A stretch of DNA of 64,000 bases from Candidatus Woesearchaeota archaeon (GTDB lineage: Archaea; Nanobdellota; Nanobdellia; Woesearchaeales; SKIA01): positions 79,381-143,380 of the forward strand of contig JBLKOP010000002.1 of NCBI GenBank assembly GCA_047602905.1, read 5' to 3'. Below, piece by piece: positions 1 through 64,000 of this stretch; within the stretch, counting starts at the first letter, position 1, and each line of letters begins with the position of its first letter. A program made the position numbers and the translations under genes. The notes under the pieces were generated by a model. That model was not told the origin of the DNA. It saw only the letters and a program-made list of their open reading frames with translations, and did not search any database.

Positions 1-1473
1 CCGCGAGCAGACGGAGTTGTTATTACAAGTGTTGCTACGAGCAGTCCAGCAATAGAGGCAGGTATTACTGGTCCTAGCAGTACTACACAACCGGTTCAGC
101 GAGAGCGAGTGCTGCGCTTTAACGGAGTAGACATTACGAGTGTTGAGCAGTTTAATAGCTTAAACCAGAACCTTTCAGGACTCATACAAGTACAGACTGA
201 TAAGGATAGCTACGTAGTTACTATTCCTAACACTACAACGACTACAGGTATTACTGTAGGAGAAGCTCCAAGAAGTAATATTCGTCTCGGCCTTGACCTT
301 ACTGGTGGTGCTCGTGTTATGGTGCAGCCTGTTGAGCCTGTTGACGCGGATATCATGGATTTGTTATTAGCTAATATTGAGGAGCGCATTAACGTGTTTG
401 GTCTCTCTGACGTTACTGTTCGTGACGTACAAGACTTTACGGGTAACCAGTTCATTCTTGTTGAGATAGCAGGTGCTGATGAGCAAGCAATTGTTGATTT
501 GCTTACGCAACAAGGAGATTTTAAGGCGGTAATTGGTAACACCACTGTTTTTAGTGGTGGTGATGACATCACGTATGTGGGGACAAGCGCTACTGATAGC
601 GGTATTCGTCAGTGTAGCCCTGGTGGTGCAGGTGTTGTGTGTGAGTTCTTCTTTGTCATTAGTCTTTCTTCACAAGCTGCGCAAAGACACGCTGACGTAA
701 CAAGGCCGTTAGATGTTATTCCTAGTCAAGGAGGCGGGTATTTGAGTGAAACGATGGATTTGTATTTGGATGGAGAGCTTATCACGAGTCTTCAGATTAG
801 TGCTGGTCTTCGTGGAAGTACTACTACGCAAATTCAGATTAGTGGTTCTGATAACGCCGCTACGCAAGAAGCTGCTGCTCGTGCTGCTCAGGAGAGTATG
901 AAGCAGTTACAGACTGTTCTTGCTACGGGAAGTCTTCCTGTGGAGCTTGAGGTTGTTAAGACGGATAGTATTAGTGCTGAGCTTGGTAGCACGTTTATTC
1001 AGAATATCTTCTTTGTTGCTTTGTTTGCGTTACTTGCTATTGTCATTACTGTTTCTACTCGGTACCGTGATTGGAAGATTAGTATTCCTATGCTTATCGC
1101 TATGCTTTCTGAGCTCGTTATTATTCTTGGTATCGCTGCTTTGTTCAGATACAACCTTGATTTGGCTGGTATCGCTGGTATTATTATTGCTATTGGTACG
1201 GGTGTTGATGACCAAATAATTATTGTTGATGAGATTAAGAGTGGCGGGAATCGTGGTGGTAGTTGGAAGCAGCGTATGGGTCGTGCGTTCTTTATTATTT
1301 TTGCTGCGTTCTTTACCTTACTTGCTGCTATGCTTCCTCTTATGTGGGCTGGTGCTGGTCTTGTTCGTGGCTTTGCTATCATGACTATTGTTGGTGTTAC
1401 TGCTGGTGTGTTAATTACTCGTCCGGCGTTTGCTGAGTTGGCTAAGAAGTTTGTGAAGATGGAAGAAGAGTAG
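1..1473 (+). CDS. secD: Protein-export membrane protein SecD (5-prime partial; the frame is open from window position 1)
   Basis: Large soluble domain with the GLDLTGG motif, followed by 6 TM helices (LFRYNLDLAGIAGIIIAIGTGVDDQIII...). The reading frame is open from nt 1, so the true start lies upstream of the window. Confidence 0.75.
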   Translation, partial: PRADGVVITSVATSSPAIEAGITGPSSTTQPVQRERVLRFNGVDITSVEQFNSLNQNLSGLIQVQTDKDSYVVTIPNTTTTTGITVGEAPRSNIRLGLDLTGGARVMVQPVEPVDADIMDLLLANIEERINVFGLSDVTVRDVQDFTGNQFILVEIAGADEQAIVDLLTQQGDFKAVIGNTTVFSGGDDITYVGTSATDSGIRQCSPGGAGVVCEFFFVISLSSQAAQRHADVTRPLDVIPSQGGGYLSETMDLYLDGELITSLQISAGLRGSTTTQIQISGSDNAATQEAAARAAQESMKQLQTVLATGSLPVELEVVKTDSISAELGSTFIQNIFFVALFALLAIVITVSTRYRDWKISIPMLIAMLSELVIILGIAALFRYNLDLAGIAGIIIAIGTGVDDQIIIVDEIKSGGNRGGSWKQRMGRAFFIIFAAFFTLLAAMLPLMWAGAGLVRGFAIMTIVGVTAGVLITRPAFAELAKKFVKMEEE

Positions 1474-1511
1474 CTTTTATAAACGAACTCGTAGTTACGA
1501 AGAGTACCAAC

Positions 1512-1584
1512 GGGGCTATAGTGTAGCTTGGTATCACCTTGCGTTTGGGACGCAAAAACTTCGGTTCAAATCCGAATAGCCCCA
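1512..1584 (+). tRNA. tRNA-Pro (anticodon UGG), 73 nt, CCA not encoded
   Basis: Hand-folded cloverleaf: 7-bp acceptor stem GGGGCTA/TAGCCCC, D-loop AGCTTGGTA, anticodon stem TTGCG/CGCAA with loop TTTGGGA (anticodon TGG), T-arm TTCGG-TTCAAAT-CCGAA, discriminator A. Confidence 0.8.
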
Positions 1585-1586
1585 GT

Positions 1587-1970
1587 TTATGGCATTTTCA
1601 AGCTTTCTGGAGTGTTTTCTTTTTCTAGTCTCACGTGTTCTTTTCTGTGGCAATTAGCGCATAAAACAACGCACTTATTCATTTCTTCTTGAATGCGCGC
1701 TATACTATAGGCTAATTGTTTCATTTGTGAAGGAGCAAGATCTTTTTGTTCTGGATCGGGATGATGAAATTCTAAGCAAACATTTTCTTCCTCTCCGCAA
1801 TGCTCGCAACTAAGTGTGTCTTTGTATTCGTGATACCATTGAGTAATCTTTTTTCTTCGCTTCTTTGCTTTTTTTCGGTAGTACTCTTTTGCTTTCTCAG
1901 GATTGTTTCTATACCAGTTCCTCCAGTACTCTCGCTGTTTTTCTCGGTCTCTTGGTGACATAATATACAC
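1587..1970 (-). CDS. Small HNH-endonuclease-family protein, 127 aa, basic N-terminus
   Basis: CEHCGE...FHHPDP...CANCHRKEH gives paired Cys plus H-N-H spacing typical of HNH nucleases. Its stop codon sits 3 nt from the tRNA-Pro 3-prime end. Confidence 0.55.
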   Translation of the reverse strand: MYIMSPRDREKQREYWRNWYRNNPEKAKEYYRKKAKKRRKKITQWYHEYKDTLSCEHCGEEENVCLEFHHPDPEQKDLAPSQMKQLAYSIARIQEEMNKCVVLCANCHRKEHVRLEKENTPESLKMP

Positions 1971-2079
1971 AAGTTGTCTGTCTTAAAAGCTCTTTTGTGC
2001 ATATGTCCAGTGCTCTGCGGAAAGCTTTTGTTTTTTCTGAAAATGTTTCGGATACTTGCTTGAACAACATGATTTTTTT

Positions 2080-2616
2080 TTATAGTATCCGTTTGTGCTC
2101 TTCAAGAACTGGTCGCTTTTTTATGTGGTGGCGGTAGTATCCTATGATGTTGCTGCTAAGAAACACGAGCTCTATAAGCACTCCCATTGGGGTGAATATG
2201 ATTGCGTTGTAGGTGATGACGATGCTTGTTGCTATCATCATGAGTATGCGTAGGTGTTTATCGTTTTTTTGAAAGCGGGCTATGAGTCCTATGTATAATC
2301 CCGTAAATATTACTAGGTCTGTCCAGGAGGTGTAGTTTAGTGTTATTGGTAGTATGTAGAGTATCATGAATGCGTAGAGGAATTTTTTGTTGGTGGTTTT
2401 GGTTGCTGTTATAAAAGAGGCGAAGGAGAAGAAGAACAGTATTGCTGCGTTTATTTCCTCTAAGAATAGGTAGTGGGTTGCTATGAGTAAGCTTGAGAAC
2501 GTAAGAAATACGAGTATGTGTTCTCGTTTCTTGAGCTGAAAGGATATGATGTCTGAGATGAGTGCTATTGCTATGAGTATTTGTGAGAGAAGAAACGGGT
2601 TGTTTAGGAGTTGCAT
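2080..2616 (-). CDS. Hypothetical polytopic membrane protein, about 5-6 TM
   Basis: ORF with uniformly hydrophobic helices. No catalytic motif recognised. Confidence 0.5.
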   Translation of the reverse strand: MQLLNNPFLLSQILIAIALISDIISFQLKKREHILVFLTFSSLLIATHYLFLEEINAAILFFFSFASFITATKTTNKKFLYAFMILYILPITLNYTSWTDLVIFTGLYIGLIARFQKNDKHLRILMMIATSIVITYNAIIFTPMGVLIELVFLSSNIIGYYRHHIKKRPVLEEHKRIL

Positions 2617-2723
2617 TTTTGTTTGTTTGTTGTTTTTTATATAAAACTAGTTTTTTTTGAGGTACTTACTTATAGTGCGTAAAACCTTTTTTGTTTCAAT
2701 GAACTTTTTTTTGTAAAAATTAG

Positions 2724-3434
2724 TTATTCTTTTGTGTCTCCACCTAAATAGATGCTTTGTATTTTTGGGTGTTGTTGTATTGTTTTGTCTCCTTCTAGGG
2801 CTATACTTCCTTGCTCGAGTACGTAGGTGTAATCACTTATTTGTATTGCTTGTTTCGCGTTTTGTTCTACTACCAGTAGGCTTATGCCTTCTTTTCTGAG
2901 TTCTTGTAGTGTTTTGAAGAGTTCTTTGATGAGTTTTGGGCTTAGTCCGAGTGTTGGTTCGTCAAGGAGGAGAAGTTGTGGTTTGTGCATGAGTGCTCTT
3001 GCTAGTGCGAGCATTTGTTGTTCTCCTCCTGATAGGTTGTAGGCGAGGGTTTTTTCGTGTTTTTTTAGGTTGGGGAATTGTTTGTAGAGTTCTTGTATTC
3101 TTTTGTTTGGGTTTGTTAGTTGTTTGCTTGTTAGTTGGAGGTTTTCTTGTACTGTTAGTGTTGTGAAGTTTATTCTTCCTTGTGGTACGTAGCTTATTCC
3201 TAACTTTAGGAGTTCGTGTGTTTGTTTGTTTGTTATGTTTTTTTCTTTGTATGTTATGTTTCCGCTTGTTTGTTTTGTGAGTCCAAAAACGGTTTTTAGT
3301 ACTGTGCTTTTTCCTGCTCCGTTTGGCCCAATTAGGCTTACTATTTGTTTCTTGTCTACTTCTATGTTTATTTCGTGTAGTACTGGTGTTTCTTCGTAGC
3401 CTGCACTTACTTGTTGTAGCTTGAGTAGTTTCAT
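2724..3434 (-). CDS. livF: Branched-chain amino acid ABC transporter ATP-binding protein (LivF-type)
   Basis: Walker A GPNGAGKST, ABC signature LSGGEQQMLALARAL, Walker B LLLLDEP. 4-nt overlap with the upstream livG. Confidence 0.85.
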   Translation of the reverse strand: MKLLKLQQVSAGYEETPVLHEINIEVDKKQIVSLIGPNGAGKSTVLKTVFGLTKQTSGNITYKEKNITNKQTHELLKLGISYVPQGRINFTTLTVQENLQLTSKQLTNPNKRIQELYKQFPNLKKHEKTLAYNLSGGEQQMLALARALMHKPQLLLLDEPTLGLSPKLIKELFKTLQELRKEGISLLVVEQNAKQAIQISDYTYVLEQGSIALEGDKTIQQHPKIQSIYLGGDTKE

Positions 3435-4156
3435 GCTCCTAGGTATGCCTCCAGTACTTCTTTGTCTTCTTGTATTTGTTTTGGTGTTCCTGTTTTTAGT
3501 AGGCTTCCTTGGTTCATTACGTGTACCGTGTCTGCTACTGTTGATACGAAGTTCATGTCGTGCTCTATAAGTAGGATTGTTTTGTTTTGTTCTTGTAGTG
3601 TTTTTAGTACGCGCTGTATTTGTTCTCGTAGCGCTGGGTTTACTCCTGCTACTGGTTCGTCAAGAAGGATTATGTCGGTGTTTTTTGCTATTGCGAGCGC
3701 GAGTTCTAAGAGTTTTTTTTGCCCATACGAGAGGTCTTGTGCTTTTGTTGTTAGTGTGTTGTTAAAACCTACTGTTTCTAGTGCTTGTTGTGCTTGTTTT
3801 TTCCAGTCGGTTTCTGTACTAAATAGGCTGATGAGTTTGTCATCGTCCTTGTTAAGGGCGAGTTGTAGGTGTTCATACACTGTTAGGTTGCTAAAGAGTC
3901 TTGGGTGTTGAAATGTTCTTGCGAGTTGCTGTGCTACTCTGTGCGGTTTTGTGGTTAGGGGTTGTTGTTTGTAGAGTATTTCTCCTGCGTCTTTGTTTTC
4001 AAATCCTGTTATGAGGTTGAATGCGGTTGTTTTTCCGCAACCGTTTGGTCCTATGAGTGCTGTTATGCTTTTTTCTTTTACTGTGAAGCTGAGGTTGTTT
4101 ACTGCTCGTACTCCTCCGAAGTGTTTTGTTAGGTTGCGTACTTCTAGTAGGTTCAT
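3431..4156 (-). CDS. livG: Branched-chain amino acid ABC transporter ATP-binding protein (LivG-type)
   Basis: Walker A GPNGCGKTT, signature LSYGQKKLLELA, Walker B ILLDEP, and the LivG-type C-terminal extension. Confidence 0.85.
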   Translation of the reverse strand: MNLLEVRNLTKHFGGVRAVNNLSFTVKEKSITALIGPNGCGKTTAFNLITGFENKDAGEILYKQQPLTTKPHRVAQQLARTFQHPRLFSNLTVYEHLQLALNKDDDKLISLFSTETDWKKQAQQALETVGFNNTLTTKAQDLSYGQKKLLELALAIAKNTDIILLDEPVAGVNPALREQIQRVLKTLQEQNKTILLIEHDMNFVSTVADTVHVMNQGSLLKTGTPKQIQEDKEVLEAYLGA

Positions 4157-5025
4157 TGTAAGCTCACCTTCCCAAAGAGCCCTTTTGGTTTGTTCATGAG
4201 TATGAGTATGAGTATGCTTGCGTAGATGATTTGTCTTGCTGGTCCGAGTATGCTGCTGGGTAGTCCTATGAACCTGAGTGCTTCTCCTAGTCCTATGATG
4301 AGTATTACTCCTGCTATGCTTCCTTTCGTGCTTGCTAGTCCTCCTACGATGACTACTGTGAGTAAGAGTACGAGTTCTAGGAGCATGAAGCTTGTTGGGT
4401 CTATGTAGCTTATGTAGTGCGCGTACAGACTTCCTGCTACTCCTATGAAGAAACCGCTTATCGCGTTGGTTTTTGCTTGTATTGATAAAACGTTTTTTCC
4501 TAGCATCTGCGCTCCTGCTTCGTCATCTCGCGCTGCTTGTAGTGCTCGCCCGAAGCGACTCGTTGCTACTGCGTGTATCGTGTATACGCTTATCGTTGCT
4601 AGTATTGCTGCGAATAGGAGGTAGTGGTTGTTTGTTGTTATGCTTACTCCAAGCAGTTCTGGTTTGGGTATTCCTGGTATTCCTAGTGCTCCTCTGGTTA
4701 CACTCGTCCAGTTAAGTAGGATGTTTCCTATTACGTAGCTAAACCCAAGCGTTGCGAGTGCGAGGTAGTCTCCTTTTACGTGTTTTGTTGAGTACAGAAG
4801 TGCTACTGCAAATGATGCAGTTATTATGGCTGCTGCGAGTAGCGCTACGAGGTATGGTAGGTGTAGTTGCATCATAAAAATTGCTGATGTGTACGCTCCT
4901 ATCCCAAAGAGTGCTACTAGTGCTAGGTTGAGCATTCCTCCGTTTCCTAGTAGTAGGTTGTAGCTTGCTGCGAGTATTGCGTATATTGCTATGATGATGA
5001 GTATGTGTGTTAGGTACGCGCTCAT
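4153..5025 (-). CDS. livM: Branched-chain amino acid ABC transporter permease (LivM-type)
   Basis: Polytopic permease lying between livH and livG, translationally coupled with 4-nt overlaps. Confidence 0.8.
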   Translation of the reverse strand: MSAYLTHILIIIAIYAILAASYNLLLGNGGMLNLALVALFGIGAYTSAIFMMQLHLPYLVALLAAAIITASFAVALLYSTKHVKGDYLALATLGFSYVIGNILLNWTSVTRGALGIPGIPKPELLGVSITTNNHYLLFAAILATISVYTIHAVATSRFGRALQAARDDEAGAQMLGKNVLSIQAKTNAISGFFIGVAGSLYAHYISYIDPTSFMLLELVLLLTVVIVGGLASTKGSIAGVILIIGLGEALRFIGLPSSILGPARQIIYASILILILMNKPKGLFGKVSLQ

Positions 5026-5906
5026 AGTCTCTCCCCCGTCTTTTTTCCAAAGAGTCCTTGTGGTCTAAGCAGTAAGAATAAGAAGAGGAGTGTGAAGGTT
5101 ATTGCGTCTTTCCAGCCGCTTGGAAGCCACCAGATACCGAAGTTCTCCGCTACTCCTACGATGTAGCTTCCTGCTATGCTTGCTGGTACGCTTGTCATTC
5201 CTCCTATTACTGCTCCTGAGAATCCTTTTACCATAAGGCTTGTTCCCATTGTTGGCTCTAGGCTTTGCTCTAATCCGATAAGCACTCCTGCTACTCCTGC
5301 GAGCACGCTTGCTATCAGAAACGCTGCTGTCATGAGCTTGTCTGCTTGTATTCCTTGTATGTTTGCTAGTTCTGGATTATCTGCTACTGCTCGTAGTTCT
5401 CGGCCTATTTGTGTGTAGCGAAGAAAGAAGTATAGGAGTATGAGTAGTGCTGCGCTACTAAGAATAATGATTATTTGTAAGAGGGTTATTCTTGCTCCAA
5501 GAACACTTATTCCTGCTGTTATTTCAAAGAGCTGAAAGCTTTTTACTCCTGCTCCAAACAAGATCATAAGGATGTTTTCAAAGAGTATGAGTAACGCTAC
5601 TGATACGATAAGTATTACTACGCTGCTTGCTTGTTTTTTTTGTAGCGGTGCGTAAAAAAACGTTCTTACTAGGTAGCCAAGAGCGGCGCTTGCTATGAGT
5701 GTGAGAATTACTGATAGCCAAAAAGGCATTCCTAGCATGCTAAACAGCCAGAAACAAATGTATCCTCCTACAGCTATGCTTGCTCCGTGAGCAAAATGCA
5801 TTACTTTGTTTGTTGTGTAGATAAGGGAGAAGCCTGCTGCTACAAGGCCATAAACGCTTCCTATGATGAGGCTGTTAATGAGTAGTTGACTGAAAGGAAA
5901 GCTCAT
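5022..5906 (-). CDS. livH: Branched-chain amino acid ABC transporter permease (LivH-type)
   Basis: Polytopic permease and first gene of the minus-strand operon, with a divergent promoter shared with the binding-protein gene. Confidence 0.8.
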   Translation of the reverse strand: MSFPFSQLLINSLIIGSVYGLVAAGFSLIYTTNKVMHFAHGASIAVGGYICFWLFSMLGMPFWLSVILTLIASAALGYLVRTFFYAPLQKKQASSVVILIVSVALLILFENILMILFGAGVKSFQLFEITAGISVLGARITLLQIIIILSSAALLILLYFFLRYTQIGRELRAVADNPELANIQGIQADKLMTAAFLIASVLAGVAGVLIGLEQSLEPTMGTSLMVKGFSGAVIGGMTSVPASIAGSYIVGVAENFGIWWLPSGWKDAITFTLLFLFLLLRPQGLFGKKTGERL

Positions 5907-5980
5907 AGGGTTGTTTTACCACAAGATATTATATAAACTACACCCAAACGTTTTTATGTATTAAGCTTCTTCTTTTGTAG

Positions 5981-7090
5981 ATGAGAAGAAGTGCTTTTTT
6001 GCTTATCGTCGTTGCGTTCTTATTGTTTGCTTGTACAACTCCTGCTCAAGAAAGTTCTTCTGAGACTGTTTATGAGATAGGACTTATTGCTCCCTTATCT
6101 GGGGATGCAGCGTTTATTGGTGAAGGGCTTTCTGGTGTTACTCAAGTAGCTGTTGAAGACGTTAATGCTCTCTGGGCTGATGATAATAAGCGATTAGTGG
6201 TTCGTTACGAGGATGGTATGTGTAATGGTCGAGAAGCACTTAGTGCTCTTCAGTCATTACATGATCGTTACTCAATTACTGTTATAAGTGGAGGCGCTTG
6301 TAGTGGAGAGACTCTTGGTATGGCTCCGTACGCTAATGATAATCAGATTCTTTTGTTATCAAGTGGTTCTACTTCTCCTGCTATTCGTGAAGCTGGAGAG
6401 TTTGTTTTTAGAAATTATCCTTCTGATGATGGTGTTGCTATCATTCTTTCTGAGCAAATTGCTCAGCAAGGTTTTTCTCGCGTAGCGCTTCTTTCTGAGA
6501 ACACTGATTACGCTCAAGACTTACGAGACGCTTTTGTTAGTAATTTAGAGCAGCGAGGTGTTGAGGTAGTTGCTAGTGAGAACGTGTTAAGTTCTTCAAG
6601 AGATTTTCGTACAGAACTCACTCGCATCCAGCAAGAACAACCTACTGTTTTAGTACTTGTTCCGCAAACAGCTCCTATGAGTGCTTCTATGATGCGTCAA
6701 GTGCGTGAGTTAGGTCTTCAGGCTGAATTGTTTTTTCCTGACTTAGGTGTGCTTTTTGACGCACTAACTGATAATAGGGATTTGTTTGTTGGCGTAACAA
6801 CTGCTCGCTATGTTGTTGCTGCTCAGGATAGTGAGGAGTACCAAGACATTCTTGCTCGCTCAAGTTGCACTCTTGAAGGGTACTGCGCTGCTCAGTACGA
6901 CGCGATAGTCTTGTTAGCGGATATTATTGATTCTTGTGGATCAGTAGACGCTCTTTGCGTTCAGCAAGGACTTTTTGATACGCAAGGAAGACAAGGGCTT
7001 GCGGGTGAGCTAAGCTTTGATGAGAACGGAGAAATTCTTGGCAACTTCGAAATCGTCCGTATTAGCGAAGAAGCAATTGAGCTTGTTTAG
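5981..7090 (+). CDS. livK: Type-I periplasmic-binding-fold substrate-binding lipoprotein (LivK/LivJ-like)
   Basis: Signal peptide with a lipobox-like LLFAC, and a PBP type-I fold signature region (GLIAPLSGDAAFIGE). Divergent from livHMGF. Confidence 0.8.
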   Translation: MRRSAFLLIVVAFLLFACTTPAQESSSETVYEIGLIAPLSGDAAFIGEGLSGVTQVAVEDVNALWADDNKRLVVRYEDGMCNGREALSALQSLHDRYSITVISGGACSGETLGMAPYANDNQILLLSSGSTSPAIREAGEFVFRNYPSDDGVAIILSEQIAQQGFSRVALLSENTDYAQDLRDAFVSNLEQRGVEVVASENVLSSSRDFRTELTRIQQEQPTVLVLVPQTAPMSASMMRQVRELGLQAELFFPDLGVLFDALTDNRDLFVGVTTARYVVAAQDSEEYQDILARSSCTLEGYCAAQYDAIVLLADIIDSCGSVDALCVQQGLFDTQGRQGLAGELSFDENGEILGNFEIVRISEEAIELV

Positions 7091-7312
7091 TATTTTGCTT
7101 TTCTCGCAGCAGCTTATTGATACGAACAAACGTTTCCAAAAAACAACTCGTGCAAGATAGTGCTAGGAGATTCTTAGGAAGTAACTTCTTTTTCATTGGT
7201 TTTTTTGTACTTCATGTGCAATAACGTCTCTGTACTCAACAAGTTGTGGTTGTAATCCATGAGCGGCTCCTGGTTTTTCAAACAATACGATATTCATCTG
7301 TTTCTCTTGTAG

Positions 7313-7597
7313 TTGTATTGTTTTTATTACCTGCTATCCTCTCTTATTTGGCTGTGCTTGTTATGCGCAAATAAGAACAATACTTACTTTACTCTGAAAG
7401 ACACAAACATCACGCACGTAGTCAAACAAAACAGTGCGTGGGACGTAGAACTAGAAGTCCTCGCCCACACCTACCAGGAATACCAAGAAACAATAAATAA
7501 CCTCACACAAGAATTCTCAGAAACAATAACAAGAATAGAAACAGCAATAATGACAGCAGACCGCGTCTGGCCAGCAGGAGCAAACTTCTTAAAGTAA
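7313..7597 (+). CDS. Doubtful small ORF: hydrophobic N-terminus followed by ET(I/A)-type repeats
   Basis: ORF only. The 3-prime half overlaps three copies of the DNA motif AGAAACA(G)(C)AATAA, so it may be regulatory DNA rather than coding. Confidence 0.25.
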   Translation: MYCFYYLLSSLIWLCLLCANKNNTYFTLKDTNITHVVKQNSAWDVELEVLAHTYQEYQETINNLTQEFSETITRIETAIMTADRVWPAGANFLK

Positions 7598-7655
7598 TCA
7601 CTTATAAGTAGTTAAAAAAGATACTTATTTAAATACCTATTTATTCAACAAGTAT

Positions 7656-8567
7656 ATGAATCTTAAATCTAGGCATTTCTTATATGCTACGCAAGAAGAT
7701 ATAGATAATCCTTTGGAACTTTCAAAGAACCCCAATAATATTAAAGTTGTAAATCTCGGGGATTCGTTTTTTTATCCTCCAAAACATCTTCAAGAAGGTC
7801 TTGAATCTGTTTTAGTATTCTCAGAAAACACTAAAAAAAGAGACATTCCAAGCGGAAGTGTGTGGAGGTATAGTGATGCTGATTATAAACCGGAAATTTT
7901 ACGAGATGACGTCGGTTGTGGCATTACTCTTTACCTGATGCAAAAGGGAGTAACTCCAGAAGATGTATTAAAAGTAGGTTCTCAATACTCTTTTGGAGGA
8001 GGAAACCATTTTCTAAATAAAGGTTCTTTTGATGAAAAACTGGACTATTTAATGTTACACTCTGATTTAAACTCTCAAAAAAAAATTCCTAAATCAACAT
8101 CTGAAGCTCAATCTCAAGTAAGTACTGCCACAAGTAAGCGTAGAGAACTTATTGAAAAAATGATTAATGAATTAGAAACTAGAGCTGACTTTTTTATGGA
8201 CTGGCCACATAATCATATTGATACTTCCGGTGAAAAAACAATATATATGAAAGGTGTTGTTGATACAAAAAAAACAGAAGGAATAGGATTACTTGCTTTA
8301 ACTCCCCATGATGGTTGCGCGTTATACGTGCAAGGTTCTGAGGTATTAAATGGGTATATGCAGCATGGGATTGGAGTAAAAAATCATGAATATCTTAAAG
8401 AGTACTCCTCTGTTAATAATTCTAAACACCGATATTACATCCCTAAAGACGACCCACTAGTAAGAGAAAGTTTTAACTCTATGCGTGCTTTTGGAAAAAA
8501 ATTTTATCCTCGAGCAACATTTGTTGAAAGGTATCTTTCTCCAGAAATAACAATAAGAAGTCGCTAA
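7656..8567 (+). CDS. Hypothetical protein with RtcB-like metal-site motif pattern (DVGCG ... GGGNHF ... H)
   Basis: DVGCGI at about aa 85-90, FGGGNHFL at about aa 113-120, and a His 16 residues later. This mimics the RtcB Cys/Asn-His/His spacing, but the protein is 303 aa against ~480 for RtcB. It lies in an AT-rich island. Confidence 0.5.
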   Translation: MNLKSRHFLYATQEDIDNPLELSKNPNNIKVVNLGDSFFYPPKHLQEGLESVLVFSENTKKRDIPSGSVWRYSDADYKPEILRDDVGCGITLYLMQKGVTPEDVLKVGSQYSFGGGNHFLNKGSFDEKLDYLMLHSDLNSQKKIPKSTSEAQSQVSTATSKRRELIEKMINELETRADFFMDWPHNHIDTSGEKTIYMKGVVDTKKTEGIGLLALTPHDGCALYVQGSEVLNGYMQHGIGVKNHEYLKEYSSVNNSKHRYYIPKDDPLVRESFNSMRAFGKKFYPRATFVERYLSPEITIRSR

Positions 8568-9487
8568 GAAGCAACTTTATACTTATTAACCCATTTTTCG
8601 AAATCCTCTGTTTTCTCCTCAGGAACAAGATGTATATTGTAATAATCATTTTCTTTATGTGGTTTCTTCTCAAACTGATAATTGACATGAGGTATTTCCA
8701 AATCATCTGTATGGAGTAATAAGGTATTTATTCCTCGTTTAAACAATAATTCTTTATCAACTCCTAAAACTACTAATGGTATATCTTCCTGTAATTCTTT
8801 TAGAGAAAAGTCAAGAGAATAACAATAATCTCCACTTCCATTACCATACCGATCTAACTTAACAAACTTTTTTGTTTTAGATACTCTCTGCATAATATCA
8901 TCTACTTTTTTGTGTATCTTAGAGACTAATTTTTTTCTACTATTAATAAATTCAATCAACTTAATGACTTCTTCATCAAGTGCAAAAAGTATTGATTTAA
9001 TAGTATTTGAATGTTCTTCTAAAAAATACTTGACTTCTTTATTATTGGCGTTTCCATTCCAATTGTTTACTAGTTCGTGCAGCTCTTCAAAAAGACTTTT
9101 TTTATTAATACTAATTTGATTAATATCTTCAAGAAGTTCTACAAGAAGCGCTCTTTCAATATGTAATGTATCATTATCATAAAATACTGTTGCTGCTTCA
9201 TTAACTACTTCCAATAAATCAAATATCCCATACACGCGGTGGTATTCAACACCTTTACCGCCTTCTCTAGATTCATTGTGATACTTGTCTATTTGTTTAA
9301 GCACGTATCTAAACTGTCGTATATTGGGATTTTCTAGTAATTCCTCTACGCCAGCAATAAAGAGTTCTTCTATGTTCTTTATCTCAGACAATTCTTTTAG
9401 AAGTAATTGCTTTTCTTTTTCTAAAGTTATATTAAATTTGTTGGTAAATGGTTTTTTTGTATGTAATAATTTAAAAAATGCTTTCAT
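8564..9487 (-). CDS. Hypothetical protein, 307 aa, acidic and Lys-rich
   Basis: Long ORF convergent with the previous gene, with 4-nt overlap of stops. No family recognised. AT-rich. Confidence 0.5.
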   Translation of the reverse strand: MKAFFKLLHTKKPFTNKFNITLEKEKQLLLKELSEIKNIEELFIAGVEELLENPNIRQFRYVLKQIDKYHNESREGGKGVEYHRVYGIFDLLEVVNEAATVFYDNDTLHIERALLVELLEDINQISINKKSLFEELHELVNNWNGNANNKEVKYFLEEHSNTIKSILFALDEEVIKLIEFINSRKKLVSKIHKKVDDIMQRVSKTKKFVKLDRYGNGSGDYCYSLDFSLKELQEDIPLVVLGVDKELLFKRGINTLLLHTDDLEIPHVNYQFEKKPHKENDYYNIHLVPEEKTEDFEKWVNKYKVAS

Positions 9488-9727
9488 ATAATATCATCTG
9501 CAGTAATACTGGCAATTTTTCTTATAAGTTTTTCTAATTTTTTTCTTGATAGAATCTTACTTTTTGTTTTATTTAAAAAATATTTTGCAGAGGTTTTATC
9601 TTCTAAACAGTTTACTTTAGGTTGTATGCTTCTTGTAGCGTTGTTGTTCCTGCGTAGATTTGTTCTCGTACGCTTCTCATTTCTGAATCAACTTTTCTTT
9701 ATGAGTTGTTCTTTTATTTTTGTTTGT

Positions 9728-10474
9728 TTATATATTTGTTGGGTTGTTGTTTAGGTATTGTTCTGCTAGTTTATTTGTGTATTTGGTTAGTTCTTTGTTG
9801 ATTTTGTGTAGTTGTTTTCTTGTTGGTAGCGTTTGTCGTATCCTCCAGGCTTCGTGTATTGGGTGTTTTGTTTGTTCTCGGAGTTCTTTTACGAGTTTGT
9901 TTCTTTCAAGAATGTAGGGTTTGTTTTGTAGTTGTAGTTCTACTCGTGCTAGCTCGAAGACTATTTTGTGAAAGTCTTTTAGTGGGTAGGGCTCGTTTTG
10001 TTCTTGTAATTGTTTACTCATCTCTTTACTTACTTCTATGAGGTGTTGTAGTTCTTGTTTTAGCGGCATTGCTTGCGGGTACGTACTAAAATTTATTTGT
10101 TGCTTGCTAAGTAGTTTGAAGTGTTTTAGTCGTTGTACGAAGCGCTCTGGCTTAATGAATTGTAGTATTGGCTCTATTGGTTCTTGCTGTTTCCTAAGAC
10201 TTTTCTCTGTAAATATTCGTAGCCTACTCTCTATTGCTATATTGTTTTTTTCTAAGTACTCTTCTAGTTGTTTGTTAATTGTTTCTTCTTGTTTGTACGT
10301 CTCATTGCTGCGTACAATTGCAAAGAAGTCTATGTCGCTAAACTCATTTCTTTCTTTGTTATCAAGTATTGTTCCTCCAAGGTATAAAGCGACGAGTTCT
10401 TCTTTAATGAGTTGTTGTAAAATGAGTTGTTTACAAGCAGTTATTGTTGTTTGTATTTGTTGTTCTGAGAGCAT
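9728..10474 (-). CDS. Pol-beta-type nucleotidyltransferase, AadA/ANT(3'')-like (NTase plus helical C-terminal domain)
   Basis: LYLGGTILDNKERNEFSDIDFFAIV matches the GS...D-x-D NTase motif in AadA-like order. The ~250-aa size and helical C-terminus match the ANT(3'')/DUF4111 architecture. Confidence 0.5.
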   Translation of the reverse strand: MLSEQQIQTTITACKQLILQQLIKEELVALYLGGTILDNKERNEFSDIDFFAIVRSNETYKQEETINKQLEEYLEKNNIAIESRLRIFTEKSLRKQQEPIEPILQFIKPERFVQRLKHFKLLSKQQINFSTYPQAMPLKQELQHLIEVSKEMSKQLQEQNEPYPLKDFHKIVFELARVELQLQNKPYILERNKLVKELREQTKHPIHEAWRIRQTLPTRKQLHKINKELTKYTNKLAEQYLNNNPTNI

Positions 10475-10578
10475 CTCTTTTGTTGTTCTCTTCTTGTTAT
10501 TTAATGATTTCTTACGTAATTGTTCTAATCAGCTTTTTTTGGTTGTTTTTTTATAGGTGTTCGTTTCTTTGTTGTGTT

Positions 10579-11280
10579 ATGGATGTATTGTTTGTTCTTC
10601 TGATTTTGTTTGTGGCTTTTTATTTGCAGTCTGTTGTTGGTTTTGCTTCTGGTCTTGTCGCTGCTCCTTTTCTCATTCTTTTTTTGTCTTTTCCGGAAAT
10701 GGTTTTTTTATTATCGGTTATTGGGTTGTTTTTTGCTTCGTATCAAGTTCCTAAAGTTTTTTCTTCTGCTCATAAGCGTATGTTGTTGTTTTTGTTTCCT
10801 TCATTACTAGTTGGTATGTTTTTTGGTGTTCGTAGCCTTGCTGTTTTTTCTCGGAGCACTCTTGAGTTGGTGTTGGTTGCTGTTATTGTTTTGGGGTTGT
10901 TCTTGATTGTGTTTCGTTCTCGTATTCGTTTGCCTGAGTCTGCTGGCGTGATTGTTGGTTTTCTTGGAGGATTTTTTTCTGGCTCAGTAAGTGTTGGTGG
11001 TCCTGTCTATGCTTCTTATATTGATTCACAAACTTCTTCTGTTGTTGCTCGCTCCACGCTTATTGTTTTGCTTGCTCTTGTTGAATTCTTTAAGCTTTCT
11101 ATGCTTGTCTTCTCTGGGTTTGTAAGCTCATCGATTCTTGTTACTGCATTACTTGCTGTTCCTGTTGTTTTCTTAGCGATGTTTCTTGGTAACAAAGCGT
11201 CTGGATTACTTTCTCAGCGAGTCTATCATGCTAGTGTTTTTGTTCTTGTACTTCTTGCTGCTGTGTTAGTTATTATGTAG
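10579..11280 (+). CDS. TSUP/TauE-SafE family anion exporter (membrane permease)
   Basis: Two internally repeated 4-TM halves with VGFASGLVAAPFLILF and FLGGFFSGSVSVGGPV, diagnostic of the TSUP family. Start taken at ATG 10579 rather than the longer T-rich upstream extension. Confidence 0.7.
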   Translation: MDVLFVLLILFVAFYLQSVVGFASGLVAAPFLILFLSFPEMVFLLSVIGLFFASYQVPKVFSSAHKRMLLFLFPSLLVGMFFGVRSLAVFSRSTLELVLVAVIVLGLFLIVFRSRIRLPESAGVIVGFLGGFFSGSVSVGGPVYASYIDSQTSSVVARSTLIVLLALVEFFKLSMLVFSGFVSSSILVTALLAVPVVFLAMFLGNKASGLLSQRVYHASVFVLVLLAAVLVIM

Positions 11281-11308
11281 TTAGAAAAATATTATCAAAA
11301 ATATTTTT

Positions 11309-12019
11309 TTATTCTTTGTACATGCTGTTTAGTTGTGCTAGTTCAGTCATAAGTGGCTGATACATTGGACTTTTTGTGAAGTCTTTTTCAAAGTGTTTGC
11401 TTTCTACTAGCTCGTCTATTGCGCTGTATATTTTGTTCGTGAGTGGGCCTTTGTCTTTACGAAACTCTGCTAGGTTGTCTCTTATGTCTATTAGTTGTCC
11501 TTTTGTTCGTAGATCAAGTGTTGATATGTGTTTGTCGTTTGCAGATTTTCCTCCCATTCGTATTGCGCTTGCTATTGTTTGGTAGTCTGTAAGAAAGCTT
11601 TCTGCTTGTTCTTCTAGTATTTCTTGTACTTCTTTAGCGTTTATACTTTCTAAACCGTTTCTTTGTTTGGCTATTGACGCAACTGTTTTGTCTCCTCCTA
11701 CTCCAAAGAAGTCTGTTAGTTCGTATTTTGGTGAGATAATTGTATCTTCTGGGTTGTGTATACTTCCTGTTGCGTAGAACGTTGGGTCTAGTATTGTTGC
11801 TGTTGCTAAGTCGTATGTTGTTTCTTCTTCGTATCCAGGGTTTTGCCATCCTTGTATTCCTACGGGTAGGTTGTGTATTCCTTTGTAGTCGTTTACGCGA
11901 ACTACTAGTGATTCTGAGGGCATTGATTCTTCTGGTGTAAATGAGTTGTTTAGTATTCTTTCTATGTCTTCTGGGCTTATTGGTTTGTTGTTTAGTGTTT
12001 GTATGTTCATAAAGAACAC
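11309..12019 (-). CDS. Hypothetical protein, 236 aa (start uncertain, possibly the MNIQ... Met 4 codons in)
   Basis: ORF only. Divergent from trmB. Confidence 0.45.
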   Translation of the reverse strand: MFFMNIQTLNNKPISPEDIERILNNSFTPEESMPSESLVVRVNDYKGIHNLPVGIQGWQNPGYEEETTYDLATATILDPTFYATGSIHNPEDTIISPKYELTDFFGVGGDKTVASIAKQRNGLESINAKEVQEILEEQAESFLTDYQTIASAIRMGGKSANDKHISTLDLRTKGQLIDIRDNLAEFRKDKGPLTNKIYSAIDELVESKHFEKDFTKSPMYQPLMTELAQLNSMYKE

Positions 12020-12122
12020 CTCCTTGTTATTACTGTGTAGTGGTTTTATGTTTATAAATATTATCCCTTCACTAGGGAGGAGAAATAATTATGTTTATAA
12101 ATTGCTATTCATATGTCTTCGT

Positions 12123-12878
12123 ATGGATGCTCAGAAGCTTCAAGAAGTAGGTCTTACAGAAGGAGAAAGCAAAGTCTACTTAGCTCTCTCAGAACTAAAA
12201 GAATCAACAACAGGAGATATTATTCAAAAATCCGGTGTTTCAAGCTCTAAAGTCTACGACATCTTAGAGCGACTATCAAAAAAAGGCCTTGTAAGCATCC
12301 AAATAAAAAATAACACCAAACACTTTCAAGCAAAAGCTCCGCAAAGAATACTTGATTTCTTACACGTACAAGAAACTGAGCTTAAACAAAAAAAGCAGCA
12401 AGCAAAACAGCTCATCCAAGAATTACAAGCAATCCAAAGCAGACCACAACAAACACAATACGCAGAGATACTGCAAGGAATACAAGGAATAAAGACGTTT
12501 CTTGAATATTTCTTACAAGAACTACAAGCAAACGACACAATGTACATCATTGGAGCAAACAAAGAATCAATTGATCTCATGGGAGAGTACTTCAGCGAGT
12601 GGCACACTCGAAGAGTACACAAAGAAGTCACATGCCTTGCAACGTACTTACCAGAAGCAACAAGCAGAGCACGTTTTCGTAAACAAACCCCTCTTACCCA
12701 AACACGCATACTTCCTAAAACCATGAAAGCACCAGCGTTTTTTGTTATTGGACGAGACATATCAAGCACGTTCATATTCGGAGGAAGCCCGCTATGCATC
12801 GTAGTAAAAAATCAGCAAGTAGCACAAAGCTATGAAGAATACTTCAAGTTGCTTTGGGAGCAATCAACACCTCCATGA
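12123..12878 (+). CDS. trmB: TrmB-family sugar-responsive transcriptional regulator
   Basis: N-terminal wHTH LTEGESKVYLALSELKESTTGDIIQKSGVSSSKVYDILERLSKKGLV is canonical for TrmB. An SD-like GGGAGGAG and a 13-codon uORF lie upstream. Confidence 0.75.
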   Translation: MDAQKLQEVGLTEGESKVYLALSELKESTTGDIIQKSGVSSSKVYDILERLSKKGLVSIQIKNNTKHFQAKAPQRILDFLHVQETELKQKKQQAKQLIQELQAIQSRPQQTQYAEILQGIQGIKTFLEYFLQELQANDTMYIIGANKESIDLMGEYFSEWHTRRVHKEVTCLATYLPEATSRARFRKQTPLTQTRILPKTMKAPAFFVIGRDISSTFIFGGSPLCIVVKNQQVAQSYEEYFKLLWEQSTPP

Positions 12879-12954
12879 TGAAGCTGTGTACAAACAAATG
12901 TTTTTTCTAGTTAGTAACGCAAGTTATTTTGCTTATCAAGTCAATTATGGTTGT

Positions 12955-13452
12955 TTATTGATTTCTGTAGTTTGGTATTGGCATCTCATCCATTTCTTTC
13001 TGTAGCTTTCTGATTCGTCCGATGCGTTCATTCATTCCTTCTAGGTTTTTGTTTAAGTCGTGTAGCTGGTTGAGGTATCCGAATACTTCATCTCGGCTCT
13101 CAAACAGCGCGTGGTATGAATCGACTAATTCAAGAAACACTTCTTGCATGTCTGAGGGCATGCCTGCTTTCTCTAATTCATTGATGTATTTAATTGTTTC
13201 TTGTGCTGTTTGTGTTATTGATAGTGTTGTTTTGTATGTTTCTTGTAGTTCTTCTTGTTTTTCTTCTGAAAAATCGTTGTATACTGTTTGTAGGCTGTCT
13301 GCCTTTTGTTGCCAGTAGTCTGGTGTTCTCCAGGCAGGCTCGTCAGGAGAAGTTTTGTTTTGAGCTTGTGCTACTTTTGTTTCTAGTCCTCCTGTGAGTC
13401 CTATCATTGCTGCTCCTGCAACTGCTTGTTTCCATAACGAAGGCTTTTTCAT
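12955..13452 (-). CDS. Hypothetical secreted protein (signal peptide, helical and acidic)
   Basis: N-terminal MKKPSLWKQAVAGAAMIGLTGG is signal-peptide-like. Confidence 0.45.
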   Translation of the reverse strand: MKKPSLWKQAVAGAAMIGLTGGLETKVAQAQNKTSPDEPAWRTPDYWQQKADSLQTVYNDFSEEKQEELQETYKTTLSITQTAQETIKYINELEKAGMPSDMQEVFLELVDSYHALFESRDEVFGYLNQLHDLNKNLEGMNERIGRIRKLQKEMDEMPIPNYRNQ

Positions 13453-13559
13453 GATACTACTAAAAAGTAGTAATTATATTTAAATGTTGTGGATTTCTCA
13501 ATAAATACGAACTGTTCTTAAGAAACTAATGTTAATAAACACCTAAACTAAAAAACTAT

Positions 13560-14183
13560 GTGATGAAGCTGTACTTATCCTCTTACAAAATAGGTAATGA
13601 AACAAAAAAATTACAAGAACTAGCTGGAAAAAAGAAAATAGGATACATCTCAAATGCTTTAGACTTCTCAGGAGTTGATCTTACTAAAAGAAAACAGCAC
13701 ATCCAAAAAGATATTTCTGCACTAACAGAACTCTCCTTAGCTGTTGAAGAACTTGACCTTAGAGACTACTTCGGAAACAAACAAGCGTTACTTACAAAAA
13801 TACACGAACTAGGAGGTGTTTTTATTAGCGGAGGAAACGTTTTTGTCCTACGACAAGCAATAAAGCTAAGTTTTTTAGACGAAATACTTCTGCAGCTACA
13901 CAACAACAAAGAATTTCTTTACGCAGGATATAGCGCAGCAGGATGCGTTCTATACACAAACCTCAAACCATACCAGATAGTAGATGACGCAACACAAACA
14001 CCCTACAAAGAACAAAAAGAAGTAATTTGGCAGGGTCTTGGAATACTTCCGTATGCTTTGTTACCTCATTACAAATCAGACCACCCAGAATCAGAAGACA
14101 TTGATAAAGAAGTACTGTTTTGCAAGCAAAACAACATCCCGTTTAAAACACTACAAGATGGAGAAGTACTTATAATTGAATAA
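13560..14183 (+). CDS. Peptidase S51 family (dipeptidase E / cyanophycinase-like)
   Basis: ISGGNVFVL and nucleophile context AGYSAAGCV, in a ~200-aa fold. Confidence 0.65.
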   Translation: MMKLYLSSYKIGNETKKLQELAGKKKIGYISNALDFSGVDLTKRKQHIQKDISALTELSLAVEELDLRDYFGNKQALLTKIHELGGVFISGGNVFVLRQAIKLSFLDEILLQLHNNKEFLYAGYSAAGCVLYTNLKPYQIVDDATQTPYKEQKEVIWQGLGILPYALLPHYKSDHPESEDIDKEVLFCKQNNIPFKTLQDGEVLIIE

Positions 14184-14230
14184 TACTTTTTTTAGTCTAC
14201 AAAGACTTTTTATATGTTAGATTATACGAG

Positions 14231-14713
14231 GTGTTTGTGAATATACGCGTAGCAAATAAAAATGACTTAGATAAGCTAACAAACATATTTATTGATTTTA
14301 AAGAAGAACTAACTGCGTATGAGCCTGAAGACATAAAAGTGTTTAGAAGAAATAAAAAGCCGTTTTCTTTAATTAAACAAGCAGTAAGTAAAAAAATAAC
14401 TGATACAAAAGGAATGTTTTTACTTGCAGAAGAAGGTAATCAAGTAATTGGTTTTGGGTTTGCTACACTAAAAGAAAACGATCACGTTGTTTTCAAAACA
14501 GTTAGGTACGGGTTTATTAATAATATGTGGGTGCATAAATCCTACAGAGGAGAAGGTATTGCTTCAAAGATAAAAAATGAATTATTTTCTTGGTTTAAAA
14601 AAAATAATTGTGGTTACGTTGAGCTTTCTGTTCTTGATACAAACCCTGCAAAAAAGATGTATGAGAAGTGGGGTTTTGAGGTAACACTTACTTCAATGAA
14701 AAAAGTTCTCTAG
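14231..14713 (+). CDS. GNAT family N-acetyltransferase (GTG start)
   Basis: Acetyl-CoA binding motif RGEGIASKIKNELFSWFKKN and a C-terminal YEKWGFE. Confidence 0.7.
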   Translation: MFVNIRVANKNDLDKLTNIFIDFKEELTAYEPEDIKVFRRNKKPFSLIKQAVSKKITDTKGMFLLAEEGNQVIGFGFATLKENDHVVFKTVRYGFINNMWVHKSYRGEGIASKIKNELFSWFKKNNCGYVELSVLDTNPAKKMYEKWGFEVTLTSMKKVL

Positions 14714-14720
14714 GCGTTGT

Positions 14721-15140
14721 TTACTTATCTATTGGATACCAATAAAAGATGTGTTTCTCGTCAAACGCGAAGTATTCTCTTACGCTTCCTACTTCTTCAA
14801 AACCGTTTTTTTCATAGAACTTACGAGCCCAGGTTGTTTGGCTTCCTGTGTTCACGCTTATTCCTCGCACACCAAGTTCTTGGGCGTGTTCTTTTATTTT
14901 GTTCATGAGTTGTGTTCCTATCCCTTCTCGGCGATACTTTTCTCGTGCGAGTATCCAATTGATGATGAGTCGATCACCACTTTTTTCTAGTATTGTCCAT
15001 CCAGCAAGCTCTTTTTCCTTAAAGCACAAGTACTTTGTGTAGTGGTCGCTTGTGAAGTACTTTATTCCTTCGTCGATTCCTTCTTGTGCGAGGCTTTCGC
15101 GCACTAACTCTAAGTCTTCTGGTTGGTATTTTTTTATCAT
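14721..15140 (-). CDS. GNAT family N-acetyltransferase
   Basis: RREGIGTQLMNKIKEHAQELGV and YEKNGFEEVG motifs A/B. Confidence 0.7.
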   Translation of the reverse strand: MIKKYQPEDLELVRESLAQEGIDEGIKYFTSDHYTKYLCFKEKELAGWTILEKSGDRLIINWILAREKYRREGIGTQLMNKIKEHAQELGVRGISVNTGSQTTWARKFYEKNGFEEVGSVREYFAFDEKHIFYWYPIDK

Positions 15141-15244
15141 GAAACGTTTTTTAGTGAGTTTTTCTGCTGCTTGATTTATTATTGTATCTATAAAAATAAT
15201 TATTTATTGTTATCTTTAAATACTTCACTTTCTATTTTGATATA

Positions 15245-15724
15245 ATGAGCGTAGAATTATTTCATAAAAAGTACTCAGAAGACATATGTGCTTTGTTAAA
15301 GGAATTCTTGGAGTATACTAGAGAAGCATATAGTGTGCAAGTTCTTGAATTTGATAACTATATTGATTCAAAACAAGATACGTATGCTCAAGAACTATTA
15401 AGTTCTTTTGTTGAACTAAAAAAATCAAGATTCTTAATTGCACATCATAATTCAGAAGTAGTTGGATACATTGTTGGTTCTATTGAGAAGAAGCCAAATA
15501 AGGTTATGAAAAAATCTGGTTATATCCATAGTTTTTTTGTTACAAAAAAGTACAGGGGTGCAGGTTTAGGTAAACAGTTATATGATTCGTTAGTTGATTG
15601 GTTTAAGAAACAACGTTGTGATCATCTCGAATTAAGTGTTTTTGATGGTAATCAAAAAACTATTTCTACCTATAAAAAATGGGGTTTTAAAGAGAATGCA
15701 ATAAAAATGAAAAAGAAACTTTAA
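15245..15724 (+). CDS. GNAT family N-acetyltransferase (paralogue of 14231..14713)
   Basis: RGAGLGKQLYDSLVDWFKKQ and YKKWGFKE, the same architecture as the first GNAT. Confidence 0.7.
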   Translation: MSVELFHKKYSEDICALLKEFLEYTREAYSVQVLEFDNYIDSKQDTYAQELLSSFVELKKSRFLIAHHNSEVVGYIVGSIEKKPNKVMKKSGYIHSFFVTKKYRGAGLGKQLYDSLVDWFKKQRCDHLELSVFDGNQKTISTYKKWGFKENAIKMKKKL

Positions 15725-15922
15725 GCCTAAAAAAGTGATTTTTTCTTAGTAGTTTTTAACAGTAATTTCTTTTACAAAACACTACTCTTTGCAAACACAT
15801 ATTTTGTTTTATTGTAAGCTATAAAAATTATCTAATACGATTTTTGTTGGCGTTGCTCCTTGCAGTATGGTGTTGATGTATGGCGTTATTGCTTGTGGCT
15901 TTAATATTGATTTTTTTGCGTC

Positions 15923-16165
15923 TTATTCTTGTTCTGTTTGTTTTGGTAGCCGTCTAAGCATTCTTGTGTCTATTGGTCCGAGTTGTACATCACACATGTG
16001 TATGTTCTTTGTGCTTTTGCTGTTGTGCGATTTGGTAAGGTTGTGTAGTGCTGCAAACACCATACTCATATACGGAGCTGCTGGTAGCCCATTGTCTACG
16101 CTTTGCCCTGATAACGTAAGTATTTTACCACCATCATTAAGTTTGTTCTTAAGTGCTTGTGTTGT
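15923..16165 (-). pseudogene. Remnant of a short-chain dehydrogenase/reductase (C-terminal ~85 codons, no start, catalytic Lys lost)
   Basis: Minus-strand translation ...NDGGKILTLSGQSVDNGLPAAPYMSMVFAALHNLTKS...NIHMCDVQLGPIDTRM matches the SDR GG-I-N-SS / YxxxK / PGxIDT block order. The YxxxK Lys is replaced and no upstream N-terminal half exists. Coordinates are approximate by about 20 nt. Confidence 0.4.
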
Positions 16166-16192
16166 TGCGTATGTGGTTGTTATTAAAACATA

Positions 16193-17092
16193 TTATTGTA
16201 TGAAGTACTCGTTTACTAGTTTTTGTAGGTTGTGTATTACTTCTTTTTCATTAATATCTAGTTGTTTTTGTTTCACGAGTCCTTCTAATAAGTTGCTTTC
16301 CGGAAGAACAAGCAAATTATTTGCAGGTAATTCTTGATGGTATTGGTTGTGTCTGTCTATAAGTACATATCCTTCTGGTTGTTGTTCTCGGTGTTCTTCG
16401 CTAGTGGTTTCTATGGGGGTGAATCTTTCTGTTCTTTCAATAAGGTTTTTGAAGTGTTTTGAAGCAATGATGTCGTTTATTCTTCTTGCTGCAGGAGTGA
16501 TTTCTGAGTAGTAAATGTCTTCAGTTACGCTTCTTAGTTCGCCGTTGTATTGCTCTTGCATGATGTTTTCTAACTTATTTTTTTCTTCTAGTTCGCGTTC
16601 AGAAAGATATGTGTCTGCAAGACTGTTTAGGGAGCCCATGTGGTCTGCTAATTGTTCTTGTACGATATATATTGGTTCTTGTGGTTTTCTTACTTGAAGC
16701 TGATTGAATATATCTGTGTAGAACTGATCTGATTCTTCTTGTATGTCAAAGCGTATTTCTCTCTCTTGCTTATTGTCTGAGGTTAATGCAATGGTGTATG
16801 CTGTTGTTATTATTGAGTCAAGTTCTTCTAATGGTATGTCTCCTTTTGGTTGTCGTTTTATGTCTACTCCATTAATCCATGGTTTGGTTGTGTTGTCTGT
16901 TATGAGTATCTGGTTTTCTAGTTTGCTTCTGTTTTCTTCATACCACTTCGCGATTTCTTCTTTTCCTGTTTCTTTTTTGAATGCGTGTATACTTACAGGG
17001 AGATTGTTTTTTGTAAATTCGTTTTGTATTTCTGGTACGAATCGTTCTAGTAGTTCGTTTGTTCGGTAGATTATGTTGATGTTTTGTTTCAT
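16193..17092 (-). CDS. Hypothetical protein, 299 aa, acidic
   Basis: ORF taken from the internal Met MKQNINIIY, giving an ATGA overlap with the upstream small ORF. No family recognised. Confidence 0.45.
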   Translation of the reverse strand: MKQNINIIYRTNELLERFVPEIQNEFTKNNLPVSIHAFKKETGKEEIAKWYEENRSKLENQILITDNTTKPWINGVDIKRQPKGDIPLEELDSIITTAYTIALTSDNKQEREIRFDIQEESDQFYTDIFNQLQVRKPQEPIYIVQEQLADHMGSLNSLADTYLSERELEEKNKLENIMQEQYNGELRSVTEDIYYSEITPAARRINDIIASKHFKNLIERTERFTPIETTSEEHREQQPEGYVLIDRHNQYHQELPANNLLVLPESNLLEGLVKQKQLDINEKEVIHNLQKLVNEYFIQ

Positions 17093-17286
17093 GTTCTTGT
17101 GTGGTATGTGCTTGTATTTCCTGTTGGTCTTTCTCCTACCCAAGTTATTTTTGGTGGTTGTGTTGGGAATTGACTCATGTATGTTTGTATGTTTGTGTCT
17201 AGTAGGGGGTTTAGTTGGTATTCTTCTTTGATGTCTTTTAGTGCTGTTTGTTTTGCTTGGATAACCAAGGGAGTGTATTTTTTCAT
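17089..17286 (-). CDS. Small hypothetical protein, 65 aa, translationally coupled to the 299-aa ORF
   Basis: Starts right after an AT-rich promoter region. Its stop overlaps the next ATG (ATGA). Confidence 0.35.
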   Translation of the reverse strand: MKKYTPLVIQAKQTALKDIKEEYQLNPLLDTNIQTYMSQFPTQPPKITWVGERPTGNTSTYHTRT

Positions 17287-17374
17287 AACTAATAAGTAGT
17301 TACTAAAATATATAAATCTTTCTCTTAAAAAAATAGAATAATATATAAAATATAATTATTATATCATAAATAAT

Positions 17375-18325
17375 ATGAAATTAGACAAATATTATCGTAA
17401 TATCTTGTTTTCGTTAACAAAAAACGCTCGCATACCTCTTAACGAACTTGCTAAACTAATCAATTTATCTCCTTCAACAACTGCGTACAGAATACAACAA
17501 CTCCAAGAAAATAACCTATTAGAAAACACTTACGCAGTACTTGACCTTTACAAACTCGGCTTTGTAGGATACAGAGCTTACATAACCTTTCAAGCAACCA
17601 CTCCTGATCAAGAAGAAGAAATTCTTTCTTGGCTTCAAAAACAAAAACAAGCAGCTGTTCTGTTAAAAACAACAGGAGACGTTGATTGCGTCTGTATTAG
17701 CTGGACAAAAACAGACCTTGAATACTACTCGTTCGTACAAGAACTCAAAGAACACTACCAAACACACATTAAACACATAGAAATAACCTCTTACATCAAA
17801 GCACATCACTTACAAAGAAACTACTTACTAGACGAAGACGACCAAGAAATACTCACGATAGGAAACACCCGAGAAATAGTAGAACACGACCAACTAGACC
17901 TACAAATACTTCAGCTCCTCGCAACAAACGCTCGTATAAGCGCACTAGAAATAGCACAACAACTAACTATACACGCACAAACAGTAATTAACCGCATAAA
18001 ACGCTTAGAACAAACACAAGTAATAGCAGGATACAGCTGCAGTATTAATACACAACAACTACAGCGAATCTATGAAAAACTCAATTTTGTTTTCTCAAAG
18101 AACACAAACCACCAAGAACTCCTCAGCTACGCAGCAAGCATTCCTGAAAGCATCTACGTTGATGAAGCAACAAACCAATACGACTTAGAGCTAAACATAG
18201 AAGTCTCCTCAACAGCAAGAAAACACGAGATACTAAACGACATAAAAAACCGTTTCGGAGGAGTACATCACTTCAGTCAATTCTCAACAACAGGATTTAG
18301 AAAAATCGTTTATCTACCTGTATAA
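17375..18325 (+). CDS. Tandem Lrp/AsnC-family transcriptional regulator (two HTH plus RAM units in one chain)
   Basis: Two HTH_AsnC-like segments (ILFSLTKNARIPLNELAKLINLSPSTTAYRIQQLQENNLL and ILQLLATNARISALEIAQQLTIHAQTVINRIKRLEQTQVI), each followed by a RAM-like domain. Confidence 0.7.
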   Translation: MKLDKYYRNILFSLTKNARIPLNELAKLINLSPSTTAYRIQQLQENNLLENTYAVLDLYKLGFVGYRAYITFQATTPDQEEEILSWLQKQKQAAVLLKTTGDVDCVCISWTKTDLEYYSFVQELKEHYQTHIKHIEITSYIKAHHLQRNYLLDEDDQEILTIGNTREIVEHDQLDLQILQLLATNARISALEIAQQLTIHAQTVINRIKRLEQTQVIAGYSCSINTQQLQRIYEKLNFVFSKNTNHQELLSYAASIPESIYVDEATNQYDLELNIEVSSTARKHEILNDIKNRFGGVHHFSQFSTTGFRKIVYLPV

Positions 18326-18391
18326 CTTGTTATTACATAAAACCATCTGTAGACGAAACCTTTATAGCTATACCAAAACCTTGCATATCTT

Positions 18392-19522
18392 ATGCATATT
18401 GATGAACGAGTACGCCTGATTACACGAAATACTGAAGAAATAATGACTGAAGAAGACCTTAAAAGTCTTTTAGAAAACGTCTCAGAAATCAATCATTACA
18501 TTGGCTTTGAGATATCAGGAAAAATCCATTTAGGAACAGGCCTTATGTGCATGTCTAAAGTAAAAGATTTCATGGACGCAGGAATTACTTGCTCAGTTTT
18601 CCTTGCTGACTGGCACAGCTACATTAATGACAAGCTTGGAGGAGACTTAGACATAATAAAACAAGTTGCTGTTGGCTACTTCATGAACGGACTAAAAGCA
18701 AGCCTGAAGTGCTTAGGAGGAGACCCTGATAAACTCACGTTTGTTCTAGGAAGCGACTTATACCATCATAACGATGAGTATTGGCAAACAGTAATTGACA
18801 TTAGTAAGAACACCTCGCTTTCTCGTATGATGAGAAGCATCACTATTCTTGGCCGAAAAGAAGGAGAAGGAGTAGATTTTGCTAAGCTCATGTACCCTCC
18901 TATGCAAGTAGCGGATATATTCACCCAAAACATTCATCTTCCTCACGCAGGCCTTGATCAACGAAAAGCACAAGTAATCGCTCGTGACGTAGCAACAAAA
19001 ATTAAGAAGCCCCTCTTAGATGATAACGGAGTAGTTGTTAAGCCTGTAGCCGTTCACCACCACTTACTCCTTGGTCTTCTCAAACCCCCCACCTGGCCTA
19101 TTCCTAAAGAAGAACTTCAAGAAGCTCTTAGTGCTTTGAAGATGAGTAAGTCTAAACCAAACAGTTCAGTCTATATTCATGACTCCCCTGAAGAAATTAC
19201 CAAAAAGATTTCTCAAGCGTTCTGTATGGAAGGAGAAGTAGCGTTTAATCCCATCCTTGACTGGACAAAATACTTGTTGTTTAGAGAAGAAACTTCCTCA
19301 TTAACGATTAAGCGCCCAGAGAAGTTTGGTGGAGACGTAACGTACACCTCCTATGAGTCGTTACGAGACGCTTTTGCAAGCAAAGACTTACACCCTGTTG
19401 ATTTAAAAAACGCTGTTGCGCAAGCAATCATTAAGTTACTTGCTCCTGCAAGAGAGTACTTTAGTAGTGAAGAAGGAGCAAATCTTCTTGCGGAAATGAA
19501 TAACATATTAGTTACTCGCTAA
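18392..19522 (+). CDS. tyrS: Tyrosyl-tRNA synthetase, archaeal type
   Basis: Near-collinear with M. jannaschii TyrRS: RNTEEIMTEEDLKSLL..YIGFEISGKIHLG at the N-terminus, KMSKSKPNS (KMSKS) in the middle, IKRPEKFGGDVTYTSYESL...DLHPVDLKNAVA at the C-terminus. Confidence 0.9.
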   Translation: MHIDERVRLITRNTEEIMTEEDLKSLLENVSEINHYIGFEISGKIHLGTGLMCMSKVKDFMDAGITCSVFLADWHSYINDKLGGDLDIIKQVAVGYFMNGLKASLKCLGGDPDKLTFVLGSDLYHHNDEYWQTVIDISKNTSLSRMMRSITILGRKEGEGVDFAKLMYPPMQVADIFTQNIHLPHAGLDQRKAQVIARDVATKIKKPLLDDNGVVVKPVAVHHHLLLGLLKPPTWPIPKEELQEALSALKMSKSKPNSSVYIHDSPEEITKKISQAFCMEGEVAFNPILDWTKYLLFREETSSLTIKRPEKFGGDVTYTSYESLRDAFASKDLHPVDLKNAVAQAIIKLLAPAREYFSSEEGANLLAEMNNILVTR

Positions 19523-19539
19523 CATACGAACCAGTGCGT

Positions 19540-19549
19540 TTTATAAATA
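19540..19549 (+). promoter_or_regulatory. TATA-box-like element (TTTATAAATA) upstream of the DEAD-box helicase gene
   Basis: A-T box of archaeal TATA type about 90 nt upstream of the ATG. Spacing to the start is not verified. Confidence 0.3.
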
Positions 19550-19635
19550 GCTGCTTGTTCGTCTCCTTTATCAACTCTTTTGTTCTCACAAAAAAAACGT
19601 TTTGTGTTATCAGTTGTTGTTGAACACCTAAAACG

Positions 19636-20913
19636 ATGAAATTCACGCAAATACCTCTTCAGAAACAATTACAACAAGCGCTTACTCGCCAAGGGTACAC
19701 AGAACCAACTCCTATCCAGCAACAAGCAATTCCGCTTATTCTACAAGGAGAAGACGTTTTAGGTATTGCGCAGACAGGAACAGGAAAAACAGCTGCTTTC
19801 TGTCTTCCCATCCTCAGTAAGCTTATGGGCTCATCAAGCAAGCCTAAGCGTCCTCGCGCACTCATAATAACTCCTACAAGAGAATTAGCTGCGCAAATAC
19901 TCGCCAGTCTTAATACGTACGGAACATTCGCTAATCTACGTTTCTGCGCTGTTTTTGGCGGTGTTAGTCAAGGACCACAAGTAAAACAACTCAATAACGG
20001 CGTTGATGTTCTCGTCGCTACTCCTGGTCGATTACTTGATTTAATGCAGCAAAAACACATTACTCTCTCAGAAACGTCTTTGTTAGTTCTTGACGAAGCT
20101 GACCGCATGCTTGATATGGGCTTTATTAACGATATCAAGGAGGTAGTTAAGCAAACTCCTCCAAAGCGACAAACGCTTCTTTTCTCCGCTACCATGCCTA
20201 AAGCTGTTGAGCAATTCGCTCAATCAATACTCAGAAGTCCTAAGCGAGTAGAGGTCGCTTCTGAATCAACAACTGCTGATAACATCACGCAAAAAGTTTT
20301 GTTTGTAGATCATAACAAGCGCGATAATCTTTTACTACATCTCTTTAAGCAAGAACAACTCCACAAAGTTCTTGTGTTTACGAAGATGAAGCATCGAGCA
20401 AGTAAAGTTGCTACTCTACTCTCAAAAAACGGTATTAAAGCAGTTGCTATTCACGGCGATAAGTCTCAGAATCAGCGCACACAAGCACTTGCTCGCTTCT
20501 CTCAGGATAAAGTTCGGGTTCTTGTGGGTACTGACGTAGCTGCTCGTGGTCTTGACGTGGATGATATCTCTCACGTGATTAATTATGAGTTGCCTATGGA
20601 TGTGGAGAACTACGTTCATCGTATCGGCCGTACTGCTCGCGCGGGTGCTAGTGGAGTTGCGTATAGCTTCTCTGGTCCTGAGGATAAGTTATTGTTGCAG
20701 CAGATCGAGAGTCTTCTTGGTCACGAAATAGAGATTATGCAGCACAAGTTTCACTCAGAAACTGCTCGGCGCGCTCCTGCGAAGAAGAAGTCTTCTAAAC
20801 GATCATTTAAAGGCACTAAAGGCGGTCGAGGTGGACGTTCTTCGAAAGGCTCAAAAGGTTCTTCTCAGAAAGGCTCGTTTCGTAAAGGGTTTAGAAAAGG
20901 TAGTAAGAAGTAA
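19636..20913 (+). CDS. DEAD-box ATP-dependent RNA helicase with a Gly/Lys/Arg-rich C-terminal tail
   Basis: Q-motif, AQTGTGKT, PTRELA, DEAD (VLDEADRML), SAT, HRIGRTAR. The tail is GTKGGRGGRSSKGSKGSSQKGSFRKGFRKGSKK. Confidence 0.9.
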   Translation: MKFTQIPLQKQLQQALTRQGYTEPTPIQQQAIPLILQGEDVLGIAQTGTGKTAAFCLPILSKLMGSSSKPKRPRALIITPTRELAAQILASLNTYGTFANLRFCAVFGGVSQGPQVKQLNNGVDVLVATPGRLLDLMQQKHITLSETSLLVLDEADRMLDMGFINDIKEVVKQTPPKRQTLLFSATMPKAVEQFAQSILRSPKRVEVASESTTADNITQKVLFVDHNKRDNLLLHLFKQEQLHKVLVFTKMKHRASKVATLLSKNGIKAVAIHGDKSQNQRTQALARFSQDKVRVLVGTDVAARGLDVDDISHVINYELPMDVENYVHRIGRTARAGASGVAYSFSGPEDKLLLQQIESLLGHEIEIMQHKFHSETARRAPAKKKSSKRSFKGTKGGRGGRSSKGSKGSSQKGSFRKGFRKGSKK

Positions 20914-20914
20914 T

Positions 20915-20926
20915 GCTTTTTTTTTA
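20915..20926 (+). terminator. Oligo-T tract (GCTTTTTTTTT) immediately after the helicase stop
   Basis: Archaeal intrinsic terminators are oligo-T runs. A 9-T tract lies 3 nt after the TAA. Confidence 0.4.
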
Positions 20927-21012
20927 ACAAGTATTATTGCATTACCTTGCTTTTTTTTAAGAGCAGAGTAAACTATAAATAGCCCTCCCAAAATAATTGG
21001 TGTAGAGACTGT

Positions 21013-21747
21013 ATGGAGAGAAAACGTTTTTTGCAAGTAAGCGCTCTTATCGCTTCGGCTGCTGTTATTAATCCTGTAAAAACTCTTGCTGAGTTGTCTT
21101 CAGACTCTCAAGAAGAGTGCGAGGATGTTTCTCTTCCATGCGGCTTTGATGCTCTCTACAATATTTCTGGGCGAGCAGGGCTTAGTGCTCGTTTTTCTCG
21201 TAGAAAACAAATACAAGGGCGTTTATCGTTTCGTCATGATACTAGCGCATACACGATTTTTTCAACTGCAGAGGATATTGATCGAGAGGTACGTATTACG
21301 GGTTCTTTGTATAGTAATCAAGAACAATTATTTCTTACTCCAAAATGCATGCACGTAACAAAGAACGGTTCTTCTCGTTTCTCGTTACACTTCTTTGAAA
21401 ACCAAGTTACTCACTCGTACAACGGTACTCGTACGTTTTCTTCACGACCACACGATCCTCTCTCAGCACTTATTATGCGTAACTCGTATGATCAAGCAGT
21501 TACGTTTGTTGACACAGCAAATTCTCTTGAAGAAGCTACGTTTACGAACGCTCACTTAGCGGATAAGCGCGTGTTTTCTTCAAGTACAGGCTCTATAGGG
21601 CGGTTTAGTGGTGAAATAGAGGTGTTTACTTCGGTATTGTATAAAGGGCTTCTTCTTCCTTCTTCTCTACGTATTAACAAATATGATGCGCGCATAGGTG
21701 GCATGTATGATATGCGTGCAGAGCTTGAAGAGTTCAATATTCGTTAG
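21013..21747 (+). CDS. Hypothetical secreted beta-rich protein
   Basis: N-terminal signal-like MERKRFLQVSALIASAAVINP, and a Ser/Thr-rich mature part. TATA-like AACTATAAATAG lies 31 nt upstream. Confidence 0.5.
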   Translation: MERKRFLQVSALIASAAVINPVKTLAELSSDSQEECEDVSLPCGFDALYNISGRAGLSARFSRRKQIQGRLSFRHDTSAYTIFSTAEDIDREVRITGSLYSNQEQLFLTPKCMHVTKNGSSRFSLHFFENQVTHSYNGTRTFSSRPHDPLSALIMRNSYDQAVTFVDTANSLEEATFTNAHLADKRVFSSSTGSIGRFSGEIEVFTSVLYKGLLLPSSLRINKYDARIGGMYDMRAELEEFNIR

Positions 21748-21796
21748 TGCTCTCACAACCACAGCTTTTATAAACACTTCATCGCTTCTCTTGGTC

Positions 21797-22051
21797 ATGG
21801 CACGCAGTAAAAAAGTTGCTTCTGGAAAGCGATTTGGTAGTCGTTATGGTCGACGAAACAGAGATCGCTTCGCTCTTCTTGAAGCGCAAGCGCGTAAGAA
21901 GCACGTTTGTCCAAGTTGTGGCTATGAGCAAGCAAAGCGAGTAGCTGCTGGTATTTGGAGTTGTAAGAAGTGCTCAGCAAAATTCGCTAGTAAAGCATAC
22001 ACGGTAACAAAATTCCCTACGCTTAAGCAAAAACTTGAGGAGGACTTCTAA
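21797..22051 (+). CDS. rpl37ae: Ribosomal protein L37ae (eL43)
   Basis: MARSKKVASGKRFGSRYG...CPSCGYEQAKRVAAGIWSCKKCSAKFA is a C4 zinc ribbon in eL43 order. Start at the internal Met, not the longer ORF. Confidence 0.8.
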   Translation: MARSKKVASGKRFGSRYGRRNRDRFALLEAQARKKHVCPSCGYEQAKRVAAGIWSCKKCSAKFASKAYTVTKFPTLKQKLEEDF

Positions 22052-22053
22052 AA

Positions 22054-22191
22054 ATGGCTGATTATCGTTGTTTTAGCTGTGGAAAAGATGTTGATGCAAG
22101 TTACTTAGCAAAGAAGGTTCGTTGCCCGTACTGTGGGAGTAAGATTATTTTTAAGCCTCGCGTGCGCAGCACAAAAGTTCTTGCTCGATGA
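22054..22191 (+). CDS. rpoP: DNA-directed RNA polymerase subunit P (RpoP/Rpb12), 45 aa. Not in the ORF track because it is under 60 aa
   Basis: MADYRCFSCGKDVDASYLAKKVRCPYCGSKIIFKPR matches RpoP (xxYxCxxCgk...vrCPyCGskIlyKpR). Starts 3 nt after rpl37ae, and its stop overlaps the next ATG. Confidence 0.75.
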   Translation: MADYRCFSCGKDVDASYLAKKVRCPYCGSKIIFKPRVRSTKVLAR

Positions 22192-22400
22192 AAGCAGTTA
22201 TTACTACTGATTTTGATCCTCGCTTACTAGAGGTTTTTGTGCAGGAAGACAAAGATATTGGCCGAGCATCCTACACTATAGAGCATGACGAGTCTGAGCT
22301 GCGTTTTGTTATTGTTGCTGATGACGCTACTGCTTTGCGCACAGTAATGAATGCTATTACGAAGCTATTAAGTATTTGGGAGGACTCCAAGGATTTATGA
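22188..22400 (+). CDS. pcc1: KEOPS complex subunit Pcc1
   Basis: IVADDATALRTVMNAITKLLSIWEDS parallels the Pcc1 core (IKATDSSALRGTVNSYLRWIKAAIDV). ~70 aa in the conserved L37ae-rpoP neighbourhood. Confidence 0.6.
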   Translation: MKAVITTDFDPRLLEVFVQEDKDIGRASYTIEHDESELRFVIVADDATALRTVMNAITKLLSIWEDSKDL

Positions 22401-22621
22401 ATCCGCGCGTACAACTTCATAAGCAACAACTTCGACGAGAACAAGTAGAGCTAGAAAGTGCTCTTGAGCAATTAGAAAAAAACCCTGTAAGCTACTCGCT
22501 TGTTGGCTCAGTTATGGTTCGTGAGGAGGCAAGCAGTATTCGCAAGCGCCTCTTAAAGCGCTTATCTGTTGTTCAACAAGAAATGAGTAGTTTAGATGAT
22601 GAAGCAAGAAGAGATTCTTAA
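22397..22621 (+). CDS. pfdB: Prefoldin beta subunit (short form)
   Basis: Coiled coil, then beta hairpin YSLVGSVMVREE, then coiled coil. ATGA overlap with pcc1. Shorter than typical, so the N-terminus is uncertain. Confidence 0.55.
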   Translation: MNPRVQLHKQQLRREQVELESALEQLEKNPVSYSLVGSVMVREEASSIRKRLLKRLSVVQQEMSSLDDEARRDS

Positions 22622-22838
22622 CGAGATACGAGCTGTTGCTTGTGAGTTAGCAGCTACGCAAACAGATGTTTCTGTACAGAAGCAGTTATTGCTTGTTGCT
22701 GAGGTTATTCAAGAAGACATTGATCTTTCTTTACGCACGGATCGTATCCGAGACATCCTTAGGTGCTTAGAGCAAGGACAAGACATGTCTGTGCGTGCGC
22801 AGTTATGGAATCTTTCTGCTCTTATCGAGCAGCTGTAA
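22596..22838 (+). CDS. Small hypothetical helical protein, 80 aa
   Basis: ORF overlapping the pfdB end. No family recognised. Confidence 0.35.
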   Translation: MMKQEEILNEIRAVACELAATQTDVSVQKQLLLVAEVIQEDIDLSLRTDRIRDILRCLEQGQDMSVRAQLWNLSALIEQL

Positions 22839-23340
22839 CGTACGGTACGTGTACTCGTTCTTTCTCGCTACTAAACAGTACGAGGTGCGTTGCTGCGTGT
22901 TTCTTTACTACTCCTTCTAAAAAATCTTTTTTGTACGTTGATTTAAGAGGGTATTTTCTTGTGGCTACATCTTTTTTTCTTCGGTTGCGTATCGCGTCTG
23001 TAAGTGCTAATAAGAGGGCTAGGAGTCCTAGCCAGAAGATCAGAAACGCTAGTCTGCTGAGAACAAGACCTAGTACTTCTATGCTTGCTAGCGCGAGGAT
23101 TGCTGCGAGGATTGCTGCGAGCACGAAAGCGATGTTTGCTATGGTGTTTGTTAGGGATATCGTGTTTGCTCGTACGCGCGTATCTAGCTGTACTGCTTCT
23201 AGAGCTGCTCGTAGAGTGTTTCGTAGCAGTGCTGCGAGTGCTAGTCCTACAAAGAAGATGAGTAGCGGTGTTACTACGTACGTGGTGATTGCTTGGTTAA
23301 TTACTTCGCTGTGTAGCAGGAGTTCTTCGTACGCGCTCAT
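22822..23340 (-). CDS. Hypothetical membrane protein (3-4 TM)
   Basis: Hydrophobic helices. Preferred over the antisense 22763..23344 ORF, which is an S/R/A-rich composition artefact. Confidence 0.45.
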   Translation of the reverse strand: MSAYEELLLHSEVINQAITTYVVTPLLIFFVGLALAALLRNTLRAALEAVQLDTRVRANTISLTNTIANIAFVLAAILAAILALASIEVLGLVLSRLAFLIFWLGLLALLLALTDAIRNRRKKDVATRKYPLKSTYKKDFLEGVVKKHAATHLVLFSSEKERVHVPYVTAAR

Positions 23341-23345
23341 GTAGT

Positions 23346-23654
23346 GTGTATTGGTGTAAGGGGTTTTTATGTGTAGCTGCAGAAGCGTTTATAAAGAGGG
23401 TTTGTTTATGTTGTTTCATGGCTGACGATAAAGCACCTGAGATGTCTAAGGATGAGCGCATTGGTTTTCACAAAGGGAGTTTAAGCACTCTTTCTAAAGA
23501 ACAAGCAGAACTTGCTCGTATACTTAATATTGTTGAGCAACTCATTCAGATGCACACCCAGGAGCTTAAGGCGCTTGGTGTTGATGTTTCTGCTCAGCAA
23601 GAAGAGATGCCTGTTATTCGTAAAGATAAGAAGCCTATTGAAGATATTCTGTGA
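23346..23654 (+). CDS. Small hypothetical protein (probable start at the internal MADDKAPE...)
   Basis: ORF only. 4-nt overlap with the HAD hydrolase gene. Confidence 0.35.
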   Translation: MYWCKGFLCVAAEAFIKRVCLCCFMADDKAPEMSKDERIGFHKGSLSTLSKEQAELARILNIVEQLIQMHTQELKALGVDVSAQQEEMPVIRKDKKPIEDIL

Positions 23655-24361
23655 TTAAAGGTATCGTTTTTGATTTAGATAATACTCTTGAGGAGTTTAC
23701 TGAGCATGAAGAAGTTGTTGAGCAAGAAATGGCTTCTTTATTGCAGCAGCGCTACGGTATTGATCCTGTTCGTTTCGTGCGTATTTTTGATATGATTAAG
23801 ACGGGGTATTTGCACTCGCGCAGTCTTCCTCAAGATTATGGTCGTGATGTGTGGTTTAAGGAGACACTTGCGCATTTTGATGTGTTTGATGCAGATATTG
23901 CTTCTTTAGTGGATATGTACTGGGATTTATTACTCTCAAAAGTTCAGCTCTACCAAGGAGTTCCTGAGCTTCTTGCTGATTTAAAGCGCTCCTTTCGCTT
24001 AGGTATTCTCTCAGATAGTGATGGGGATCGGTACTGGAAAGAAAAGCGTATTAAGCAGCTGCATATCGGCTCGTTCTTTGATGCTATCGTCACAAGTGAT
24101 GATGTCGGTGCTAACAAGCCGCACCCGCGGGGATTTATTGAGGTGTGCAAACAACTCGGCGTGCTTACTTCTCAAGCGGTTATGGTTGGGGATCATCCTG
24201 AAGTTGATCACGTAATGGCTAAGGAGCTAGGCATGGTTACTGTGTGGGTTACTGAGGGTCTTTCTGAGCAGCAAAAACAGCGTAGTTATGAGTACGTTGA
24301 TTACGTAGTGGATAAAGTTTCTGAGGTGGGAGAGCTTGTCGAGAAGATTGCGCAAGAGTGA
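23651..24361 (+). CDS. HAD-superfamily hydrolase (subfamily IA-like)
   Basis: Motif I VFDLDNTL, motif II GILSDSDG, and motif III/IV K...VGDHPEVDH. Confidence 0.75.
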   Translation: MIKGIVFDLDNTLEEFTEHEEVVEQEMASLLQQRYGIDPVRFVRIFDMIKTGYLHSRSLPQDYGRDVWFKETLAHFDVFDADIASLVDMYWDLLLSKVQLYQGVPELLADLKRSFRLGILSDSDGDRYWKEKRIKQLHIGSFFDAIVTSDDVGANKPHPRGFIEVCKQLGVLTSQAVMVGDHPEVDHVMAKELGMVTVWVTEGLSEQQKQRSYEYVDYVVDKVSEVGELVEKIAQE

Positions 24362-24785
24362 GATACGCGAATTAAATGAAGAACTCCTTATTTCTCTTGA
24401 TAAAAAAGCGTCTGTAGAACTTGTTGATGACGTCTTATTAGTGAATGACACGTTTTATTTTTTTAAGCATCAAGAGAAATGGGTTGCTTCTGTTCGTCTT
24501 CTTCTAGAACGGCCTGAGTTACTTCCTCACTTAGTTGTTGATATGGGTGCTGTTCGTTTCGTTGCTAACGGAGCGGATATTATGAGGCCGGGAATAACCA
24601 GCATTCCAGAAGGAAAAGCAGGTATGATAGTTGCTGTTGTTGACGAAAACAATCATAAACCGTTTGCTGTTGGAGAGTACAACGTGTCTTCACAAGAAAT
24701 GCAAGAAGCAACTACGGGTTCTGTAATAAAGAATATTCATTACGTAGGAGACGAGAAATGGAAACGATACGTAACTAAAGAGTAG
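24336..24785 (+). CDS. PUA-domain RNA-binding protein (MCT-1/Tma20 or Nip7-like archaeal homologue)
   Basis: C-terminal PUA signature VDMGAVRFVANGADIMRPGI...GMIVAVVDENNHKPFAVGE. Confidence 0.65.
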   Translation: MSRRLRKSEIRELNEELLISLDKKASVELVDDVLLVNDTFYFFKHQEKWVASVRLLLERPELLPHLVVDMGAVRFVANGADIMRPGITSIPEGKAGMIVAVVDENNHKPFAVGEYNVSSQEMQEATTGSVIKNIHYVGDEKWKRYVTKE

Positions 24786-24828
24786 TCACAACCGAAGCTC
24801 TTTTATATCTGAAAGCGCTCTATTACTG

Positions 24829-26388
24829 ATGGGGAGTATGCTTTCACCTAATAACAAAACCCTCTTTGACATACATCAAGAGCAACTAAGCCGCTTTGGG
24901 TACTCAAACGGCCAGTTCTCCACCTTAGAGGAAGCTATTTCTTCTGCAGATTTAAATAAGCAAGAAGAACAGAAGTTACTTGTTATTAGAGATCGCTTAT
25001 GGAGTGAAAACGCTGCTTCGGGACTCTTCTTTGACCTAAATTTCTTGCGCGCAGCAGAGTTTTATCACGGGAGTACTCGGCTAATGTCTCAGAGACCAGA
25101 AATTGCTCATCCAGCAGGAATGGTATTGCTACTTGACAACATTTTTCTTCAAGCAACCAAACACGCAAAAAGAAAACTAAATAGAAAAGAAATGGTAAGT
25201 AAGCATGCACTCTACGTAGCAACTCCTCCCCATGACATAATAGAAGACATCGCAAAACACGAGACTAATCAACGAGTACTTGATAACAACGAGCTTAACG
25301 AGAACACTATACGAGCGAGTATTCGTCAAAGTAAACTTGGAAAGCTAAGACAGTTTTATGAAGTGTACACACACATAATTAGTAAAGAGTTCTCCCTTTC
25401 TAAAAGCCGCTTAAACGAGGTGTGGAAACCAGTTATTCTTAGTGAAGGACTCGTTACGAGAGGCTCGTATAGCGTAAAATACCAAGCAAATAATTACTTT
25501 ACGTACATGATAGGAATGGACTTGCCTAAACAAATAGCGGGTATGCAAACAACGATACGTGATAACATGAACGCAAACCTTCTTAAAGCAGTTGATTTCT
25601 TAGACAACCTTCCCTCTGAGTTTCCTGATGCAGAGTATTTGCAAAGAAATAATTTACTCACCCAAGAACAACTCAAAAAAGCAGAGAAGTACATGAAAAA
25701 TATTTCTGCAGAGTACTTGTCTGCTGCTCGTAAAGAACTTGAGCAACTAAGTCAAGAAAGTAACGAGAAGTACGTACTAAAAAAACTAGATTTTACTATA
25801 CAAAATAAAGAACTTGTACAAGGTTTTGAAGATGATTTAGAACTAAAAGTTCGTTACGCAAAGAAACGAGCAGTGCATCTTATGTGGTCAGCTGTTCGTA
25901 ACGACCGAGGCTATGATTGGGCAAAACGAATAGCTTCTCTTAGCAAGACTAAACGAAGAAAAATAGGAATTTCTGATATAACATTATCAGCGCTGTATCA
26001 TGCTTCTGTCCAGTTATCAGAGCAAATACGCGAATCAAGCCGCTTAGATATGAATCATCACTTCGTCTACAACCCAATAGCTGCCTCTCAAGCAAAAACT
26101 ATTGAGCAAGAAGTTAAGGAGTACTTACAAACACCTAATAGTAAGCAGTGGGCTGCTAAATCAGAAAACCTTCCTGAACACCTAAGAAAATATGATTCGT
26201 TTAGTAAACTAGCTATTTCTTTAGCTCAAGATGAGAGTAAAAAACTTTCAGACCAGAGCATCTACGAAGTACTTACAGTAGCTAACGGGCTTGCAGAAAG
26301 AAACATCGCTCATAACTCAGTTATTTCCTCAATTGAAGAATACAAAAAACTTTTTTCTATAGACGGAGACATCACAAAAGCTGCTTAG
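24829..26388 (+). CDS. Large hypothetical protein, 519 aa, no TM, mixed alpha/beta
   Basis: Long ORF with ordinary codon usage. No motif recognised. Confidence 0.55.
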   Translation: MGSMLSPNNKTLFDIHQEQLSRFGYSNGQFSTLEEAISSADLNKQEEQKLLVIRDRLWSENAASGLFFDLNFLRAAEFYHGSTRLMSQRPEIAHPAGMVLLLDNIFLQATKHAKRKLNRKEMVSKHALYVATPPHDIIEDIAKHETNQRVLDNNELNENTIRASIRQSKLGKLRQFYEVYTHIISKEFSLSKSRLNEVWKPVILSEGLVTRGSYSVKYQANNYFTYMIGMDLPKQIAGMQTTIRDNMNANLLKAVDFLDNLPSEFPDAEYLQRNNLLTQEQLKKAEKYMKNISAEYLSAARKELEQLSQESNEKYVLKKLDFTIQNKELVQGFEDDLELKVRYAKKRAVHLMWSAVRNDRGYDWAKRIASLSKTKRRKIGISDITLSALYHASVQLSEQIRESSRLDMNHHFVYNPIAASQAKTIEQEVKEYLQTPNSKQWAAKSENLPEHLRKYDSFSKLAISLAQDESKKLSDQSIYEVLTVANGLAERNIAHNSVISSIEEYKKLFSIDGDITKAA

Positions 26389-26846
26389 TGAGGATCACTA
26401 ATTCTTCGTCCTTTACTAATGTATGGCTTAATACTGTTGTTTGCTGCGTGACCACACCCGAGTATTTTATTCTTATATTTGATGAGTACGTAGCGCGCTT
26501 CTACTATGTTTGTTTCTAGTTCTTCTCCTCGCATCCAAGCATTCTTCTCGCTCTCATTTACTTCTACAAAGCAACCTGAGCAGCTCGGCCCAAACAGCAT
26601 TGCTCCATCCATGGTGAGTCGTAGCTCATCACGTATCTTACTGGCTACGTACAGACCTCCTTGGCGTACTCCTAAAGCAACAAAATCTACTTTGTCAATA
26701 TCAGAACTAACAACGTAATACTTATCGTCTCCTCCTAGATAAATTGCGTACTCTGTACTTCCGCTATACCCATACGTTTCTTGTAATTGTCTAAAGAACT
26801 GTTTTCGTTGCTTGCTATTAAGAAAATCCACTCTTATACGCCCCAC
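26385..26846 (-). CDS. Hypothetical protein, tentatively a PUA-like / UPF0113 (Nip7-like) fold
   Basis: ~150-aa ORF with a Cys-containing GPSCSGCFVEV segment. Similarity is weak. Confidence 0.4.
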   Translation of the reverse strand: MGRIRVDFLNSKQRKQFFRQLQETYGYSGSTEYAIYLGGDDKYYVVSSDIDKVDFVALGVRQGGLYVASKIRDELRLTMDGAMLFGPSCSGCFVEVNESEKNAWMRGEELETNIVEARYVLIKYKNKILGCGHAANNSIKPYISKGRRISDPH

Positions 26847-28570
26847 AAAGGATTCTTCTCTCTCATCACTTCAGCAAACGCTTTCAGAACCGCTTTTTGT
26901 TCTGGCTCAAGTAACTTTGCGTGCTCCTTCCACTGCAAGTACTCCTCCTCACTAATAACAGCCCATAACACGTCCTCTTCACATACCTGCCTATTAGCGG
27001 TTGCTCCAGGAATACTAATGGCTACTTGGCTTCCTGTCGTTGCTTCAGCAACGCTTTTCTGCTTTTCTTGAATGTCTTTAACGTACCCAACAACACTGGA
27101 AGGGTCAGTTGCTTGCACAAGCTTGCTTCCTCTCTTCACAACTCCTCTAAGCACCTCTACTCCGCACACTAAAGGGTTACTTGCGCGAAACATGCAGTTA
27201 GCAAGAACGCGCACTTGAGCGGGTAAAGCCATGTGAGCTAATCCTTCACTTTTTTTCTTCTCATCAAGTAAGCGCATGTGCTCTTCGTAACGATCTATAA
27301 GTGCGTAAATAATGTTTTCTTGATACACAACCACTCCTTCAGGAAGCGCTTCTTTAGTTACAGCAAGGTTAAATGCGAGAACAACAGAGAACTCCTCAGG
27401 ATTACTGGCTGCTCGCACCAAGTCTTTTTTACTAATAGGGCCTACGTCAGCTACTCCTATAGGGATGTTCTTTTCGCGAAGCAACATAACAAGGGCTTCA
27501 AGGCTTCCTACGTTATCAGCCTTTAAAACCACTCCTTCAGCGTCCGTATTAATACTTACATGTCTCATTGCTTGAGAGAATTCTTTTGTTAACTCCTCCG
27601 CTTTTCCTGAACCAAACGGCATACCTGCAGTGACTTTTTCTAAGCCAGGAGCACTAATCTTTACTCCTGTAGCAGCCACTGCTTCTTGTACAGGAAGAAA
27701 ACGCGTTTTTTTATCGCGCAAATCACCTGCGTTACTTGGTTGCAGCAAAGCACGCACTTTCGTGCGTATAGGCTCTCCGTGCAACGTACCAATAAGGATT
27801 TCGTCTCCTACGCGCAAAACCCCATCATAAATAATCGCGTTAAGCGTAAGGCCCATTCCTTGCTCCTCAGCAACCTCAAGAACCGTTCCTTTCGCAGGAC
27901 CAGCAACGTTACTATCAAGACTTGCTTCTAAGAAGCGAGAAGCTAAACCAACAAGTAACGTAAGTAACGTATTAATTCCTTCTCCTCCAAGAGCGCTTAT
28001 AGGAACGATAGCCACGGTATTCTTAAAATCACTTACTCGATCAAAGCGCTCGCTATTCAGTCCGTGCTCAGAAAGAACTCCTACAAGCTCATACAGCTTC
28101 TTCTCTAAGTACTCAGTAGTTTTAGGTGTCTGAGCAGATAAGCTCTTAGCAATGTCCTCATCGCGCTTCACATAGCCACTAGCAAGATCCACCTTGTTTG
28201 CAGCAACGACAAACGGTGTTTTGTGATTGCGAAGAATCTGCAGTGCCTCAACGGTTTGCGGCTTAAAACCCTCATTAATATCTACTATGAGTACCGCGAT
28301 GTCAGCAAGGCTTCCTCCTCGCTCACGCATACCCGTAAACGCTGCGTGACCAGGAGTATCTATGAATAACAACCCAGGAATACGCGTGTTCTTCACCACA
28401 GCAGTTGATTTCTTCAAAATAGCGTCTATAGGAACAATACTTGCTCCTATTGCTTGCGTAATAGCTCCTGCCTCTCCAGTAGCGGTTTTTGTTCCGCGAA
28501 TAGTATCCAGAAGAGTCGTTTTTCCATGGTCTACATGGCCTACTACTGCGCAGATGGGAGCTCGAATCAT
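26834..28570 (-). CDS. infB: Translation initiation factor aIF5B (IF2 homologue)
   Basis: G1 [16 protein letters not shown]3 DTPGH, G4 NKVD, beta-barrel domains, aIF5B length. Start at [12 protein letters not shown] rather than the longer ORF. Confidence 0.9.
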
Positions 28571-28729
28571 ATACTCACGAAAAAACTCGTGATTTAAGAG
28601 GGTATCGTTCAGAAAACAGTAGGTGTATACGAAAACGTGCTGTAAATAACAAAATCGTTTCGTATCAGCAAAAAGCTTTTTCGCTTCCACAGGCTAAACA
28701 CCCTTTAAAACGCGTACAAGAAGAAGCGT

Positions 28730-29635
28730 ATGATTGATGAAACCATCACTAACCGGCTTCGCAACGGACAAGAAATCAGCGATAAGCAATTAGAGGAGCG
28801 AGTAGATCGCTACCGCGACCAGAAGAAATCCTCGCAAGCAAAAGAGCTGGACTTAGCAGCTGTGAAGAAAGAACAAGAACAAGCAACCAAAGAAGCATAC
28901 ACAAGCAGCCTTAGTGGCATTGAGAAACTCCTTGTTGGAACAAAAGAATTCTTTGGCTTTGGTATACAACGAGAACTCAATAAGCACTACACAGCAGTTT
29001 CAAGAAGAATTACTTCTTTTGAAGCAAAAGTAGATCATTTTGAAGACCTTTTTGAGCAAACAACCCAGAAATACAAAGGTGCTTTAGATGAGAAAAGACA
29101 GTTTGAGCAATACCAAGCAGCTTCTAAAGAACTGTATCTGCGCTCATTAGATAAGCGAGACGCTTTAGAAGTGGAACTAGAGTCTCTTACTTCACAAACA
29201 AGCCCTTCTAGCATGGCGTTGCATGAGAAGCGTGACGAGCTCTTTGAAGTAAGTAAACGAGTAGACACGCTGTATCAAGAGACTGGCGAGATAGTTATGA
29301 AGCTGCAAATGGCGCACCAAAAAGAATTTGCGTACGAAGCAAACCTAAAAAGTATTCGTAAGAACAGAAGCAGAATTCTTAATCAACTATCCACTGCAAC
29401 TGTCTTCTTAGATGAGCTCTCACTAGCACAAGAGATGCACGGCTCTGGGTCTACAAAAGGAATTATTGATAGTTACGAAAACCTCGCTATTACGATACAA
29501 CAAGCAAGACGGTTTCTTGACGCAACAAATAATTCTGCTCAGAAAGAAATTAACGAGAAGTTTACTGTTGAGTACAACACACCTGTAGGTCTGCACAAAG
29601 CAGTTGAGGAATGGAGCAAGATTCCTCGGCCGTAA
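28730..29635 (+). CDS. Coiled-coil hypothetical protein, 301 aa, overlapping the following Vps4-like ATPase gene
   Basis: Continuous heptad-rich helices with no TM. The C-terminus ends KIPRP. 25-nt overlap with the next gene. Confidence 0.55.
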   Translation: MIDETITNRLRNGQEISDKQLEERVDRYRDQKKSSQAKELDLAAVKKEQEQATKEAYTSSLSGIEKLLVGTKEFFGFGIQRELNKHYTAVSRRITSFEAKVDHFEDLFEQTTQKYKGALDEKRQFEQYQAASKELYLRSLDKRDALEVELESLTSQTSPSSMALHEKRDELFEVSKRVDTLYQETGEIVMKLQMAHQKEFAYEANLKSIRKNRSRILNQLSTATVFLDELSLAQEMHGSGSTKGIIDSYENLAITIQQARRFLDATNNSAQKEINEKFTVEYNTPVGLHKAVEEWSKIPRP

Positions 29636-30804
29636 TCAGCGAGGTTGATTTGCGTGTAGCGCAGAAGAAAGCTCAGCGAACCTTGCAGGTTCACGAGCTA
29701 GAAAACCCTCTTCTTGAGAGTTTGCTTACGTATTACGAAGCGGCTGTGAGTAACGCAGTTCCTCCTCTTGCTGCTCTTGAAGCAAGTAGTGGGGTTTTGC
29801 GTAACGGGTACACTCCAAGAAGCGGTTCTTCAACAAGCCTTGATGCGTTCTTGTTAGAAGTAGATGATTCAGTTGCTGGAGAAGCGATTGCTGGGTTGTA
29901 TGAGCGTGTTAAAGAACAGAACGCTTCTGCTATTCCTGTTGATTTCGCTGGTCGCTTGTATGAGCGAACTCCTCTTGTAAGAACGCTTCCTTCTCTTATT
30001 GGTGTTGAGAGCGCTACCCAGAAGTTGCGAGAAGCGGTGAATCGCTTGTTCTTATACAACCCGTTAACAAGAACGCATTTTGAGCGTGAAAAAGACGAGG
30101 CAGGTGTTCTTCTGCACGGACCTCCAGGAACAGGCAAGTCTAGTTTGTGTGAGTACGCATACGTGCACGCACAAAACCTCTCTCAAAAGAGCGGCTTACC
30201 TTTTACTCTTGAAGTATTTGAGTCTCACGAGTATAGTATGTGGCAGGGGGAGAGTGAGAAGGCGCTTCAAAAAAAGTTTGCTTCCTTAACTAACCCTCAA
30301 GGAGTGGGTCTTCTTGTTCTTGAAGAAGTGGATATGTTGTTTGCTTCCCGAGAAGATAGCGGAGCAGGTGTCGGTGTAAAAACGACAAATACGCTTATGC
30401 AAAACCTAAGTGGCTTTAGTGCTTCTCGCTACAGTAACTTCTTAGTTATTGGTACAAGTAACTTACCACACAAGATTGATCATGGTATGAAGCGACGCCT
30501 CCCTACTCGCGTGCACGTTCCTCTCTACGATTCTCTTAGTCAGTACCGCTTACTTAGTGAGCATGTGCTGAGCTGGCCTTCTTCTGAAGTTCATGAGTAC
30601 TTGGCGAGTACGGGGTTTACGAATCGTTTATCTGCTTCTGAGATGACGAGCATGTGTAATTTTGTTCATAGTGTTCGTTGCGGTCCTGTTGACGAAAGCA
30701 TTTTTTCTCTTCCTCTTCATCAAAGAGAAGCTGCTCGCAGAGCGCAGTACAAAGATTTGTCTTTACAAGAAGTGCAGAGTGCTTTGCGCTCTTACGAATT
30801 TTGA
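29611..30804 (+). CDS. AAA+ ATPase of the Vps4/katanin 'meiotic clade' (CdvC-like)
   Basis: Walker A LLHGPPGTGKSSL, the clade-specific SMWQGESEKALQKKF (cf. SKWMGESEKLVKQLF in Vps4), Walker B LVLEEVD, and sensor/Arg fingers NLPHKIDHGMKRRLPTRVHVPL. Preceded by a 150-aa N-terminal domain. Confidence 0.75.
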   Translation: MEQDSSAVISEVDLRVAQKKAQRTLQVHELENPLLESLLTYYEAAVSNAVPPLAALEASSGVLRNGYTPRSGSSTSLDAFLLEVDDSVAGEAIAGLYERVKEQNASAIPVDFAGRLYERTPLVRTLPSLIGVESATQKLREAVNRLFLYNPLTRTHFEREKDEAGVLLHGPPGTGKSSLCEYAYVHAQNLSQKSGLPFTLEVFESHEYSMWQGESEKALQKKFASLTNPQGVGLLVLEEVDMLFASREDSGAGVGVKTTNTLMQNLSGFSASRYSNFLVIGTSNLPHKIDHGMKRRLPTRVHVPLYDSLSQYRLLSEHVLSWPSSEVHEYLASTGFTNRLSASEMTSMCNFVHSVRCGPVDESIFSLPLHQREAARRAQYKDLSLQEVQSALRSYEF

Positions 30805-32567
30805 TTGTTGTAGAGTTCTTCTACGTAGCTAAGTGGCGTTATGTCTTCTACGCTTCTCTCCTCTGTTCGGTTGCGCAGGATTCTTGGGAATCGTAGCGCG
30901 TAGCCACTCGCGTAGCTAGGACTTTTTTGTATTTCTTCATACGCTACTTCTACGACGATTGTTGGTTTGATTGTTACGGCGTTGTTTTCTTCACTTATTA
31001 CGTGCTCTTCTAAGAGTTCTGTGATTTCTGGGTAGCTAAAGCCTTCTTCAGGGAGTTCTTTAAGTCCTGTACCTACTTTTCCTATTGCTAAAAGCGCTCC
31101 TTCCTCATCCATTATCGCTACCTCAAAGCTGGTAAGCCACCCTTTTCTTTTTCCTTCTCCCCACTCAGCACCTATTATTACTACGTCTAGTGGTTCCATG
31201 GTGTCTTTGATTTTCATCCAGTTTCCTACTCGTGTTCCTGGCTGATACGTGCTATCAAGTTTTTTTGCAAACAGCCCTTCTGTTCCTGCAGTTTTTGCTT
31301 GTGTAAAGAACTCGTTTGCTTCTTGTAGTGTAGCAACTATTGTTGTTTGCGCTACTCCAAAGAGTTCTTGCTCAGTAATTGTTTCTTCAAGGATTTCTTG
31401 TCGTTTACTCAGAGGAGTTTCTAGGAGTTCTTCTTTGTCTTTGTAAAGAATATCGAATACGCGTACATCTACAGGAAGTTTCTTTGCTGTCTCGCTAATA
31501 GCGTATTTTCTTCGTATGCGTTGACTAATTTCTTGAAAGGGTTTGTACTTTTTTGTTTCTGCATCTACTCCTATTGCTTCTGCGTCGAGAATGCATTCTT
31601 TGCACGTAACGTTTTCTCGTACTGCTTCTACGATGTCAGGAAATTGTTTTGTAACGTTTTCTAGTCTTCGCGTAAATATGGTTATCTTGTCTTCTTGTTT
31701 ATGTATTTCTACACGAAAACCGTCGTACTTGTATTGCAGTAGGATTTCTTCTCCTAGCTTCTCAAACGCGTCGGTGAGTTCTCCTCGTACTCCTAGCATG
31801 ACTTTTAGAGGTACTCCTAGTTGTATGCGTACTTGTTGTACGTGCTCTAGTCCTTTTTTTGCGTTCACAGCTACTTCTGAGAAATCATTGGTTTTGTCAT
31901 ACGCGCTCTGTACTGCTTGGCTTACGTGTTTGTACGCTTCTCGATTAATTATTTCTTCCTCTTCTATACCTGCTTCTTTGCTTAAGAACGCATAGATTAT
32001 GGCGTCTCGTAGCGTTCCTGAAGCGATTCCTATGCGTAAATCCTCTAGTACTGTTCTGGTGATGTACTTGGCTTCTTGTGGTTGTGCGTGGCTGAGTAAC
32101 TCGCTGATTATCTTCATTTTTTGTCCTGTACTCCCAACTCCTTCTATGCTGCTAAGTGTTCGTAGTTGTTCATACACGTATTTCACGCTGAGTGTTTTTG
32201 CAAAGAGGGTTTGTTGGTTTTTTGTGCTGCTCATCTGCTCAGCTACCATTCCTAAATCTCCTGTTTTTCGTAGTGCTTGATGTATTTCTTTGCTGTTTCT
32301 TCCTGTTACTTGGCAGAGTAACTTAATCATTATCTTTGCTGATACGCCCATGGTTTCTTTCTGCCAAGCTGCTTGTACTCGTCCTTGTAGTAAGTGCGTT
32401 ACTCGTCTGAGGTCTTGGTTGCTTTCTCTGAGTAGTTGCGCTAGTATACGCGTTTTTTCTAGTCGTTTACTGGTTTGTTGTACGTTCTCATACGCTAAGC
32501 ATAGCTTCTCATACTGCATGTATACTGGTATTCTTTGCTGGTATTTAACCGTAAGGCTTTTAGCCAA
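30792..32567 (-). CDS. lig: ATP-dependent DNA ligase
   Basis: Adenylation motif I KYDGFRVEIHK, OB-fold, N-terminal DNA-binding domain, ~590 aa. Confidence 0.9.
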   Translation of the reverse strand: MAKSLTVKYQQRIPVYMQYEKLCLAYENVQQTSKRLEKTRILAQLLRESNQDLRRVTHLLQGRVQAAWQKETMGVSAKIMIKLLCQVTGRNSKEIHQALRKTGDLGMVAEQMSSTKNQQTLFAKTLSVKYVYEQLRTLSSIEGVGSTGQKMKIISELLSHAQPQEAKYITRTVLEDLRIGIASGTLRDAIIYAFLSKEAGIEEEEIINREAYKHVSQAVQSAYDKTNDFSEVAVNAKKGLEHVQQVRIQLGVPLKVMLGVRGELTDAFEKLGEEILLQYKYDGFRVEIHKQEDKITIFTRRLENVTKQFPDIVEAVRENVTCKECILDAEAIGVDAETKKYKPFQEISQRIRRKYAISETAKKLPVDVRVFDILYKDKEELLETPLSKRQEILEETITEQELFGVAQTTIVATLQEANEFFTQAKTAGTEGLFAKKLDSTYQPGTRVGNWMKIKDTMEPLDVVIIGAEWGEGKRKGWLTSFEVAIMDEEGALLAIGKVGTGLKELPEEGFSYPEITELLEEHVISEENNAVTIKPTIVVEVAYEEIQKSPSYASGYALRFPRILRNRTEERSVEDITPLSYVEELYNNQNS

Positions 32568-32586
32568 CTACGTATACAAGCTCTTC

Positions 32587-33264
32587 ATGGATGACTTTAT
32601 TGATTTCTGTCAGCACCGCCGTAGTGTTCGTGATTTTAGTACAAAAACGGTTGCTTTTGAGGATGTCGTTGATTGCTTGCACGCTGCTACGTACGCTCCT
32701 AGCGTGAGTGATTTGCAGCCGTGGGAGTTTGTTGTCGTAACGTCTGGTTCTGCTCGAGAAGCTGTTGTTAGTTGCTGTAAGGATAGTGGTTGGTTGCTTG
32801 ACGCTCCTGTTCTTGTTGCTGTTCTTCTTGATCGTTCTCGTTTTGAAGCGTATCATGGTTCTGAAGAGGTGGTTTTTGCTCGTGATAGCTGTGTTGCTGC
32901 TGCGATGAACGTTGTTTATGCTGCGCTAAGTAAGGGTCTTGGTTCTTGTTGGGTTACGGATTTCTTCTCTGAGAAGCTTGCTGGTACGCTTAAGATTCCT
33001 GCTTCTTGCGAAATTGTTTGTTTACTTGCTCTGGGCTATCCTGCTGAGGCGGATGTTATTCCTAAGCACGTAACGAGCTTGAATGAAATAACGTATTTTG
33101 ATGTTTATGGCGCTAAGCGTACTGATGTCTCTACGTACACCATGGATTACGGCGCTGCTGCTCGAGAGGTTGCTTCTGAAGCTGCTTTTCGTGTGAAGAA
33201 AAAGCCGTTTGTTAAGCGTTTTCGTGATCAGTTAGATGCGATGATGGGCAAGAAAAAAGAGTAG
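32587..33264 (+). CDS. Nitroreductase-family protein
   Basis: HRRSVRDF FMN-binding start and the PSVSDLQPWEFVVV block. Start at MDDFIDF. Confidence 0.75.
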   Translation: MDDFIDFCQHRRSVRDFSTKTVAFEDVVDCLHAATYAPSVSDLQPWEFVVVTSGSAREAVVSCCKDSGWLLDAPVLVAVLLDRSRFEAYHGSEEVVFARDSCVAAAMNVVYAALSKGLGSCWVTDFFSEKLAGTLKIPASCEIVCLLALGYPAEADVIPKHVTSLNEITYFDVYGAKRTDVSTYTMDYGAAAREVASEAAFRVKKKPFVKRFRDQLDAMMGKKKE

Positions 33265-33322
33265 TTTCTTGACTGGACATGTGCAAGATACGTTTTTATA
33301 GCGCTTCTTCTTTGCTTGGTAT

Positions 33323-35209
33323 ATGTTGCTGAATGCTAATCGTCGTCGCTTATTATTATTTCCTCACGAAACCGTTCGTCCTATTCAGGATGAGTTAGTT
33401 ATTGCTGTTGATGAGTCTGTTCGTAAGCGCAAGCACTTAGTCGTTAATGCTCCTACTGGTCTTGGTAAGACTGCTGCGAGTATTGGTCCTGCTGTCGCGT
33501 ATGCTATTGAGAACGATCTTACAGTGTTTTTCTTGACAAGTCGCCACACCCAGCACCAAATCGCTTTGGATACGATTAAGGCTATTGAGGATCGGTATGA
33601 ACAAACGATTCCTGTTGCTAATCTTATTGGTAAGAAGTGGATGTGTTTGCAGGATGGCGTTTCTGGTATGCATTCTGGTGAGTTCGTGCAGTATTGTCGT
33701 CGTTTACGAGAGAACGCTTCTTGTGAGTATTTTGAGAACTTAAAGCGTTCTGGTTCTCTTTCTCCTGATGCTCGTGTTGCTGTTGAGAAGGCTAAGAGCG
33801 CTCCTGCTGCTAGTTCTGTTGTCTCTATTGGTCGCGAGCATTCTGTGTGTCCGTATGAGATTGGGTTGTTAGCTGCTAGGGAGTCAAGAGTTATTGTTAC
33901 GGATTATTTTTATTTGTTTCATCCACGTATTCGTGAGTCGTTCTTGGCAAAGATAGGTAAGTCTCTTGAGGAATCTATTATTATTGTTGATGAAGCGCAT
34001 AACTTGCCTGAGCGCATTAAGGATTTGGCTTCTTCTCGTCTCTCTACGTTTGTTCTTGATCGTGCTGTTCAGGAAGCGGTTGATTTTGAGTACGAGTTTC
34101 CTCAGATTGGTCGTCTTAAGGGGGTGTTGATGGCTTTGGCTAAGGAGGTTGATAAGAAAGCTGGTGAGGGGTTTGTTTCTCGCGAGGATGTTCTTGAGTT
34201 GCTTGGCGAGGTTGATGTGAAGGCTTTGCTTGTTGCGGGCGATCATGTTCGTGAGGAGCGGCGTAATAGCTATATTGCTAGTGTTGCTGAGTTCTTGGAT
34301 GAGTGGCGCGAGGAGGATGAGGGTTTTACGCGTATATTGTCTGTTTCTGATTCTTCTGTTTCTTTGTCTCGCAGGTGTCTTGATCCTGGTGTTGTTTCTG
34401 GTCCGTTGTTTCGTGAGTGTTACGCTTCTGTTCTTATGAGTGGTACGCTTCATCCTACGGTGATGTATTCTGAGTTGCTTGATCTTCCTTTGCGTACGGA
34501 TGAGTACACGTTTCAGAGTCCTTTTCCTTCTTCTAATCGTCTTTCTCTTATTGTTACGAAGACGACTACGAAGTATACTGCTCGTAGTTCCTCTATGTTT
34601 GATGAGCAGGCTTCTGTTCTTGCGGAGATTGCTGAGGCTACTCCTGGTAATGTGTTGGTGTTTGTTCCTTCTTACGCGTTGCTTTCTGAGATTCATGAGC
34701 GTTTTCAAACAATGACTTCTAAGCCGGTGTTTTGTGAGTCTCGGGGTATGAGTAAGTCGGATAAGGCTTCTGTTCTTTCTAAGCTTGAGTCGTATTCTTC
34801 TTCTGGAGCAGTTTTTTTGGGTGTTACTTCTGGCTCGTTTGCTGAGGGCGTTGATTTTAAGGGTGATTTGGCTAAGGCGGTTGTTGTGGTTGGTCTTCCT
34901 CTTGCTCGTCCTGATTTGGAGACGCAGGCGTTGATGAAGTATTATGATAAGAAGTTTTCTCGCGGCTGGGATTATGGCTACGTCTTTCCTGCGTTTAATA
35001 AGGTCTTGCAGAGTGCTGGTCGGGTTATTCGTTCTGAAGAGGAGAAGGGTGCGCTTATTTTTTTGGATGAGCGCTATGCTTGGGCTAATTATCAGCGGTG
35101 TTTTCCTCAGACGTGGCAGTTAGTGCAAAGTGATTCTCCTGGGGATGTTGTTAAGGAGTTCTTTGGTGTTTCTTCTCAAAAAAAGGCTTCTTCTGATTGG
35201 TTCTCATAG
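33323..35209 (+). CDS. XPD/Rad3-family (DinG-like) Fe-S DNA helicase
   Basis: Walker A NAPTGLGKTA, a 4-Cys Fe-S insert (C..C..C...CPYE), a DEAH box IIIVDEAHNL, and C-terminal helicase motifs. Confidence 0.85.
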   Translation: MLLNANRRRLLLFPHETVRPIQDELVIAVDESVRKRKHLVVNAPTGLGKTAASIGPAVAYAIENDLTVFFLTSRHTQHQIALDTIKAIEDRYEQTIPVANLIGKKWMCLQDGVSGMHSGEFVQYCRRLRENASCEYFENLKRSGSLSPDARVAVEKAKSAPAASSVVSIGREHSVCPYEIGLLAARESRVIVTDYFYLFHPRIRESFLAKIGKSLEESIIIVDEAHNLPERIKDLASSRLSTFVLDRAVQEAVDFEYEFPQIGRLKGVLMALAKEVDKKAGEGFVSREDVLELLGEVDVKALLVAGDHVREERRNSYIASVAEFLDEWREEDEGFTRILSVSDSSVSLSRRCLDPGVVSGPLFRECYASVLMSGTLHPTVMYSELLDLPLRTDEYTFQSPFPSSNRLSLIVTKTTTKYTARSSSMFDEQASVLAEIAEATPGNVLVFVPSYALLSEIHERFQTMTSKPVFCESRGMSKSDKASVLSKLESYSSSGAVFLGVTSGSFAEGVDFKGDLAKAVVVVGLPLARPDLETQALMKYYDKKFSRGWDYGYVFPAFNKVLQSAGRVIRSEEEKGALIFLDERYAWANYQRCFPQTWQLVQSDSPGDVVKEFFGVSSQKKASSDWFS

Positions 35210-35682
35210 AATGCGTTGAGTTCTTGCTGTATTTTGGGTAGTTCTTTCTTGAATACTTCTTGTAGGTGCTCTGTTTCTTCTTGGTAAGCGTATAGTTTTC
35301 GTACTGGAAAGAATGTTGTGTTGTGTACTGGTATGTATATCCATTGTTCTGTTCGCTTGTATTGTTTAGTGATGTCTGCGTGTGTTATTGCGTCTATCCA
35401 CTAAATAACTTGTTGTTGTAAGTTGTGTTTTTTACTTGTGTTTAGTGCTAGTGCTGTTTTGTTCTCTAAGAGTTTTATGAGTGCTAGGGGTGTTGTTTTT
35501 TCGTGTATGATTATTCCGTTTTGGTATTGGCTTGAGTCTTTGTTTAGTACGTGCAGGAAGTATTTTTCTGCTTCTTCACACACGTGTACTTCTTTGTGAA
35601 AGAAGCTGTCTTCTAGTGTTTTGTTGTGTGTTTGTAGTACTTTTTGTTGTACCCATTTGGTTGGTGTTGCGTTTTCTTGCAT
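35176..35682 (-). pseudogene. ORF interrupted by one in-frame TAG at 35401-35403 (93 + 75 codons)
   Basis: The 93-aa ORF 35401..35682 continues in the same frame after the TAG for another 75 codons to a TGA at 35176, overlapping the XPD 3-prime end. No family recognised. Confidence 0.3.
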
Positions 35683-35818
35683 GTTTGTGTGTTAGTGGTT
35701 TTTTACTATTTATAAGTACTAATACAAGTATTTTCGCTTTAAACGAAAAAGCCCGTCCAGTATACAAATTACCACATTAATCGACATATTTATATACTAG
35801 GAGCGTCGCTTATCTGGT

Positions 35819-36235
35819 ATGGTTATCCTCTTCGACCAATTCAACCTCCCAGAGAACGTATACGAGCTCATATTCGCAACCGAGCAACAAGTACTCGTAG
35901 GAAAACTCCTCATAGAAGAAATCAAGCAACACGATGGAGAAATGGGAAAAACAGAGATGAGCATGTTCGCAACCCAGCTACACGACGGATTCACCATAGA
36001 AACAGAACAAGACTTCCCCGTACCACTCAAGAAAAAAGCAAAAATCAGCTATAACAAACGACAGTTCTACGACAGAATACTCACGCCCATGAAAACCATG
36101 GGGATGATACAGTACGACATGTACAAAAAAACGTACAAGATAAGTGAGAATTTCAACAAAAACCTCATGAAAATTGGTTTGATGTGGCTGCAAGAAACCC
36201 GCAAACCACCCTTTCCATTCAAAGTAGTCAACTGA
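35819..36235 (+). CDS. Hypothetical protein, 138 aa
   Basis: ORF with a promoter-like TTTATAAG / TTTATATAC upstream. Confidence 0.45.
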   Translation: MVILFDQFNLPENVYELIFATEQQVLVGKLLIEEIKQHDGEMGKTEMSMFATQLHDGFTIETEQDFPVPLKKKAKISYNKRQFYDRILTPMKTMGMIQYDMYKKTYKISENFNKNLMKIGLMWLQETRKPPFPFKVVN

Positions 36236-36283
36236 AACGGCGCACAAGCACAAGCCTTGAAGCGTCGATAGCAGGCCAAACGA

Positions 36284-36451
36284 AGTGAATGAACAATTAC
36301 CTTCAAAACTCTGGGTGCGCTTCTCTCCACTCTCTCACCCACTCTCCAATTATAAGCCCCCAGAGTTTTCTTGCTCATATTTCCTCAGCCGATTCAGGAT
36401 GAGGTGAGCTAACAGCCAAAGCCTTCGGGCTTTGGCACTTTTACATTCACT
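36284..36451 (+). ncRNA. Candidate structured ncRNA (cloverleaf-like: closing helix plus three hairpins, one UUCG-capped)
   Basis: Closing helix AGTGAATG 36284-36291 / CATTCACT 36444-36451. Hairpin 1: AAAACTCTGGG 36305-36315 / CCCAGAGTTTT 36358-36368, with a CT-rich 42-nt loop. Hairpin 2: CCTCA 36383-36387 / TGAGG 36400-36404. Hairpin 3: GCCAAAGCC-TTCG-GGCTTTGGC 36415-36436. The strand call is weak. Confidence 0.3.
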
Positions 36452-36656
36452 GTTGTTTCTGTGTGATCTTGGTCGCCACAGTAACCACAAGCACAATCTC
36501 TCCCCCCCCCACAAAGATGCTTATCTTATACAGTAACATAATTGCCTAGTTCAGGCAGAAACAACAGTTTCTTCTCATCAAGTCCCAAAGTTCCAACAAC
36601 AGAAACCAACCATTACAGTAACTTCGTTGGCTTTGGCAAACAACAACAAACATACC

Positions 36657-36926
36657 ATGAACGAAACAATAGTAACGCACTGCCTAGCAATTTGGCATAC
36701 GCACACAGGAAGCATGCATCAGTCAGACAAAGACTTTTTTGACGCGCACGTACAAACAACCGCGCAAGAATCCTGTGATGAATTCGTAGCGGCACAAGAA
36801 CTCATAACAGCGCGTCTACACGAGTTTGGCCACGAGTATGATGAAGCAATACGTTTAGCTCAAGAACTCGTACGCACCTATGCTCAGCGCTTTGGTGTAC
36901 GCACAGAACAACTTCAAGTAGCGTAG
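36657..36926 (+). CDS. Small hypothetical protein with an H-x-H-x6-S-x2-D (JAMM/MPN-like) motif
   Basis: AIWHTHTGSMHQSDKD resembles the JAMM HxHx7SxxD zinc site, but the upstream Glu/MPN core is absent. The ORF-track start 36627 is TTG, so the ATG at 36657 is preferred. Confidence 0.35.
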   Translation: MNETIVTHCLAIWHTHTGSMHQSDKDFFDAHVQTTAQESCDEFVAAQELITARLHEFGHEYDEAIRLAQELVRTYAQRFGVRTEQLQVA

Positions 36927-37025
36927 TCTCAAATAAAGTTAATCAAAGAACAAAGCTAAAAAATCAAAGATAGTTTATAAATTAAAAAACAAAACTTTAA
37001 TTACTATACTTACAGTACTTACCAT

Positions 37026-37157
37026 ATGGAAACTGTAACAATTCCCAAAGAAGAGTATCGTCGCTTAAAAGTACTAGAAAAAATCGAATGGGAAGTTGTA
37101 GGGGAATTCAAAGAGGCTCTTGATGATCTCCGAGCAGATCGGTTTACAGAGTGCTAG
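37026..37157 (+). CDS. 43-aa ORF with a ribbon-helix-helix-like pattern (possible antitoxin-like protein)
   Basis: METVTIPKEEYRRLKVLEKIEWEVVGEFKEALDDLRADR reads as a beta strand plus two helices. It is convergent with the RelE-like gene and overlaps it by 14 nt. Not in the ORF track because it is under 60 aa. Confidence 0.25.
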   Translation: METVTIPKEEYRRLKVLEKIEWEVVGEFKEALDDLRADRFTEC

Positions 37158-37467
37158 CTATGCGCTGAGCTTCTTTTTTGAAATCTGAGAACATGAGTTT
37201 AATTTCGTCAATAGTTTCTTGCTGATATTTTTTATTGCTTGCATTGACAAGAAAAATGATTTTCAAATCTTTATAGACAAGAAAATACACTCGCTTATCT
37301 CCAATCTTTTTTTCTCTAAAGAACTCATAAGATAATGGTTGACCAATAATCTTTCCTTGCTTTAATTCTTCGATAAAACTATTTAGTTCTTCTTGCTGTT
37401 TTTTTGTTAAGAGCTTACTAATTATTTTAGAAAACTTGTCAATTTTAAACACTCGATATTGATTCAC
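37144..37467 (-). CDS. RelE/ParE-family type II toxin-like protein
   Basis: YRVFKIDKFSKIISKL...GQPLSYEFFREKKIGDKRVYFLVYKDLKIIFLVNASNKK follows the RelE/ParE pattern (Y.i.f...f.K.l.kL...G.pL...l.e.r.g.yRiiY.v...iivl.ighRk). Confidence 0.5.
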   Translation of the reverse strand: MNQYRVFKIDKFSKIISKLLTKKQQEELNSFIEELKQGKIIGQPLSYEFFREKKIGDKRVYFLVYKDLKIIFLVNASNKKYQQETIDEIKLMFSDFKKEAQRIASTL

Positions 37468-37563
37468 AAACCAGTTTATTAATTTCTTTCTTTATAACTA
37501 CACCGAAGAAAACTACTTTGGAAACATAAGAACCATTAAATACGTCTTTTTCCTTATAGGTGT

Positions 37564-37971
37564 ATGGCCACGGTGTTTGATAAAATTCTTGATAAAGAAA
37601 TCCCTAACTATACTGTGTATGAGAACGATTATGCTTTAGCTTTTCTTGATATAAACCCTTCTGTTACAGGACATACCTTAGTTATTCCTAAAGAGCGCGT
37701 AGCGAGTATTGCTGATTTAAGTCCTGAAGCTGCTGCTGGTTTTATTCATGCAGTACAAGAAGTAAATAAGCTACTTAAAAACAAACTTTCTTGTGATGGA
37801 GTTAATCATTTACTTGCTGACGGAGTAAGTGCTGGTCAAGAAGTTATGCACGTGCATATGCATCTTCTTCCTCGCTACAAACAGGACGGAAAACACTTTC
37901 ATCCTGTAGGAAAACAAGTGAGTTTATCTTCTCAGGAGTTTATTGATTTACAAGAGCAACTGCGTTCTTAG
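37564..37971 (+). CDS. HIT-family (histidine triad) nucleotide hydrolase
   Basis: HVHMHLLPR histidine triad and an upstream nucleotide-binding region. Confidence 0.8.
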   Translation: MATVFDKILDKEIPNYTVYENDYALAFLDINPSVTGHTLVIPKERVASIADLSPEAAAGFIHAVQEVNKLLKNKLSCDGVNHLLADGVSAGQEVMHVHMHLLPRYKQDGKHFHPVGKQVSLSSQEFIDLQEQLRS

Positions 37972-38339
37972 TTGTGATCAAGTTTTTTTAGTTCGCGAAC
38001 GCGATCAGCTATGCGCAAGAATTCTGCTAATTCCATCTTCTCTCGAATAGGTAGGTTCAGGCTCATTCCTTCTCCTAGCTCTAACAAAATACTGTTTTTT
38101 TCAGAAACGCTCTCTTCCACTTTTGGCTCTACTGGAGCTGCAGGAGTTGGTTGCTGAACCGGTGCTTGTTGTTGTTCAGTTCTTGGCGGCTGCCATCCTT
38201 GGGGTGGTTGTTGGGGTTGTCCTTGCCAAGCTTGTTGCTGCGTAGGGGGTTGTTGTGCTCCTCCTGCTTGCATCTTTGCTTTTAACTCCTCGATTTTTGA
38301 GCGTGTATCATCGTTCTTGTTTGATCCGAATAATCCCAT
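37968..38339 (-). CDS. Small protein with a Gln/Pro-rich low-complexity core
   Basis: MGLFGSNKND... then QQPPTQQQAWQGQPQQPPQGWQPP..., and a helical C-terminus ELAEFLRIADRVRELKKL. Confidence 0.45.
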   Translation of the reverse strand: MGLFGSNKNDDTRSKIEELKAKMQAGGAQQPPTQQQAWQGQPQQPPQGWQPPRTEQQQAPVQQPTPAAPVEPKVEESVSEKNSILLELGEGMSLNLPIREKMELAEFLRIADRVRELKKLDHN

Positions 38340-38435
38340 AGTAACTTGTTTTCTCCTCTTTTCCTGACGCGGAATATAGGAGTGAATGCTGCCTTGACGT
38401 TTAAAAGGGTTTATTACTCTTGTTTAATGAAAACA

Positions 38436-38765
38436 TCAGATGTTTTCTAATATGTGTATTATCTTAATAATATTCTCTTGGTGTATTTGAGTCATCTTAT
38501 TGTTCCATTCGTCGCTGAGTTGCTGATTTTTGTTGTTGTTATTAACTGCTTGTCGTATAGTTTTACATACCCGTAGCAAGTCTTCGTAACCATCTACTCC
38601 AAGTGTTTTCGATTCTTCTATTAAATTGATTATATTTGTTATTTCATTTGTTATAGCAAGAAATTCTTGATCAGAAAAGTTCTCTATAATATTTTTTTTA
38701 TGTTGTATAATGCTTTGACGTAAATCTTTTTGTATGGCTGCGATGTGTTGTTGGTATCCTTTCAT
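38436..38765 (-). CDS. Hypothetical helical protein, 109 aa
   Basis: ORF only. Confidence 0.4.
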   Translation of the reverse strand: MKGYQQHIAAIQKDLRQSIIQHKKNIIENFSDQEFLAITNEITNIINLIEESKTLGVDGYEDLLRVCKTIRQAVNNNNKNQQLSDEWNNKMTQIHQENIIKIIHILENI

Positions 38766-38827
38766 GATATAATAATTTGTTTTATGTATAAAAAAGTAAA
38801 GAAAAAAAATATTTTTTTTTGTTCAGC

Positions 38828-40045
38828 TTATGCTGGTACTACAAACACTGGAGGTCTGTTTACTGCTTGTACAGTAATTAGTACTTCTTTAGTGGTTGTT
38901 AATACTCTGTCACTTGCTTCTATTTCAACGACGTACTCGCCTGCTTCGCCGAAATCAACGTATCGTGTGCTTGTATTCATCCATCCACTGTACCGAACTA
39001 CTACTTCGTCTCCGTCTGGGTCACTTATCGTTACCCAGTTCTTGAGATCAAAGTGCTCTCCTTCGTTAATGACGATTTCGTCTTCAACGATGATGACTGG
39101 TGGTCGGTTGCGTATAGCTAGCTCGACGGTGACTTCTTGGCTTACTTCATCAATTCCGTCACTTGCGGTGACTGTGATGACGTATTCTCCTGCGTCTCCT
39201 ACTCTGCTCTGCCAGATTCCGTCAGTACCTACTGGTTCTGTGTACGTAATCGTTACTTCGCTTCCGTCTGGGTCTGTTGCGTTTGCTCGTAGATTAATTC
39301 TGTCTCCTTCCACTGCTTGTATACTTGTTTGTGCAAGTTCTAGCACTGGTGGTCGGTTAACGTTTTCTACAATGACTGTTACGTCTTTGAACACTTCGTT
39401 TCCTGCTGTGTCTTCAGCAATGATGCGTACGTTGTATTCTCCTGCGTCATCATAGGTTGTTCTGTACGTTGCGCTACTCATCCATCCGCTGTAGCTGACG
39501 ATGATGTCATCTCCTTCTGGGTCTGTGATGTTGTAGATGTTTAAGTCAACTACTTCTCCTTCTCGTACCTCAATAACTTCTGGTCCTCGGATGCTTGGAG
39601 GAAGGTTTAGTGCGTCTACTACTACAAGTATTGTTATGCTTGTGTTCTCGATTCCGTCACTTGCTATTATGCGTACGTCATATTCTCCTGCGTCTCCAAT
39701 ATCTGTTTGCCAGGTTCCTTCTGTACTAAATGGTTCTCCAAAGTATAGTGTTACTTCGTCTCCGTCTGGATCAACTGCTCGAGTGTTTAGTTGTATGAAG
39801 TCTCCTTCTACTCCTCGTACGGTTGCTGCGTATTCGTTGTTCTCAACTGGTTCTACAATCTCCTCTCCATTTACTGGTGTTTCTGGGCTGTAGTCTGTTT
39901 CGTTGAACGTAGCTGTCTCGTTCTCGCCTACAGGTACAGTCGGGGTACATGCTGCGAGTACGAAGAGGATAGCTAGTCCAAACAGTATTGCTTGTTTGTT
40001 CATTGGTAGTTCCCCATAAGAGTTTCCACTTGTGAATAGATACAA
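38828..40045 (-). CDS. Secreted or lipid-anchored surface protein with four ~95-aa Ig-like tandem repeats (DPDGD motif)
   Basis: Signal peptide plus a lipobox-like LAAC. Repeats end ...DPDGDEV..YSGW / TDPEGDDIIVSYSGW / ATDPDGSEVTITYTEP / SDPDGDEVVVRYSGW, reminiscent of cadherin/PKD-like adhesin repeats. Confidence 0.6.
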   Translation of the reverse strand: MYLFTSGNSYGELPMNKQAILFGLAILFVLAACTPTVPVGENETATFNETDYSPETPVNGEEIVEPVENNEYAATVRGVEGDFIQLNTRAVDPDGDEVTLYFGEPFSTEGTWQTDIGDAGEYDVRIIASDGIENTSITILVVVDALNLPPSIRGPEVIEVREGEVVDLNIYNITDPEGDDIIVSYSGWMSSATYRTTYDDAGEYNVRIIAEDTAGNEVFKDVTVIVENVNRPPVLELAQTSIQAVEGDRINLRANATDPDGSEVTITYTEPVGTDGIWQSRVGDAGEYVITVTASDGIDEVSQEVTVELAIRNRPPVIIVEDEIVINEGEHFDLKNWVTISDPDGDEVVVRYSGWMNTSTRYVDFGEAGEYVVEIEASDRVLTTTKEVLITVQAVNRPPVFVVPA

Positions 40046-40069
40046 GTTGCTTGTATTTAAATGTTCTTC

Positions 40070-41188
40070 TCAGAACGCGTCTTTTATGCGCTCAAAGAAG
40101 CTTTTCTGTGGTGTGGTACTTTCTCCGCGTAGATTAGTGTAGTTTTTAAGCGCTTCTTTTTGCTCTTTACTAAGTTTCTTAGGTGTTTCTAAAATTACTT
40201 TTACGTGCAGGTCTCCTTTTCCTCCTCGTATAGTGGGCATTCCGTATCCTCGTAGACGAAAGGTTGTGTGGCTTTGTGTTCCTGCAGGTATTTCTAGTGT
40301 TGCGCTTCCTTGCAAGGTAGGTATTTTTACGTCGTCTCCGAGTGCTGCTTGTGAGAAGCTAATGGGTACTTGTGCGTGTAAGGTACTTGCTTCTCGTGTG
40401 AAGAACTCGTGTTGTTTTATGCGCACAACGATGTATAAGTCTCCTGGTGGTGTTCCTGCTTCTCCTGCTTCTCCTTCTCCTGCTACACGAATGGTTTGTC
40501 CGTTCTCTACTCCTGCTGGGATGTCTATAGTAAGCGTTTTTTTCTTCTTTACGCGTCCTTCTCCTTGACAAGCACTACACGTCTCTTTTGGTATACTTCC
40601 TCTTCCTTTACAGCTTGGACACGTCGTTTGTGTTCTAAACGCTCCAAATGGTGTTTGTTGTTGCTGTATTACTTGTCCTTGCCCGTTACAGGTACTGCAA
40701 GTACGTACTTCTTGGTTTTTTGCTCCTGTCCCTTTACAGGTACTGCACGCGTCGTACTTGTTTACCTCTATTGTTCTTTCTGTGCCTGTATATGCTTCTT
40801 TTAGCGTAATCGTTGCTTGTGTTTGTAAATCTGCTCCTCGTCTAGATTGCTGTCTTCCTCCTCTAAAGCCTCCTCCAAAGAACTCGCTAAAAATGTCTTC
40901 AAAACCTCCAAATCCACTGGTATCAAAGCCGCTAAACCCTCCTTGTCCTCCTCCTGTTTTCTTGTTTTGCGTGTACGCTTCATGACCAAACTGGTCGTAC
41001 TGCGCTCGTGATTGCTCGTTACTAAGTATTTTATAGGCCTCGTTTACTTTTTTGAATTGCTCCTCTGCTTCTGGATTGTCTTTGTTAAGGTCTGGGTGGT
41101 ATTTTTTTGCTTTTTTCTTATACGCTTTTTTTATTTCTTCCTGACTAGCGTTTTTGGTAATTCCTAATGTTTGGTAATGGTCACTCAT
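40070..41188 (-). CDS. dnaJ: Chaperone DnaJ (Hsp40)
   Basis: J domain with HPD, a G/F region, and four CxxCxGxG zinc-finger repeats. Confidence 0.9.
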
Positions 41189-41261
41189 GGTAGCTTGCTA
41201 TTCTGTGTTGTTTTATAACTCTTCGTAAGAAGAATAGAAAAAAATATTTTGTTTGTAGAGA

Positions 41262-43100
41262 CTATTTTTTCTTTTCCTCCTCTACGTTTTCATCTTTTAC
41301 TTTTGCGTCAACAACTTCTTCTTCGTCTTTCTTGTTTTCTTGTTCTGCTGCTTGTGCTTGTTGTTGCTTAGCGACTTCTTCATAGAGTTTCTGAGAGACT
41401 GCTGCGAATTGTTCTTGCAGTTCTTCTTTCTTCTTCTTTATTGCTTCTACGTCTTTCTCATCAGCCTTGAGTAGTTCTTTGAGTTCATCAGCAAGTTTCT
41501 GAATTCCTTCTAGTTCTTTCTTGTCTGCTTTCTCCTCTAAGTCTTTTATTGTCTTTTCTGTTTGGTAGACGAGGCTGTCCGCTTCGTTAACTACTTCTAT
41601 TTCTTCTAGGCGTTCTTTGTCTTTCTCAGCGTTTTTCTCTGCTTCTTCTTGCATCTTCTTAATTTCTTCATCAGATAGGTTTGTGCTGCTAGTTATTTTG
41701 ATGCTTTGCTCTTTTCCTGTTCCTAAATCCTTTGCTGCTACGTTTACTATTCCGTTTGCGTCGATATCAAAGGTTACTTCTATCTGTGGTATTCCTCTTG
41801 CTGCTGGAGGTATTCCTAGTAAGTCAAAGTGCCCTAGTGTTTGGTTGTCTGCAGCCATTGCTCGCTCTCCTTGCAGTACGTGTATGCTTACTGCTGTTTG
41901 GTTGTCACTTGCTGTGCTAAAGACCTTGCTTTCTTTTGTTGGTATTGTCGTGTTTTTTTCTATGAGTTTCGTGAACACTCCTCCAAGGGTTTCAATACCT
42001 AGACTTAGTGGTGTTACGTCTAGCAAGAGTACGTCTTTTACGTCTCCTCCAAGAATTCCTGCTTGTATTGCTGCTCCCATAGCGATTGCTTCATCCGGAT
42101 TTACGCTTTTGTCTCCGTCTTTTCCTGTGAGGTCTTTGACGAGTTTCTGTACTGCTGGTATTCTGCTGCTTCCTCCTACGAAGATGATCTTGTCAGGTGT
42201 TACTTTTGCGTCTTTGATTGCTTGCTGAGTGGGTTTTTTTAGTCGCTCAAGGATGTCGTCGATGAGTTTTTCAAACTCACTTCTGCTTATCTCTGCTGTT
42301 AGGTGTTTTGGTCCACTCTCTGTTGCTGTTATAAACGGCAGGTTAATGCTTGCTGTTTGTTTGCTTGAGAGCTCTATCTTTGCTTTCTCTGCTGCTTCTT
42401 TGAGTCGTTGCAGTGCTTGTTTGTCTTCTCGCAAGTCTACTTTGTGTTCTTTTTTGAACTCTTCTGCTAGGTGGTTGAGGAGTATTTCGTCTACGTCATC
42501 TCCTCCTAGGTGGTTGTCTCCGCTGGTTGCTTTTACTTCAAAGACTCCGTCTCCGAGTTCTAGTATGCTTACATCAAAGGTTCCTCCTCCAAAGTCAAAG
42601 ACTAAGATGGTGTTTTCATCTTCTTTGTCCAGTCCGTACGCGAGTGCTGCTGCTGTTGGTTCGTTTATGATTCGTAGTACTTCTAGGCCAGCAATTTTTC
42701 CTGCGTCTTTAGTTGCTTGTCTTTGTGCGTCGGTAAAGTATGCTGGTACGGTGATGACTGCTTGTTTGACTTCTCCTCCTAGGTAGTCTTCTGCGTCTTT
42801 TTTGAGTTTTCCAAGTATTATCGCACTGATTTCTTGTGGCGTGTATTCTTTGTCGTGAATACTTACTTTGTAGTCTTCTCCCATGTGTCGTTTGATGCTG
42901 CGTACGGTTTGGTCTGGGTTGAGTACTGCTTGGTTTCTTGCTGCGTCTCCTACTATTCGTTCACCGTCTTTTTTTACTGCTACGACGCTTGGCGTTGTTC
43001 TCTTTCCTTCTGCGTTGCTAATAATGGTTGGTTTTCCTCCTTCCATTGCTGCTACTGCGCTAAATGTTGTTCCTAAGTCTATTCCTATTATCTTACTCAT
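41262..43100 (-). CDS. dnaK: Chaperone DnaK (Hsp70)
   Basis: [21 protein letters not shown], full Hsp70 length, and a Lys/Glu-rich C-terminus. Confidence 0.95.
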
Positions 43101-43566
43101 GTTCTTTTTTCTCCTGTGGTCCTTTGCTGACCTTTACTTTTGTTGTTCGCAGGACTTTTCCTGCGAGTTCATATCCTGGTTGTAGGATTTGTAGTATTGT
43201 TCCTTCTTTTTGCTTGCTGTGTTCGCTCAGTAGTGCTTCGTGTTTGTGTGCATCAAAGCCTTCTTCTGTGCTTATTCGTTGTACTCCGTGTGATTCTAGT
43301 ACTGTGATGAGTTGGCCTAGTACGAGTTCTACTCCTTGGTATAGGCTGTCTTCTTTGTTCTTTGCTTGGTTGATTGCAAGTTCTAGGTTGTCGATTACTG
43401 CGAGTATTTCTGTGATGAGTTGTTTGTTTGCTAATTTTTTGTTTTCTTCTGCTTGTATTTCTGTTCTTCGTCGATAGTTTGCGTAGTCCGCACTTATGCG
43501 TGCGAGCTGTTCTTCTAGCTCTTGCACGCGTTCTTGTGCGGTTTCTAATTCTTGTTTTTTGCTCAT
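43093..43566 (-). CDS. grpE: Nucleotide exchange factor GrpE
   Basis: Coiled-coil N-terminus and the GrpE C-terminal beta domain. Start at [11 protein letters not shown]. The upstream basic extension in the ORF track is not coding. Confidence 0.85.
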
Positions 43567-43693
43567 GCTTGTGCGTACCCTTGCATGAATCCTTCTTCCC
43601 AGTCTTCTATTTGGTCGTGGTCCATGAGGGTTTCTGTGTCTTTGTAGATGTTTTCGATGTAGTCTATTTCTTTCTCGTATGTGTATTCTGTGT

Positions 43694-43945
43694 TCATTGC
43701 TCATTCCTCCATGGCATCACCATTCGTAGTTTGTTGTCTTGGTAGGTGATGATTGTGAGTTCTGTGTTGATTGCTCGTGGTAGGGGTATTTTTTGTTGTG
43801 CTTGGTGTTTTCCTGCTTGTAGGGTGAGTGTTATTTCGTGTTCTTGCACGTCTGCTTGTATTGTTTGTATTTCTGGTAGTGTTGCTTGTGCGAGTAGTGC
43901 TTTTGGTGTTTGTATGAGGTGTATTTGGTTTTCCATACGAATCAA
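43694..43945 (-). CDS. Small Hsp20/alpha-crystallin-like protein (possibly truncated) heading the heat-shock operon
   Basis: ...EHEITLTLQAGKHQAQQKIPLPRAINTELTIITYQDNKLRMVMP resembles the sHsp C-terminal block (R.i.LP..vd...i.A.y.nGvL.i..PK). Confidence 0.35.
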   Translation of the reverse strand: MIRMENQIHLIQTPKALLAQATLPEIQTIQADVQEHEITLTLQAGKHQAQQKIPLPRAINTELTIITYQDNKLRMVMPWRNEQ

Positions 43946-43950
43946 TTCCT

Positions 43951-43967
43951 GTTGACTTTACGTCAAC
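43951..43967. promoter_or_regulatory. Perfect inverted repeat GTTGAC-N5-GTCAAC between the heat-shock operon and a divergent wHTH regulator gene (candidate operator)
   Basis: Palindrome read directly. It is flanked by two direct copies of CATTTAAATACT (43989-44000 and 44010-44021) that contain TATA-like TTTAAATA boxes. Confidence 0.35.
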
Positions 43968-44041
43968 GAATAAGTGTAATGTGGCAATCATTTAAATACT
44001 TGTTGGTAACATTTAAATACTCTGTTTATTTTAATTCAACC

Positions 44042-44434
44042 ATGCCCTTTGATCGCATCACCCTCATAAACGTACAACCACCAAGAAACGCAGACATAAA
44101 CCAAGAACTGCAATGGCTAGGAGCAACACTAGGACTCTTTGGACAACGAGACAAAGACTCAAGCTGCTTTAGAGTATTCATAACCATAATTAACTCATCC
44201 TCACAACCACTCACATCAGACGAAATAGCACAGAGATGCGGACTAACAAGAGGAACAGTAGTACATCACCTAAACAAACTACGAGACGCAGGACTCGTAG
44301 CACCAGCAACACAAGGATACAGCCTAGCAGCAACAAGCATACAAGAAAGCCTACAAGCAATGGAAGAAGAAATCCAACAAACACTAGCACTAATGAGAGC
44401 AGTAGCCAAAGACATAGACAAAAAACTCCAATAA
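44042..44434 (+). CDS. Winged-HTH (ArsR-like) transcriptional regulator, divergent from grpE-dnaK-dnaJ
   Basis: LTSDEIAQRCGLTRGTVVHHLNKLRDAGLV is an HTH recognition helix plus wing. Start at MPFDRITL. Confidence 0.55.
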   Translation: MPFDRITLINVQPPRNADINQELQWLGATLGLFGQRDKDSSCFRVFITIINSSSQPLTSDEIAQRCGLTRGTVVHHLNKLRDAGLVAPATQGYSLAATSIQESLQAMEEEIQQTLALMRAVAKDIDKKLQ

Positions 44435-44465
44435 CATTAAAAACCACGCACAACCAACAAATACA

Positions 44466-47400
44466 ATGAGAGCTTGGGCGGCAATAATACTTCTTTTCTT
44501 ACTTATCCCACTAGCAACAGCAAACATACCCCAAGAACTCAAAGACCTGCCCTTCGCAGAAGAAATAGCAAAAATAGCGCTACCAGAACAAGCAAGAGCA
44601 CAACCAATGATGATGCGCTCAATGAGCTTTGAAGAACCAGAACCAGTAATTGTTCAGTTTCATAAACCAGAAGATATTGAAGCGATTCAAAGTCTTGTTC
44701 AATCGCTAAATACTGAAGAATATGAGAGTCTTTCAAAAACGATACGTGAATTCGCAAAGTATAATACAGATGTAAAGCATGATTATGCTATTATTGACGG
44801 TTTTTCAGTATCACTAACAACTCAACAACGTTTGGAGCTTGAACAAAACCCGCTCATAAAAAGTATACATTCTTCACGGGAGGTTCGTGTTTTTATGCAA
44901 GATACGCTACCACTTATACAAGCAGATGAAGTTCATAAAATTAGTATAGATGAAACTTTTGTACAAGGAAAGGGACAAACTATTTGTGTTCTTGATACAG
45001 GAATTGATTATACGCATCCAGACTTTGGAGCTTGTAGTCAAGAAGAGTTTCTTGCAGGGGAGTGTAAGAAAGTTCCTGGAGGACATAATATAGTGACCAA
45101 CCATTCTGATGGAATGGATGATCATGGTCACGGAACTCATGTTGCAGGAATAGTGGCTGCAAATGGTTCAATAATTGGAGTTGCTCCTCAAGCAAACTTA
45201 ATTGCCATGAAAGTACTTAATCATTTAGGTTCAGGGTCTGAAGAAGATATTATTGAAGGAATTAATTGGTGCATCTCTAATGCTGAACAATTCAATATAT
45301 CTGTTATAAGTATGAGCTCAGGCGGAGGAAACTATTCAGAAATTTGTGATGTAGTTGATGATCCTTTTAGAAATGCAGTAGCTGCTGCTTGGGATAAAGA
45401 AATAGCTGTTTTTGCTGCTTCAGGAAATTACGCAACAGCAGAGTATATTAGTTTTCCTGCATGCATAAGTAACGTAATTCCAGTTACTTCCTCAACAAAA
45501 AATGATGAGATGAGCAGTTTTAGTAGTAGAAATTCTCTTGTAGATATTATTGCCCCGGGATCAGAAATTAATTCTACTGTAATTGGAGGAAGTTATGATT
45601 CTTATTCAGGAACTTCTATGGCTACTCCTCATGTCGCTGGTGCTTTTGCTCTTCTTAACCAATACAAAGAAATCACAGGAATCTCTGCTTCTTCTCAAGA
45701 CCTTGTTGATGCATTAATTAGTACTGCTGTTCTTATTCATGATTCTGCTAGTGATCGTAACTATTCTCGTATTGATGTGTTCGCTGCGCTTTCTTCTTTT
45801 GACGTTACTGCCCCAACAACAGTAGCAATTTTTCCTGTTGGTTGGCAGAATACTAATGTTACAGTAACGTTTAACGCGTCTGATGATTCTGAGGTTGCGT
45901 ACACTACTGTTCGTGTGAATGAGGAGGCACCAATTAATGCAACTAATATTACGCTTAGTGAAGAGGGTAATCACACTGTTGAGTTCTTCTCTGTTGATGT
46001 GTTTGATAATACAGAAGCTAACCAAACCATCTATGTGCTTATTGATAAGACGCCTCCTATTACTTCTTTTCCTCTTAGTAACGTTACGTGGTATCAGAAC
46101 GTAACAAACATTTCTTTTAATGTCACTGATGCGCTATCAGGAATTAATTATACGAATTATTCACTAAACCAAGAGGCGTTTATTTCTTCGCCAACAATAA
46201 CTATTGAGGAAGAAGGCGTTTATAACCTCTCGTTCTTCTCTGTTGATATCGCTGGTAACATGGAGAACGTAACCAACCAGACTGTTCGTGTAGACGTGAC
46301 TCCTCCAGAACTTAATATTACTACTACTCTTTCTTGGCTGTCTGCTCCTAACTTCACTCTTATCATAAACGCTACTGATGTTCTTTCTGGGATTAATAGA
46401 AATCTTATTAACCAAACTCAACAAACAAATCTTACTATTTCTCAAGAAGGGAACACGACTGTTTTTGTGCAAGTGTTTGATAACGCGAACAATTCTGTTT
46501 CTCAAAACGTCTCTGTTCTTCTTGACACAACAGCTCCTGCTACGAGCGCTAATTACTCCTCTGGTTGGCAAAGCACTAACGTAACTGTTGTTCTCAACGC
46601 TACTGATGCGCTATCAGGAATAAATCACACTACTATTTACGTAAATGAGGAAGCGCCGATTAACGCAACGAACATTACGCTTTCTGAGGAGGGCAATCAT
46701 ACTGTTGAGTTCTTCTCGGTTGATAACGCTGGTAATAAAGAAGCTAACCAAACAATTACTGTGCTTATTGATAAAACTCCTCCTGCACTAAACATAACCA
46801 CAACTGCTTCTTGGTTGTCTGCAGATAATTTTACTCTTGTCGTGAACGCTACTGATGCTCTTTCTGGAGTTAACCGAACACTCATCAACAGCTCAGAAGC
46901 AATGAACTTAACTGTTTTTGAGGAAGGGAATACGACTGTTTTTGTGCAAGTGTTTGATAACGCGAATAATTCTGTTTCTCAAAACGTTTCTGTTCTTCTC
47001 GACCGTACCTCGCCAATCACAGAAGCACTGTATAACGAGGGCTGGAATACTGAAAACGTAACTATTCTTTTTAACGCAACTGATATTCTTTCTGGTGTAA
47101 ATTACACTACTGCTCGTATTAACGAAGAAGCACCGGTTAATGTAACTAACGTTACGTTAAGTGAGGACGGTAATTACACAATAGAGTTCTTCTCGGTTGA
47201 TAATGCTAATAACAAGGAGGATAACCAAACCATTACTGTACTTATTGATCAGACTCCGCCAAACATTTCTTTTTTCACGATTAATGACTCAAGTCCGCAG
47301 ATAAACACTTCAATATCTTTGCAAGCAAACGTTACTGATACGAACTTAGAAAACGTTACGTTAACAATACATAATCAGTTAGTTGCGCTTACAAATACTA

Positions 47401-48572
47401 GCAGCGTTTACGAAGCAAACTTTACTCCAACAACAAATGATGTGTACGAAGCAGTTCTTCTAGCAGTTGATAAAGCAGGCAACTCTGTACAGCAAACTAT
47501 TACGTTTACTGCATATAATAAACAACAAGAAATAAACAAAGAAATTAATGATACTCCTATAGATGCGAAGAACACTACGAAAACAACGCTTCGACTAAGA
47601 ACTTCACAGTCAGTTATTGGTAACGTAACGATTCTTTCAAGCAAGAAAAAGCCCTCAACGATATCAACAGCTCTTCCTAACGCGCTAACACACACAACTA
47701 TTCTTCTTAGTGAGAACATCAAACAAAACCTTTCCTGGGCGAATATTAGTTTGTTCTACGACGAAGAAGATGTTGATGGCCTTGATGAATCAACGCTGCG
47801 CATCTCTCGCTATAACGAGTCAAGTAATCAGTGGGTTGAGTTAACAACTGCTTTGCCGTACGTGCACCAAGTAGGTGTGGACACGACTAACCGCGTCGTA
47901 TGGGCGAACGTCTCGCAATTCTCAACGTACGCAGCAAGTGCTGACGAAACAACCCCTCCTCCCTCAAGTAGCGGTGGTTCTGGCGGAGGATCCGGAGGCG
48001 GTGGTGGCGGTGGCGGTGTAGCGATGACTGCAACAAATCCGAATCAAACAAGCTACGCTATTCGTAACTTACAAGCAGGTGAGCTGCACCTACGAGAAGT
48101 CAGTCTTGAACCACTAACGCAGGTACGCATAACTCCTGCAAGTAACGTGTTTACCAGCACGATAACGATAACGCGAAACGAAGAGGACTCCTTTACGTTT
48201 CAAGCAGCTCCTAGCTTTGAGCTTGAAGAACTGCGCGTACAGTTTTTTTCAGAAGAAGAAATGATTGTTCGTGCAAGTGGCATACGTTTACCTGTTACTC
48301 GCGTTAATGAAACAACGCAGTACTTCATAACTAACGTGTTCTCTACCTTCGCGCTCTCACAATCACCTCAAGAAGAACCTTCTATTGTTATAGTTGAAGA
48401 AGATCAGGTAGTGCAAGAAGAAACACCTACACCTATGATGGATGAAGAAGTATTTGAAGAAGAAAGCCGTATACTTACAACAAGAAACCCTGTGGTGTTT
48501 TACATTCTTGCAGGGTTGTTTGCGATAGTTTTTGTGGCAGCAATTATTTCTTCCAAGCCCAAAAATAGCTAA
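44466..48572 (+). CDS. Subtilisin-like serine protease (S8) with ~7 tandem N-glycosylation-sequon-rich repeat domains, a Gly-rich linker, and a C-terminal TM anchor
   Basis: Signal peptide, pro-domain (I9-like), catalytic triad D (VLDTGID), H (HGTHVAG), S (GTSMATPHVAG). Repeats run 45810-47520. Then SSSGGSGGGSGGGGGGGG and a terminal hydrophobic helix plus KPKNS. Confidence 0.85.
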   Translation: MRAWAAIILLFLLIPLATANIPQELKDLPFAEEIAKIALPEQARAQPMMMRSMSFEEPEPVIVQFHKPEDIEAIQSLVQSLNTEEYESLSKTIREFAKYNTDVKHDYAIIDGFSVSLTTQQRLELEQNPLIKSIHSSREVRVFMQDTLPLIQADEVHKISIDETFVQGKGQTICVLDTGIDYTHPDFGACSQEEFLAGECKKVPGGHNIVTNHSDGMDDHGHGTHVAGIVAANGSIIGVAPQANLIAMKVLNHLGSGSEEDIIEGINWCISNAEQFNISVISMSSGGGNYSEICDVVDDPFRNAVAAAWDKEIAVFAASGNYATAEYISFPACISNVIPVTSSTKNDEMSSFSSRNSLVDIIAPGSEINSTVIGGSYDSYSGTSMATPHVAGAFALLNQYKEITGISASSQDLVDALISTAVLIHDSASDRNYSRIDVFAALSSFDVTAPTTVAIFPVGWQNTNVTVTFNASDDSEVAYTTVRVNEEAPINATNITLSEEGNHTVEFFSVDVFDNTEANQTIYVLIDKTPPITSFPLSNVTWYQNVTNISFNVTDALSGINYTNYSLNQEAFISSPTITIEEEGVYNLSFFSVDIAGNMENVTNQTVRVDVTPPELNITTTLSWLSAPNFTLIINATDVLSGINRNLINQTQQTNLTISQEGNTTVFVQVFDNANNSVSQNVSVLLDTTAPATSANYSSGWQSTNVTVVLNATDALSGINHTTIYVNEEAPINATNITLSEEGNHTVEFFSVDNAGNKEANQTITVLIDKTPPALNITTTASWLSADNFTLVVNATDALSGVNRTLINSSEAMNLTVFEEGNTTVFVQVFDNANNSVSQNVSVLLDRTSPITEALYNEGWNTENVTILFNATDILSGVNYTTARINEEAPVNVTNVTLSEDGNYTIEFFSVDNANNKEDNQTITVLIDQTPPNISFFTINDSSPQINTSISLQANVTDTNLENVTLTIHNQLVALTNTSSVYEANFTPTTNDVYEAVLLAVDKAGNSVQQTITFTAYNKQQEINKEINDTPIDAKNTTKTTLRLRTSQSVIGNVTILSSKKKPSTISTALPNALTHTTILLSENIKQNLSWANISLFYDEEDVDGLDESTLRISRYNESSNQWVELTTALPYVHQVGVDTTNRVVWANVSQFSTYAASADETTPPPSSSGGSGGGSGGGGGGGGVAMTATNPNQTSYAIRNLQAGELHLREVSLEPLTQVRITPASNVFTSTITITRNEEDSFTFQAAPSFELEELRVQFFSEEEMIVRASGIRLPVTRVNETTQYFITNVFSTFALSQSPQEEPSIVIVEEDQVVQEETPTPMMDEEVFEEESRILTTRNPVVFYILAGLFAIVFVAAIISSKPKNS
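45810..47520 (+). repeat. Intragenic tandem repeats (~240 nt / ~80 aa units, about 7 copies, alternating A/B subtypes; some unit pairs over 85-95% identical at DNA level)
   Basis: For example 45920-46000 vs 46640-46720 (EEAPINATNITLSEEGNHTVEFFSVD) and 46455-46525 vs 46935-47005 (TTVFVQVFDNANNSVSQNVSVLLD), nearly identical. Confidence 0.7.
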
Positions 48573-49620
48573 GAAAAAAATTCCACGCAGTAGCTATGAG
48601 GATACCAAAGAGGTTTGCTGCTTCATCAAAGAATACGTCGGCGTGGATGAGTGTTCCTGCAACGAAGAAATTAATGATTGCTCCTCCAGCACTTGTTACG
48701 TGGTACTTAAGTAACCGAGAAAACCAGTTTCCTGTTCTTCGGTCAGCGAAGGTTATTTTGTCATGAAACAAAAAGTTCCATAGAATACTTGCTTCGATAG
48801 CAAGACCTAAGGATGCGTACGAGCCAATACCTACTCCTCGCAGCAATATGCTCTGAGCGCCTATATTAACGATTATTCCGCTTAGGCCTACGAGTAAGAA
48901 AATGATGAGTCGTTTGTAGGTTCTCCAACCAAGAACTATTGAGGTGCTCATGAACTCAGCTATGTCTTTTCTTCCAAGCTTACTTTCTCCTATTTTTCTA
49001 TCAATAAACGTAACAGGGACTTCTTGTACTCTAAAGTTTTTGCTGAGTGCTTCGTGCAGGAGGCGTATCTGAAAGCTGTATCCTTGTGAAGCAAATGCGT
49101 CCCAATCAATACTGGTTATTACTTCTTTTTTTATTGCGCGAAACCCTGCTGTTGTGTCTTTTACAGAAAGGATTCCTCCAATAACGCGAGAGAAGAAGTT
49201 ACCTACGTAACTTACGAGGTAGCGATACCAATTCCATCCTTCTACGCGCCCTCCTTGTACGTAGCGACTGCCAATAACAAAGTCTGCTTCTCCAGCGAGG
49301 ATGGGGGTTAGTAGTCTAGGCAGGTCTTTTGTGTCATGACTCCCATCCGCGTCCATCTCAATAACAACATCAGCTTCTAAGGTTTCTATAGCGTGTTTGA
49401 AGCCACGAATATACGCTGCTCCTAGGCCTTGTTTTTCTCCACTAAGCAAACTAATTCGCTTACTTTGTTTCATGAATTGTTTAACTACGTCTGCTGTTTT
49501 GTCCGGGCTGTTATCATCTACTACTAAGACGTGTAGGTTTTTGTGAGCAAGCACCCCTTGTAAAGCAGTAGCGATGTTTTCTCGCTCGTTGTAGGTGGGT
49601 ATGATAACAACGATTTTCAT
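48544..49620 (-). CDS. GT2 glycosyltransferase (dolichyl-phosphate mannose/glucose synthase-like) fused to a C-terminal GtrA-like 4-TM domain
   Basis: VVIIPTYNEREN, DDNSPD, DADGSH (DXD) as in the Dpm1/AglD-like GT2 domain, then 4 TM helices. Start at MKIVVII. Confidence 0.75.
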   Translation of the reverse strand: MKIVVIIPTYNERENIATALQGVLAHKNLHVLVVDDNSPDKTADVVKQFMKQSKRISLLSGEKQGLGAAYIRGFKHAIETLEADVVIEMDADGSHDTKDLPRLLTPILAGEADFVIGSRYVQGGRVEGWNWYRYLVSYVGNFFSRVIGGILSVKDTTAGFRAIKKEVITSIDWDAFASQGYSFQIRLLHEALSKNFRVQEVPVTFIDRKIGESKLGRKDIAEFMSTSIVLGWRTYKRLIIFLLVGLSGIIVNIGAQSILLRGVGIGSYASLGLAIEASILWNFLFHDKITFADRRTGNWFSRLLKYHVTSAGGAIINFFVAGTLIHADVFFDEAANLFGILIATAWNFFLSYFWAWKK

Positions 49621-49732
49621 GTGTTTTGTTGTTTTGTTTGTGTGCTTATAAAGGTACACAACAAATAAATAGTTACTTAATAGTAGTTACAAATCAATAT
49701 GTTTTTAAAGTAAGCAACCCTACAACAAGCAC

Positions 49733-50674
49733 GTGACAGCAATTAATATCCTCAAAATTAACCCCCAACTCGCACTCATAGCAACAGACATGCAAGTAAC
49801 AGAAGAAGAACACATTCGTTTTGAAGAAAAAATTCTTGACATATCAACACCAACAGTAAACGCACTAGCAGCATACACAGGAGTAACTCTTGCAGTACCG
49901 TTTGCTCAACAACGATTAACAGGACAAGAAAAGAGCACGCAAGAAATAGCTACTTCTTTCTCATCAAGCCTAAACAAGTACTTGCATAGTTTAGCTGTAG
50001 ATTGTCTTAAACGCATGTATGAGCAGTCAGAAGAACAAATCAAAACAGCACTTGACAGCCCCTTAGAAAAACACAACAAGCAACTCGCAAGCAGCTATGT
50101 ACATCTCGTAAAGAAAAGACAAGAATTCGCTTTCTTAGAACAAGCAGACACAACTATGCTCACAATAGGCTACGACAAAACACGTACAGACGAACAAATA
50201 CGCGTGTACTCAAGCCTTCCCTTCCCAGCTACACCAATGCTTCTTTCAAGTAATCAAGAAAGCGAATATTTTTGTCGAGGAATAGGAGAGCAAGCAGCTA
50301 TAGATATACTTCATCCTTGTGTTAATAACTCAAGAAAACATCTTTTCCCAAACAAAGGATTAGAACTACTCATCAAAGCAACAAACAAAGCAAAACGTAT
50401 TGACGGAGTAGGAGGAACAACAAGACTGGGAGTAGTTAGTGATACAGAAGCAAGAATTCTTTCTGAAGAAAACTCTTTTTACGCATCAGCAGCTACGATG
50501 ATGCACGAAAAAGGAATAATTAACCAAAGACAAACCTATGAATTGCTCGACCGCATCGTCCTCTCAAACGCCTCTGAGCAAGAAGCACAAGACCGCATAA
50601 AACACGCACTCAACAACGATGCTCGCTACGAACTAAAAACCTTAGCAAAAGAGTATTACAACCTAGAAACTTAA
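49733..50674 (+). CDS. Hypothetical protein, 313 aa
   Basis: ORF only. Upstream of cbf5. Confidence 0.5.
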   Translation: MTAINILKINPQLALIATDMQVTEEEHIRFEEKILDISTPTVNALAAYTGVTLAVPFAQQRLTGQEKSTQEIATSFSSSLNKYLHSLAVDCLKRMYEQSEEQIKTALDSPLEKHNKQLASSYVHLVKKRQEFAFLEQADTTMLTIGYDKTRTDEQIRVYSSLPFPATPMLLSSNQESEYFCRGIGEQAAIDILHPCVNNSRKHLFPNKGLELLIKATNKAKRIDGVGGTTRLGVVSDTEARILSEENSFYASAATMMHEKGIINQRQTYELLDRIVLSNASEQEAQDRIKHALNNDARYELKTLAKEYYNLET

Positions 50675-50699
50675 AAAGACGCACAAACTCCTCTACGAC

Positions 50700-51656
50700 A
50701 TGCTCCCAGAAGAACTTATTATTCGAGAAGCAACCACTCCAAGTGAGAAGTACGGCTGCGACCCGTTTAAGCGACCGTTACAAGACCTTATAGAGTTTGG
50801 TATTGTTGTTATTGACAAGCCTAGTGGTCCTACGAGTCACCAAGTGAGTGCGTATGTACAAAAAATTCTTGGTATAACCAAGAGCGGTCATTCAGGAACT
50901 CTTGACCCAAAAGTTACTGGCGTTCTTCCCGTAGCAACCCTAAAAGCAACTCGTCTCATGGAGTACGGGCTTAAAGCAGGAAAGACGTACGTAGGAGTCA
51001 TGCACCTACACGCAGACGTTGAGGAGTACGAAATCAGAAAAATGGCTCATGACTTCATTGGTCAAATAACGCAGCTACCACCAAAAAGAAGCGCTGTTGC
51101 AAGAAAAAACCGTAAACGAACAATTTATTCGTTTAAATTCTTAGAAATACAAGGAAGAGACATTCTTTTCGTAGCAGATGTAGAAGCAGGAACGTATATC
51201 AGAAAGTTATGTCATGATTTTGGCGAAAAACTTGGTGTAGGAGCTCACATGGCAGAGCTGCGACGAACACGAGCAGGTCCTTGTAACGAAGAAGAGTCCA
51301 TAACGCTACAAGAACTCACTGATGTATACGCAGAAGCAAAAGCAGGACGAGAAGAGGCGTTTAGAAAAGTGTTTCTGCCAGCAGAAACCTACGTAGAGCA
51401 CCTACCAGCAATTGTAGTTCTAGAAAGCGCAATTCACAGCCTAACACAAGGAGCAACGCTAAAAGTGCCTGGAATAAGTGCGTACAGCCCAGGAATTAAC
51501 GCAAACAGCCAAGTACGTCTACTCAGTCCTAAAGGAGAACTTATTGGAATAGGAACCAGTAGATTACACGAAAAATACTTTGCAGAAGACAAAGGAGTAG
51601 CGGTAAAAATAGACAAAGTATTCATGGAATCAAGCGTGTATCCACGAATGTCCTAA
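50700..51656 (+). CDS. cbf5: tRNA/rRNA pseudouridine synthase Cbf5 (H/ACA RNP catalytic subunit) with PUA domain
   Basis: YGCDPFKRPLQDLIEFGIVVIDKPSGPTSHQV, catalytic Asp in GTLDPKVTGVL, and a C-terminal PUA. Confidence 0.9.
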   Translation: MLPEELIIREATTPSEKYGCDPFKRPLQDLIEFGIVVIDKPSGPTSHQVSAYVQKILGITKSGHSGTLDPKVTGVLPVATLKATRLMEYGLKAGKTYVGVMHLHADVEEYEIRKMAHDFIGQITQLPPKRSAVARKNRKRTIYSFKFLEIQGRDILFVADVEAGTYIRKLCHDFGEKLGVGAHMAELRRTRAGPCNEEESITLQELTDVYAEAKAGREEAFRKVFLPAETYVEHLPAIVVLESAIHSLTQGATLKVPGISAYSPGINANSQVRLLSPKGELIGIGTSRLHEKYFAEDKGVAVKIDKVFMESSVYPRMS

Positions 51657-51692
51657 AAACGTTTATATACACCTCCTTGTATTAATACCTGT

Positions 51693-52544
51693 ATGAGTGA
51701 GTTACCTTCTGACCACAAAATCCACCCGCACCACCCAGAGCACCCGGATAATCATCCGTTAAGAAAGCACCACGAGCACCACCCGCTTGTTCTACGCATG
51801 ACAGGAGTGTTCTTGCTAACAATCATTTTCTTTGCGTGCCTACTAGGAATACTTACTAACGCACCCTTTGGAGTAGTGCTTCTCAGCTTCGCAGCAAGCT
51901 TCGTCTTCGCACTTGCCGTTTTAGCACTTGCTCACAGCGACCATCTCAGCAACGAATACCTCGTATCAGCCCTGCTCATACTCGTAATCGTCTTTTCAGT
52001 AATTATTTTTCTTGTATCCCCACAAACTGATGTACTAGCAGTAATGAGTCTAAACCTGCTCTTATCAGGAATTTTTCTTCTTCTGCTGCAGCAAAGCTAC
52101 GCGCACCACGAACAAGAAGTAGTGCTAGGAGTAGTGACAGAGACCAAGCCAGAACAACGAGATCTCGCAAGCTTATTTATTGACATCCAAGAACGAGCAA
52201 AAAGAATTAACATCGCGGTAGGGCGTACGTATAGCGTGTACAAAGAAGCAAGTCCTGCTATGAGAAACAAGATAAAGATTCCTAACCAATTATACAACGA
52301 GTTGCGAGCAGATAAGAAAACTCCTTTTTTACAAGCGCATCTAGAACAAATAGCTGCTCGCCTAGCACTCCTACAAGAACAAGAACAAGAGGTCTTCACA
52401 CCAGCAGAGTATAAGCGTTTAAACAGAAAAAAATCTTTTCCAGTGCTAGAAGTGCTTGCTGATAATGAAGGAGAAGGAATCCTGCAAGTGCACGCATCAG
52501 CAGTTGCTTACGTACAAACAGCAATAAATCACCTAGAAAACTAA
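51693..52544 (+). CDS. Membrane protein with a His-rich N-terminus (HKIHPHHPEHPDNHPLRKHHEHHP), 4 TM and a soluble C-domain
   Basis: Read directly. No family recognised. Confidence 0.5.
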   Translation: MSELPSDHKIHPHHPEHPDNHPLRKHHEHHPLVLRMTGVFLLTIIFFACLLGILTNAPFGVVLLSFAASFVFALAVLALAHSDHLSNEYLVSALLILVIVFSVIIFLVSPQTDVLAVMSLNLLLSGIFLLLLQQSYAHHEQEVVLGVVTETKPEQRDLASLFIDIQERAKRINIAVGRTYSVYKEASPAMRNKIKIPNQLYNELRADKKTPFLQAHLEQIAARLALLQEQEQEVFTPAEYKRLNRKKSFPVLEVLADNEGEGILQVHASAVAYVQTAINHLEN

Positions 52545-52822
52545 TCCTCAGTAAAGTACTTGTTATCATGTACTTCATACACTCCTAGACGAGCGCCGCA
52601 ATCAAGCCATCCATGAGCGTAGTTTACCGCGGCAAACGCACGAACAATATCTTCTTGAGAAAAAAAATATGTTGCGTCAGACAAATAATTCTCTACCATA
52701 ACAAAAATTTCTTTTGCAGCAGAAGCATCTAAGATAGGAGCTTTTCTTGCCAGAACAAGCGCTTGTGAGCTGAGAGCATGATATTTTTTGAAGAGTTCTT
52801 CAGAGACTGTTTGCATAAACAA
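52541..52822 (-). CDS. Small hypothetical protein, 93 aa
   Basis: ORF with 4-nt overlap to the upstream gene's end region. No motif recognised. Confidence 0.4.
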   Translation of the reverse strand: MFMQTVSEELFKKYHALSSQALVLARKAPILDASAAKEIFVMVENYLSDATYFFSQEDIVRAFAAVNYAHGWLDCGARLGVYEVHDNKYFTED

Positions 52823-52869
52823 GAAGAAACAAACAGCGTTTTTAAATACGACGCCTTCTACAACAACAC

Positions 52870-53715
52870 ATGAAACAATCCTTTGTAGGAGGACAAGCAG
52901 TCCTTGACGGAGTACTCATGGTCTTTGAGGACGAGTACTCAGTAGCGGTACAAACACCCACAGGCATACAAACAACCAAGAACAGCACTTGGCTTTTACG
53001 AAGTAAGCTCCTAAAAATCCCTTTTCTGAGAGGACCAATAGCATTTCTTATCATGGCATACCTAGGTCTCTCCTCCATGCTTATCGCAAGTAAGCAAGCA
53101 AGCACACAAGAAGACGATCTAAGCTGGACAACACTCATCCTAACAGCAACTATTACTCTTGCATTCATAGCAGTACTTATTCTTGTACTTCCCTTATTCA
53201 TCACTACGCTACTCGTTTCTGAAAACAACCCGTTACTCTTTAACTTTCTTGACGGAGCAGTACGCATAGTAGTATTTCTTCTCTACGTAGCACTCATCGC
53301 GCAACTACCAGATATTAAGAAGCTCTTTGGTTATCACGGAGCAGAGCACCAAGTAATTCATGCGTACGAGAAAGGAACACTCACCTTAGCTTCTGCTCGT
53401 AAACAACCTCTTTTTCTTGCTCGCTGCGGAACAACTTTTGTTGTGCTCGTTCTTCTCGTAGCTATCCTTGTCTACAGCCTAACGCCAATAAACCTTCCTT
53501 TTATGCAACTTCTTACTCTGCGCGTACTCATGCTCATACCAATAGCTTCTCTTAGTTACGAGTTTATGCGCTTAAGTCACACGAACAAAAGTTCTTTACT
53601 TGTACAAGCACTTCTCACTCCAGGCTATTGGGTGCAACGACTTACTGTAAGAAAACCAAGTGATCAGCAGTTACGAGTCGCTCTTGCGGCTCTTAAAGCG
53701 GTCGTTAAGAAATAA
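52870..53715 (+). CDS. DUF1385 (YqhQ-like) family membrane protein
   Basis: N-terminal GGQAVLDGVLM block typical of DUF1385 (GGQAV.EGVMM), followed by multiple TM helices. Confidence 0.55.
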   Translation: MKQSFVGGQAVLDGVLMVFEDEYSVAVQTPTGIQTTKNSTWLLRSKLLKIPFLRGPIAFLIMAYLGLSSMLIASKQASTQEDDLSWTTLILTATITLAFIAVLILVLPLFITTLLVSENNPLLFNFLDGAVRIVVFLLYVALIAQLPDIKKLFGYHGAEHQVIHAYEKGTLTLASARKQPLFLARCGTTFVVLVLLVAILVYSLTPINLPFMQLLTLRVLMLIPIASLSYEFMRLSHTNKSSLLVQALLTPGYWVQRLTVRKPSDQQLRVALAALKAVVKK

Positions 53716-54033
53716 CGTAAACCACTCAGTAGTTGCGTATAGCTCGTATGGTTGCGTATCTACGCGTGTCTGCACAGAAACAAGCTCTTCTTGTTGTGCA
53801 AGCAAGGAAAGAAGCGTAGTGGCTTTTTTTGCTTTGTACAAACGAGAGCGCACATCTTCACGAAGAACTCTTAAGCTCTGACGAACGCGCACTAACTCTT
53901 CGCGCACTTCCTCATCAAGTTCGCGAATGCGCAAGCGTATAGCTGCTTGTGTATCAAGAATGGTGTTGTGATCCGTTTCTATACGTCCAATTCCCTCATG
54001 TATTCTGTGCAGCGTATCTAAATCCTCTTGCAT
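53671..54033 (-). CDS. Small coiled-coil protein (start at MQEDLDTL)
   Basis: Heptad-rich ORF. A promoter-like TATAAT lies in the divergent gap 54034-54144. Confidence 0.4.
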   Translation of the reverse strand: MQEDLDTLHRIHEGIGRIETDHNTILDTQAAIRLRIRELDEEVREELVRVRQSLRVLREDVRSRLYKAKKATTLLSLLAQQEELVSVQTRVDTQPYELYATTEWFTLFLNDRFKSRKSDS

Positions 54034-54144
54034 ACAATAGTATAATTCACAAACACAATTAAGTGTTTCGTACCCACTAACTAAGAGAGACAAAGCTTTA
54101 AGAGTGCTGCTCGCCTCCCAGTACATAAGGGGATAGAGGAATTT

Positions 54145-55122
54145 ATGAGTACAGAATACGTCGCACAAGAACACACTATTAAGGCGATACACGAACTTCT
54201 CAGTAAAGAACCTGATAGCAAACAAACAACTGCTAAGCAAGCGTTTATTCTGTGCACACAAGAAAAGCTCTTCACCCTAAATGACTTACTCTCCTACGCA
54301 GAGCACATGAGTCCAGAAGTATTTGCTCATCACGTGCGAGAAGAACAAAACGATTTTGCTGTTTGGATACGAGACGTTCATAACAACCAAGAACTCGCAG
54401 ATATTGCTCGTAGTGCAACAACTCCTAAAGAGCTCTTTATAGCGTTACAAGACCACTGTGAAGCGCTTCCTAGCATACAAGAAACGACTTCTGTTCTTAC
54501 GGATCCTGAAGACGTGGTTTCTTTACGAGAGCATTTCGCTCGCTTACGTGATGAGATAAACCAAGAAATTGATGAGAGCATCTCACTTCTGCGCTCACAA
54601 GCAGATCGTATACGGTTATTGCGTGACGAGCTAAGAACAAGTGAGGAATCCCTTAAAGAACAAGAAGCTCTTCTGCGAGAAGAAATACGCGTATCTCACC
54701 AGCAACAAGAGGAGCTTTCTGAAGAAATAGCCTCTCTTAAACAAGCAAATAAAGAGCTCTCTGGTGAGCGAGAAGAAGCTGCTAAAGTACAACAAGCAGT
54801 CTTGAGTATTCGTGATGAGCTACGAGAAAAAAACGATTCTTTAATACAAGCTCGCGAGTACTTACGAGAACAACTGCAAAAAACTAATTCCTCGCAACCC
54901 ACCACTCCTCCTAAAAGATACACTCCTTCTGCTAGTCACGTACAAGAGCTTGTCAGACTCGTTTATGAGGACGTACAAGCAGGTCGTTTATCAGCAGCTA
55001 AGCAAGGCTACGCTGATGCAAGAGCATCTTTTTATGAGGCTGAGCTTTCTGAGTCGCAACGACAAGAACTGTATCAGCAACTCATGGATGCCTATACAAG
55101 AATTCATTTGCAAGGATTATAA
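54145..55122 (+). CDS. Coiled-coil protein, 325 aa (globular N-domain plus a long Glu/Arg/Leu coiled coil)
   Basis: Read directly. No family recognised. Confidence 0.5.
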   Translation: MSTEYVAQEHTIKAIHELLSKEPDSKQTTAKQAFILCTQEKLFTLNDLLSYAEHMSPEVFAHHVREEQNDFAVWIRDVHNNQELADIARSATTPKELFIALQDHCEALPSIQETTSVLTDPEDVVSLREHFARLRDEINQEIDESISLLRSQADRIRLLRDELRTSEESLKEQEALLREEIRVSHQQQEELSEEIASLKQANKELSGEREEAAKVQQAVLSIRDELREKNDSLIQAREYLREQLQKTNSSQPTTPPKRYTPSASHVQELVRLVYEDVQAGRLSAAKQGYADARASFYEAELSESQRQELYQQLMDAYTRIHLQGL

Positions 55123-55157
55123 AAAAAGGTAAAAAAGTATTTGTTTTGTATGAGAGC

Positions 55158-55340
55158 TTATTCTCGAACATCAAGAGGAAGCACTCCCTCTTTAAGTTCA
55201 ATCTTTGCTATTTCTATTGGGTTGTACGCTATTTTTTCTAGCTCTTCCTCTGAGAGCTGTACTTGTAGTGGCGCTCCCTGACTTATTTGTAGTGCTCGTG
55301 CACCGATAAGTCGTGCTCTCTCATACACAGTGTACTTCAT
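55158..55340 (-). CDS. rpoK: DNA-directed RNA polymerase subunit K (Rpb6/omega homologue)
   Basis: YERARLIGARALQISQGAPL is the RpoK signature. 60 aa, last gene of the exosome operon. Confidence 0.7.
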   Translation of the reverse strand: MKYTVYERARLIGARALQISQGAPLQVQLSEEELEKIAYNPIEIAKIELKEGVLPLDVRE

Positions 55341-56116
55341 TTGAAGTGTCCTCGAAGCTTCTTTGCTTGTTTCTGAGCTATCTTGATGATCTCATCAATC
55401 TCATCCACGCTAAGAGGAGCTGCTCCTCCTTTTTGTAGAGCACAAGGAGTTCCGTCCTCAAGCACTCCTACGGTGAGTCGTGCGTCATAGAACTTCTCCT
55501 CTGCTTCTGTAGGGTCTACTAAGAGCATGTCTTTGTACTTGAATACCGTCACAGCTATTGGCTCGTGATTCATTGGTATAGGGTTTTTACTAAGCTTCTC
55601 AAGCTGAGGGTTTGCGTCCTTATCAAGTTCTGGCATTTTCGCGTCTTGCAGAGCTGCTAGTGCTGCCATTGCTCCTAGGTCAATCATGTTTCCATCATAC
55701 GCTATTGGGCTGATGTCTACCATGACCATCCATATCTTCTCGCCTGATTTTATGCATAGCTTCTTGGTATCAATGCTTTTGCTTTCTCGAATCGTTCGGT
55801 CAATGACTCGTGCCGGCTCGATACTTTCCATTCCTGGTCTTCCTCCTTCGAACTGGCGGCTACTCATAGCAAGCATTTCTGCACTTACCATAAGGCTTCC
55901 TTCGTCAGGGCTGTCAGGATACGGTGTTCCTACATCTACTTTTACTCCTGCGATGATCTCTGCTTCTCCTGCTACTAGTCGTGCGCTTCCGTGAGCGGTG
56001 CTACTAACTCCTTTCTCAATAGTTATTTCTCTAAACTCAAGAAGTTCTCGTCCGTCTGTGCGGATGTTTTGTGCAAGTGCTTCTTCAAGGTGTTCTTTCT
56101 GGCTTGTTTTACTCAT
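55337..56116 (-). CDS. rrp42: Exosome complex component Rrp42 (inactive RNase PH-like)
   Basis: RTDGRELLEFREI...GSARL in the Rrp42 position, with ATGA overlaps on both sides. Confidence 0.85.
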   Translation of the reverse strand: MSKTSQKEHLEEALAQNIRTDGRELLEFREITIEKGVSSTAHGSARLVAGEAEIIAGVKVDVGTPYPDSPDEGSLMVSAEMLAMSSRQFEGGRPGMESIEPARVIDRTIRESKSIDTKKLCIKSGEKIWMVMVDISPIAYDGNMIDLGAMAALAALQDAKMPELDKDANPQLEKLSKNPIPMNHEPIAVTVFKYKDMLLVDPTEAEEKFYDARLTVGVLEDGTPCALQKGGAAPLSVDEIDEIIKIAQKQAKKLRGHFK

Positions 56117-56910
56117 TGTTCTTCCTCCTCTTCACTACTCGTGCTTTCTTTGAGTGTATCTCCAAAGCGCTTCTTAAGTAGTTCTTTTGTTTCTTTGATG
56201 CCTGTGATCTTGTTTACGAACTTGTTCTTGACTGCTTCTCGCTGCACTTTAGCGATTGCTTCAATCTCGTCTCGTCCTTTCTTAATCGCTTCTACGATGA
56301 GCTTCTGGTCTGTTAGTCCGTCCATTTGTAGCAGAGTAATCTCTCCTGTACTAGGAATAACTGCTATTGGTATGTCCGCTACTTCTCCATCAAAGTGCTC
56401 TTCTTCTCCGTCTAAGTCAATAACGATTTCTCCGTCTAGGTGACCTACTGCTACTGCGCTTACGAGGTCTTTCATTTTTATGCCTGCGTCTGCAAGCGCG
56501 ATAGCTGCTGCGCAGATACCTGCGCATCTGCTTCCTGCGTCTGTCTCGGTGAATTCGATGTGTACGTCAACTACGGTATTTGGAAAGTCTGTTAGGTCTA
56601 CTACAGGGCTTAAAGCGTTCTCTGTTACCATGCTGATCTCTTGGCTTCGCCGGTTTGGTCCTGGGCGTCCTCTGCCTCCTGGTCCGCTGTACGGGAGCAT
56701 GTTGTAGTGGCAGCGTAGAATTCCTGTTTTTGGGTCTTGCATGAAGCGTGGGTGTAGTTCTTGTGGTCCGTACACTGCCGCGTATGCGGTGCTGTCTCCT
56801 ATGGTGAAGCGTGCGCTTCCGTCTGCTTTAGGAATGATGCCTGCTTCTGCAGTGATTTTTCTTGTTTCATTCCATTTTCTTCCGTCGTGTCTTGTTAGTG
56901 TTTTAGCCAT
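56113..56910 (-). CDS. rrp41: Exosome complex exonuclease Rrp41 (RNase PH)
   Basis: RHDGRKWNETRKI...ADGSARFTIGDSTAYAAVYGPQE, plus an acidic tail. Confidence 0.9.
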   Translation of the reverse strand: MAKTLTRHDGRKWNETRKITAEAGIIPKADGSARFTIGDSTAYAAVYGPQELHPRFMQDPKTGILRCHYNMLPYSGPGGRGRPGPNRRSQEISMVTENALSPVVDLTDFPNTVVDVHIEFTETDAGSRCAGICAAAIALADAGIKMKDLVSAVAVGHLDGEIVIDLDGEEEHFDGEVADIPIAVIPSTGEITLLQMDGLTDQKLIVEAIKKGRDEIEAIAKVQREAVKNKFVNKITGIKETKELLKKRFGDTLKESTSSEEEEEQ

Positions 56911-56911
56911 T

Positions 56912-57613
56912 TTATTCTACCTCTTTACCTGTGAGTTCTTCAAGCAGGCTTTTGATTTCTTCGGTGAGTCCTGGTAAGTGGCTGTTTTTTTCTATGAGCC
57001 GTATGGTTTGTATTGCAAGCACTTCTTTTGCTGGTGCTCCTTTAATCCATATTACGCCGTTTTGTCCTACTGTTATGTCGCAGTCGCATCCTTTTTTTAG
57101 CATGCGTACCATGCTTCCTCTTGCTCCGATGATTCGAGGGACTTTTTGTGCGTCTACGTGGATGATTGTTCCTCCAGTGAGTTTGTGCAGTCCTGGTCCT
57201 CGAACGCTTACGTCTACGAGGTTTTGACTCGTTACTTGCACTACTTTTGCGCTTACCCAATCATCTAGGGCGAAGTATCTTGTTAGGTCTTCTCCTCGTT
57301 TGATGTACTCGTTAGTTGCTTCTTTTAGTCCAAGTACTGCGTCTACCATTGTGTGTAAGTCTACTCTCCATCCGCTCATGAGCACGTCGCTGATTCGTCC
57401 AATGACTGTGTCTCCTTTCTTTGGCAGGTATCTTCCTGCAAGTGGTATGGTCTTAATGACTTTTCCGTCTATCTGTACTAGTCCTATTCTGTTTGCTCGA
57501 ATAGCGTCGTCTTGTCTGTACGTTCCTTTACTTGGTAGGTACTCTAATCCTGTTGCGAGGATTTCTCCGGGGACGACAACTGCCCGATCTTGTGTATGTA
57601 GTTTTGCTGTCAT
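56912..57613 (-). CDS. rrp4: Exosome RNA-binding subunit Rrp4 (N-terminal plus S1 plus KH)
   Basis: S1 domain (PKKGDTVIGRISDV...WRVDL) and a C-terminal KH. Confidence 0.85.
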   Translation of the reverse strand: MTAKLHTQDRAVVVPGEILATGLEYLPSKGTYRQDDAIRANRIGLVQIDGKVIKTIPLAGRYLPKKGDTVIGRISDVLMSGWRVDLHTMVDAVLGLKEATNEYIKRGEDLTRYFALDDWVSAKVVQVTSQNLVDVSVRGPGLHKLTGGTIIHVDAQKVPRIIGARGSMVRMLKKGCDCDITVGQNGVIWIKGAPAKEVLAIQTIRLIEKNSHLPGLTEEIKSLLEELTGKEVE

Positions 57614-57615
57614 AA

Positions 57616-58338
57616 TTATTTTTTCTCTATTTTTGTTATCTCAACTGTTCCGTGGGTTTTACTTGCTAGTTCGTCAACTAAGTCGTTGTATCTTCCTGCT
57701 GGTAACTCCACTTTTGCTGCTAGTGTTCCGTCGTTTAGCCACTGTTCTTGTTGTAGCGTTCCGTACTTGGTGAGTGTCGCGTAGCATTTGCCTGCGTACT
57801 CACTGGGTAGGTGGATGTCTGCTATGAACGTTGTGAAAGTAATGGGTATGATTGGTCGAAGTGCTTTGAGTGCTTCTTGTACGTGGTCTTCTGCTGTTCT
57901 GAACTCGTCTATGCGAAAGCGCGCTTCTTGTAGTGCGTTCTTAATTCTTTCTTGTGGGTGCACAACTCCTGTTTGGGGGTTTATGGCGTTGATATGGATG
58001 ATGTGTACGAGTTTGTTGCGTTTGTTTTCTCTGATTCGTTCTCGATGCTCTGCGGTGAGTTGTATCTCTCCTTTCTCAAGAATAATTTTTGCGATTGCTT
58101 CTTTGTTTTCTGTCTCAAAAACGGCTTTCATGTGTTCTTCGCTTGCAAGCTCTCCTTTGTTTGCGTCAGCATAAATTTCTGGTGCTCGCAGTACTTCTCG
58201 TAACTCAGTGGTTGTTGTTTCTTTGTACTCGACTGCTTTGTCTGGGTCTACGACTACCTCGAAGTTCTCTCCTCCTTTCTTGAGGCGAGCAACGTTTAGG
58301 CTTACTCGTTCTTTCTCGTACGTGGGTCCTCCTCTCAT
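57616..58338 (-). CDS. sdo1: SBDS/Sdo1 ribosome maturation protein
   Basis: VARLKKGGENFEVVVDPDKA (FYSH domain start) and 240 aa. Confidence 0.8.
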   Translation of the reverse strand: MRGGPTYEKERVSLNVARLKKGGENFEVVVDPDKAVEYKETTTTELREVLRAPEIYADANKGELASEEHMKAVFETENKEAIAKIILEKGEIQLTAEHRERIRENKRNKLVHIIHINAINPQTGVVHPQERIKNALQEARFRIDEFRTAEDHVQEALKALRPIIPITFTTFIADIHLPSEYAGKCYATLTKYGTLQQEQWLNDGTLAAKVELPAGRYNDLVDELASKTHGTVEITKIEKK

Positions 58339-59042
58339 AAGTGTTTTTTTAGTTCTTCATCTGTAAGAAACGTTGATTCCATGTTGTTGCTTACTAGCGC
58401 GCAGTCTACTCGGTCTACGCTTAGGTCTTCTCCTAGTACGGTTTTAAGCACTTCAAACGCGAGCGCTACTCCTTGCTGTAAACTCATGTTATCTTTGTGT
58501 TTTTCTTTTAGTAATTGCATTGCTTCTTCTGCTTTTTCTCCTAGCGCGCATGCTTTGTATTGGTGGTATACTCCTACGGGGTCTGTGCTGTAGAGTTTTA
58601 CTCCGTCTTTATCTACTCCTGCTATGAGCATGGCTACTCCAAAGGGTCTCCAGCCTCCTCCTTGTGTTGTTTGTTGCATTAAGCTGCTGAGGTCTCGTAC
58701 TATGCTGATAACGTCTGTTGGGCTGTCAAAAGTTACTTTGTGTTGTTGTGCTCGTACTTGTGCTCGCTCCACGAGTACTCGTGCGTCCGGGATTATTCCG
58801 CTCGCAGTTGCTATGATGTGGTCGTCTATTGCAAAGATTTTTTCTACTGAGCTGCTAATTATTAAGTCGTCGTGTACTCGTTTGTCTGTGAGTAGGACTG
58901 CTCCTTCTTTGGTGCTTATTCCTATTGCTGTGCTTCCTTGCTTAACGGTTTTTTTTGCGTACTCTACTTGTAGTAGTCGCCCGTCTGGCGAGAACATTGT
59001 GATTGCCCGGTCGTATCCCATCATTTGGTGTTGTGTTTGCAT
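58335..59042 (-). CDS. psmA: Proteasome alpha subunit
   Basis: YDRAITMFSPDGRLLQVEYA N-terminal signature. Confidence 0.9.
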   Translation of the reverse strand: MQTQHQMMGYDRAITMFSPDGRLLQVEYAKKTVKQGSTAIGISTKEGAVLLTDKRVHDDLIISSSVEKIFAIDDHIIATASGIIPDARVLVERAQVRAQQHKVTFDSPTDVISIVRDLSSLMQQTTQGGGWRPFGVAMLIAGVDKDGVKLYSTDPVGVYHQYKACALGEKAEEAMQLLKEKHKDNMSLQQGVALAFEVLKTVLGEDLSVDRVDCALVSNNMESTFLTDEELKKHL

Positions 59043-59049
59043 CGTGATT

Positions 59050-59331
59050 TTATTGTTTGAGAAGTTTTCTTACTCCTTGTAGTGTTCCACTTGTTTTTAT
59101 GCTTTTTTTGTTGCTAAAAACCAGTGCTGCTTTGAGCTCGTCTACGCTGTTGTGTGCTACGCGAAGAATACTTTTTTGTTCTCTTTGCTCTACAGGTATT
59201 ATTCCTGCTTTTGCTGCTCCGTGTATTCCAAAGAGTTCTTTGTGCTTTTGTTGTACTTCCTCGTCTCCTGCTGGTTCGTATAGGATGTACCTTTTGCGTT
59301 CTTTGAGTGTGTTTTGAAACGGTGCTGTCAT
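59050..59331 (-). CDS. pop5: RNase P protein component Pop5 (Rpp14-like)
   Basis: KERKRYILYEP...ILRVAHNSVDELKAALVF...IKTSGTLQGVRK is collinear with archaeal Pop5. First gene of the superoperon. Confidence 0.6.
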   Translation of the reverse strand: MTAPFQNTLKERKRYILYEPAGDEEVQQKHKELFGIHGAAKAGIIPVEQREQKSILRVAHNSVDELKAALVFSNKKSIKTSGTLQGVRKLLKQ

Positions 59332-59442
59332 TGAGAATTGCTTGTTTTCCTCTGCTTTTTTTCTTCTCGTTAATCCCGAAGAAACACTTCTGCACTTAAA
59401 AAGGTTGTTGTGCGTGTTTTTTTTCTTCCTAAACGCTTCTTT

Positions 59443-60753
59443 TTAGAGGTGTTCTTGTATGAACGTCTCTACTTCTTCTTTTATTCGTGTGTATTCTTCT
59501 TGGTTTTGTGCTTCCCACGTAAAGCGCAGTAGTGGTTCGGTGTTTGATTTGCGAATAGAAAGCCACCAACTGGGTGTTTGTATGAATACTCCGTCTAGCT
59601 CGTCTACTTCTCCTTGTTTGCTAAACGTTTCTTTTGCTGCTTGCAGTGTTGCTTCTGGGTCTTGTACGCGGTAGTTTTGCTCGTTACTTCCTAGATACGC
59701 TTCTCGTATTGGAGTGATTGCTTCGTGTAGGTTTGTGTACTCTGCTAGTACTCGTAGTAAGCAGTACAGCGGCGCTTCTGCTCCGTGAAATTCTTTAAAC
59801 ATGATGTGTCCGCTCTTCTCTCCTCCTAATTCAAGATTGTGTTCTCTCATTGCTCGTTGCACGTTAGCGCTTCCTACCGCTACTCGGTGGTATGTGTGGT
59901 TGTGTTGTTTGCAAGCTTCTTTTACTGCGTTGCTGCAGTTAAGTGTTGCTGCTACTCCGCTGTTTGCAGGAAGTTTTTGTGTGAGAAGAGTAAGTAAGAA
60001 GTCTGCTTCTACTACTTCTCCTTTCTCATCTATAAGTACGAGTCTGTCCGCGTCTGCGTCTAGTACGCAGCCTACGCAGTTGTTCATCGCGCAGTAATCT
60101 CTGGCTGCTTCTGTGGCTGTTGGTTCTAGAGGGTTTGGTTCGTGCTCGCTAAAAGAAGGGTCTTCTTGGTCGTTGTATAGTGTGAAGTTGTACGCTCCTG
60201 TTGCTGCGAGTGCGCGTACTTCTTTGCATGCTGATCCTGCGCTAGGATCTAAGAACACTTCTTTTTCGCTGCTACTAAGTGCTAATCGTACGTTGGTAAT
60301 GTATTCTTCTGTGTAATCTTTTGTTTGTAGTGTTCCTGGAGTTGTTTGTACGGGTTTGTCTAGGTACGTTTTTAGTTCGTGCATGCCGTCTGCTTGTGCG
60401 TATGGTTTTGCTTGTTCAAGATAGAATTTGAATCCGTTATACTCTTTTGGGTTGTGACTGGCTGTTATCATAATTCCTGCTGGTAGGTTGTTGTTTGCTA
60501 CTATCCATTTGAGTTGTGCAGTGCTTGTTACTCCTGCGTCTATCACGTTGCAGCCTGCGTCAAGAAGTCCTTGTATTGTTTGTTGTGCGAGTTCAGGACT
60601 GTTTTTGCGTACGTCTCTGCTTACTACGCATGTCTGTAGTTGTTGGTGTTGTGCGTACGCGTTTCCTATGGCGTAGGCGAGTTCTTCTGTGATTTCTTCT
60701 CCGCTGATTCCGCGGATATCGTAGCTTTTGAATATGTTGTCGACGTTTTTCAT
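59443..60753 (-). CDS. Phosphomannomutase/phosphoglucomutase
   Basis: Active-site TASHNPKEYNGFK, metal-binding DADADR, and sugar-binding loop GGEKSGH. Start at MKNVDNIF. The upstream basic extension in the ORF track is not coding. Confidence 0.85.
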   Translation of the reverse strand: MKNVDNIFKSYDIRGISGEEITEELAYAIGNAYAQHQQLQTCVVSRDVRKNSPELAQQTIQGLLDAGCNVIDAGVTSTAQLKWIVANNNLPAGIMITASHNPKEYNGFKFYLEQAKPYAQADGMHELKTYLDKPVQTTPGTLQTKDYTEEYITNVRLALSSSEKEVFLDPSAGSACKEVRALAATGAYNFTLYNDQEDPSFSEHEPNPLEPTATEAARDYCAMNNCVGCVLDADADRLVLIDEKGEVVEADFLLTLLTQKLPANSGVAATLNCSNAVKEACKQHNHTYHRVAVGSANVQRAMREHNLELGGEKSGHIMFKEFHGAEAPLYCLLRVLAEYTNLHEAITPIREAYLGSNEQNYRVQDPEATLQAAKETFSKQGEVDELDGVFIQTPSWWLSIRKSNTEPLLRFTWEAQNQEEYTRIKEEVETFIQEHL

Positions 60754-61496
60754 AAGTGCTTGTATTCTCCTGAGAACGGGTATCCGTAGAGGTTGTCTGT
60801 TTGTGTGAGTTTGGGAAAGAGGTCTGTTTCTAGGGTTGCGTACCCTTCTGGTATGAGTTCTAGTGCTTCTGGTTGCATGATGTAGCATCCTGCGCTGATG
60901 AGGTTGCTGGGCGCTTTTTGGCTTGGTTTTTCTATGAACGTAATGATTTTGTTTCCGTTTAGTAGCGCTACTCCGTATTTTTCTGGGTTGTTTGTTGTTG
61001 TTAGTGCTATGCTGCATAGCCCTGCGTGGCTTGTGTGAAAGGCGTACATGTCTTGTAGGGAGAGTTCTTTGTAGTCGTCTGCGTTGAGTACAAGAAAGCT
61101 TGTTTCTATGTAGGGGCTTGCTAGGTGTAGTGCTCCTGCTGTTCCTAGTGGAGTTGTTTCTGTGAGGTAGCGTATTTCTTCGTATTCGGGTATTGTTTCT
61201 TGGAGTTGTTGGGGTTTGCTGGTGATGATGTAGATGTTTTGTACTCCTGCTTGTAGGAGTAGTTCTATGTTGTGTTGGAGTATTGGTTGTTCTTTGTGTT
61301 TGCTGAGTACTCGTTGTATTTGTGTTTCTCTGCTTCCTGCAAGGATTATTGCTGTTTCTGGTATGCTTCCTCGTAGCGCTTCTCGCAGCAGTAGTTCTAC
61401 TGCGTGGCTTCGGTTGCGAATAGTGTTTTGGTCTACTCGAGCGTCTACTTGTCGTAGTACTGATGCTTCTATGGTTAAGGTCACTCGCTCTTTCAT
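60750..61496 (-). CDS. Sugar-1-phosphate nucleotidyltransferase domain with an N-terminal ribbon-helix-helix-like extension; degenerate G-loop
   Basis: The N-terminal ~45 aa (VTLTIEASVLRQVDARV...RSHAVELLLREAL) match the RHH strand-helix-helix pattern. Then AIILAGSRETQ (where the canonical motif is LAGGxGTRL) ... LGTAGAL ... an NTP-transferase fold. ATGA-coupled to the PMM/PGM gene. Confidence 0.6.
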   Translation of the reverse strand: MKERVTLTIEASVLRQVDARVDQNTIRNRSHAVELLLREALRGSIPETAIILAGSRETQIQRVLSKHKEQPILQHNIELLLQAGVQNIYIITSKPQQLQETIPEYEEIRYLTETTPLGTAGALHLASPYIETSFLVLNADDYKELSLQDMYAFHTSHAGLCSIALTTTNNPEKYGVALLNGNKIITFIEKPSQKAPSNLISAGCYIMQPEALELIPEGYATLETDLFPKLTQTDNLYGYPFSGEYKHL

Positions 61497-61521
61497 ACCT
61501 TATCGTATTTCGCTTGTTGTT

Positions 61522-62784
61522 TTAAGTATTTCGTAACTCTGCTCGTATATCGTCTCGTGTACAGCTCGTTACGAGCACTTCTTGTGTGGTTGCTAGGAGG
61601 TCTTTGTTTGTTTGTACAATGACTGGTATGTAGTTGTTACTTCGTCCTACGTAGCTATAAGGGTTTTTTTCTACGAAACGAGCAAGTATTGTTTCTCCTA
61701 CGTACTTTTTTCGTTGCTGTGTAAAGAGTTCGCTCTCAAAGAGGTCTGTTACTTCTTTGCTTCGTTGTTTTTTTATTTCGCTTGGGAGTTGTTTGAGTTC
61801 TGCTGCTTTTGTGTCTGGGCGCGCGTAGAACTTACTAATGTTGATTACGGGAAAGCGCAGTTCTTTGATGAGTTGTAGGGTTGCTTGGTGGTCTTCTTGG
61901 GTTTCTGTTGGGTAGCCGCAGATAATGTCTGTTGCTATGGTTATTTCCGGTATTTCTTCTCGAAAGCGTTTGACTATGTGTCTGATGTCCTCAGCGCTGC
62001 AGCGTCTTCCCATGTGTTTGAGTACTGCGTCACTGCCGCTTTGTATGGGTAGGTGTAGGAACTTGTAGATTTTTGGGTGTTTATACGCTTGTATGAGTGC
62101 TTCTAAGTGAACCTTCGTCCAGTCAGGATTTGTCATTCCAAAGCGTATCATGAAGTCTCCTTCTAAATTGGCTATTCTTGTTAGGAGTTCTGCGCAGTTC
62201 GTTTGTATGTCCATCCCGTACGCTCCGTTGTCTTGGCTGGTTAGCCAGAGTTCTTGTACTCCTTGTGCTATTGCTTCTTCGCACTGTTTTTGTATGTCCA
62301 TTGGTCGGTAGCTAGTTAGGTTTCCTCGTGCTTGTTTTGTCTTACAGTACGTGCACACGGAGAGGCATCCTGCGCATATAGGAACTATTTCTACAAGTGG
62401 GTTGAGTCGTTTTTTTGGGAGGTTGAGGCGTCCTTCGTCTTGTGCTTCTAAGAAGTGTATCTTGTTTCCTCTTGCTGCGTGCTCGACTATCTCTGCTGTT
62501 TGTTGTAGGTTTTCTGTTCCAAGTAATGGGTAGTCTTTTAGGAGTCCTTGCTTGTCTGCTTGTGGGATGCAGCCGGCTATGACTACGGGTTTTTGTTGTT
62601 TTTTGAGCTTGCTTAAAAACTTGTCTTGAGAGGGGTCTTTTACGGTGCACGTGTTGTAGATGATCACGTCTGCTTGTGTTTCTTTCTCTACTATTTCGTG
62701 ACCTGCTGCTTGCAAGTTTCCCATCATCGTCTCGCTATCTGCGTGATTCAGGCTGCAGCCGTAGGTTTTGATATGTACTTTCAT
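61522..62784 (-). CDS. Radical-SAM methylthiotransferase, MiaB-like archaeal/eukaryotic type (e-MtaB/CDKAL1-like)
   Basis: MTTase N-domain (3 Cys), radical SAM CAGCLSVCTYC, and a C-terminal TRAM domain. Confidence 0.85.
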   Translation of the reverse strand: MKVHIKTYGCSLNHADSETMMGNLQAAGHEIVEKETQADVIIYNTCTVKDPSQDKFLSKLKKQQKPVVIAGCIPQADKQGLLKDYPLLGTENLQQTAEIVEHAARGNKIHFLEAQDEGRLNLPKKRLNPLVEIVPICAGCLSVCTYCKTKQARGNLTSYRPMDIQKQCEEAIAQGVQELWLTSQDNGAYGMDIQTNCAELLTRIANLEGDFMIRFGMTNPDWTKVHLEALIQAYKHPKIYKFLHLPIQSGSDAVLKHMGRRCSAEDIRHIVKRFREEIPEITIATDIICGYPTETQEDHQATLQLIKELRFPVINISKFYARPDTKAAELKQLPSEIKKQRSKEVTDLFESELFTQQRKKYVGETILARFVEKNPYSYVGRSNNYIPVIVQTNKDLLATTQEVLVTSCTRDDIRAELRNT

Positions 62785-62858
62785 ATGTTTTCGTACCTAC
62801 CGAAAAAGAGCAACCTTTATAAATATCTGTGTGGGTGTTGTTCTTAGGAGAGCCCCTA

Positions 62859-63257
62859 ATGGTACGAAAACTATTTTCAAGCATAAAGAAACAATTTGAT
62901 GTGTCTTCACAAGACGTCGTTGGCGTTGAGGAGCAGTACGTAGAGCTTTCTTCTGTTGGCAGCAGGCAAAGTGCGAACTCAAAAATTATTGTTCGTCCAT
63001 TCGTCTTAGAAGATTTCTCTGACGTTAAAGCTATTGTTGATGTCATGCGAGAAGGATACACTATCGCTCTTGTTAACATCGCTCCTTTAAAAGAGAAGGA
63101 CGTTGTTGAGCTAAAGCGCGCTATTAACAAACTCAAAAAGACTGTTGATGCAGTTGATGGGGATATCGCTGGTTTTAGTGATGATTACATCATCGTCGCT
63201 CCTAGCTACGCAGAGATTTATCGTGCTTCTGCTGCTGGGGATGAAGATTTCGAATAA
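62859..63257 (+). CDS. sepF: Cell division protein SepF (FtsZ membrane anchor)
   Basis: IVRPFVLEDFSDVKAIVDVMREGYTIALVNIAPLKEKDVVELKRAINKLKKTVDAVDGDIAGFSDDYIIVAP matches the SepF/DUF552 core. AGGAG lies 8 nt upstream of the ATG. Confidence 0.75.
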   Translation: MVRKLFSSIKKQFDVSSQDVVGVEEQYVELSSVGSRQSANSKIIVRPFVLEDFSDVKAIVDVMREGYTIALVNIAPLKEKDVVELKRAINKLKKTVDAVDGDIAGFSDDYIIVAPSYAEIYRASAAGDEDFE

Positions 63258-63318
63258 ATTTTTTTTCTTAACTTTTTTTTCCACAACGCATTTAAACACA
63301 AGTCTCTGTGTTAATACT

Positions 63319-63828
63319 ATGAGTTCAGACGTTGAGGTTTTAGAAGGAGAAAGATGCCCTATTTGTATGAAGGAAACGCTTACTTTGCGCGAGCAATCAA
63401 TGGATATACCGTATTTTGGTCTCACGCATATCTTTAGTATGGATTGCTCTAATTGCGGGTATCGCGTTGCTGATGTGGAGAGTGATGAGCAAAGAAAGCC
63501 TGTTAAGCAATCGTTTACTATTGAGTCAGAAGCTGATTTGTCTGTGCGTGTTATTAAGAGTTCTTCTGCTACTATTAAGATTCCTCGTATGGTCTCTATT
63601 GAGGGTGGACAAACAGATAGTGAGGGGTACATAACAAATATTGAGGGCTTGCTGAATCGTTTTAAAGCGGTTCTCGAGGAGCTTAAGCAAGATGATGATA
63701 AAGCGGTTGCGAAGAAAGCAAAGAATCATTTGAAGCGTTTACAGAAGGTCTTGTGGGGTCAGGAGTCCTTAACAATTACTCTTGAGGATAAGACTGGTAA
63801 CTCAATGATCGTTACTGATAAAGAATAA
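63319..63828 (+). CDS. ZPR1-type zinc-finger protein (archaeal single-module ZPR1)
   Basis: CPICMKET...MDIPYFG...CSNCGYR is a CxxC...CxxC ZPR1 zinc finger, followed by the ZPR1 A-domain beta fold. Confidence 0.7.
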   Translation: MSSDVEVLEGERCPICMKETLTLREQSMDIPYFGLTHIFSMDCSNCGYRVADVESDEQRKPVKQSFTIESEADLSVRVIKSSSATIKIPRMVSIEGGQTDSEGYITNIEGLLNRFKAVLEELKQDDDKAVAKKAKNHLKRLQKVLWGQESLTITLEDKTGNSMIVTDKE

Positions 63829-63860
63829 GTAGAAAAAAAATATTTTATTTTTGTTTGTAT

Positions 63861-64000
63861 TTATGCTGCTTCGTCTAGTGATGCTAAGCCTTCATCAGAT
63901 TCACTTGCTGCTTGCTTAACATTTACTGCTCGAGGTCCTCGGTCGCTTTCTTCTGCGTCAAAGGTTACTTTGTCGTTCTCATCTGGAACAAACCCGTCCT
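63861..64000 (-). CDS. Cold-shock-domain protein (3-prime part only, with an acidic C-terminal extension; runs off the window end)
   Basis: Minus-strand frame ...DGFVPDENDKVTFDAEESDRGPRAVNVKQAASESDEGLASLDEAA* is Csp-like (cf. Q.VEFEIT.GAKGPSAANV). Confidence 0.5.
   Translation of the reverse strand, partial: DGFVPDENDKVTFDAEESDRGPRAVNVKQAASESDEGLASLDEAA

Follow-up and report, generated by a model that had tools for sequence, protein, structure and literature searches.

A conserved gene pair of DPANN archaea encodes a predicted minimal RtcB-family protein and an orphan convergent partner

The core of our finding is a conserved, previously unannotated two-gene module of DPANN archaea. We found it in an AT-rich region between a liv operon and a TSUP permease gene of a woesearchaeal contig. 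One gene encodes what profiles and a structure model predict to be a very divergent, minimal RtcB-family protein, which we call mini-RtcB. The other gene, its convergent partner, has no recognisable relatives outside such pairs in the searches described below. The features of the region are listed in Table 1, where positions are counted from the first nucleotide of the window, the whole 64,000-nucleotide stretch that we analysed.

Table 1. Features of the AT-rich region around the gene pair.
Feature	Position	Strand	Remarks
AT-rich spacer, 565 nt	7091..7655		from the liv substrate-binding-protein gene to the mini-RtcB gene
34-codon ORF	7193-7297	-	inside the 7091..7655 spacer
Doubtful ORF, TTG start	7313-7597		absent from the gene calls of public assemblies
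mini-RtcB (predicted), 303 aa	7656-8567	+	MFT4250050.1, ACMXYD_01680; annotated "hypothetical protein"
Stop-codon tetranucleotide CTAA	8564..8567		TAA for the + gene, TAG for the - gene
Partner gene, 307 aa	8564-9487	-	ACMXYD_01685; orphan family
AT-rich spacer, 240 nt	9488..9727		upstream of the partner gene; TATA-like elements
Putative nucleotidyltransferase-fold protein, 248 aa	9728-10474	-	ACMXYD_01690; motif G33-G34 ... D47-I-D49

A preliminary description, made from the sequence alone, had read the three longer genes of Table 1 exactly as they stand there, and public assemblies of the same organism call the same three. It had also called the genes of the region unrecognisable. For single-sequence searches this holds: they leave mini-RtcB unrecognised, and the window protein has no Pfam match at E ≤ 1. 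Among its relatives (about 20 homologues, each around 300 aa long) the Pfam RtcB model appears below threshold in 9 of 20, the best score, 26.7 bits, falling short of the gathering threshold of 27. The NCBIfam RtcB models give 14-16 bits, below their cut-offs of 272-407.

For the 303-aa protein the label does not survive profile and structure comparison. Aligned with hhalign against 13 canonical RtcBs, the family alignment reaches a probability of 99.05% (E 2.1e-18) over 258 columns. A custom HMM of canonical RtcBs matches the window protein (E 3.6e-11), and an exhaustive profile search that starts from the family arrives at canonical RtcBs (E 1e-9 to 1e-12). The AF2 model of mini-RtcB is confident (pLDDT 88.4, pTM 0.88). 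Searched with Foldseek, it matches only human RTCB in the PDB (7p3b/8btt, E 1.3e-7, TM 0.46-0.48) and only one phage RtcB in a viral library (E 4e-10, TM 0.65), the TM scores being modest because of the deletions in mini-RtcB.

These deletions leave the predicted reaction centre in place. We assigned active-site roles from two published studies of RtcB. In the P. horikoshii enzyme the two metals are held by Asp95, Cys98, His203, His234 and His329 (PMC10630183). The 5'-OH strand is contacted by Asn202, Arg238, Arg190 and Gln194, of which Asn202 touches the 5'-OH nucleophile and is required for strand joining (PMC8051266). In our alignments D85 and C88 of mini-RtcB correspond to Asp95 and Cys98, H118 to His203, H135 to His234 and H185 to His329. 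N117 stands at the Asn202 position and does not vary. The GMP-accepting His404 corresponds to H237 in an HGxG motif, which aligns with the canonical HGAGR motif and in which H237, G238 and G240 are invariant or nearly so. Canonical Arg296, the Lys350-Gly351 pair and Glu432 also have invariant counterparts. The catalytic residues are invariant in 20 family members and also in a set of 10 sequences that spans mini, short and canonical RtcBs.

What is missing includes contacts to the 5'-OH strand. Mini-RtcB lacks about 120 residues in total, around 80 between the Cys and NHF motifs and around 40 after the HSGSR motif. Arg190 and Gln194 fall within deleted sequence, the DPANN family has HSD[L/F]N where Arg238 would be expected, and the PDxHxG motif of the canonical N-terminus is replaced. 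The set of strand contacts is thus incomplete, with Asn202 kept and the other three gone. Judged from the alignments, the loss of these three residues and of PDxH could mean that mini-RtcB no longer ligates. The invariant R162 and K199, or the partner, could substitute for the missing arginines.

The two genes stand tail to tail in 20 distinct DPANN loci including the window, while the flanking genes differ. The loci form two groups: the window, L006, L007, L008, L013, L014, L017, L019, L020, L023, L028, L058, L060 and the frameshifted L010 in the first, and L025, L026, L027 and L029-L031 in the second. The 4-nt overlap that the preliminary description had noticed is real and consists of the shared stop tetranucleotide, which in the window sits within a weak hairpin (8558-8577). 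A 4-nt tail overlap (TTAA, CTAA or TTAG) is found in 12 of 17 tabulated loci, L006, L008, L017, L020, L023, L025, L026 and L029-L031 among them. Longer overlaps occur in L007 and L014 (15 nt), by coordinates in L028, L058 and L060 (also 15 nt), and in L013 (34 nt).

The linkage also appears in the other direction and in the divergence of the pair. All three loci found with the partner as query contain mini-RtcB, and the pairwise distances of the two genes are correlated (Mantel r 0.87, p 2e-4), showing that they co-diverge. The partner evolves faster, with a mean identity of 21% against 34% for mini-RtcB. Three loci have mini-RtcB without a partner (L004, L012, L022). In another, a 5-nt insertion shifts the frame of the partner and leaves mini-RtcB intact; two independent assemblies (L010, L011) have exactly this insertion. 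Hence, mini-RtcB does not strictly depend on the partner. Where it can be checked, the module is additional to a canonical RtcB: in L007, L010 and L013 a canonical protein of 466-468 aa is encoded 3-4 kb upstream of mini-RtcB.

Each gene of the pair has an AT-rich spacer at its start. Upstream of mini-RtcB the spacer has no plus-strand gene called in public assemblies, no Rfam match, and folding z-scores of -1.3 on the plus strand and +0.7 on the minus strand. Its repeats are weak, two-copy ones. By eye we see a TATA-like ATTTAAATA some 25-30 nt ahead of the ATG of mini-RtcB, which may be a promoter element. The preliminary description had listed a repeat-containing open reading frame in this spacer. 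The frame with the TTG start holds just one imperfect 22-nt repeat pair, its GC3 of 0.44 is atypically high, and it is probably non-coding and not a gene. The spacer upstream of the partner has no Rfam match either. Its sequence suggests that the partner may have its own promoter, and may not be co-transcribed with the putative nucleotidyltransferase gene.

Long helices make up the first 200 aa or so of the partner, and a C-terminal alpha/beta domain the remaining 100 or so. In three alignments (A2, A4 and A8) H267 and H286 are the only invariant residues and N269 is nearly invariant; the final residue of the protein is nearly always Ala. A single-sequence search with the partner matches the partner alone. 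Its profile HMM finds convergent partners beside mini-RtcB in many loci, and hhalign joins two subgroups of partners colinearly over their full length (probability 83%, E 9e-6). Pfam, PADLOC and the PDB gave no match, and the partner has no detectable similarity to the segments that mini-RtcB lacks. Nor does it show similarity to archease: against the archeases of P. horikoshii, M. thermautotrophicus and human, hhalign gives probabilities of 0.1-0.3%, and the Pfam archease model does not match. The AF2 model of the partner is poor (pLDDT 43.5), and hence we use only its secondary structure, which at low confidence runs beta-beta-alpha-alpha-beta-beta-beta-alpha in the C-terminal domain.

To explain the pair, we propose by analogy with RtcB systems that it would serve as an accessory module for nucleic-acid end-sealing, RNA repair or RNA processing, working beside the canonical tRNA-splicing RtcB. 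We consider this reading probable, though by no means assured. RtcB enzymology suggests the steps. Mini-RtcB would guanylylate itself on H237 and pass the GMP to a nucleic-acid end with a 3'-phosphate or 2',3'-cyclic phosphate. The activated end would then be sealed to a 5'-OH end. As for the partner, we infer purely from analogy that it would provide the functions that mini-RtcB lacks, be it binding of the substrate or the 5'-OH strand, targeting, or a cofactor-like activation. Against the proposal stands the convergent orientation, which is unusual for the subunits of one complex.

An alternative is that the two proteins oppose each other. In such a toxin-antidote-like pair the partner would cut RNA with its C-terminal two-histidine domain, needing no metal and generating 2',3'-cyclic-phosphate and 5'-OH ends that mini-RtcB would reseal. 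Convergent genes with overlapping tails, each behind an AT-rich spacer, would allow separate promoters and antisense interference. The conservation pattern of the partner (two histidines and an Asn), its faster evolution, and its decay or absence beside an intact mini-RtcB all fit. So does the order of its C-terminal secondary structure, which is compatible with small RNase-toxin folds, albeit on a low-confidence model. However, no RNase or toxin family in Pfam, PADLOC or the PDB resembles the partner, small RNase toxins do not typically start with 200 aa of helical sequence, and the structure model itself is unreliable. Having lost residues that grip the 5'-OH strand, mini-RtcB is also an awkward choice for dedicated resealing. 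We regard an antagonistic pair as unlikely, and prefer the accessory end-processing module.

The preliminary description explained the region differently, as horizontally acquired accessory DNA, possibly with defence or RNA-repair cargo. The compositional shift on which it built is real. Between 7100 and 10480 GC is 0.327, compared to 0.409 in the whole 64-kb window, with a minimum of 0.28 at 8500-9750. With this window as the only background, the GC-normalised tetranucleotide signature of the region is an outlier (r 0.66 vs 0.82 ± 0.05). The 1.8-kb gene pair has the lowest value among all windows (r 0.34, GC-normalised) and also the lowest GC3 (0.21; mean 0.35, sd 0.07). The window copy is AT-shifted against its flanks (-0.07 and -0.125), more so than the copies in most other hosts. 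A recent acquisition would also agree with the variable neighbourhoods of the pair, with a bacterial relative (P0036) in which a mini-RtcB domain is fused to leucine-rich repeats, and with the singleton nature of the neighbouring putative nucleotidyltransferase.

However, the shift does not demonstrably mark out a mobile island. Low GC does not end near 10.5 kb, as had been thought, but extends past the TSUP/TauE gene and takes in about 7.1 to 18.3 kb. This tract holds ordinary accessory genes: TauE, a TrmB regulator, an S51 peptidase, three GNAT acetyltransferases and an AsnC-type regulator. We found no integrase or transposase within 7-18 kb, no meaningful flanking repeats and no adjacent tRNA (the sole tRNA is at 1512-1584), and a search of IMG/VR viral contigs found no relatives of the family. 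The GC of the pair follows that of its host from 0.21 to 0.50 (17 loci). In 15 of 17 hosts the partner gene has a higher AT content than the sequence around it, and the dip is therefore partly a property of that gene. Synteny around the pair is conserved among three related genomes, and 22 contigs from several samples have an identical arrangement. The co-divergence of the two genes argues in the same direction.

The presumed cargo fares little better. Mini-RtcB and its partner match none of 5027 PADLOC defence models (PADLOC-DB 2.0). Of the RNA-repair claim one gene stands, the predicted divergent RtcB-family enzyme. We consider recently acquired DNA with defence or accessory cargo an improbable account. 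The tract is about 11 kb of low-GC accessory genes in which a mobile island is not demonstrable, and apart from the pair its genes are unlinked neighbours.

This includes the neighbouring 248-aa protein, described earlier as AadA/ANT-like. Its translation carries the motif hG[GS]-x9-13-Dh[DE]h, and the Pfam Polbeta model scores 20.9-21.9 bits against a cut-off of 26.9. The similarity to ANT(3'')-II (21.4 bits against 400) and ANT(9) (19.7 against 340) covers residues 16-73 only, that is, the N-terminal nucleotidyltransferase fold. The 248-aa protein has the Pol-beta motif G[GS]-x12-DxD and the size of about 250 aa in common with ANT(3'')/ANT(9), but nothing in the C-terminal part. As the scores of about 21 bits stay far below the curated cut-offs of 340-400, we rejected an AadA orthologue or aminoglycoside-resistance enzyme. 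A weak PADLOC match to the candidate family PDC-S09 (E 0.002, 16 bits) is all that the defence models returned for it. It forms a singleton cluster, a metagenome scan found no relative, and no other mini-RtcB locus has a homologue. It lies outside the conserved pair and is unlinked to it.

Least probable of all is a mini-RtcB repurposed as a nucleotidyltransferase that would cap 3'-phosphate ends (NppG) or modify another substrate without sealing: the intact metal and His-GMP machinery beside the lost strand contacts would suit it, as would E. coli RtcB R189A, which seals 200-fold more slowly and forms RNAppG only 3-fold more slowly (PMC8051266), but the residue needed for strand joining is invariant as N117, and the partner or R162 and K199 could replace the missing arginines.

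Returning to the end-processing module, we tentatively suggest a broader picture. The pair may be a self-contained two-component end-processing system of DPANN archaea. It would combine the smallest known RtcB core, about 300 aa without the clamp for the 5'-OH strand, with a new class of protein. The latter would be either a binding or activating subunit that functionally replaces archease or an antagonist RNase, and the convergent 3' overlap would be part of the regulation.

Compared to canonical RtcB (PF01139; P. horikoshii, E. coli and human RTCB), mini-RtcB has the same predicted fold and clear homology at the profile level. It differs in its length (303 aa compared to 408-481 aa), in scoring below the Pfam and NCBIfam thresholds, and in the dedicated convergent partner gene next to it. 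Closer to mini-RtcB are bacterial short RtcBs of about 305-320 aa (P0070, P0083, L040, L054), which are uncharacterised and annotated only as RtcB family. They have both large deletions, a similar length and the same catalytic residues. Unlike mini-RtcB, they retain HTGSR (with the Arg238 equivalent), LPD and EHPxCYR, score about 108-111 bits, well over the Pfam threshold, and have no conserved convergent partner. Probably they are the clade from which the DPANN mini-RtcB originated.

RtcBs with a dedicated helper are known: archease accompanies RtcB in archaea and eukaryotes, and RtcB2 is paired with PrfH in bacteria. Our module resembles these systems in idea, an RtcB paralogue whose activation or targeting depends on a helper evolving along with it. 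The mini-RtcB partner has no detectable similarity to release factors, and mini-RtcB and its partner are convergent instead of forming an operon.

On analysis, the AT-rich patch of orphan genes proves to be a functional unit under conservation, neither junk nor an obvious mobile island. Its core is a pair of convergent genes, which we call mini-RtcB and partner. Both products are labelled "hypothetical protein" in public DPANN genomes. Locus tags in this part of the window run from ACMXYD_01680 to _01700. No curated Pfam or NCBIfam model reaches its threshold on either protein, and the literature we searched describes neither a DPANN mini-RtcB nor the partner.

Coordinates of features in the window and at related loci (L numbers) in other genomes
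Feature	Sequence	Coordinates	Strand	Remarks
AT-rich island	window	7100-10480		
34-codon ORF	window	7193-7297	-	inside the 565-nt spacer
ORF described as repeat-containing	window	7313-7597		
mini-RtcB	window	7656-8567	+	303 aa
Partner	window	8564-9487	-	307 aa
Nucleotidyltransferase neighbour	window	9728-10474	-	248 aa
Low-GC tract past the island	window	10444-18325		TauE, 236-aa orphan, TrmB regulator, 165-aa orphan, S51 peptidase, three GNAT acetyltransferases, two orphans, double-HTH AsnC-type regulator
Second-strongest tetranucleotide outlier	window	14001-17400		r 0.64
GNAT acetyltransferase genes, consecutive	window	14231-14713, 14721-15140, 15245-15724		
Canonical RtcB near mini-RtcB	L007	789-2192		
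Canonical RtcB near mini-RtcB	L010	1285-2685		
Canonical RtcB near mini-RtcB	L013	1841-3241		
Locus of partnerless mini-RtcB	L004	6001-11843		followed codirectionally by 171-aa orphan, methyltransferase, PolyA_pol/CCA-type nucleotidyltransferase, PcfJ-domain protein
Codirectional gene after short RtcB	L032	5878-6675		265-280 aa in L032 and L034
Codirectional gene after short RtcB	L034	3169-4011		

Single-sequence searches of mini-RtcB against Pfam, PADLOC and PDB sequences give no match. Read by eye, however, the translation contains DVGCGI, GGGNHF, LHSD, PHNH and QHGIG. Because these strings resemble the active-site motifs of RtcB, we put the RtcB hypothesis to the test. In a large protein collection, Woesearchaeota-type genomes and metagenomes contain about 20 relatives with lengths near 300 aa. 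In an exhaustive profile search, about 42 cluster representatives form the family proper (E<=1e-30); beyond them lie the wider short and canonical RtcBs. Pfam RtcB matches 9 of the 20 aligned family members just below the gathering score (best 26.7 bits versus 27). Compared profile to profile with 13 canonical RtcBs, the family alignment matches over 258 columns with a probability of 99.05% (E 2.1e-18). The AlphaFold model built on this alignment is confident (pLDDT 88.4, pTM 0.88). Its sole significant Foldseek matches are two human RTCB structures in the PDB (E 1.3e-7) and, among viral models, a phage 3'-phosphate/5'-hydroxy nucleic-acid ligase (E 4e-10, TM 0.65).

Invariant in the family alignment are D85, C88, G114, G116, N117, H118, F119, H135, D137, N139, R162, D182, H185, N186, K199, G200, H237 and G240. 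Five of them correspond to metal ligands of Pyrococcus horikoshii RtcB: D85 to Asp95, C88 to Cys98, H118 to His203, H135 to His234 and H185 to His329. H237 corresponds to the GMP carrier His404, and N117 to Asn202, which contacts the 5'-OH (residue roles from PMC10630183, PMC8051266). Homology and predicted fold together show a minimal, divergent RtcB with an intact metal and His-GMP site. The preliminary description's guess of RNA repair fits this membership in the RtcB family.

In many mini-RtcB loci the next gene is convergent, encodes 260-330 aa and overlaps or abuts mini-RtcB with its 3' end. In the window the ORFs named in the preliminary description lie where they had been placed, and the 4-nt overlap of the pair is real: the tetranucleotide CTAA forms the stop codons of both genes. 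An HMM built from six partners found further ones outside its training set (L017, L019, L020, L023 and L028), all adjacent and convergent. A more distant mini-RtcB subgroup, group 2 (L025, L026, L027 and L029-L031), has an identical layout with more divergent partners, and the two partner groups are colinear (83% probability in hhalign, E 9e-6). When a scan was started from the partner, it hit three loci, each with a mini-RtcB tail-to-tail. In total, the pair occurs in 20 distinct loci, counting one where a 5-nt insertion, identical in two independent assemblies, interrupts the partner. At three loci (L004, L012 and L022) mini-RtcB has no partner. Distances among mini-RtcBs correlate strongly with those among partners (Mantel r 0.87 with p 2e-4, and 0.91 for group 1 alone). 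Of the two genes, the partner is the faster-evolving one. Flanking genes vary widely (gyrA; sulfatase with FKBP; a PD-(D/E)XK protein with DUF87; phosphorylase with AsnC). Synteny is common to one clade of three genomes, and no third module gene is conserved, as neighbours change from locus to locus. These comparisons show that mini-RtcB and its orphan partner co-diverge and that their genomic coupling looks obligate. We read the pair as a divergent RtcB of minimal size together with a new partner dedicated to it.

The genes that follow the partnerless mini-RtcB of L004 form a different context, possibly one related to RNA. The L022 contig is labelled Candidatus Neomarinimicrobiota bacterium and several other loci "uncultured Methanosarcinales", yet their mini-RtcBs are of typical DPANN type. 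These labels probably reflect mis-binning or mislabelling of public MAGs.

The partner itself resembles nothing familiar. A single-sequence search retrieves nothing but itself, and searches of Pfam, PADLOC, NCBIfam and PDB, run with the single sequence, with 17 members and with a profile of the C-terminal domain alone, return coiled-coil noise only. Of its residues, only H267 and H286 are the same in all of 17 partners compared, and N269 in nearly all. An AF2 model from an 11-sequence alignment is unreliable (pLDDT 43.5) and suggests no more than long helices in the N-terminal part and a small alpha/beta domain at the C-terminus. An apparent resemblance of the C-terminal motif to archease gave an archease lead; hhalign against PDB archease sequences (probability 0.1-0.3%) led us to reject it. 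In two partner alignments (A4, A8) the C-termini almost always end in alanine (...A, ...AA or ...AS, as in HLLLAA, KVAS and LVA). Antisense coding constraint does not explain this ending, because it is kept where the overlap with mini-RtcB consists of stop codons only. We can only speculate that it is a degradation signal.

Compared with canonical RtcB, mini-RtcB lacks about 80 residues between the Cys and NHF motifs; a second deletion, which follows the HSGSR motif, takes away about 40. The N-terminal PDxHxG motif is replaced. Three residues with which the canonical enzyme grips the 5'-OH strand are missing: the position of Arg238 reads HSD[L/F]N, and Arg190 and Gln194 fall in a deleted segment. 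The alignment shows that the 5'-OH-strand clamp is lost.

In our preferred reading, mini-RtcB would guanylylate itself and activate 3'-phosphate ends as RtcB does, while the partner would supply substrate or strand binding, or activation. Canonical RtcB coexists with mini-RtcB in some genomes. Alternatively, mini-RtcB might do no more than cap 3'-phosphate ends: when E. coli RtcB loses its counterpart of Arg238, sealing suffers far more than guanylylation does (PMC8051266). A further alternative is an antagonistic cut-and-seal pair, in which the partner would be a two-histidine RNase that generates the ends. Three observations favour this reading: the genes are convergent, each with a separate promoter-like spacer, the partner evolves faster than mini-RtcB, and it decays while mini-RtcB stays intact. 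Two speak against it, the absence of any nuclease signature and the partner's long helical N-terminal region. Nor does hhalign against canonical RtcB (probability 0.1%) support the idea that the partner makes up in trans for the deleted RtcB segments.

Returning to composition, GC is 0.327 in the island versus 0.409 in the window, so the drop described earlier is borne out; the minimum, 0.28, lies at about 8500-9750. The island does not end at the TSUP/TauE gene as described, because the low-GC tract reaches about 18.3 kb. Sliding GC, tetranucleotides and GC3 as a codon measure all deviate from the window background. The mini-RtcB and partner genes have the lowest GC3 of the window (0.21 versus a mean of 0.35, sd 0.07), while the nucleotidyltransferase gene is unremarkable (0.305). 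In GC-normalised tetranucleotides the island is an outlier (r 0.66 versus 0.82 +/- 0.05), and no segment of comparable size in the window deviates more than the 1.8-kb pair (r 0.34 versus 0.75 +/- 0.08).

The window's pair may have been acquired horizontally from a donor of lower GC. In tetranucleotides it stands out more than anything else in the window, and its AT shift (-0.07 and -0.125) exceeds that of most other copies. Against a recent mobile island, neither an integrase or transposase nor flanking repeats or a neighbouring tRNA were found around the island or tract, a viral contig collection contains no relatives, and the pair has no match to PADLOC defence models. The preliminary observation is confirmed in part, and its interpretation holds in part: RNA repair fits, but the horizontal island and the defence cargo are not demonstrated. 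Furthermore, 22 contigs from several samples all share this arrangement, and the GC of the pair tracks that of the host, from 0.21 to 0.50 across 17 hosts. The partner lies below its flanks in 15 of the 17 (by 0.05 on average), and the GC dip is therefore partly intrinsic to the partner gene. The best mini-RtcB homologue (60% identical) sits on a 1.7-kb contig, too short for liv-TauE synteny.

The nucleotidyltransferase is a neighbour outside the module and not AadA. It has a Pol-beta-type G-G ... D-x-D motif but scores only 21 bits with the Pfam Polbeta model, whose cut-off is 26.9. On ANT(3'')/ANT(9) models it reaches about 20 bits over residues 16-73 only, far below the cut-offs of 340-400, so the AadA identity is rejected. 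It forms a singleton cluster, with no relatives in the metagenome scan or at other mini-RtcB loci. A fused MNT-HEPN protein is rejected as well, as the C-terminal half has no HEPN, KNTase_C or DUF4111 match at E<=10. An R-x4-H string (REQTKH, residues ~205-212) in this helical half looks HEPN-like by eye; no HEPN-type profile matches it.

In the unusually long 565-nt spacer 5' of mini-RtcB, the repeat of the supposed repeat-containing ORF shrinks to one imperfect 22-nt pair. The ORF is absent from public gene calls, and its GC3 (0.44) is atypical for the window. A tandem-repeat finder and a repeat finder detected no repeat elements in spacer or island, and neither Rfam nor folding z-scores indicate a structured RNA in the spacer or the rest of the island. 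The 34-codon ORF, MNIVLFEKPGAAHGLQPQLVEYRDVIAHEVQKNQ, is called as a gene in one public assembly and may be what is left of a gene that has decayed.

RtcB is essential in archaeal and animal tRNA splicing and central to RNA repair. To our knowledge, it is the sole 3'-phosphate/5'-OH ligase family. A natural RtcB of 300 residues that keeps the metal/GMP chemistry without the strand-binding elements would define the minimal catalytic core, and would reveal whether the binding of strands can come in trans. The partner, with no recognisable relatives, is a candidate new RtcB cofactor or new RNase. DPANN genomes are reduced, and an accessory module that they retain likely matters.

In three genomes (L007, L010 and L013) a canonical RtcB of 466-468 aa lies 3-4 kb upstream of mini-RtcB. 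There, mini-RtcB is therefore an extra paralogue and not the tRNA-splicing ligase. The gene order is conserved: SLT, RtcB, unknown gene, sulfatase, mini-RtcB/partner, FKBP, TrmB and glutamate dehydrogenase. An old duplication could have left the two paralogues so close together.

RtcB-like proteins of similar size exist elsewhere. At the most distant archaeal short-RtcB loci (L032 and L034), the product of the downstream gene is another conserved protein, which is not related to the convergent partners. P0036, a single metagenomic, probably bacterial protein of 952 aa, ends in a mini-RtcB-like domain (residues 659-950) with every catalytic motif present, to which an N-terminal region and leucine-rich repeats spanning about 450 aa are fused. 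This fusion hints at a use of the domain coupled to sensing or target recognition. Short RtcBs are widespread in bacterial MAGs (L033-L057), including Acidobacteriota, Planctomycetota, Verrucomicrobiota and others. At L039, L043 and L047 one lies directly 3' of a full-length RtcB and is followed by a conserved gene of about 470-505 aa; a search of the bacterial short-RtcB loci found no conserved partner. These bacterial proteins (305-320 aa, uncharacterised) share the two deletions with DPANN mini-RtcB but, unlike it, retain HTGSR and other canonical motifs and score above the Pfam threshold. Therefore, the DPANN mini-RtcBs look like a further-diverged offshoot of the bacterial short-RtcB clade.

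Follow-up and report, generated by a model that had tools for sequence, protein, structure and literature searches.

Does a pair of overlapping genes in a Candidatus Woesearchaeota genome, encoding a coiled-coil protein and an AAA ATPase, represent an ESCRT-like (CdvB/CdvC-like) system, a novel remodelling module, or something else? ESCRT-III/Vps4 is reported from every major archaeal lineage but DPANN (reviews PMC7619361 and PMC8970359). For membrane and cell-contact remodelling in the very small, often episymbiotic DPANN cells, the pair offers a concrete, testable candidate. The window analysed here is the whole stretch of 64,000 nucleotides; coordinates are counted from its first letter, and all features given with coordinates lie on the plus strand. 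The best explanation, to which a probability of about one half is assigned, is that the two genes form a co-transcribed module comprising a lineage-specific woesearchaeal unfoldase and its dedicated coiled-coil partner.

Two overlapping genes

As the earlier note had reported, the window contains ORFs of 301 aa and 397 aa with a 25 nt overlap. The first (28730..29635) encodes the coiled-coil partner (CC), homologues of which lie 5' of every family ATPase (for the most distant locus, see below). The second (29611..30804) encodes a single-ring classical AAA ATPase, which Pfam, homologues, and a structure model assign to a family specific to Woesearchaeota. Because both have homologues, they are not chance ORFs, and the CC protein is identical to the NCBI entry 'hypothetical protein ACMXYD_01830, Candidatus Woesearchaeota'. 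The overlap (29611..29635) joins the CC stop region to the ATPase start, whose ATG falls within GAA-TGG; this arrangement implies co-transcription, and the two genes are probably also translationally coupled. A Shine-Dalgarno sequence for the ATPase start was considered and rejected, as the GAGG is just 1 nt from the ATG. A TATA-like archaeal box, TTTAAAA (28704..28710), lies approximately 23 nt 5' of the CC ATG and may act as the promoter for a leaderless transcript of both genes. The adjoining aIF5B gene is divergently oriented, with a true start probably close to 28570. A transmembrane scan found no segment in the ATPase, CC, or a nearby 519-aa protein of unknown kind. Both products of this conserved operon are soluble proteins. 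SepF, which the earlier note had placed in the same window, was not matched among the 40 window ORFs scanned with Pfam, which are part of the window's ORFs.

Conservation and rate of evolution

An exhaustive search placed the ATPase family at approximately 24 clusters, and the named members are all Woesearchaeota save one distant relative. In each of the 13 loci examined, a same-strand helical gene of approximately 300-350 aa lies directly 5' of the ATPase gene, overlapping it by 4-62 nt in ten and separated from it by gaps of 6-45 nt in the remaining three. Therefore, the pair is a conserved functional unit. It is kept despite changed surroundings in three of the ten loci with an overlap (the P0145 locus, L086, and L090). 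Nevertheless, part of this co-occurrence is inherited rather than independently maintained, since closer relatives keep a wider synteny (aIF5B, pair, DNA ligase). Genes for HAD, PUA, the 519-aa protein, a PUA-like protein, aIF5B, DNA ligase, nitroreductase, and XPD neighbour the pair, and its site between aIF5B and DNA ligase is fixed in most genomes.

The partner genes are themselves related. An HMM built from subclade-A partners recovered those of subclade B at 1e-5 and had no match in a set of 3472 decoy ORFs, although homology to CC was not detectable for the partner at L090, the most distant relative. Divergence within the pair is high: among relatives, identity is 18-28% for CC and 30-40% for the AAA domain, compared with 51-69% for aIF5B, ligase, and XPD in the same genomes. 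The 519-aa protein likewise diverges far faster than its neighbours. The rapid evolution common to CC and the ATPase is taken, on their sequences, to suggest co-evolution, and its occurrence beside slow housekeeping genes is a hint that the pair may meet a variable counterpart, perhaps a host or virus or else the cell envelope.

Wider searches added no members. A word-indexed search with the partner alignment returned the query protein alone, a metagenome scan with subclade-B patterns gave 600 pattern matches of which none was confirmed, and the degenerate DNA pattern GPPGTGK[ST][ST]L..[YH]A gave 40 loci with no family members. A genome-collection scan with the ATPase alignment used a generic Walker A pattern, found ordinary AAA genes only among the matches listed, and is uninformative on distribution. 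In a gene-fusion (Rosetta-stone) test, the longer relatives, including P0160, P0213, P0235, and P0265, carried neither the partner nor the family N-domain.

The ATPase is a divergent classical AAA protein

The window ATPase matches Pfam AAA (PF00004) with 67 bits against a cutoff of 21.2, and all 20 family members match as well. Judged by its motifs, it is a divergent classical AAA protein in which Walker A, the aromatic pore loop, sensor 1, and the Arg finger are intact. Walker A (GPPGTGKS, aa 170-177; 30118..30141) was correctly described in the earlier note, and G170, G173, G175, K176, and L179 are invariant across the 20 members. The accompanying Walker B is instead atypical: it reads LLVLEEVD (aa 234-241; 30310..30333), with E238-E239 in place of D-E. 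Across the family this position is EE, DD, or ED, with D241 invariant, and a canonical hhhhDE form occurs only in the distant P0266. The canonical catalytic Glu is missing from Walker B in most members (DD or ED), and therefore the ATPase may be slow or switch-like; the variation bears on how dispensable the catalytic Glu rule is.

Pore loop 1 lies in the region SMWQGESEKALQKKF (aa 209-223; 30235..30279). Every member has an aromatic-x-Gly here, as KW.G, MW.G (MWQG), MY.G (MYVG), or SYFG; across the 20 members the Gly is invariant and the aromatic residue is always W or Y. Sensor-1 Asn284 (GTSN, aa 281-284) and the second region of homology (SRH) with Arg295-Arg296 (KRRLPTRVHVPL) follow at 30451..30501. 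The Arg pair claimed earlier is indeed present, within KRRL (aa 294-297) and with no GRFD insert; N284 and R296 are invariant in the 20 members, and in subclade B an S or N takes the place of R295. Past the lid domain, alignments reveal a conserved C-terminal segment, FSLPLHQREAARR (30703..30741), which is specific to subclade A and is found also in the distant relatives P0145 and P0167. The ATPase model has two extra C-terminal helices (369-378 and 385-393), and its fold neighbours are Rix7, spastin, Vps4, p97, FIGNL1, Msp1, and ATAD1. Invariant motifs, the Pfam match, and fold neighbours that thread substrates together make a working translocase plausible.

The region preceding the AAA domain had been described as a 150-aa domain of MIT-like size. 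It is, however, a region of approximately 128 aa that the model resolves into three short helices, a low-confidence linker, and a beta-hairpin, not one MIT-sized domain. The family-specific helical domain (aa ~7-60; 29629..29790) has predicted helices at 11-27, 33-47, and 52-60 (17, 15, and 9 residues); Tyr42 is invariant, and Ala55-Leu56-Glu57 is invariant within subclade A only. A variable linker (aa 61-105, approximately 45 aa, model pLDDT 35-48) leads to a conserved G-x-x-Y-x-R beta-hairpin (aa ~110-119) in which Y117 is almost invariant; together they span 29791..29994. The suggested relationship to MIT was not borne out. MIT (PF04212) gave no match for P0001 at E<=1 and is absent from the 25 commonest Pfam families of the 20 members, and hhalign gave probabilities of 0.2% for MIT (reference alignment from 13 Vps4-like proteins), 0.2% for the Cdc48 N-domain, and 0.1% for TRIP13_N. 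An N-domain HMM matched family members only.

Nearest relatives of the AAA domain

Ranked by profile score, the AAA domain is followed from best to worst by Vps4 type, Cdc48-D2, D1, TRIP13, and FtsH; hhalign gave 207 for Vps4, 197 for Cdc48-D2, and 158 for TRIP13, and the Vps4-type score for P0053 was 99 bits. By these comparisons the domain appears nearest to the Vps4 type, marginally above Cdc48-D2. The description of the ATPase as Vps4-like therefore holds to the extent that Vps4-type domains score best, and fails in that Vps4_C (PF09336) gave no match for P0001 at E<=1 and the CdvC equivalog NF041006 reached 46.4 bits against a cutoff of 650. The pore-loop sequence SMW.GESE had been taken as a meiotic-clade hallmark; since it is as close to Cdc48-D2 as to Vps4, it is not by itself such a hallmark.

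A neighbour-joining (NJ) tree supports monophyly of the ATPase family at 100%; it gives the family no settled position, does not place it inside Vps4, and does not group the ATPase with PAN. Of the two outcomes that the earlier note had named as refuting its proposal, neither applies outright, as the partner is conserved and the ATPase does not fall with PAN. The NJ tree joins the family with TRIP13 at 52% bootstrap; since both hhalign and hmmsearch put TRIP13 below Vps4 and Cdc48, this grouping is probably due to long-branch attraction and was rejected. TRIP13_N and the TRIP13 lid are absent from the family, whereas real TRIP13 proteins match PF23563 and PF23242. A PDB profile search with the SRH-lid region was dominated by two-domain p97 entries and did not discriminate between clades.

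The coiled-coil partner

The upstream protein had been described as all coiled-coil, and an AF2 model predicts a chain helical over nearly its whole length, with helices at 18-154, 161-237, 242-281, and 285-295; how these pack in three dimensions is uncertain, as the model is from a single sequence. A KE-hydrophobic-hydrophobic-G-x-G motif (KEFFGFG, aa 72-78; 28943..28963) separates the charged N-terminal region from the long hairpin; here model confidence is low, and the relatives have KELFTGG, KEFIGFT, REVIGDS, AEAIVGRG, or EFLGRG. A predicted antiparallel hairpin follows (28988..29440), with arms at aa ~87-154 and 161-237, a turn SQTSPSS (aa 155-161), pLDDT of 85-95 across aa ~100-210, and an invariant Q219. 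The third helix (aa 242-281; 29453..29572) contains the invariant Tyr249 in S-[IV]-x-x-[LM]-Y-E, a motif that also aligns, without significance, in the L090 partner.

The protein ends in a flexible tail (29558..29632; pLDDT <60) with a conserved [FY]-x-[VIL] and the invariant Trp295. This Trp is present in 9/9 sequences, including L086, L087, and L088, in which its codon lies outside the gene overlap; Trp295 as a by-product of the overlapping ATG was rejected for this reason. This tail is a candidate for the peptide by which the ATPase docks on or engages CC. The C-terminus of the window CC is EEWSKIPRP, so the Pro-containing KIPRP remarked on earlier is present; however, the prolines are not conserved, and one relative ends ...WKQLSESR.

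Profile and fold comparisons did not connect CC to ESCRT-III. Snf7 (PF03357) and PspA_IM30 (PF04012) had no match in 9 partner sequences at E<=10, NCBIfam gave no Snf7, CdvB, or PspA match, and a PDB profile search returned generic coiled coils only. Against two PspA sequences hhalign gave 0.4%, within shuffled controls, compared with 97.7% for a positive control. A Snf7 hairpin had also been envisaged and the model does have a long hairpin, yet its Foldseek matches are generic antiparallel coiled coils, with no ESCRT-III, PspA, or Vipp1 in the top 50. Net charge per 30-residue block showed no consistent basic-N/acidic-C polarity in five full-length partners, all of which are net acidic. With no relative detectable outside the lineage, the suggestion that CC may be a new partner family is upheld.

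Alternative explanations

The rival that survives best, although it is unlikely, is a general quality-control unfoldase of Cdc48- or PAN-like type, possibly feeding a proteasome, which CC would assist as cofactor or adaptor instead of being its substrate. Dedicated adaptors are common among AAA unfoldases, and Cdc48-D2, Rix7, and Afg2 are almost as similar to the ATPase as is Vps4. However, the protein has a single AAA domain, with neither Cdc48_N nor the coiled-coil/OB N-domain of PAN, and it reached 47.9 bits with TIGR01243 (CDC48; cutoff 802.65) and 26-33 bits with the PAN models (cutoffs 500-750). A conserved Tyr near the subclade-A C-termini (...SYEF in the window, Y at -3; ...HYSF; ...SYSL) also favours a proteasomal role, but an HbYX docking motif was rejected, as the register is Y-x-hydrophobic, the motif is not conserved, and subclade B has no such Tyr. 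Additionally, divergence much faster than that of housekeeping genes would be unusual for core proteostasis.

Next in order, and also improbable, is that the pair does the work of ESCRT-III/Vps4 in DPANN, either as an analogue specific to that superphylum or as a homologue that has diverged past recognition. CC would then self-assemble into a filament or lattice, possibly at a membrane, and the ATPase, recruited via the Trp tail, would dismantle it. Such a system could serve in membrane remodelling, vesicle or nanotube formation, or host-cell attachment, and would provide a remodelling machine for the sole archaeal superphylum reported without ESCRT.

Less likely again is a true but extremely diverged ESCRT-III/Vps4 (CdvB/CdvC) system, in which CC would be a membrane-binding polymer of the ESCRT-III superfamily and the ATPase its Vps4, filling the reported gap in DPANN. 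Vps4-type scores are the best (see above), and most of the family has an SKW.GES pore loop and an RR[LF]xx[RK] SRH without GRFD, as is the Vps4-like form. The CC model is also in keeping, with its long hairpin, the shorter helices after it, and its tail. Furthermore, archaeal ESCRT-III/Vps4 loci usually have the partner directly 5' of the ATPase, and Halo_adaptin offers a precedent, in which a Vps4-like ATPase without MIT is preceded by a gene whose PspA similarity is barely recognisable (Makarova 2024). Against this stand the MIT, Vps4_C, and CdvC results for the ATPase, the Snf7, PspA, PDB-profile, Foldseek, and charge results for the partner, an NJ tree that does not place the family in Vps4, and a neighbourhood with no wH or ESCRT-II-like genes. 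Of the ESCRT-like module first proposed, there remain a conserved pair and a Vps4-type best score, while MIT, Vps4_C, Snf7, PspA, and the charge polarity all drop out.

More doubtful still is a conflict or host-interaction module, for antiviral defence or remodelling of an episymbiont-host interface, that senses or acts on foreign or host proteins. CC, the ATPase, and the 519-aa neighbour evolve far faster than the surrounding genes, and the family is limited to a DPANN lineage whose members are believed to be episymbionts (review). However, the PADLOC defence models matched the AAA domain only weakly and generically (IetA/IteA and TRIP13, <=42 bits) and matched neither the partners nor the 519-aa neighbour, and TRIP13 ranks below Vps4 and Cdc48 in hhalign. 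The pair occupies a fixed aIF5B/DNA ligase site in most genomes rather than a variable island, and has no nuclease, protease, or HORMA partners.

Finally, short gene overlaps are common in compact DPANN genomes and much of the surrounding synteny is conserved too, but that CC and the ATPase are functionally unrelated neighbours with an incidental overlap is very improbable, given a pair intact in three loci with changed neighbourhoods, shared and unusual divergence rates, and a partner seen nowhere else.

Proposed mechanism

Under the preferred explanation, a woesearchaeal unfoldase with a dedicated partner, the observed genes, overlap, strict co-occurrence, and motif integrity, together with nearest similarity to Vps4 and Cdc48-D2, are accommodated as follows. 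The ATPase would be a single-ring classical AAA+ protein translocase whose private N-terminal domain, made of helices, is tethered by a long flexible linker. CC would be its dedicated partner, either substrate or adaptor, of approximately 300 aa with a long antiparallel hairpin, a third helix, and an aromatic tail. An ATPase hexamer may dock on CC, most likely through contact of its N-domain with the tail, and its aromatic pore loops could then pull on CC, threading it. The pulling would remodel or take apart what may be assemblies of coiled coils or, alternatively, client proteins that CC holds. Even if unrelated to ESCRT, the family is a well-delimited branch of classical AAA proteins with a private N-domain and an obligatory coiled-coil partner.

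Comparison with known systems

Unlike PAN, the woesearchaeal ATPase lacks an N-terminal coiled coil with an OB domain and a C-terminal HbYX. TRIP13/Pch2 is the group that it joins in the NJ tree, and the two have in common the GPPGTGK[ST]SLC P-loop context and an insertion past the Walker A helix; in contrast, the woesearchaeal protein has no TRIP13_N or TRIP13 lid, and CC is not HORMA. Similarity to Cdc48/p97/VAT D2 (Rix7, Afg2) in sequence and fold is almost equal to that for Vps4, and the SMW.GESE of the window matches the D2 form. However, the woesearchaeal ATPase has one AAA domain rather than tandem D1-D2, no Cdc48 N-domain, and an SRH without a GRFD-type insert.

Halo_adaptin systems resemble the pair in having an ATPase without a recognisable MIT and a hard-to-classify helical protein encoded 5'. 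In those systems the ATPase is equipped with a VAT-N-like domain, genes for wH and adaptin-like proteins occur at the same loci, and the protein encoded upstream is weakly PspA-like (Makarova 2024). By contrast, the woesearchaeal pair has no VAT-N-like domain, wH, adaptin-like protein, or PspA similarity.

Like the woesearchaeal pair, Vps4/CdvC with ESCRT-III combines a single-ring classical AAA ATPase with a partner gene directly 5' that encodes, as is predicted for CC, a helical hairpin and a flexible C-terminal tail. It has in common with most of the family the K-W-x-G-E-S pore loop, and the two also share an SRH Arg pair without a GRFD insert; Vps4-type domains give the best profile scores. 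It differs in that the woesearchaeal ATPase has neither MIT nor Vps4_C, scores far under the CdvC threshold, and has EE, DD, or ED in Walker B. CC is longer than ESCRT-III (approximately 300 aa, with an N-terminal extension of approximately 85 aa), net acidic without the ESCRT-III polarity, and without detectable Snf7/PspA homology, and the loci have no ESCRT-II or wH neighbours. Assignment to Vps4/CdvC has been based on an N-terminal MIT and on ESCRT components in the gene neighbourhood (Makarova 2024), and the pair has neither.

Katanin p60/p80, spastin, fidgetin, and Msp1/ATAD1 are structural neighbours that pull on the tail of a partner or polymer, as is proposed for the woesearchaeal ATPase. 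The SRH form RR[LM]P.R is common to this group and the woesearchaeal ATPase, although the latter lacks MIT, a transmembrane anchor, and a microtubule-binding domain, and its partner is unrelated. Overall, although ESCRT homology is not demonstrated, the proposed module would work on a logic like that of AAA machines which disassemble polymers, for instance Vps4/ESCRT-III or katanin.

A conserved pair of overlapping genes

The two overlapping open reading frames described in the earlier note were borne out exactly: a coiled-coil partner gene at 28730-29635 (+, 301 aa) and an AAA ATPase gene at 29611-30804 (+, 397 aa) share 25 nt, and the ATPase ATG lies within the GAA-TGG codons of the partner. 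NCBI entries of a 'Candidatus Woesearchaeota archaeon' MAG are identical to both proteins, and a transmembrane scan found no transmembrane segment in either. A TTTAAAA box ~23 nt before the partner ATG would fit a leaderless archaeal transcript. The neighbours in the window are of the ordinary housekeeping kind, namely a HAD hydrolase, a PUA protein, a PUA-like protein, aIF5B (divergent from the pair), an ATP-dependent DNA ligase (convergent with it), a nitroreductase, and an XPD helicase, together with a 519-aa protein of no assigned family. As listed, the aIF5B ORF (26834-28690, -) has a GTG start and ~40 extra N-terminal residues; its homologues are 577-580 aa. Conservation sets in only at residue 41, probably placing the real start near nt 28570, and so the divergent intergenic region is ~160 nt, not 39 nt. 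The 3' ends of the ATPase and ligase genes overlap by 13 nt (30792-30804), and a convergent overlap (12-55 nt) is found again in the homologue loci L001-L003, L086-L089, and that of P0158, which leaves no space for an intrinsic terminator between the two genes.

Co-occurrence of the pair in related archaeal genomes was confirmed, as a same-strand gene of ~300-350 aa lies directly upstream of the ATPase in 13/13 loci, where complete in the contig. The two genes overlap by 25 nt in the window, L001, L003, and L085, by 28 nt in L002 and L004, by 23 nt in L088, by 4 nt at the P0158 locus, by 62 nt at the P0145 locus, and by 8 nt in L090, the locus of the most distant relative; gaps of 6, 12, and 45 nt separate them in L087, L086, and L089, respectively. 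The arrangement of aIF5B, pair, and DNA ligase is kept in most loci, and three loci differ; neighbours are NOG1, Mrr, and guanylate cyclase at the P0145 locus, a glycoside hydrolase and YkuD in L086, and hydrogenase subunits and thymidylate kinase in L090. In the same genomes, identity to the window is 51-69% for aIF5B, ligase, and XPD, but 30-40% for the ATPase and 18-28% for the partner. Therefore, the pair evolves fast, both genes together. It is a conserved functional unit.

The 519-aa protein (24829-26388, +), which has no Pfam or NCBIfam match, is a further fast-evolving, lineage-specific gene near the pair. Its position is kept in relatives of subclade A, the branch of the ATPase family to which the window pair belongs (517-532 aa), at an identity of just 23-29%; the flanking aIF5B and ligase reach 60-64%. 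At loci of subclade B, the other branch, two genes of no assigned family (473+/526 aa and 407/411 aa) stand in its place.

The partner HMM does not match the partner at L090 (330 aa), whose hhalign alignment is marginal (score 19.9 versus a shuffled maximum of 16.6). At 5602-9809 of this locus (ATPase P0186, a distant Woesearchaeota genome, GCA_016928155.1), a four-gene same-strand run, overlapping or tightly packed, includes the helical gene together with the ATPase. One flanking protein (134 aa) has a hydrophobic N-terminal stretch, and the other (470 aa) combines a hydrophobic stretch with a faint TPR match; both stretches were read by eye and fall below the transmembrane-scan threshold. 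This gene run hints at a membrane association in the wider family.

Distribution of the ATPase family

A word-indexed search returned only four full-length ATPase relatives. Further members came from an exhaustive HMMER search over 1.84 billion representatives: P0122-P0128 (394-403 aa) and a second subclade of 392-420 aa (P0144, P0146, P0147, P0151, P0154, P0158, and P0162, with P0143 as a partial sequence of 314 aa). Distant relatives (P0160, P0167, P0171, P0186, P0213, P0235, P0253, and P0265) are 450-620 aa with other N-terminal regions, and the family N-domain HMM detects solely ~24 core clusters. Each cluster looked up comprised one or two sequences, and all source-named members are 'Candidatus Woesearchaeota' except the distant P0266, which is labelled Nitrospiraceae. 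As far as databases show, the pair is confined to a small part of Woesearchaeota. Some of the longer relatives (P0160, P0213, P0235, and P0265) combine a different N-terminal region (~220-290 aa) with a charged coiled-coil-like C-terminal extension, e.g. ...EELEEKVRELREENERLKKKKK. These four match neither the partner HMM nor that of the family N-domain, and no partner-ATPase fusion was found among the longer relatives.

Other features of the window

A Pfam scan of 40 window ORFs at E<=1e-3 (the 1368-aa ORF at 44466-48572 and ~20 others lie outside this set) did not confirm SepF, said in the earlier note to be encoded here, and FtsZ was likewise absent from these 40. Three GNAT acetyltransferase genes are adjacent at 14231-14713 (+), 14721-15140 (-), and 15245-15724 (+). 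The GC content is 0.31-0.37 at 8000-18000 versus 0.40-0.46 over most of the remaining window, and this stretch may represent an island of foreign or lineage-specific DNA. The ORFs at 7656-8567, 8564-9487, and 9728-10474 have no Pfam match. This archaeal DPANN genome encodes the chaperones GrpE, DnaK (Hsp70), and DnaJ in a cluster of bacterial type (40070-43704, -); next to it, at 38828-40045, lies a 405-aa protein whose domains are cadherin-, PKD-, and Ig-like.

The coiled-coil partner

Pfam and NCBIfam assign the partner to no family, their matches being no more than coiled-coil noise (e.g. tropomyosin, SMC), and the word-indexed database contains no relatives. Its relatives were gathered only from the loci of ATPase homologues, in agreement with the proposal that it may be a new family. 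They are collinear and similar in length (296-325 aa), with 15-24% identity within subclade A and 10-24% over all nine aligned sequences (18-28% to the window by local alignment). An HMM of four subclade-A partners reaches across to subclade B, where it detects the L088 (1.2e-5) and L086 (2.8e-5) partners, with no other match among 3472 decoy ORFs. Q219, Y249, and W295 are invariant in the nine sequences. In the tail, [FY]x[VIL]...W is a real conserved feature because L086, L087, and L088, whose Trp codon is outside the overlap, retain the residue; W295 as a by-product of the overlapping ATG is thus ruled out. In a single-sequence model (pLDDT 71), the partner is predicted to form a long hairpin (~aa 87-154 and 161-237; pLDDT 85-95 in the core), followed by helix three (aa 242-281), then by one short helix and a flexible tail.

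The ATPase and its AAA clade

The window ATPase matches the generic Pfam AAA domain alone (67 bits); its NCBIfam scores are 47.9 bits for CDC48 (cutoff 803) and 46.4 bits for CdvC (cutoff 650). It carries Walker A GPPGTGKS (aa 170-177), pore loop SMWQGES (aa 209-215), Walker B LLVLEEVD (aa 234-241; 30310-30333), sensor-1 GTSN (aa 281-284), and KRRL (aa 294-297). Across 20 members, G170, G173, G175, K176, G213 (pore loop), D241, N284, and R296 are invariant, as is Y42 of the N-domain. Most members have an SKW.GES pore loop and an RR[LF]xx[RK] SRH without the GRFD insert, the latter being the Vps4/Msp1 form; subclade B has a single Arg and the pore loop SSYFG. No core member has DE in Walker B: the window protein and P0002 have EE, subclade B has ED, and the distant relatives, like most of subclade A, have DD, with D241 as the invariant next acidic residue. 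Canonical DE occurs only in the distant P0266. A non-DE Walker B may reflect slow or switch-like ATP hydrolysis.

In an alignment-based AF2 model (mean pLDDT 65.5), three short N-terminal helices (aa 11-27, 33-47, and 52-60) are separated by disorder (aa 61-105) from a small beta-hairpin (aa 110-118); the large and small AAA domains that follow are normal, with two additional C-terminal helices. Foldseek against the PDB returned Rix7, spastin, Vps4, p97, FIGNL1, katanin, Msp1, and ATAD1, all at ~E = 1e-11. The predicted fold is that of a classical-clade threading AAA, and Foldseek favours no one subfamily.

The ATPase had been placed in the Vps4/meiotic clade. In an hmmsearch with the family AAA-domain profile, the best non-family domain was that of P0053 (99 bits), which is Vps4-like and has weak MIT and Vps4_C, followed by MIT-bearing Vps4 proteins (76-86 bits), Cdc48-D2 (<=74), and FtsH (<=69). 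Profile-profile hhalign scores were 207 for Vps4, 205 for Vps4_C-only, 197 for Cdc48-D2, 177 for D1, 158 for TRIP13, and 152 for FtsH. These rankings therefore support an AAA domain that is closest to Vps4, then Cdc48-D2. The SMW.GESE pore motif is as near Cdc48-D2 as Vps4, and membership of the meiotic clade was not established. In a neighbour-joining tree of 80 domains (192 columns, 200 bootstraps), the family is monophyletic at 100% but has no firmly supported position; its 52% link to TRIP13 is regarded as long-branch attraction.

Candidate functions of the pair

A true or analogous ESCRT-III/Vps4 system would matter because reviews describe DPANN as the only archaeal superphylum without ESCRT-III/Vps4 (PMC7619361, PMC8970359). 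The gene order matches, the best profile scores are to Vps4-type domains, and the partner is modelled as a hairpin plus tail; there is also a precedent, a Vps4-like ATPase that lacks MIT and has an upstream gene whose likeness to PspA is barely recognisable (Makarova et al. 2024). However, the same study defines archaeal Vps4 by an MIT domain or ESCRT neighbours, and the window ATPase has neither. The suggested MIT-like N-domain was not upheld: Pfam gave no MIT match in the window ATPase at E<=1, MIT is absent from the 25 commonest families of 20 members, and the N-domain profile scored 0.2% in hhalign against an MIT alignment of 13 Vps4-like proteins. Pfam Vps4_C did not match the window ATPase either. 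The partner, proposed as an ESCRT-III-like substrate or adaptor, gave no Snf7 or PspA signal in any search. Neither Snf7 nor PspA_IM30 matched nine members at E<=10, a PDB profile search returned coiled-coil fragments only, and hhalign against E. coli and Pseudarthrobacter PspA gave 0.4%, within the shuffled range (PspA-PspA positive control, 97.7%). The basic-N/acidic-C charge polarity is absent. Foldseek matches of the partner model were SMC arms, AhlC, dynein stalk, PcsB, BAR domains, and EnvC, with E-values that exceed 1e-3 throughout and no ESCRT-III, PspA, or Vipp1 among them. The ESCRT-III/Vps4 reading thus finds no positive support beyond the arrangement and a marginal score ranking.

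Tests of three further candidates were negative: a defence system (in PADLOC, the AAA domain resembles IetA and TRIP13 only in a generic way, and the partners have no match), a proteasome activator (the ATPase lacks the HbYX motif and PAN N-domain), and TRIP13-HORMA (no TRIP13_N, TRIP13 lid, or HORMA partner). Most likely, the ATPase is a hexameric AAA translocase that would act on, or through, its own coiled-coil partner. This proposed mechanism is ESCRT-like in logic only.

Follow-up and report, generated by a model that had tools for sequence, protein, structure and literature searches.

The window analysed here is the whole 64,000-nt stretch of contig JBLKOP010000002.1 from a Candidatus Woesearchaeota archaeon. 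At 36236-36656 it contains a gap of about 420 nt between two ORFs on the + strand (35819-36235 and 36657-36926). The upstream ORF (35819-36235) encodes a 138-aa winged-helix protein that is highly conserved in Woesearchaeota. A first-pass annotation of the sequence had described this ORF as interrupted by an in-frame stop. We found it to be an intact gene, ending where its 3,673 detected homologues, which have the same length, also end. The protein shows 65-90% identity across thousands of clusters and is without a Pfam domain. The downstream ORF (36657-36926, + strand) encodes an 89-aa protein, has no Shine-Dalgarno sequence and occurs only in genomes that have the long RNA described below: it was found in nine of ten homologous long-RNA loci (the exception is locus L221) and in none of 76 other loci. 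Pfam, NCBIfam, PHROGs, PADLOC and PDB sequence searches with both flanking proteins returned nothing, and fold searches with the two gave only generic winged-helix and helical-bundle matches. Genes for a nitroreductase and an XPD-type helicase, together with a small ORF on the - strand, precede this pair, which is followed by a HIT-family gene and others. The flanking proteins are also carried by contigs of the Logan metagenome assemblies of public sequencing runs, and relatives of the proteins occur in genomes labelled Woesearchaeota or Nanoarchaeota.

The promoter of the 138-aa gene was located at 35760-35796 on the + strand. A GTATAC box (35760-35765) is followed there by a TATA box, TTTATATA (35789-35796), which ends 22 nt before the ATG. 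The arrangement CAGTATAC..GTATAC..CGAAAyATTTATATACTAGT upstream of the orthologous gene was nearly invariant in about 45 loci inspected. With the usual archaeal spacing between TATA box and start, a distance of 22 nt suggests that the mRNA is leaderless. No conserved TATA-like box was seen within the gap or upstream of the 89-aa ORF. Since no separate promoter is visible, the RNA of the gap may be part of the upstream mRNA and not a free-standing ncRNA gene.

A shared ORF was not found in the gap: in the five sequences translated, stop codons occur in all three + frames. In L221, ORFs were called across the RNA, and protein P0123 was called with an extended N-terminus; both are probably artefacts of the gene caller.

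Folding of the intergenic region

The + strand of 36236-36656 had a minimum free energy of -114.1 kcal/mol. Dinucleotide shuffles averaged -84.0 +/- 5.4 kcal/mol (z = -5.56), with 0/100 reaching the native value. The z-score of the - strand was -1.40. A second, independent shuffle set gave -6.1 for the + strand and -1.3 for the - strand. The region had been proposed as structured from its helices, and that proposal held up against dinucleotide shuffles on the + strand only, at z-scores of -5.56 to -6.1. When 11 homologues were folded one by one, their z-scores ranged from -4.1 to -7.2 on the + strand and from -0.9 to -4.0 on the - strand. The folding signal is thus strong and, at -5.56 against -1.40 in the window, strand-specific. 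Over all helices there were 68 G-U cells versus 28 A-C cells, and in the long-range helix H5 the counts were 16 versus 0. Because an excess of G-U over A-C is expected only if the + strand RNA folds, these counts indicate a sense-strand RNA. The region 36236-36656 is a genuine multi-helix structure of sense-strand RNA.

These results bear on the idea that the conserved sequence acts as DNA, as an operator or a replication or recombination signal bound by the winged-helix protein, with the RNA fold incidental. The fold of the adjoining protein is typical of DNA binders, and the GTATAC palindromes conserved in the gene's promoter make DNA-level regulation of the cassette likely; in addition, R3, the hairpin covariance model described below, gives scores on the reverse strand of some canonical hairpins. 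However, both the z-scores and the ratio of G-U to A-C cells favour the + strand, the stem sequences are free to vary while pairing is kept, and arms 40-50 bp apart around an asymmetric conserved loop are unlike operators. We consider a DNA-level element very improbable.

Conserved helices of the long RNA

For comparison, 80 species-level Woesearchaeota genome loci around the 138-aa gene were fetched. Searched with a sequence profile of the gap, only the four closest of these loci (82-90% protein identity) yielded homologues, and six more distinct long RNAs were added via close homologues of the 138-aa and 89-aa proteins. The long-RNA set comprises 11 distinct sequences, namely the window and ten homologous loci. 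Loci L001-L008, from other samples, were identical to the window or nearly so (one mismatch in L008) and were uninformative. The long form adjoining the gene was present in these 11 distinct sequences only; the search of the other 76 loci gave none. In the 11 homologues the gap measures 388-443 nt, counted from the stop codon of the 138-aa gene to the start of the 89-aa gene where this was detected; in L221, where the 89-aa homologue was not detected, the 3' end was placed by eye. When metagenome and viral contigs were scanned for the exact pattern GGTGAGC-N(20-50)-CTGYTGTTYYTGYG, the matches listed were all chance matches, with no profile match among them beyond the pattern itself.

A covariance model built from the window's four closest relatives was used to align all 11 sequences (L220 in part). 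In this alignment, which is fitted to the structure and so inflates pairing, 91.9% of the cells of the four-way junction were paired, compared with 77.5 +/- 1.2% in shuffles and at most 52% in slid controls. Twenty-eight of the 42 pairs in the closing helix and the three hairpins that it encloses were changed on both sides (14.4 +/- 2.3 in shuffles, 0/500 of which reached 28, and at most 11 in slid controls), so the four helices for which compensatory changes had been called for do show them. On a plain MAFFT alignment of the 11 sequences, 91.6% of the cells of H2 and H5 were paired, with 27 double-change cells versus 10.8 +/- 2.6. When folded separately, the 11 homologues reproduced H1, the closing helix with H2-H4, and H5 from differing sequences.

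All the helices listed in the first-pass annotation were present where it had placed them, and most of them belong to the conserved fold. The conserved part of the RNA begins 2-5 nt past the 138-aa stop codon, with the 5' hairpin H1 (36238-36267, + strand), the loop of which is GCACAAGC-like. A hairpin at the H1 position was predicted in all 11 homologues folded separately, and compensatory changes were seen in a 5-sequence alignment. Next is the 5' strand of P0 (36270-36283, + strand), an end-closing helix with its partner at 36622-36636. P0 was seen only in the window's four closest relatives, where it could close the whole RNA in competition with H6. It was part of the minimum-free-energy structure of the window, L224 and L226, with differing sequences (GGCCAAACGAAG/CUUCGUUGGC versus CCGGACCAACAA/UUGUUGGUCGG).

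The core of the RNA, described earlier as cloverleaf-like, proved to be a four-way junction made of a covarying closing helix and H2, H3 and H4. The closing helix (helix 1 of the model) pairs AGTGAATG at 36284-36291 with CATTCACT at 36444-36451 on the + strand. Six of its 9 pairs were changed on both sides and 86% of cells were paired; it also appeared in the separate folds of the homologues. H2 has an 11-bp stem, AAAACTCTGGG / CCCAGAGTTTT (36305-36315 / 36359-36369, + strand), around a 43-nt CU-rich loop. H3 is a CCUCA / UGAGG hairpin at 36383-36387 / 36400-36404 (+ strand) with covariation: five of the 7 pairs of helix 5 carried double changes and 98.5% of cells were paired. H4 is a perfect 9-bp hairpin, GCCAAAGCC-TTCG-GGCTTTGGC (36415-36436, + strand). 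As helix 6 it had 10 pairs, 9 of them with double changes, and 98.9% of cells were paired. The UUCG-capped perfect hairpin is therefore a genuine covarying helix, though the sequence of its loop is not fixed and varies between homologues. The motif GGUGAGC (36403-36409, + strand) is nearly invariant and single-stranded. GGUGAG was found in 11/11 homologues and the last C in at least 90%, with U in L220; no conserved pairing partner of GGUGAGC was found. A pseudoknot between the GAGGUGAGC segment and the H2 loop was rejected, the duplex energies being no more favourable than those of shuffled loops in 11/11 sequences.

Downstream of the junction, the CTGTG/CACAG hairpin proposed at 36459-36481 was not conserved, and its 5' arm belongs to a 13-bp long-range helix that had been overlooked, H5 (36449-36461 / 36556-36568, + strand). 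We have therefore dropped the former in favour of H5. On the plain MAFFT alignment, 100% of H5 cells were paired in 11/11 sequences and five pairs showed double changes. The H5 domain (36449-36568) encloses an invariant GGUCGCC (36471-36477), two copies of ACAGUAAC (36478-36485 and 36530-36537) and a C-rich tract (36497-36510) that includes a C9 run (36502-36510). The last domain is the bulged hairpin H6 (36585-36597 / 36626-36636, + strand), with a large loop containing ACAGAAAC and a further ACAGUAAC (36615-36622); a second copy of GGCTTTGGC lies at 36628-36636. A hairpin equivalent to H6, with unrelated stem sequences and two CAGYRAC loop motifs, was present in 10/11 homologues (absent from L009). 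Each long RNA has three to five ACAGUAAC-like motifs, and in the window four AGTAAC lie within 200 nt, compared with 25 on the + strand of all 64 kb. The conserved unpaired elements of the long RNA are GGUGAGC, GGUCGCC, the ACAGUAAC-like motifs and the C/U-rich loops.

Two pairs of helices are mutually exclusive: the closing helix and H5, which share 3 nt (the end of the 3' strand of the former and the beginning of the 5' strand of the latter), and P0 and H6. Like a riboswitch, in which a structural change that depends on a ligand acts on an expression platform, or like a protein-responsive leader, the RNA might thus sense a signal for the 89-aa gene, with the junction as sensor and the overlapping helices as switches. 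The 89-aa gene was detected at all long-RNA loci but L221; conservation extends to the strands of the junction and to both members of each exclusive pair; and in 7/11 homologues a GC-rich hairpin and then a U-rich tail stand just upstream of the ATG. We nevertheless regard a sensing leader as improbable. The overlaps are short (3 nt) or confined to four close relatives, the start codon is free in both conformations, and no Rfam riboswitch matched. Furthermore, the core hairpin is older than the 89-aa gene, and the gene that it accompanies is the upstream one, as described in the next section.

A related hairpin in other Woesearchaeota

Model R2, built from the 11 long versions only, was searched in the 76 other loci of about 8 kb on both strands. 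It gave 22 further matches (E 0.002-6), 21 of them on the + strand shortly past the stop codon of the orthologous gene. Taken singly these matches are marginal; their shared position is not. They correspond to the position of H2, which suggests that H2 is homologous to a widespread hairpin located after this gene. A motif-plus-fold scan placed such a hairpin in 64/80 loci. A hairpin model, R3, matched 69 of the 80 Woesearchaeota species loci at E < 0.01; 50 of the 69 matched loci overlap its seed, and 18 lie outside the seed. Elsewhere in the 645 kb of the same loci R3 gave no significant match. The window matched at 36301-36381 with 29.2 bits (E 7.7e-5), this stretch being itself a row of the R3 seed. 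The reverse strand of some canonical hairpins was also seen to score.

The canonical hairpin has a stem that is typically GCUCCC.../...GGGAGC with many compensatory variants, an A-run on its 5' side and a U-run on its 3' side. Its loop is 35-45 nt long and contains the near-invariant motif UUCUcUAACCACCCUCCCC; the H2 loop of the window, CUUCUCUCCACUCUCUCACCCACUCUCC, is a diverged form of it. On a MAFFT alignment of 54 sequences, the canonical stem showed 67 double-change cells versus 23.5 +/- 4.9. The longest U-run of the canonical copies averaged 4.2, and 44% of them have 5 or more; in the long-RNA clade it was 1-5, a modest difference. We define the family as a sense-strand hairpin whose stem covaries, whose loop contains a CCACCCUCCCC-like motif and which lies at most a few hundred nt past the gene's stop codon; the window region has each of these features. 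From these comparisons, H2 (36305-36369) is the local copy of an older element that sits directly after the 138-aa gene. How widespread this element is in Woesearchaeota is a point not visible from a single sequence.

The motif ACAGUAAC was not enriched after the gene in the 76 other loci (0.24 per kb versus a background of 0.19 per kb). As it is near background there, it was ruled out as a general feature of the post-gene region.

The near-invariant loop and the highly conserved character of the four extra domains suggest a role more specific than that of a spacer, e.g. as an RNP or a trans-acting RNA. The molecule may be an independent stable ncRNA, either released from the 3' end of the mRNA by processing or transcribed separately, that acts in trans or as an RNP scaffold. 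Acting in trans, its exposed C/U-rich loops (CUCUCCAC and CUCUCCCCCCCCC) could pair with G-rich, Shine-Dalgarno-like sequences; as an RNP scaffold, its repeated ACAGUAAC motifs could bind or sequester a protein. The invariant loop, these repeated motifs and the end-closing helix would fit such an RNA better than they fit a 3'UTR. On the other hand, no promoter or processing signal was identified in the region, the composition of the C/U-rich loops is in line with the G-poor bias of the + strand, and ACAGUAAC is not enriched after the gene in other lineages. An approximate complement of the loop motif occurs once in the window where 1.6 are expected, which is not significant. We see a stable ncRNA as the main rival of the explanation favoured below, possible but rather doubtful.

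Comparison with known RNA families

With Rfam 15 at gathering thresholds, the only match in the whole window was a tRNA-Pro outside the region. ARAGORN likewise found no tRNA or tmRNA in the region, the tRNA-Pro at 1512-1584 being its only match in the window. When cmscan was run with lax filters over 36100-36800 at E <= 10, it returned only two chance matches to vertebrate lncRNAs, and at E <= 1 it returned none in nine homologous loci and none in eight canonical-hairpin loci. The earlier proposal of an undescribed RNA, with its class left open, agrees with the lack of any Rfam 15 family match in these covariance-model searches. The element was not found described in a full-text literature search either.

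The archaeal, bacterial and type-T RNase P RNA models of Rfam, which describe a P1-P4 core with the conserved regions CR-I and CR-V, did not match the region or the nine homologous loci. The Archaea_SRP model, which describes helix 8 with conserved internal loops and a GNAR loop, did not match the window, the region or the nine homologous loci. The first-pass annotation had already found no motifs of RNase P and SRP RNA, and we likewise did not see CR-I/CR-V or the helix-8 motifs. The Rfam riboswitch and cis-regulatory leader families were unmatched in the window and in the nine homologous and eight canonical loci. Could the long RNA still belong to a known class from which it has diverged strongly, for example RNase P RNA, SRP RNA, group I/II introns or tRNA-like RNAs? 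At about 370-420 nt, with multiple helices and paired ends, it does resemble RNase P and SRP RNA, and DPANN RNAs are often divergent. Against this stand the lack of any cmscan match with lax filters in the region, nine homologous loci and eight canonical loci, the empty ARAGORN result, and the linkage of the element to one protein gene; moreover, the long form is confined to a narrow clade and so fits poorly with an essential universal RNA. We give this explanation hardly any credence.

The region does not fit a type III toxin-antitoxin RNA (ToxI-like). ToxI RNAs have tandem direct repeats of about 34-36 nt upstream of the toxin gene, whereas the sole recurring unit here is an 8-nt motif with irregular spacing; Tandem Repeats Finder (minimum score 30) returned 0 rows for the region, and neither protein had a PADLOC match. 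Without an Rfam or ARAGORN match or tandem repeats, RNase P, SRP, introns, riboswitches and type III antitoxin RNAs are therefore unsupported. Canonical intrinsic terminators have a GC-rich stem, a loop of 3-8 nt and a U-run immediately behind the stem. A terminator consensus scan flagged only H4 followed by ACUUUUAC; H2 combines a stem and a U-rich tail with a loop of 43 nt.

Discussion

Knowledge of DPANN archaea comes almost entirely from metagenomes, and hardly any of their ncRNAs have been described. The element reported here accompanies one unusually conserved, unannotated winged-helix gene with an unusually conserved promoter in most Woesearchaeota sampled. On present evidence it represents a new RNA family of a familiar general kind, the conserved structured RNA linked to a gene, and not a new kind of system.

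The explanation that we favour, tentatively and at slightly less than even confidence, is that the leaderless mRNA of the 138-aa winged-helix protein carries in this region a structured, non-coding, sense-strand 3'UTR or intercistronic RNA and is read through into the 89-aa gene. Its nucleus is H2: an A-run, the C/U-rich loop between two stem strands, then a U-rich tail. At the canonical loci, the hairpin would generate and shield the 3' end of a leaderless message. Its near-invariant loop would be a specific recognition site for a factor, possibly the winged-helix protein itself, to which adjacency is the only tie. In the lineage of the window, the U-run after H2 is shorter and H2 has become enclosed in the four-way junction with H3, GGUGAGC and H4; behind the junction come about 250 nt of further conserved structure (H5, H6 and the ACAGUAAC motifs) and then the 89-aa gene. 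Given the shorter U-run, transcription would run on through the added domains into the 89-aa gene. The RNA would then most likely be a read-through 3'UTR and spacer that controls how stable the upstream mRNA is and how the 89-aa gene is expressed. The fold and its strand, its conservation and covariation, the gene linkage and the lack of an Rfam match are observations. Of the functional steps, termination or stabilisation, loop recognition, read-through and control of the 89-aa gene are all ones that we infer.

Archaeal U-tract terminators involve aCPSF1 together with the U-tract (PMC8716108). Like intrinsic-type and U-tract terminators, the canonical stem stands between an A-run and a U-run right after a stop codon, at the end of a transcription unit, and canonical copies often have runs of 5 or more U. 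Unlike them, it has a near-invariant loop of about 35-45 nt in place of 3-8 arbitrary nt, it is specific to one gene with no use elsewhere in 645 kb, and in the window H2 is embedded in a four-way junction with more structure following. As a U-tract is all that archaeal termination requires, termination by itself does not account for the hairpin.

Some mRNAs carry gene-specific 3' stem-loops with dedicated readers, such as the histone mRNA stem-loop with SLBP and the CDE hairpins with the ROQ winged-helix domain of Roquin. Like these, the Woesearchaeota element is a conserved 3' hairpin of a specific mRNA with conserved loop nucleotides and a winged-helix protein nearby. It differs from them in organisms, size and loop, and the candidate binder here is encoded by the same mRNA. 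More ambitiously, the hairpin and the winged-helix protein encoded upstream could constitute a new Woesearchaeota-specific RNA-protein system, either an autoregulatory RNP or a stable RNA processed from the 3' end of the mRNA. The 400-nt form would in that case be a multi-domain elaboration of the hairpin, an ncRNA active by itself, and DPANN archaea would have a new class of large structured RNA. We think this unlikely, yet worth stating.

C-rich motifs that pair with Shine-Dalgarno sequences are found in the icaR 3'UTR (the UCCCC motif) and in the C-rich loops of RsaE/RoxS. Like these RNAs, the present one exposes C-rich loops on stable stems, and its location in a 3'UTR matches icaR. Unlike icaR, however, the upstream mRNA is apparently leaderless and so has no Shine-Dalgarno sequence to pair with, and, unlike for icaR and RsaE/RoxS, a complementary target was not found within the window.

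As a testable handle on the function of an unannotated protein family with more than 3,600 members, the element also has a bearing on 3'-end formation and mRNA control in organisms not yet culturable. Covariance models R2 and R3 can be used for annotating Woesearchaeota genomes.

Like OLE, GOLLD, ROOL, raiA and HEARO, all of which are in Rfam, the long RNA is several hundred nt in length and has many covarying helices and conserved junction nucleotides. Unlike them, it is archaeal (DPANN), its long form is restricted to a narrow clade and it is apparently part of an mRNA; it gave no match to any of them. It is similar in length to archaeal RNase P and SRP RNA, and in the closest relatives of the window its 5' end pairs with its 3' end; it differs from both in having no covariance-model similarity and in being clade-restricted. 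What one lineage shows is a simple hairpin grown into a 400-nt multi-domain structure. In other Woesearchaeota, some genomes have two hairpins in tandem, and others have differing extra modules between the stop codon and the hairpin.

Alternative pairing of the 3' strand of the RNA

The strand GUUGGCUUUGG of the long RNA, the ~400-nt form found in close relatives, has two conserved and mutually alternative partners. It can pair with a 5' segment of the RNA to form P0, the helix closing the RNA ends (36270-36283 / 36622-36636), or it can pair locally to form the bulged hairpin H6 (36585-36597 / 36626-36636). Both alternatives covary in the window's four closest relatives, and the P0/H6 pair could be a conformational switch. 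A third copy of GCCAAAG forms the UUCG hairpin H4.

Structured RNA is overlain by gene-caller ORFs or by an N-terminal extension in two relatives (L221, 2071-2704; L225, 3001-3102). The ORFs called there are of 148 and 79 aa, and the extended protein P0123 has 123 aa versus 89. These calls are probably artefacts that arise because the strand is poor in stop codons and in G.

Hairpin variants and extra modules in other lineages

Ten loci carry two tandem C-rich-loop hairpins 3' of the 138-aa winged-helix protein gene (L050, L053, L059, L062, L063, L066, L072, L075, L082 and L085). In L044, L050, L051, L072 and L077, and also in L042, L061, L063 and L084, the stretch from the stop codon to the C-rich-loop hairpin holds lineage-own extra modules: a GCGACAAAGG box, plus CUUCCCAGGAAAAAGAGGUA elements in one or two copies. 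The CUUCCCAGGAAAAAGAGGUA elements are similar to the window's CCUCA/UGAGG hairpin H3 together with the GAGGU motif (in L012, CUUCCCCUUGGGAAUGAGGUGAGC), except that they are found on the opposite side of the C-rich-loop hairpin. In most lineages a short AUCAC(G)-like box is located 5' of the hairpin stem, at a distance of ~2-12 nt in many loci; in the window it reads AUUAC (36296-36300).

Near-invariant promoter

The promoter of the 138-aa gene (35750-35818) is near-invariant in Woesearchaeota, being found at the same position in ~45 loci (L009-L055). From 5' to 3' it consists of two GTATAC palindromes spaced by 5-7 nt, CGAAA and TTTATATA. A spacing of 22 nt separates the end of TTTATATA from the ATG, which implies that the mRNA would be leaderless. 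The palindromes look like a candidate operator, which perhaps is bound by the winged-helix protein itself. The second GTATAC palindrome is degenerate in the clade of the window.

Genomic surroundings

Strand composition bias is extreme across the window (fine profile for 35000-38200), with an AT skew as low as -0.54. It does not track the coding strand: the XPD helicase gene (+) is T-rich and the ligase gene (-) is A-rich. The block containing the 138-aa gene, the RNA and the 89-aa gene (35801-37000) has a skew reversed relative to both flanks.

The 89-aa gene and the HIT gene are separated by a 43-aa ORF (+) and a 107-aa ORF (-) whose end the former overlaps (37026-37467). Similarity of the 107-aa product to RelE/ParE toxins is weak (E 7.5e-4, below the family cut-off). 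Since the HIT gene directly follows the 89-aa gene in L224-L228, without this pair between them, the pair looks like an inserted toxin-antitoxin-like module.
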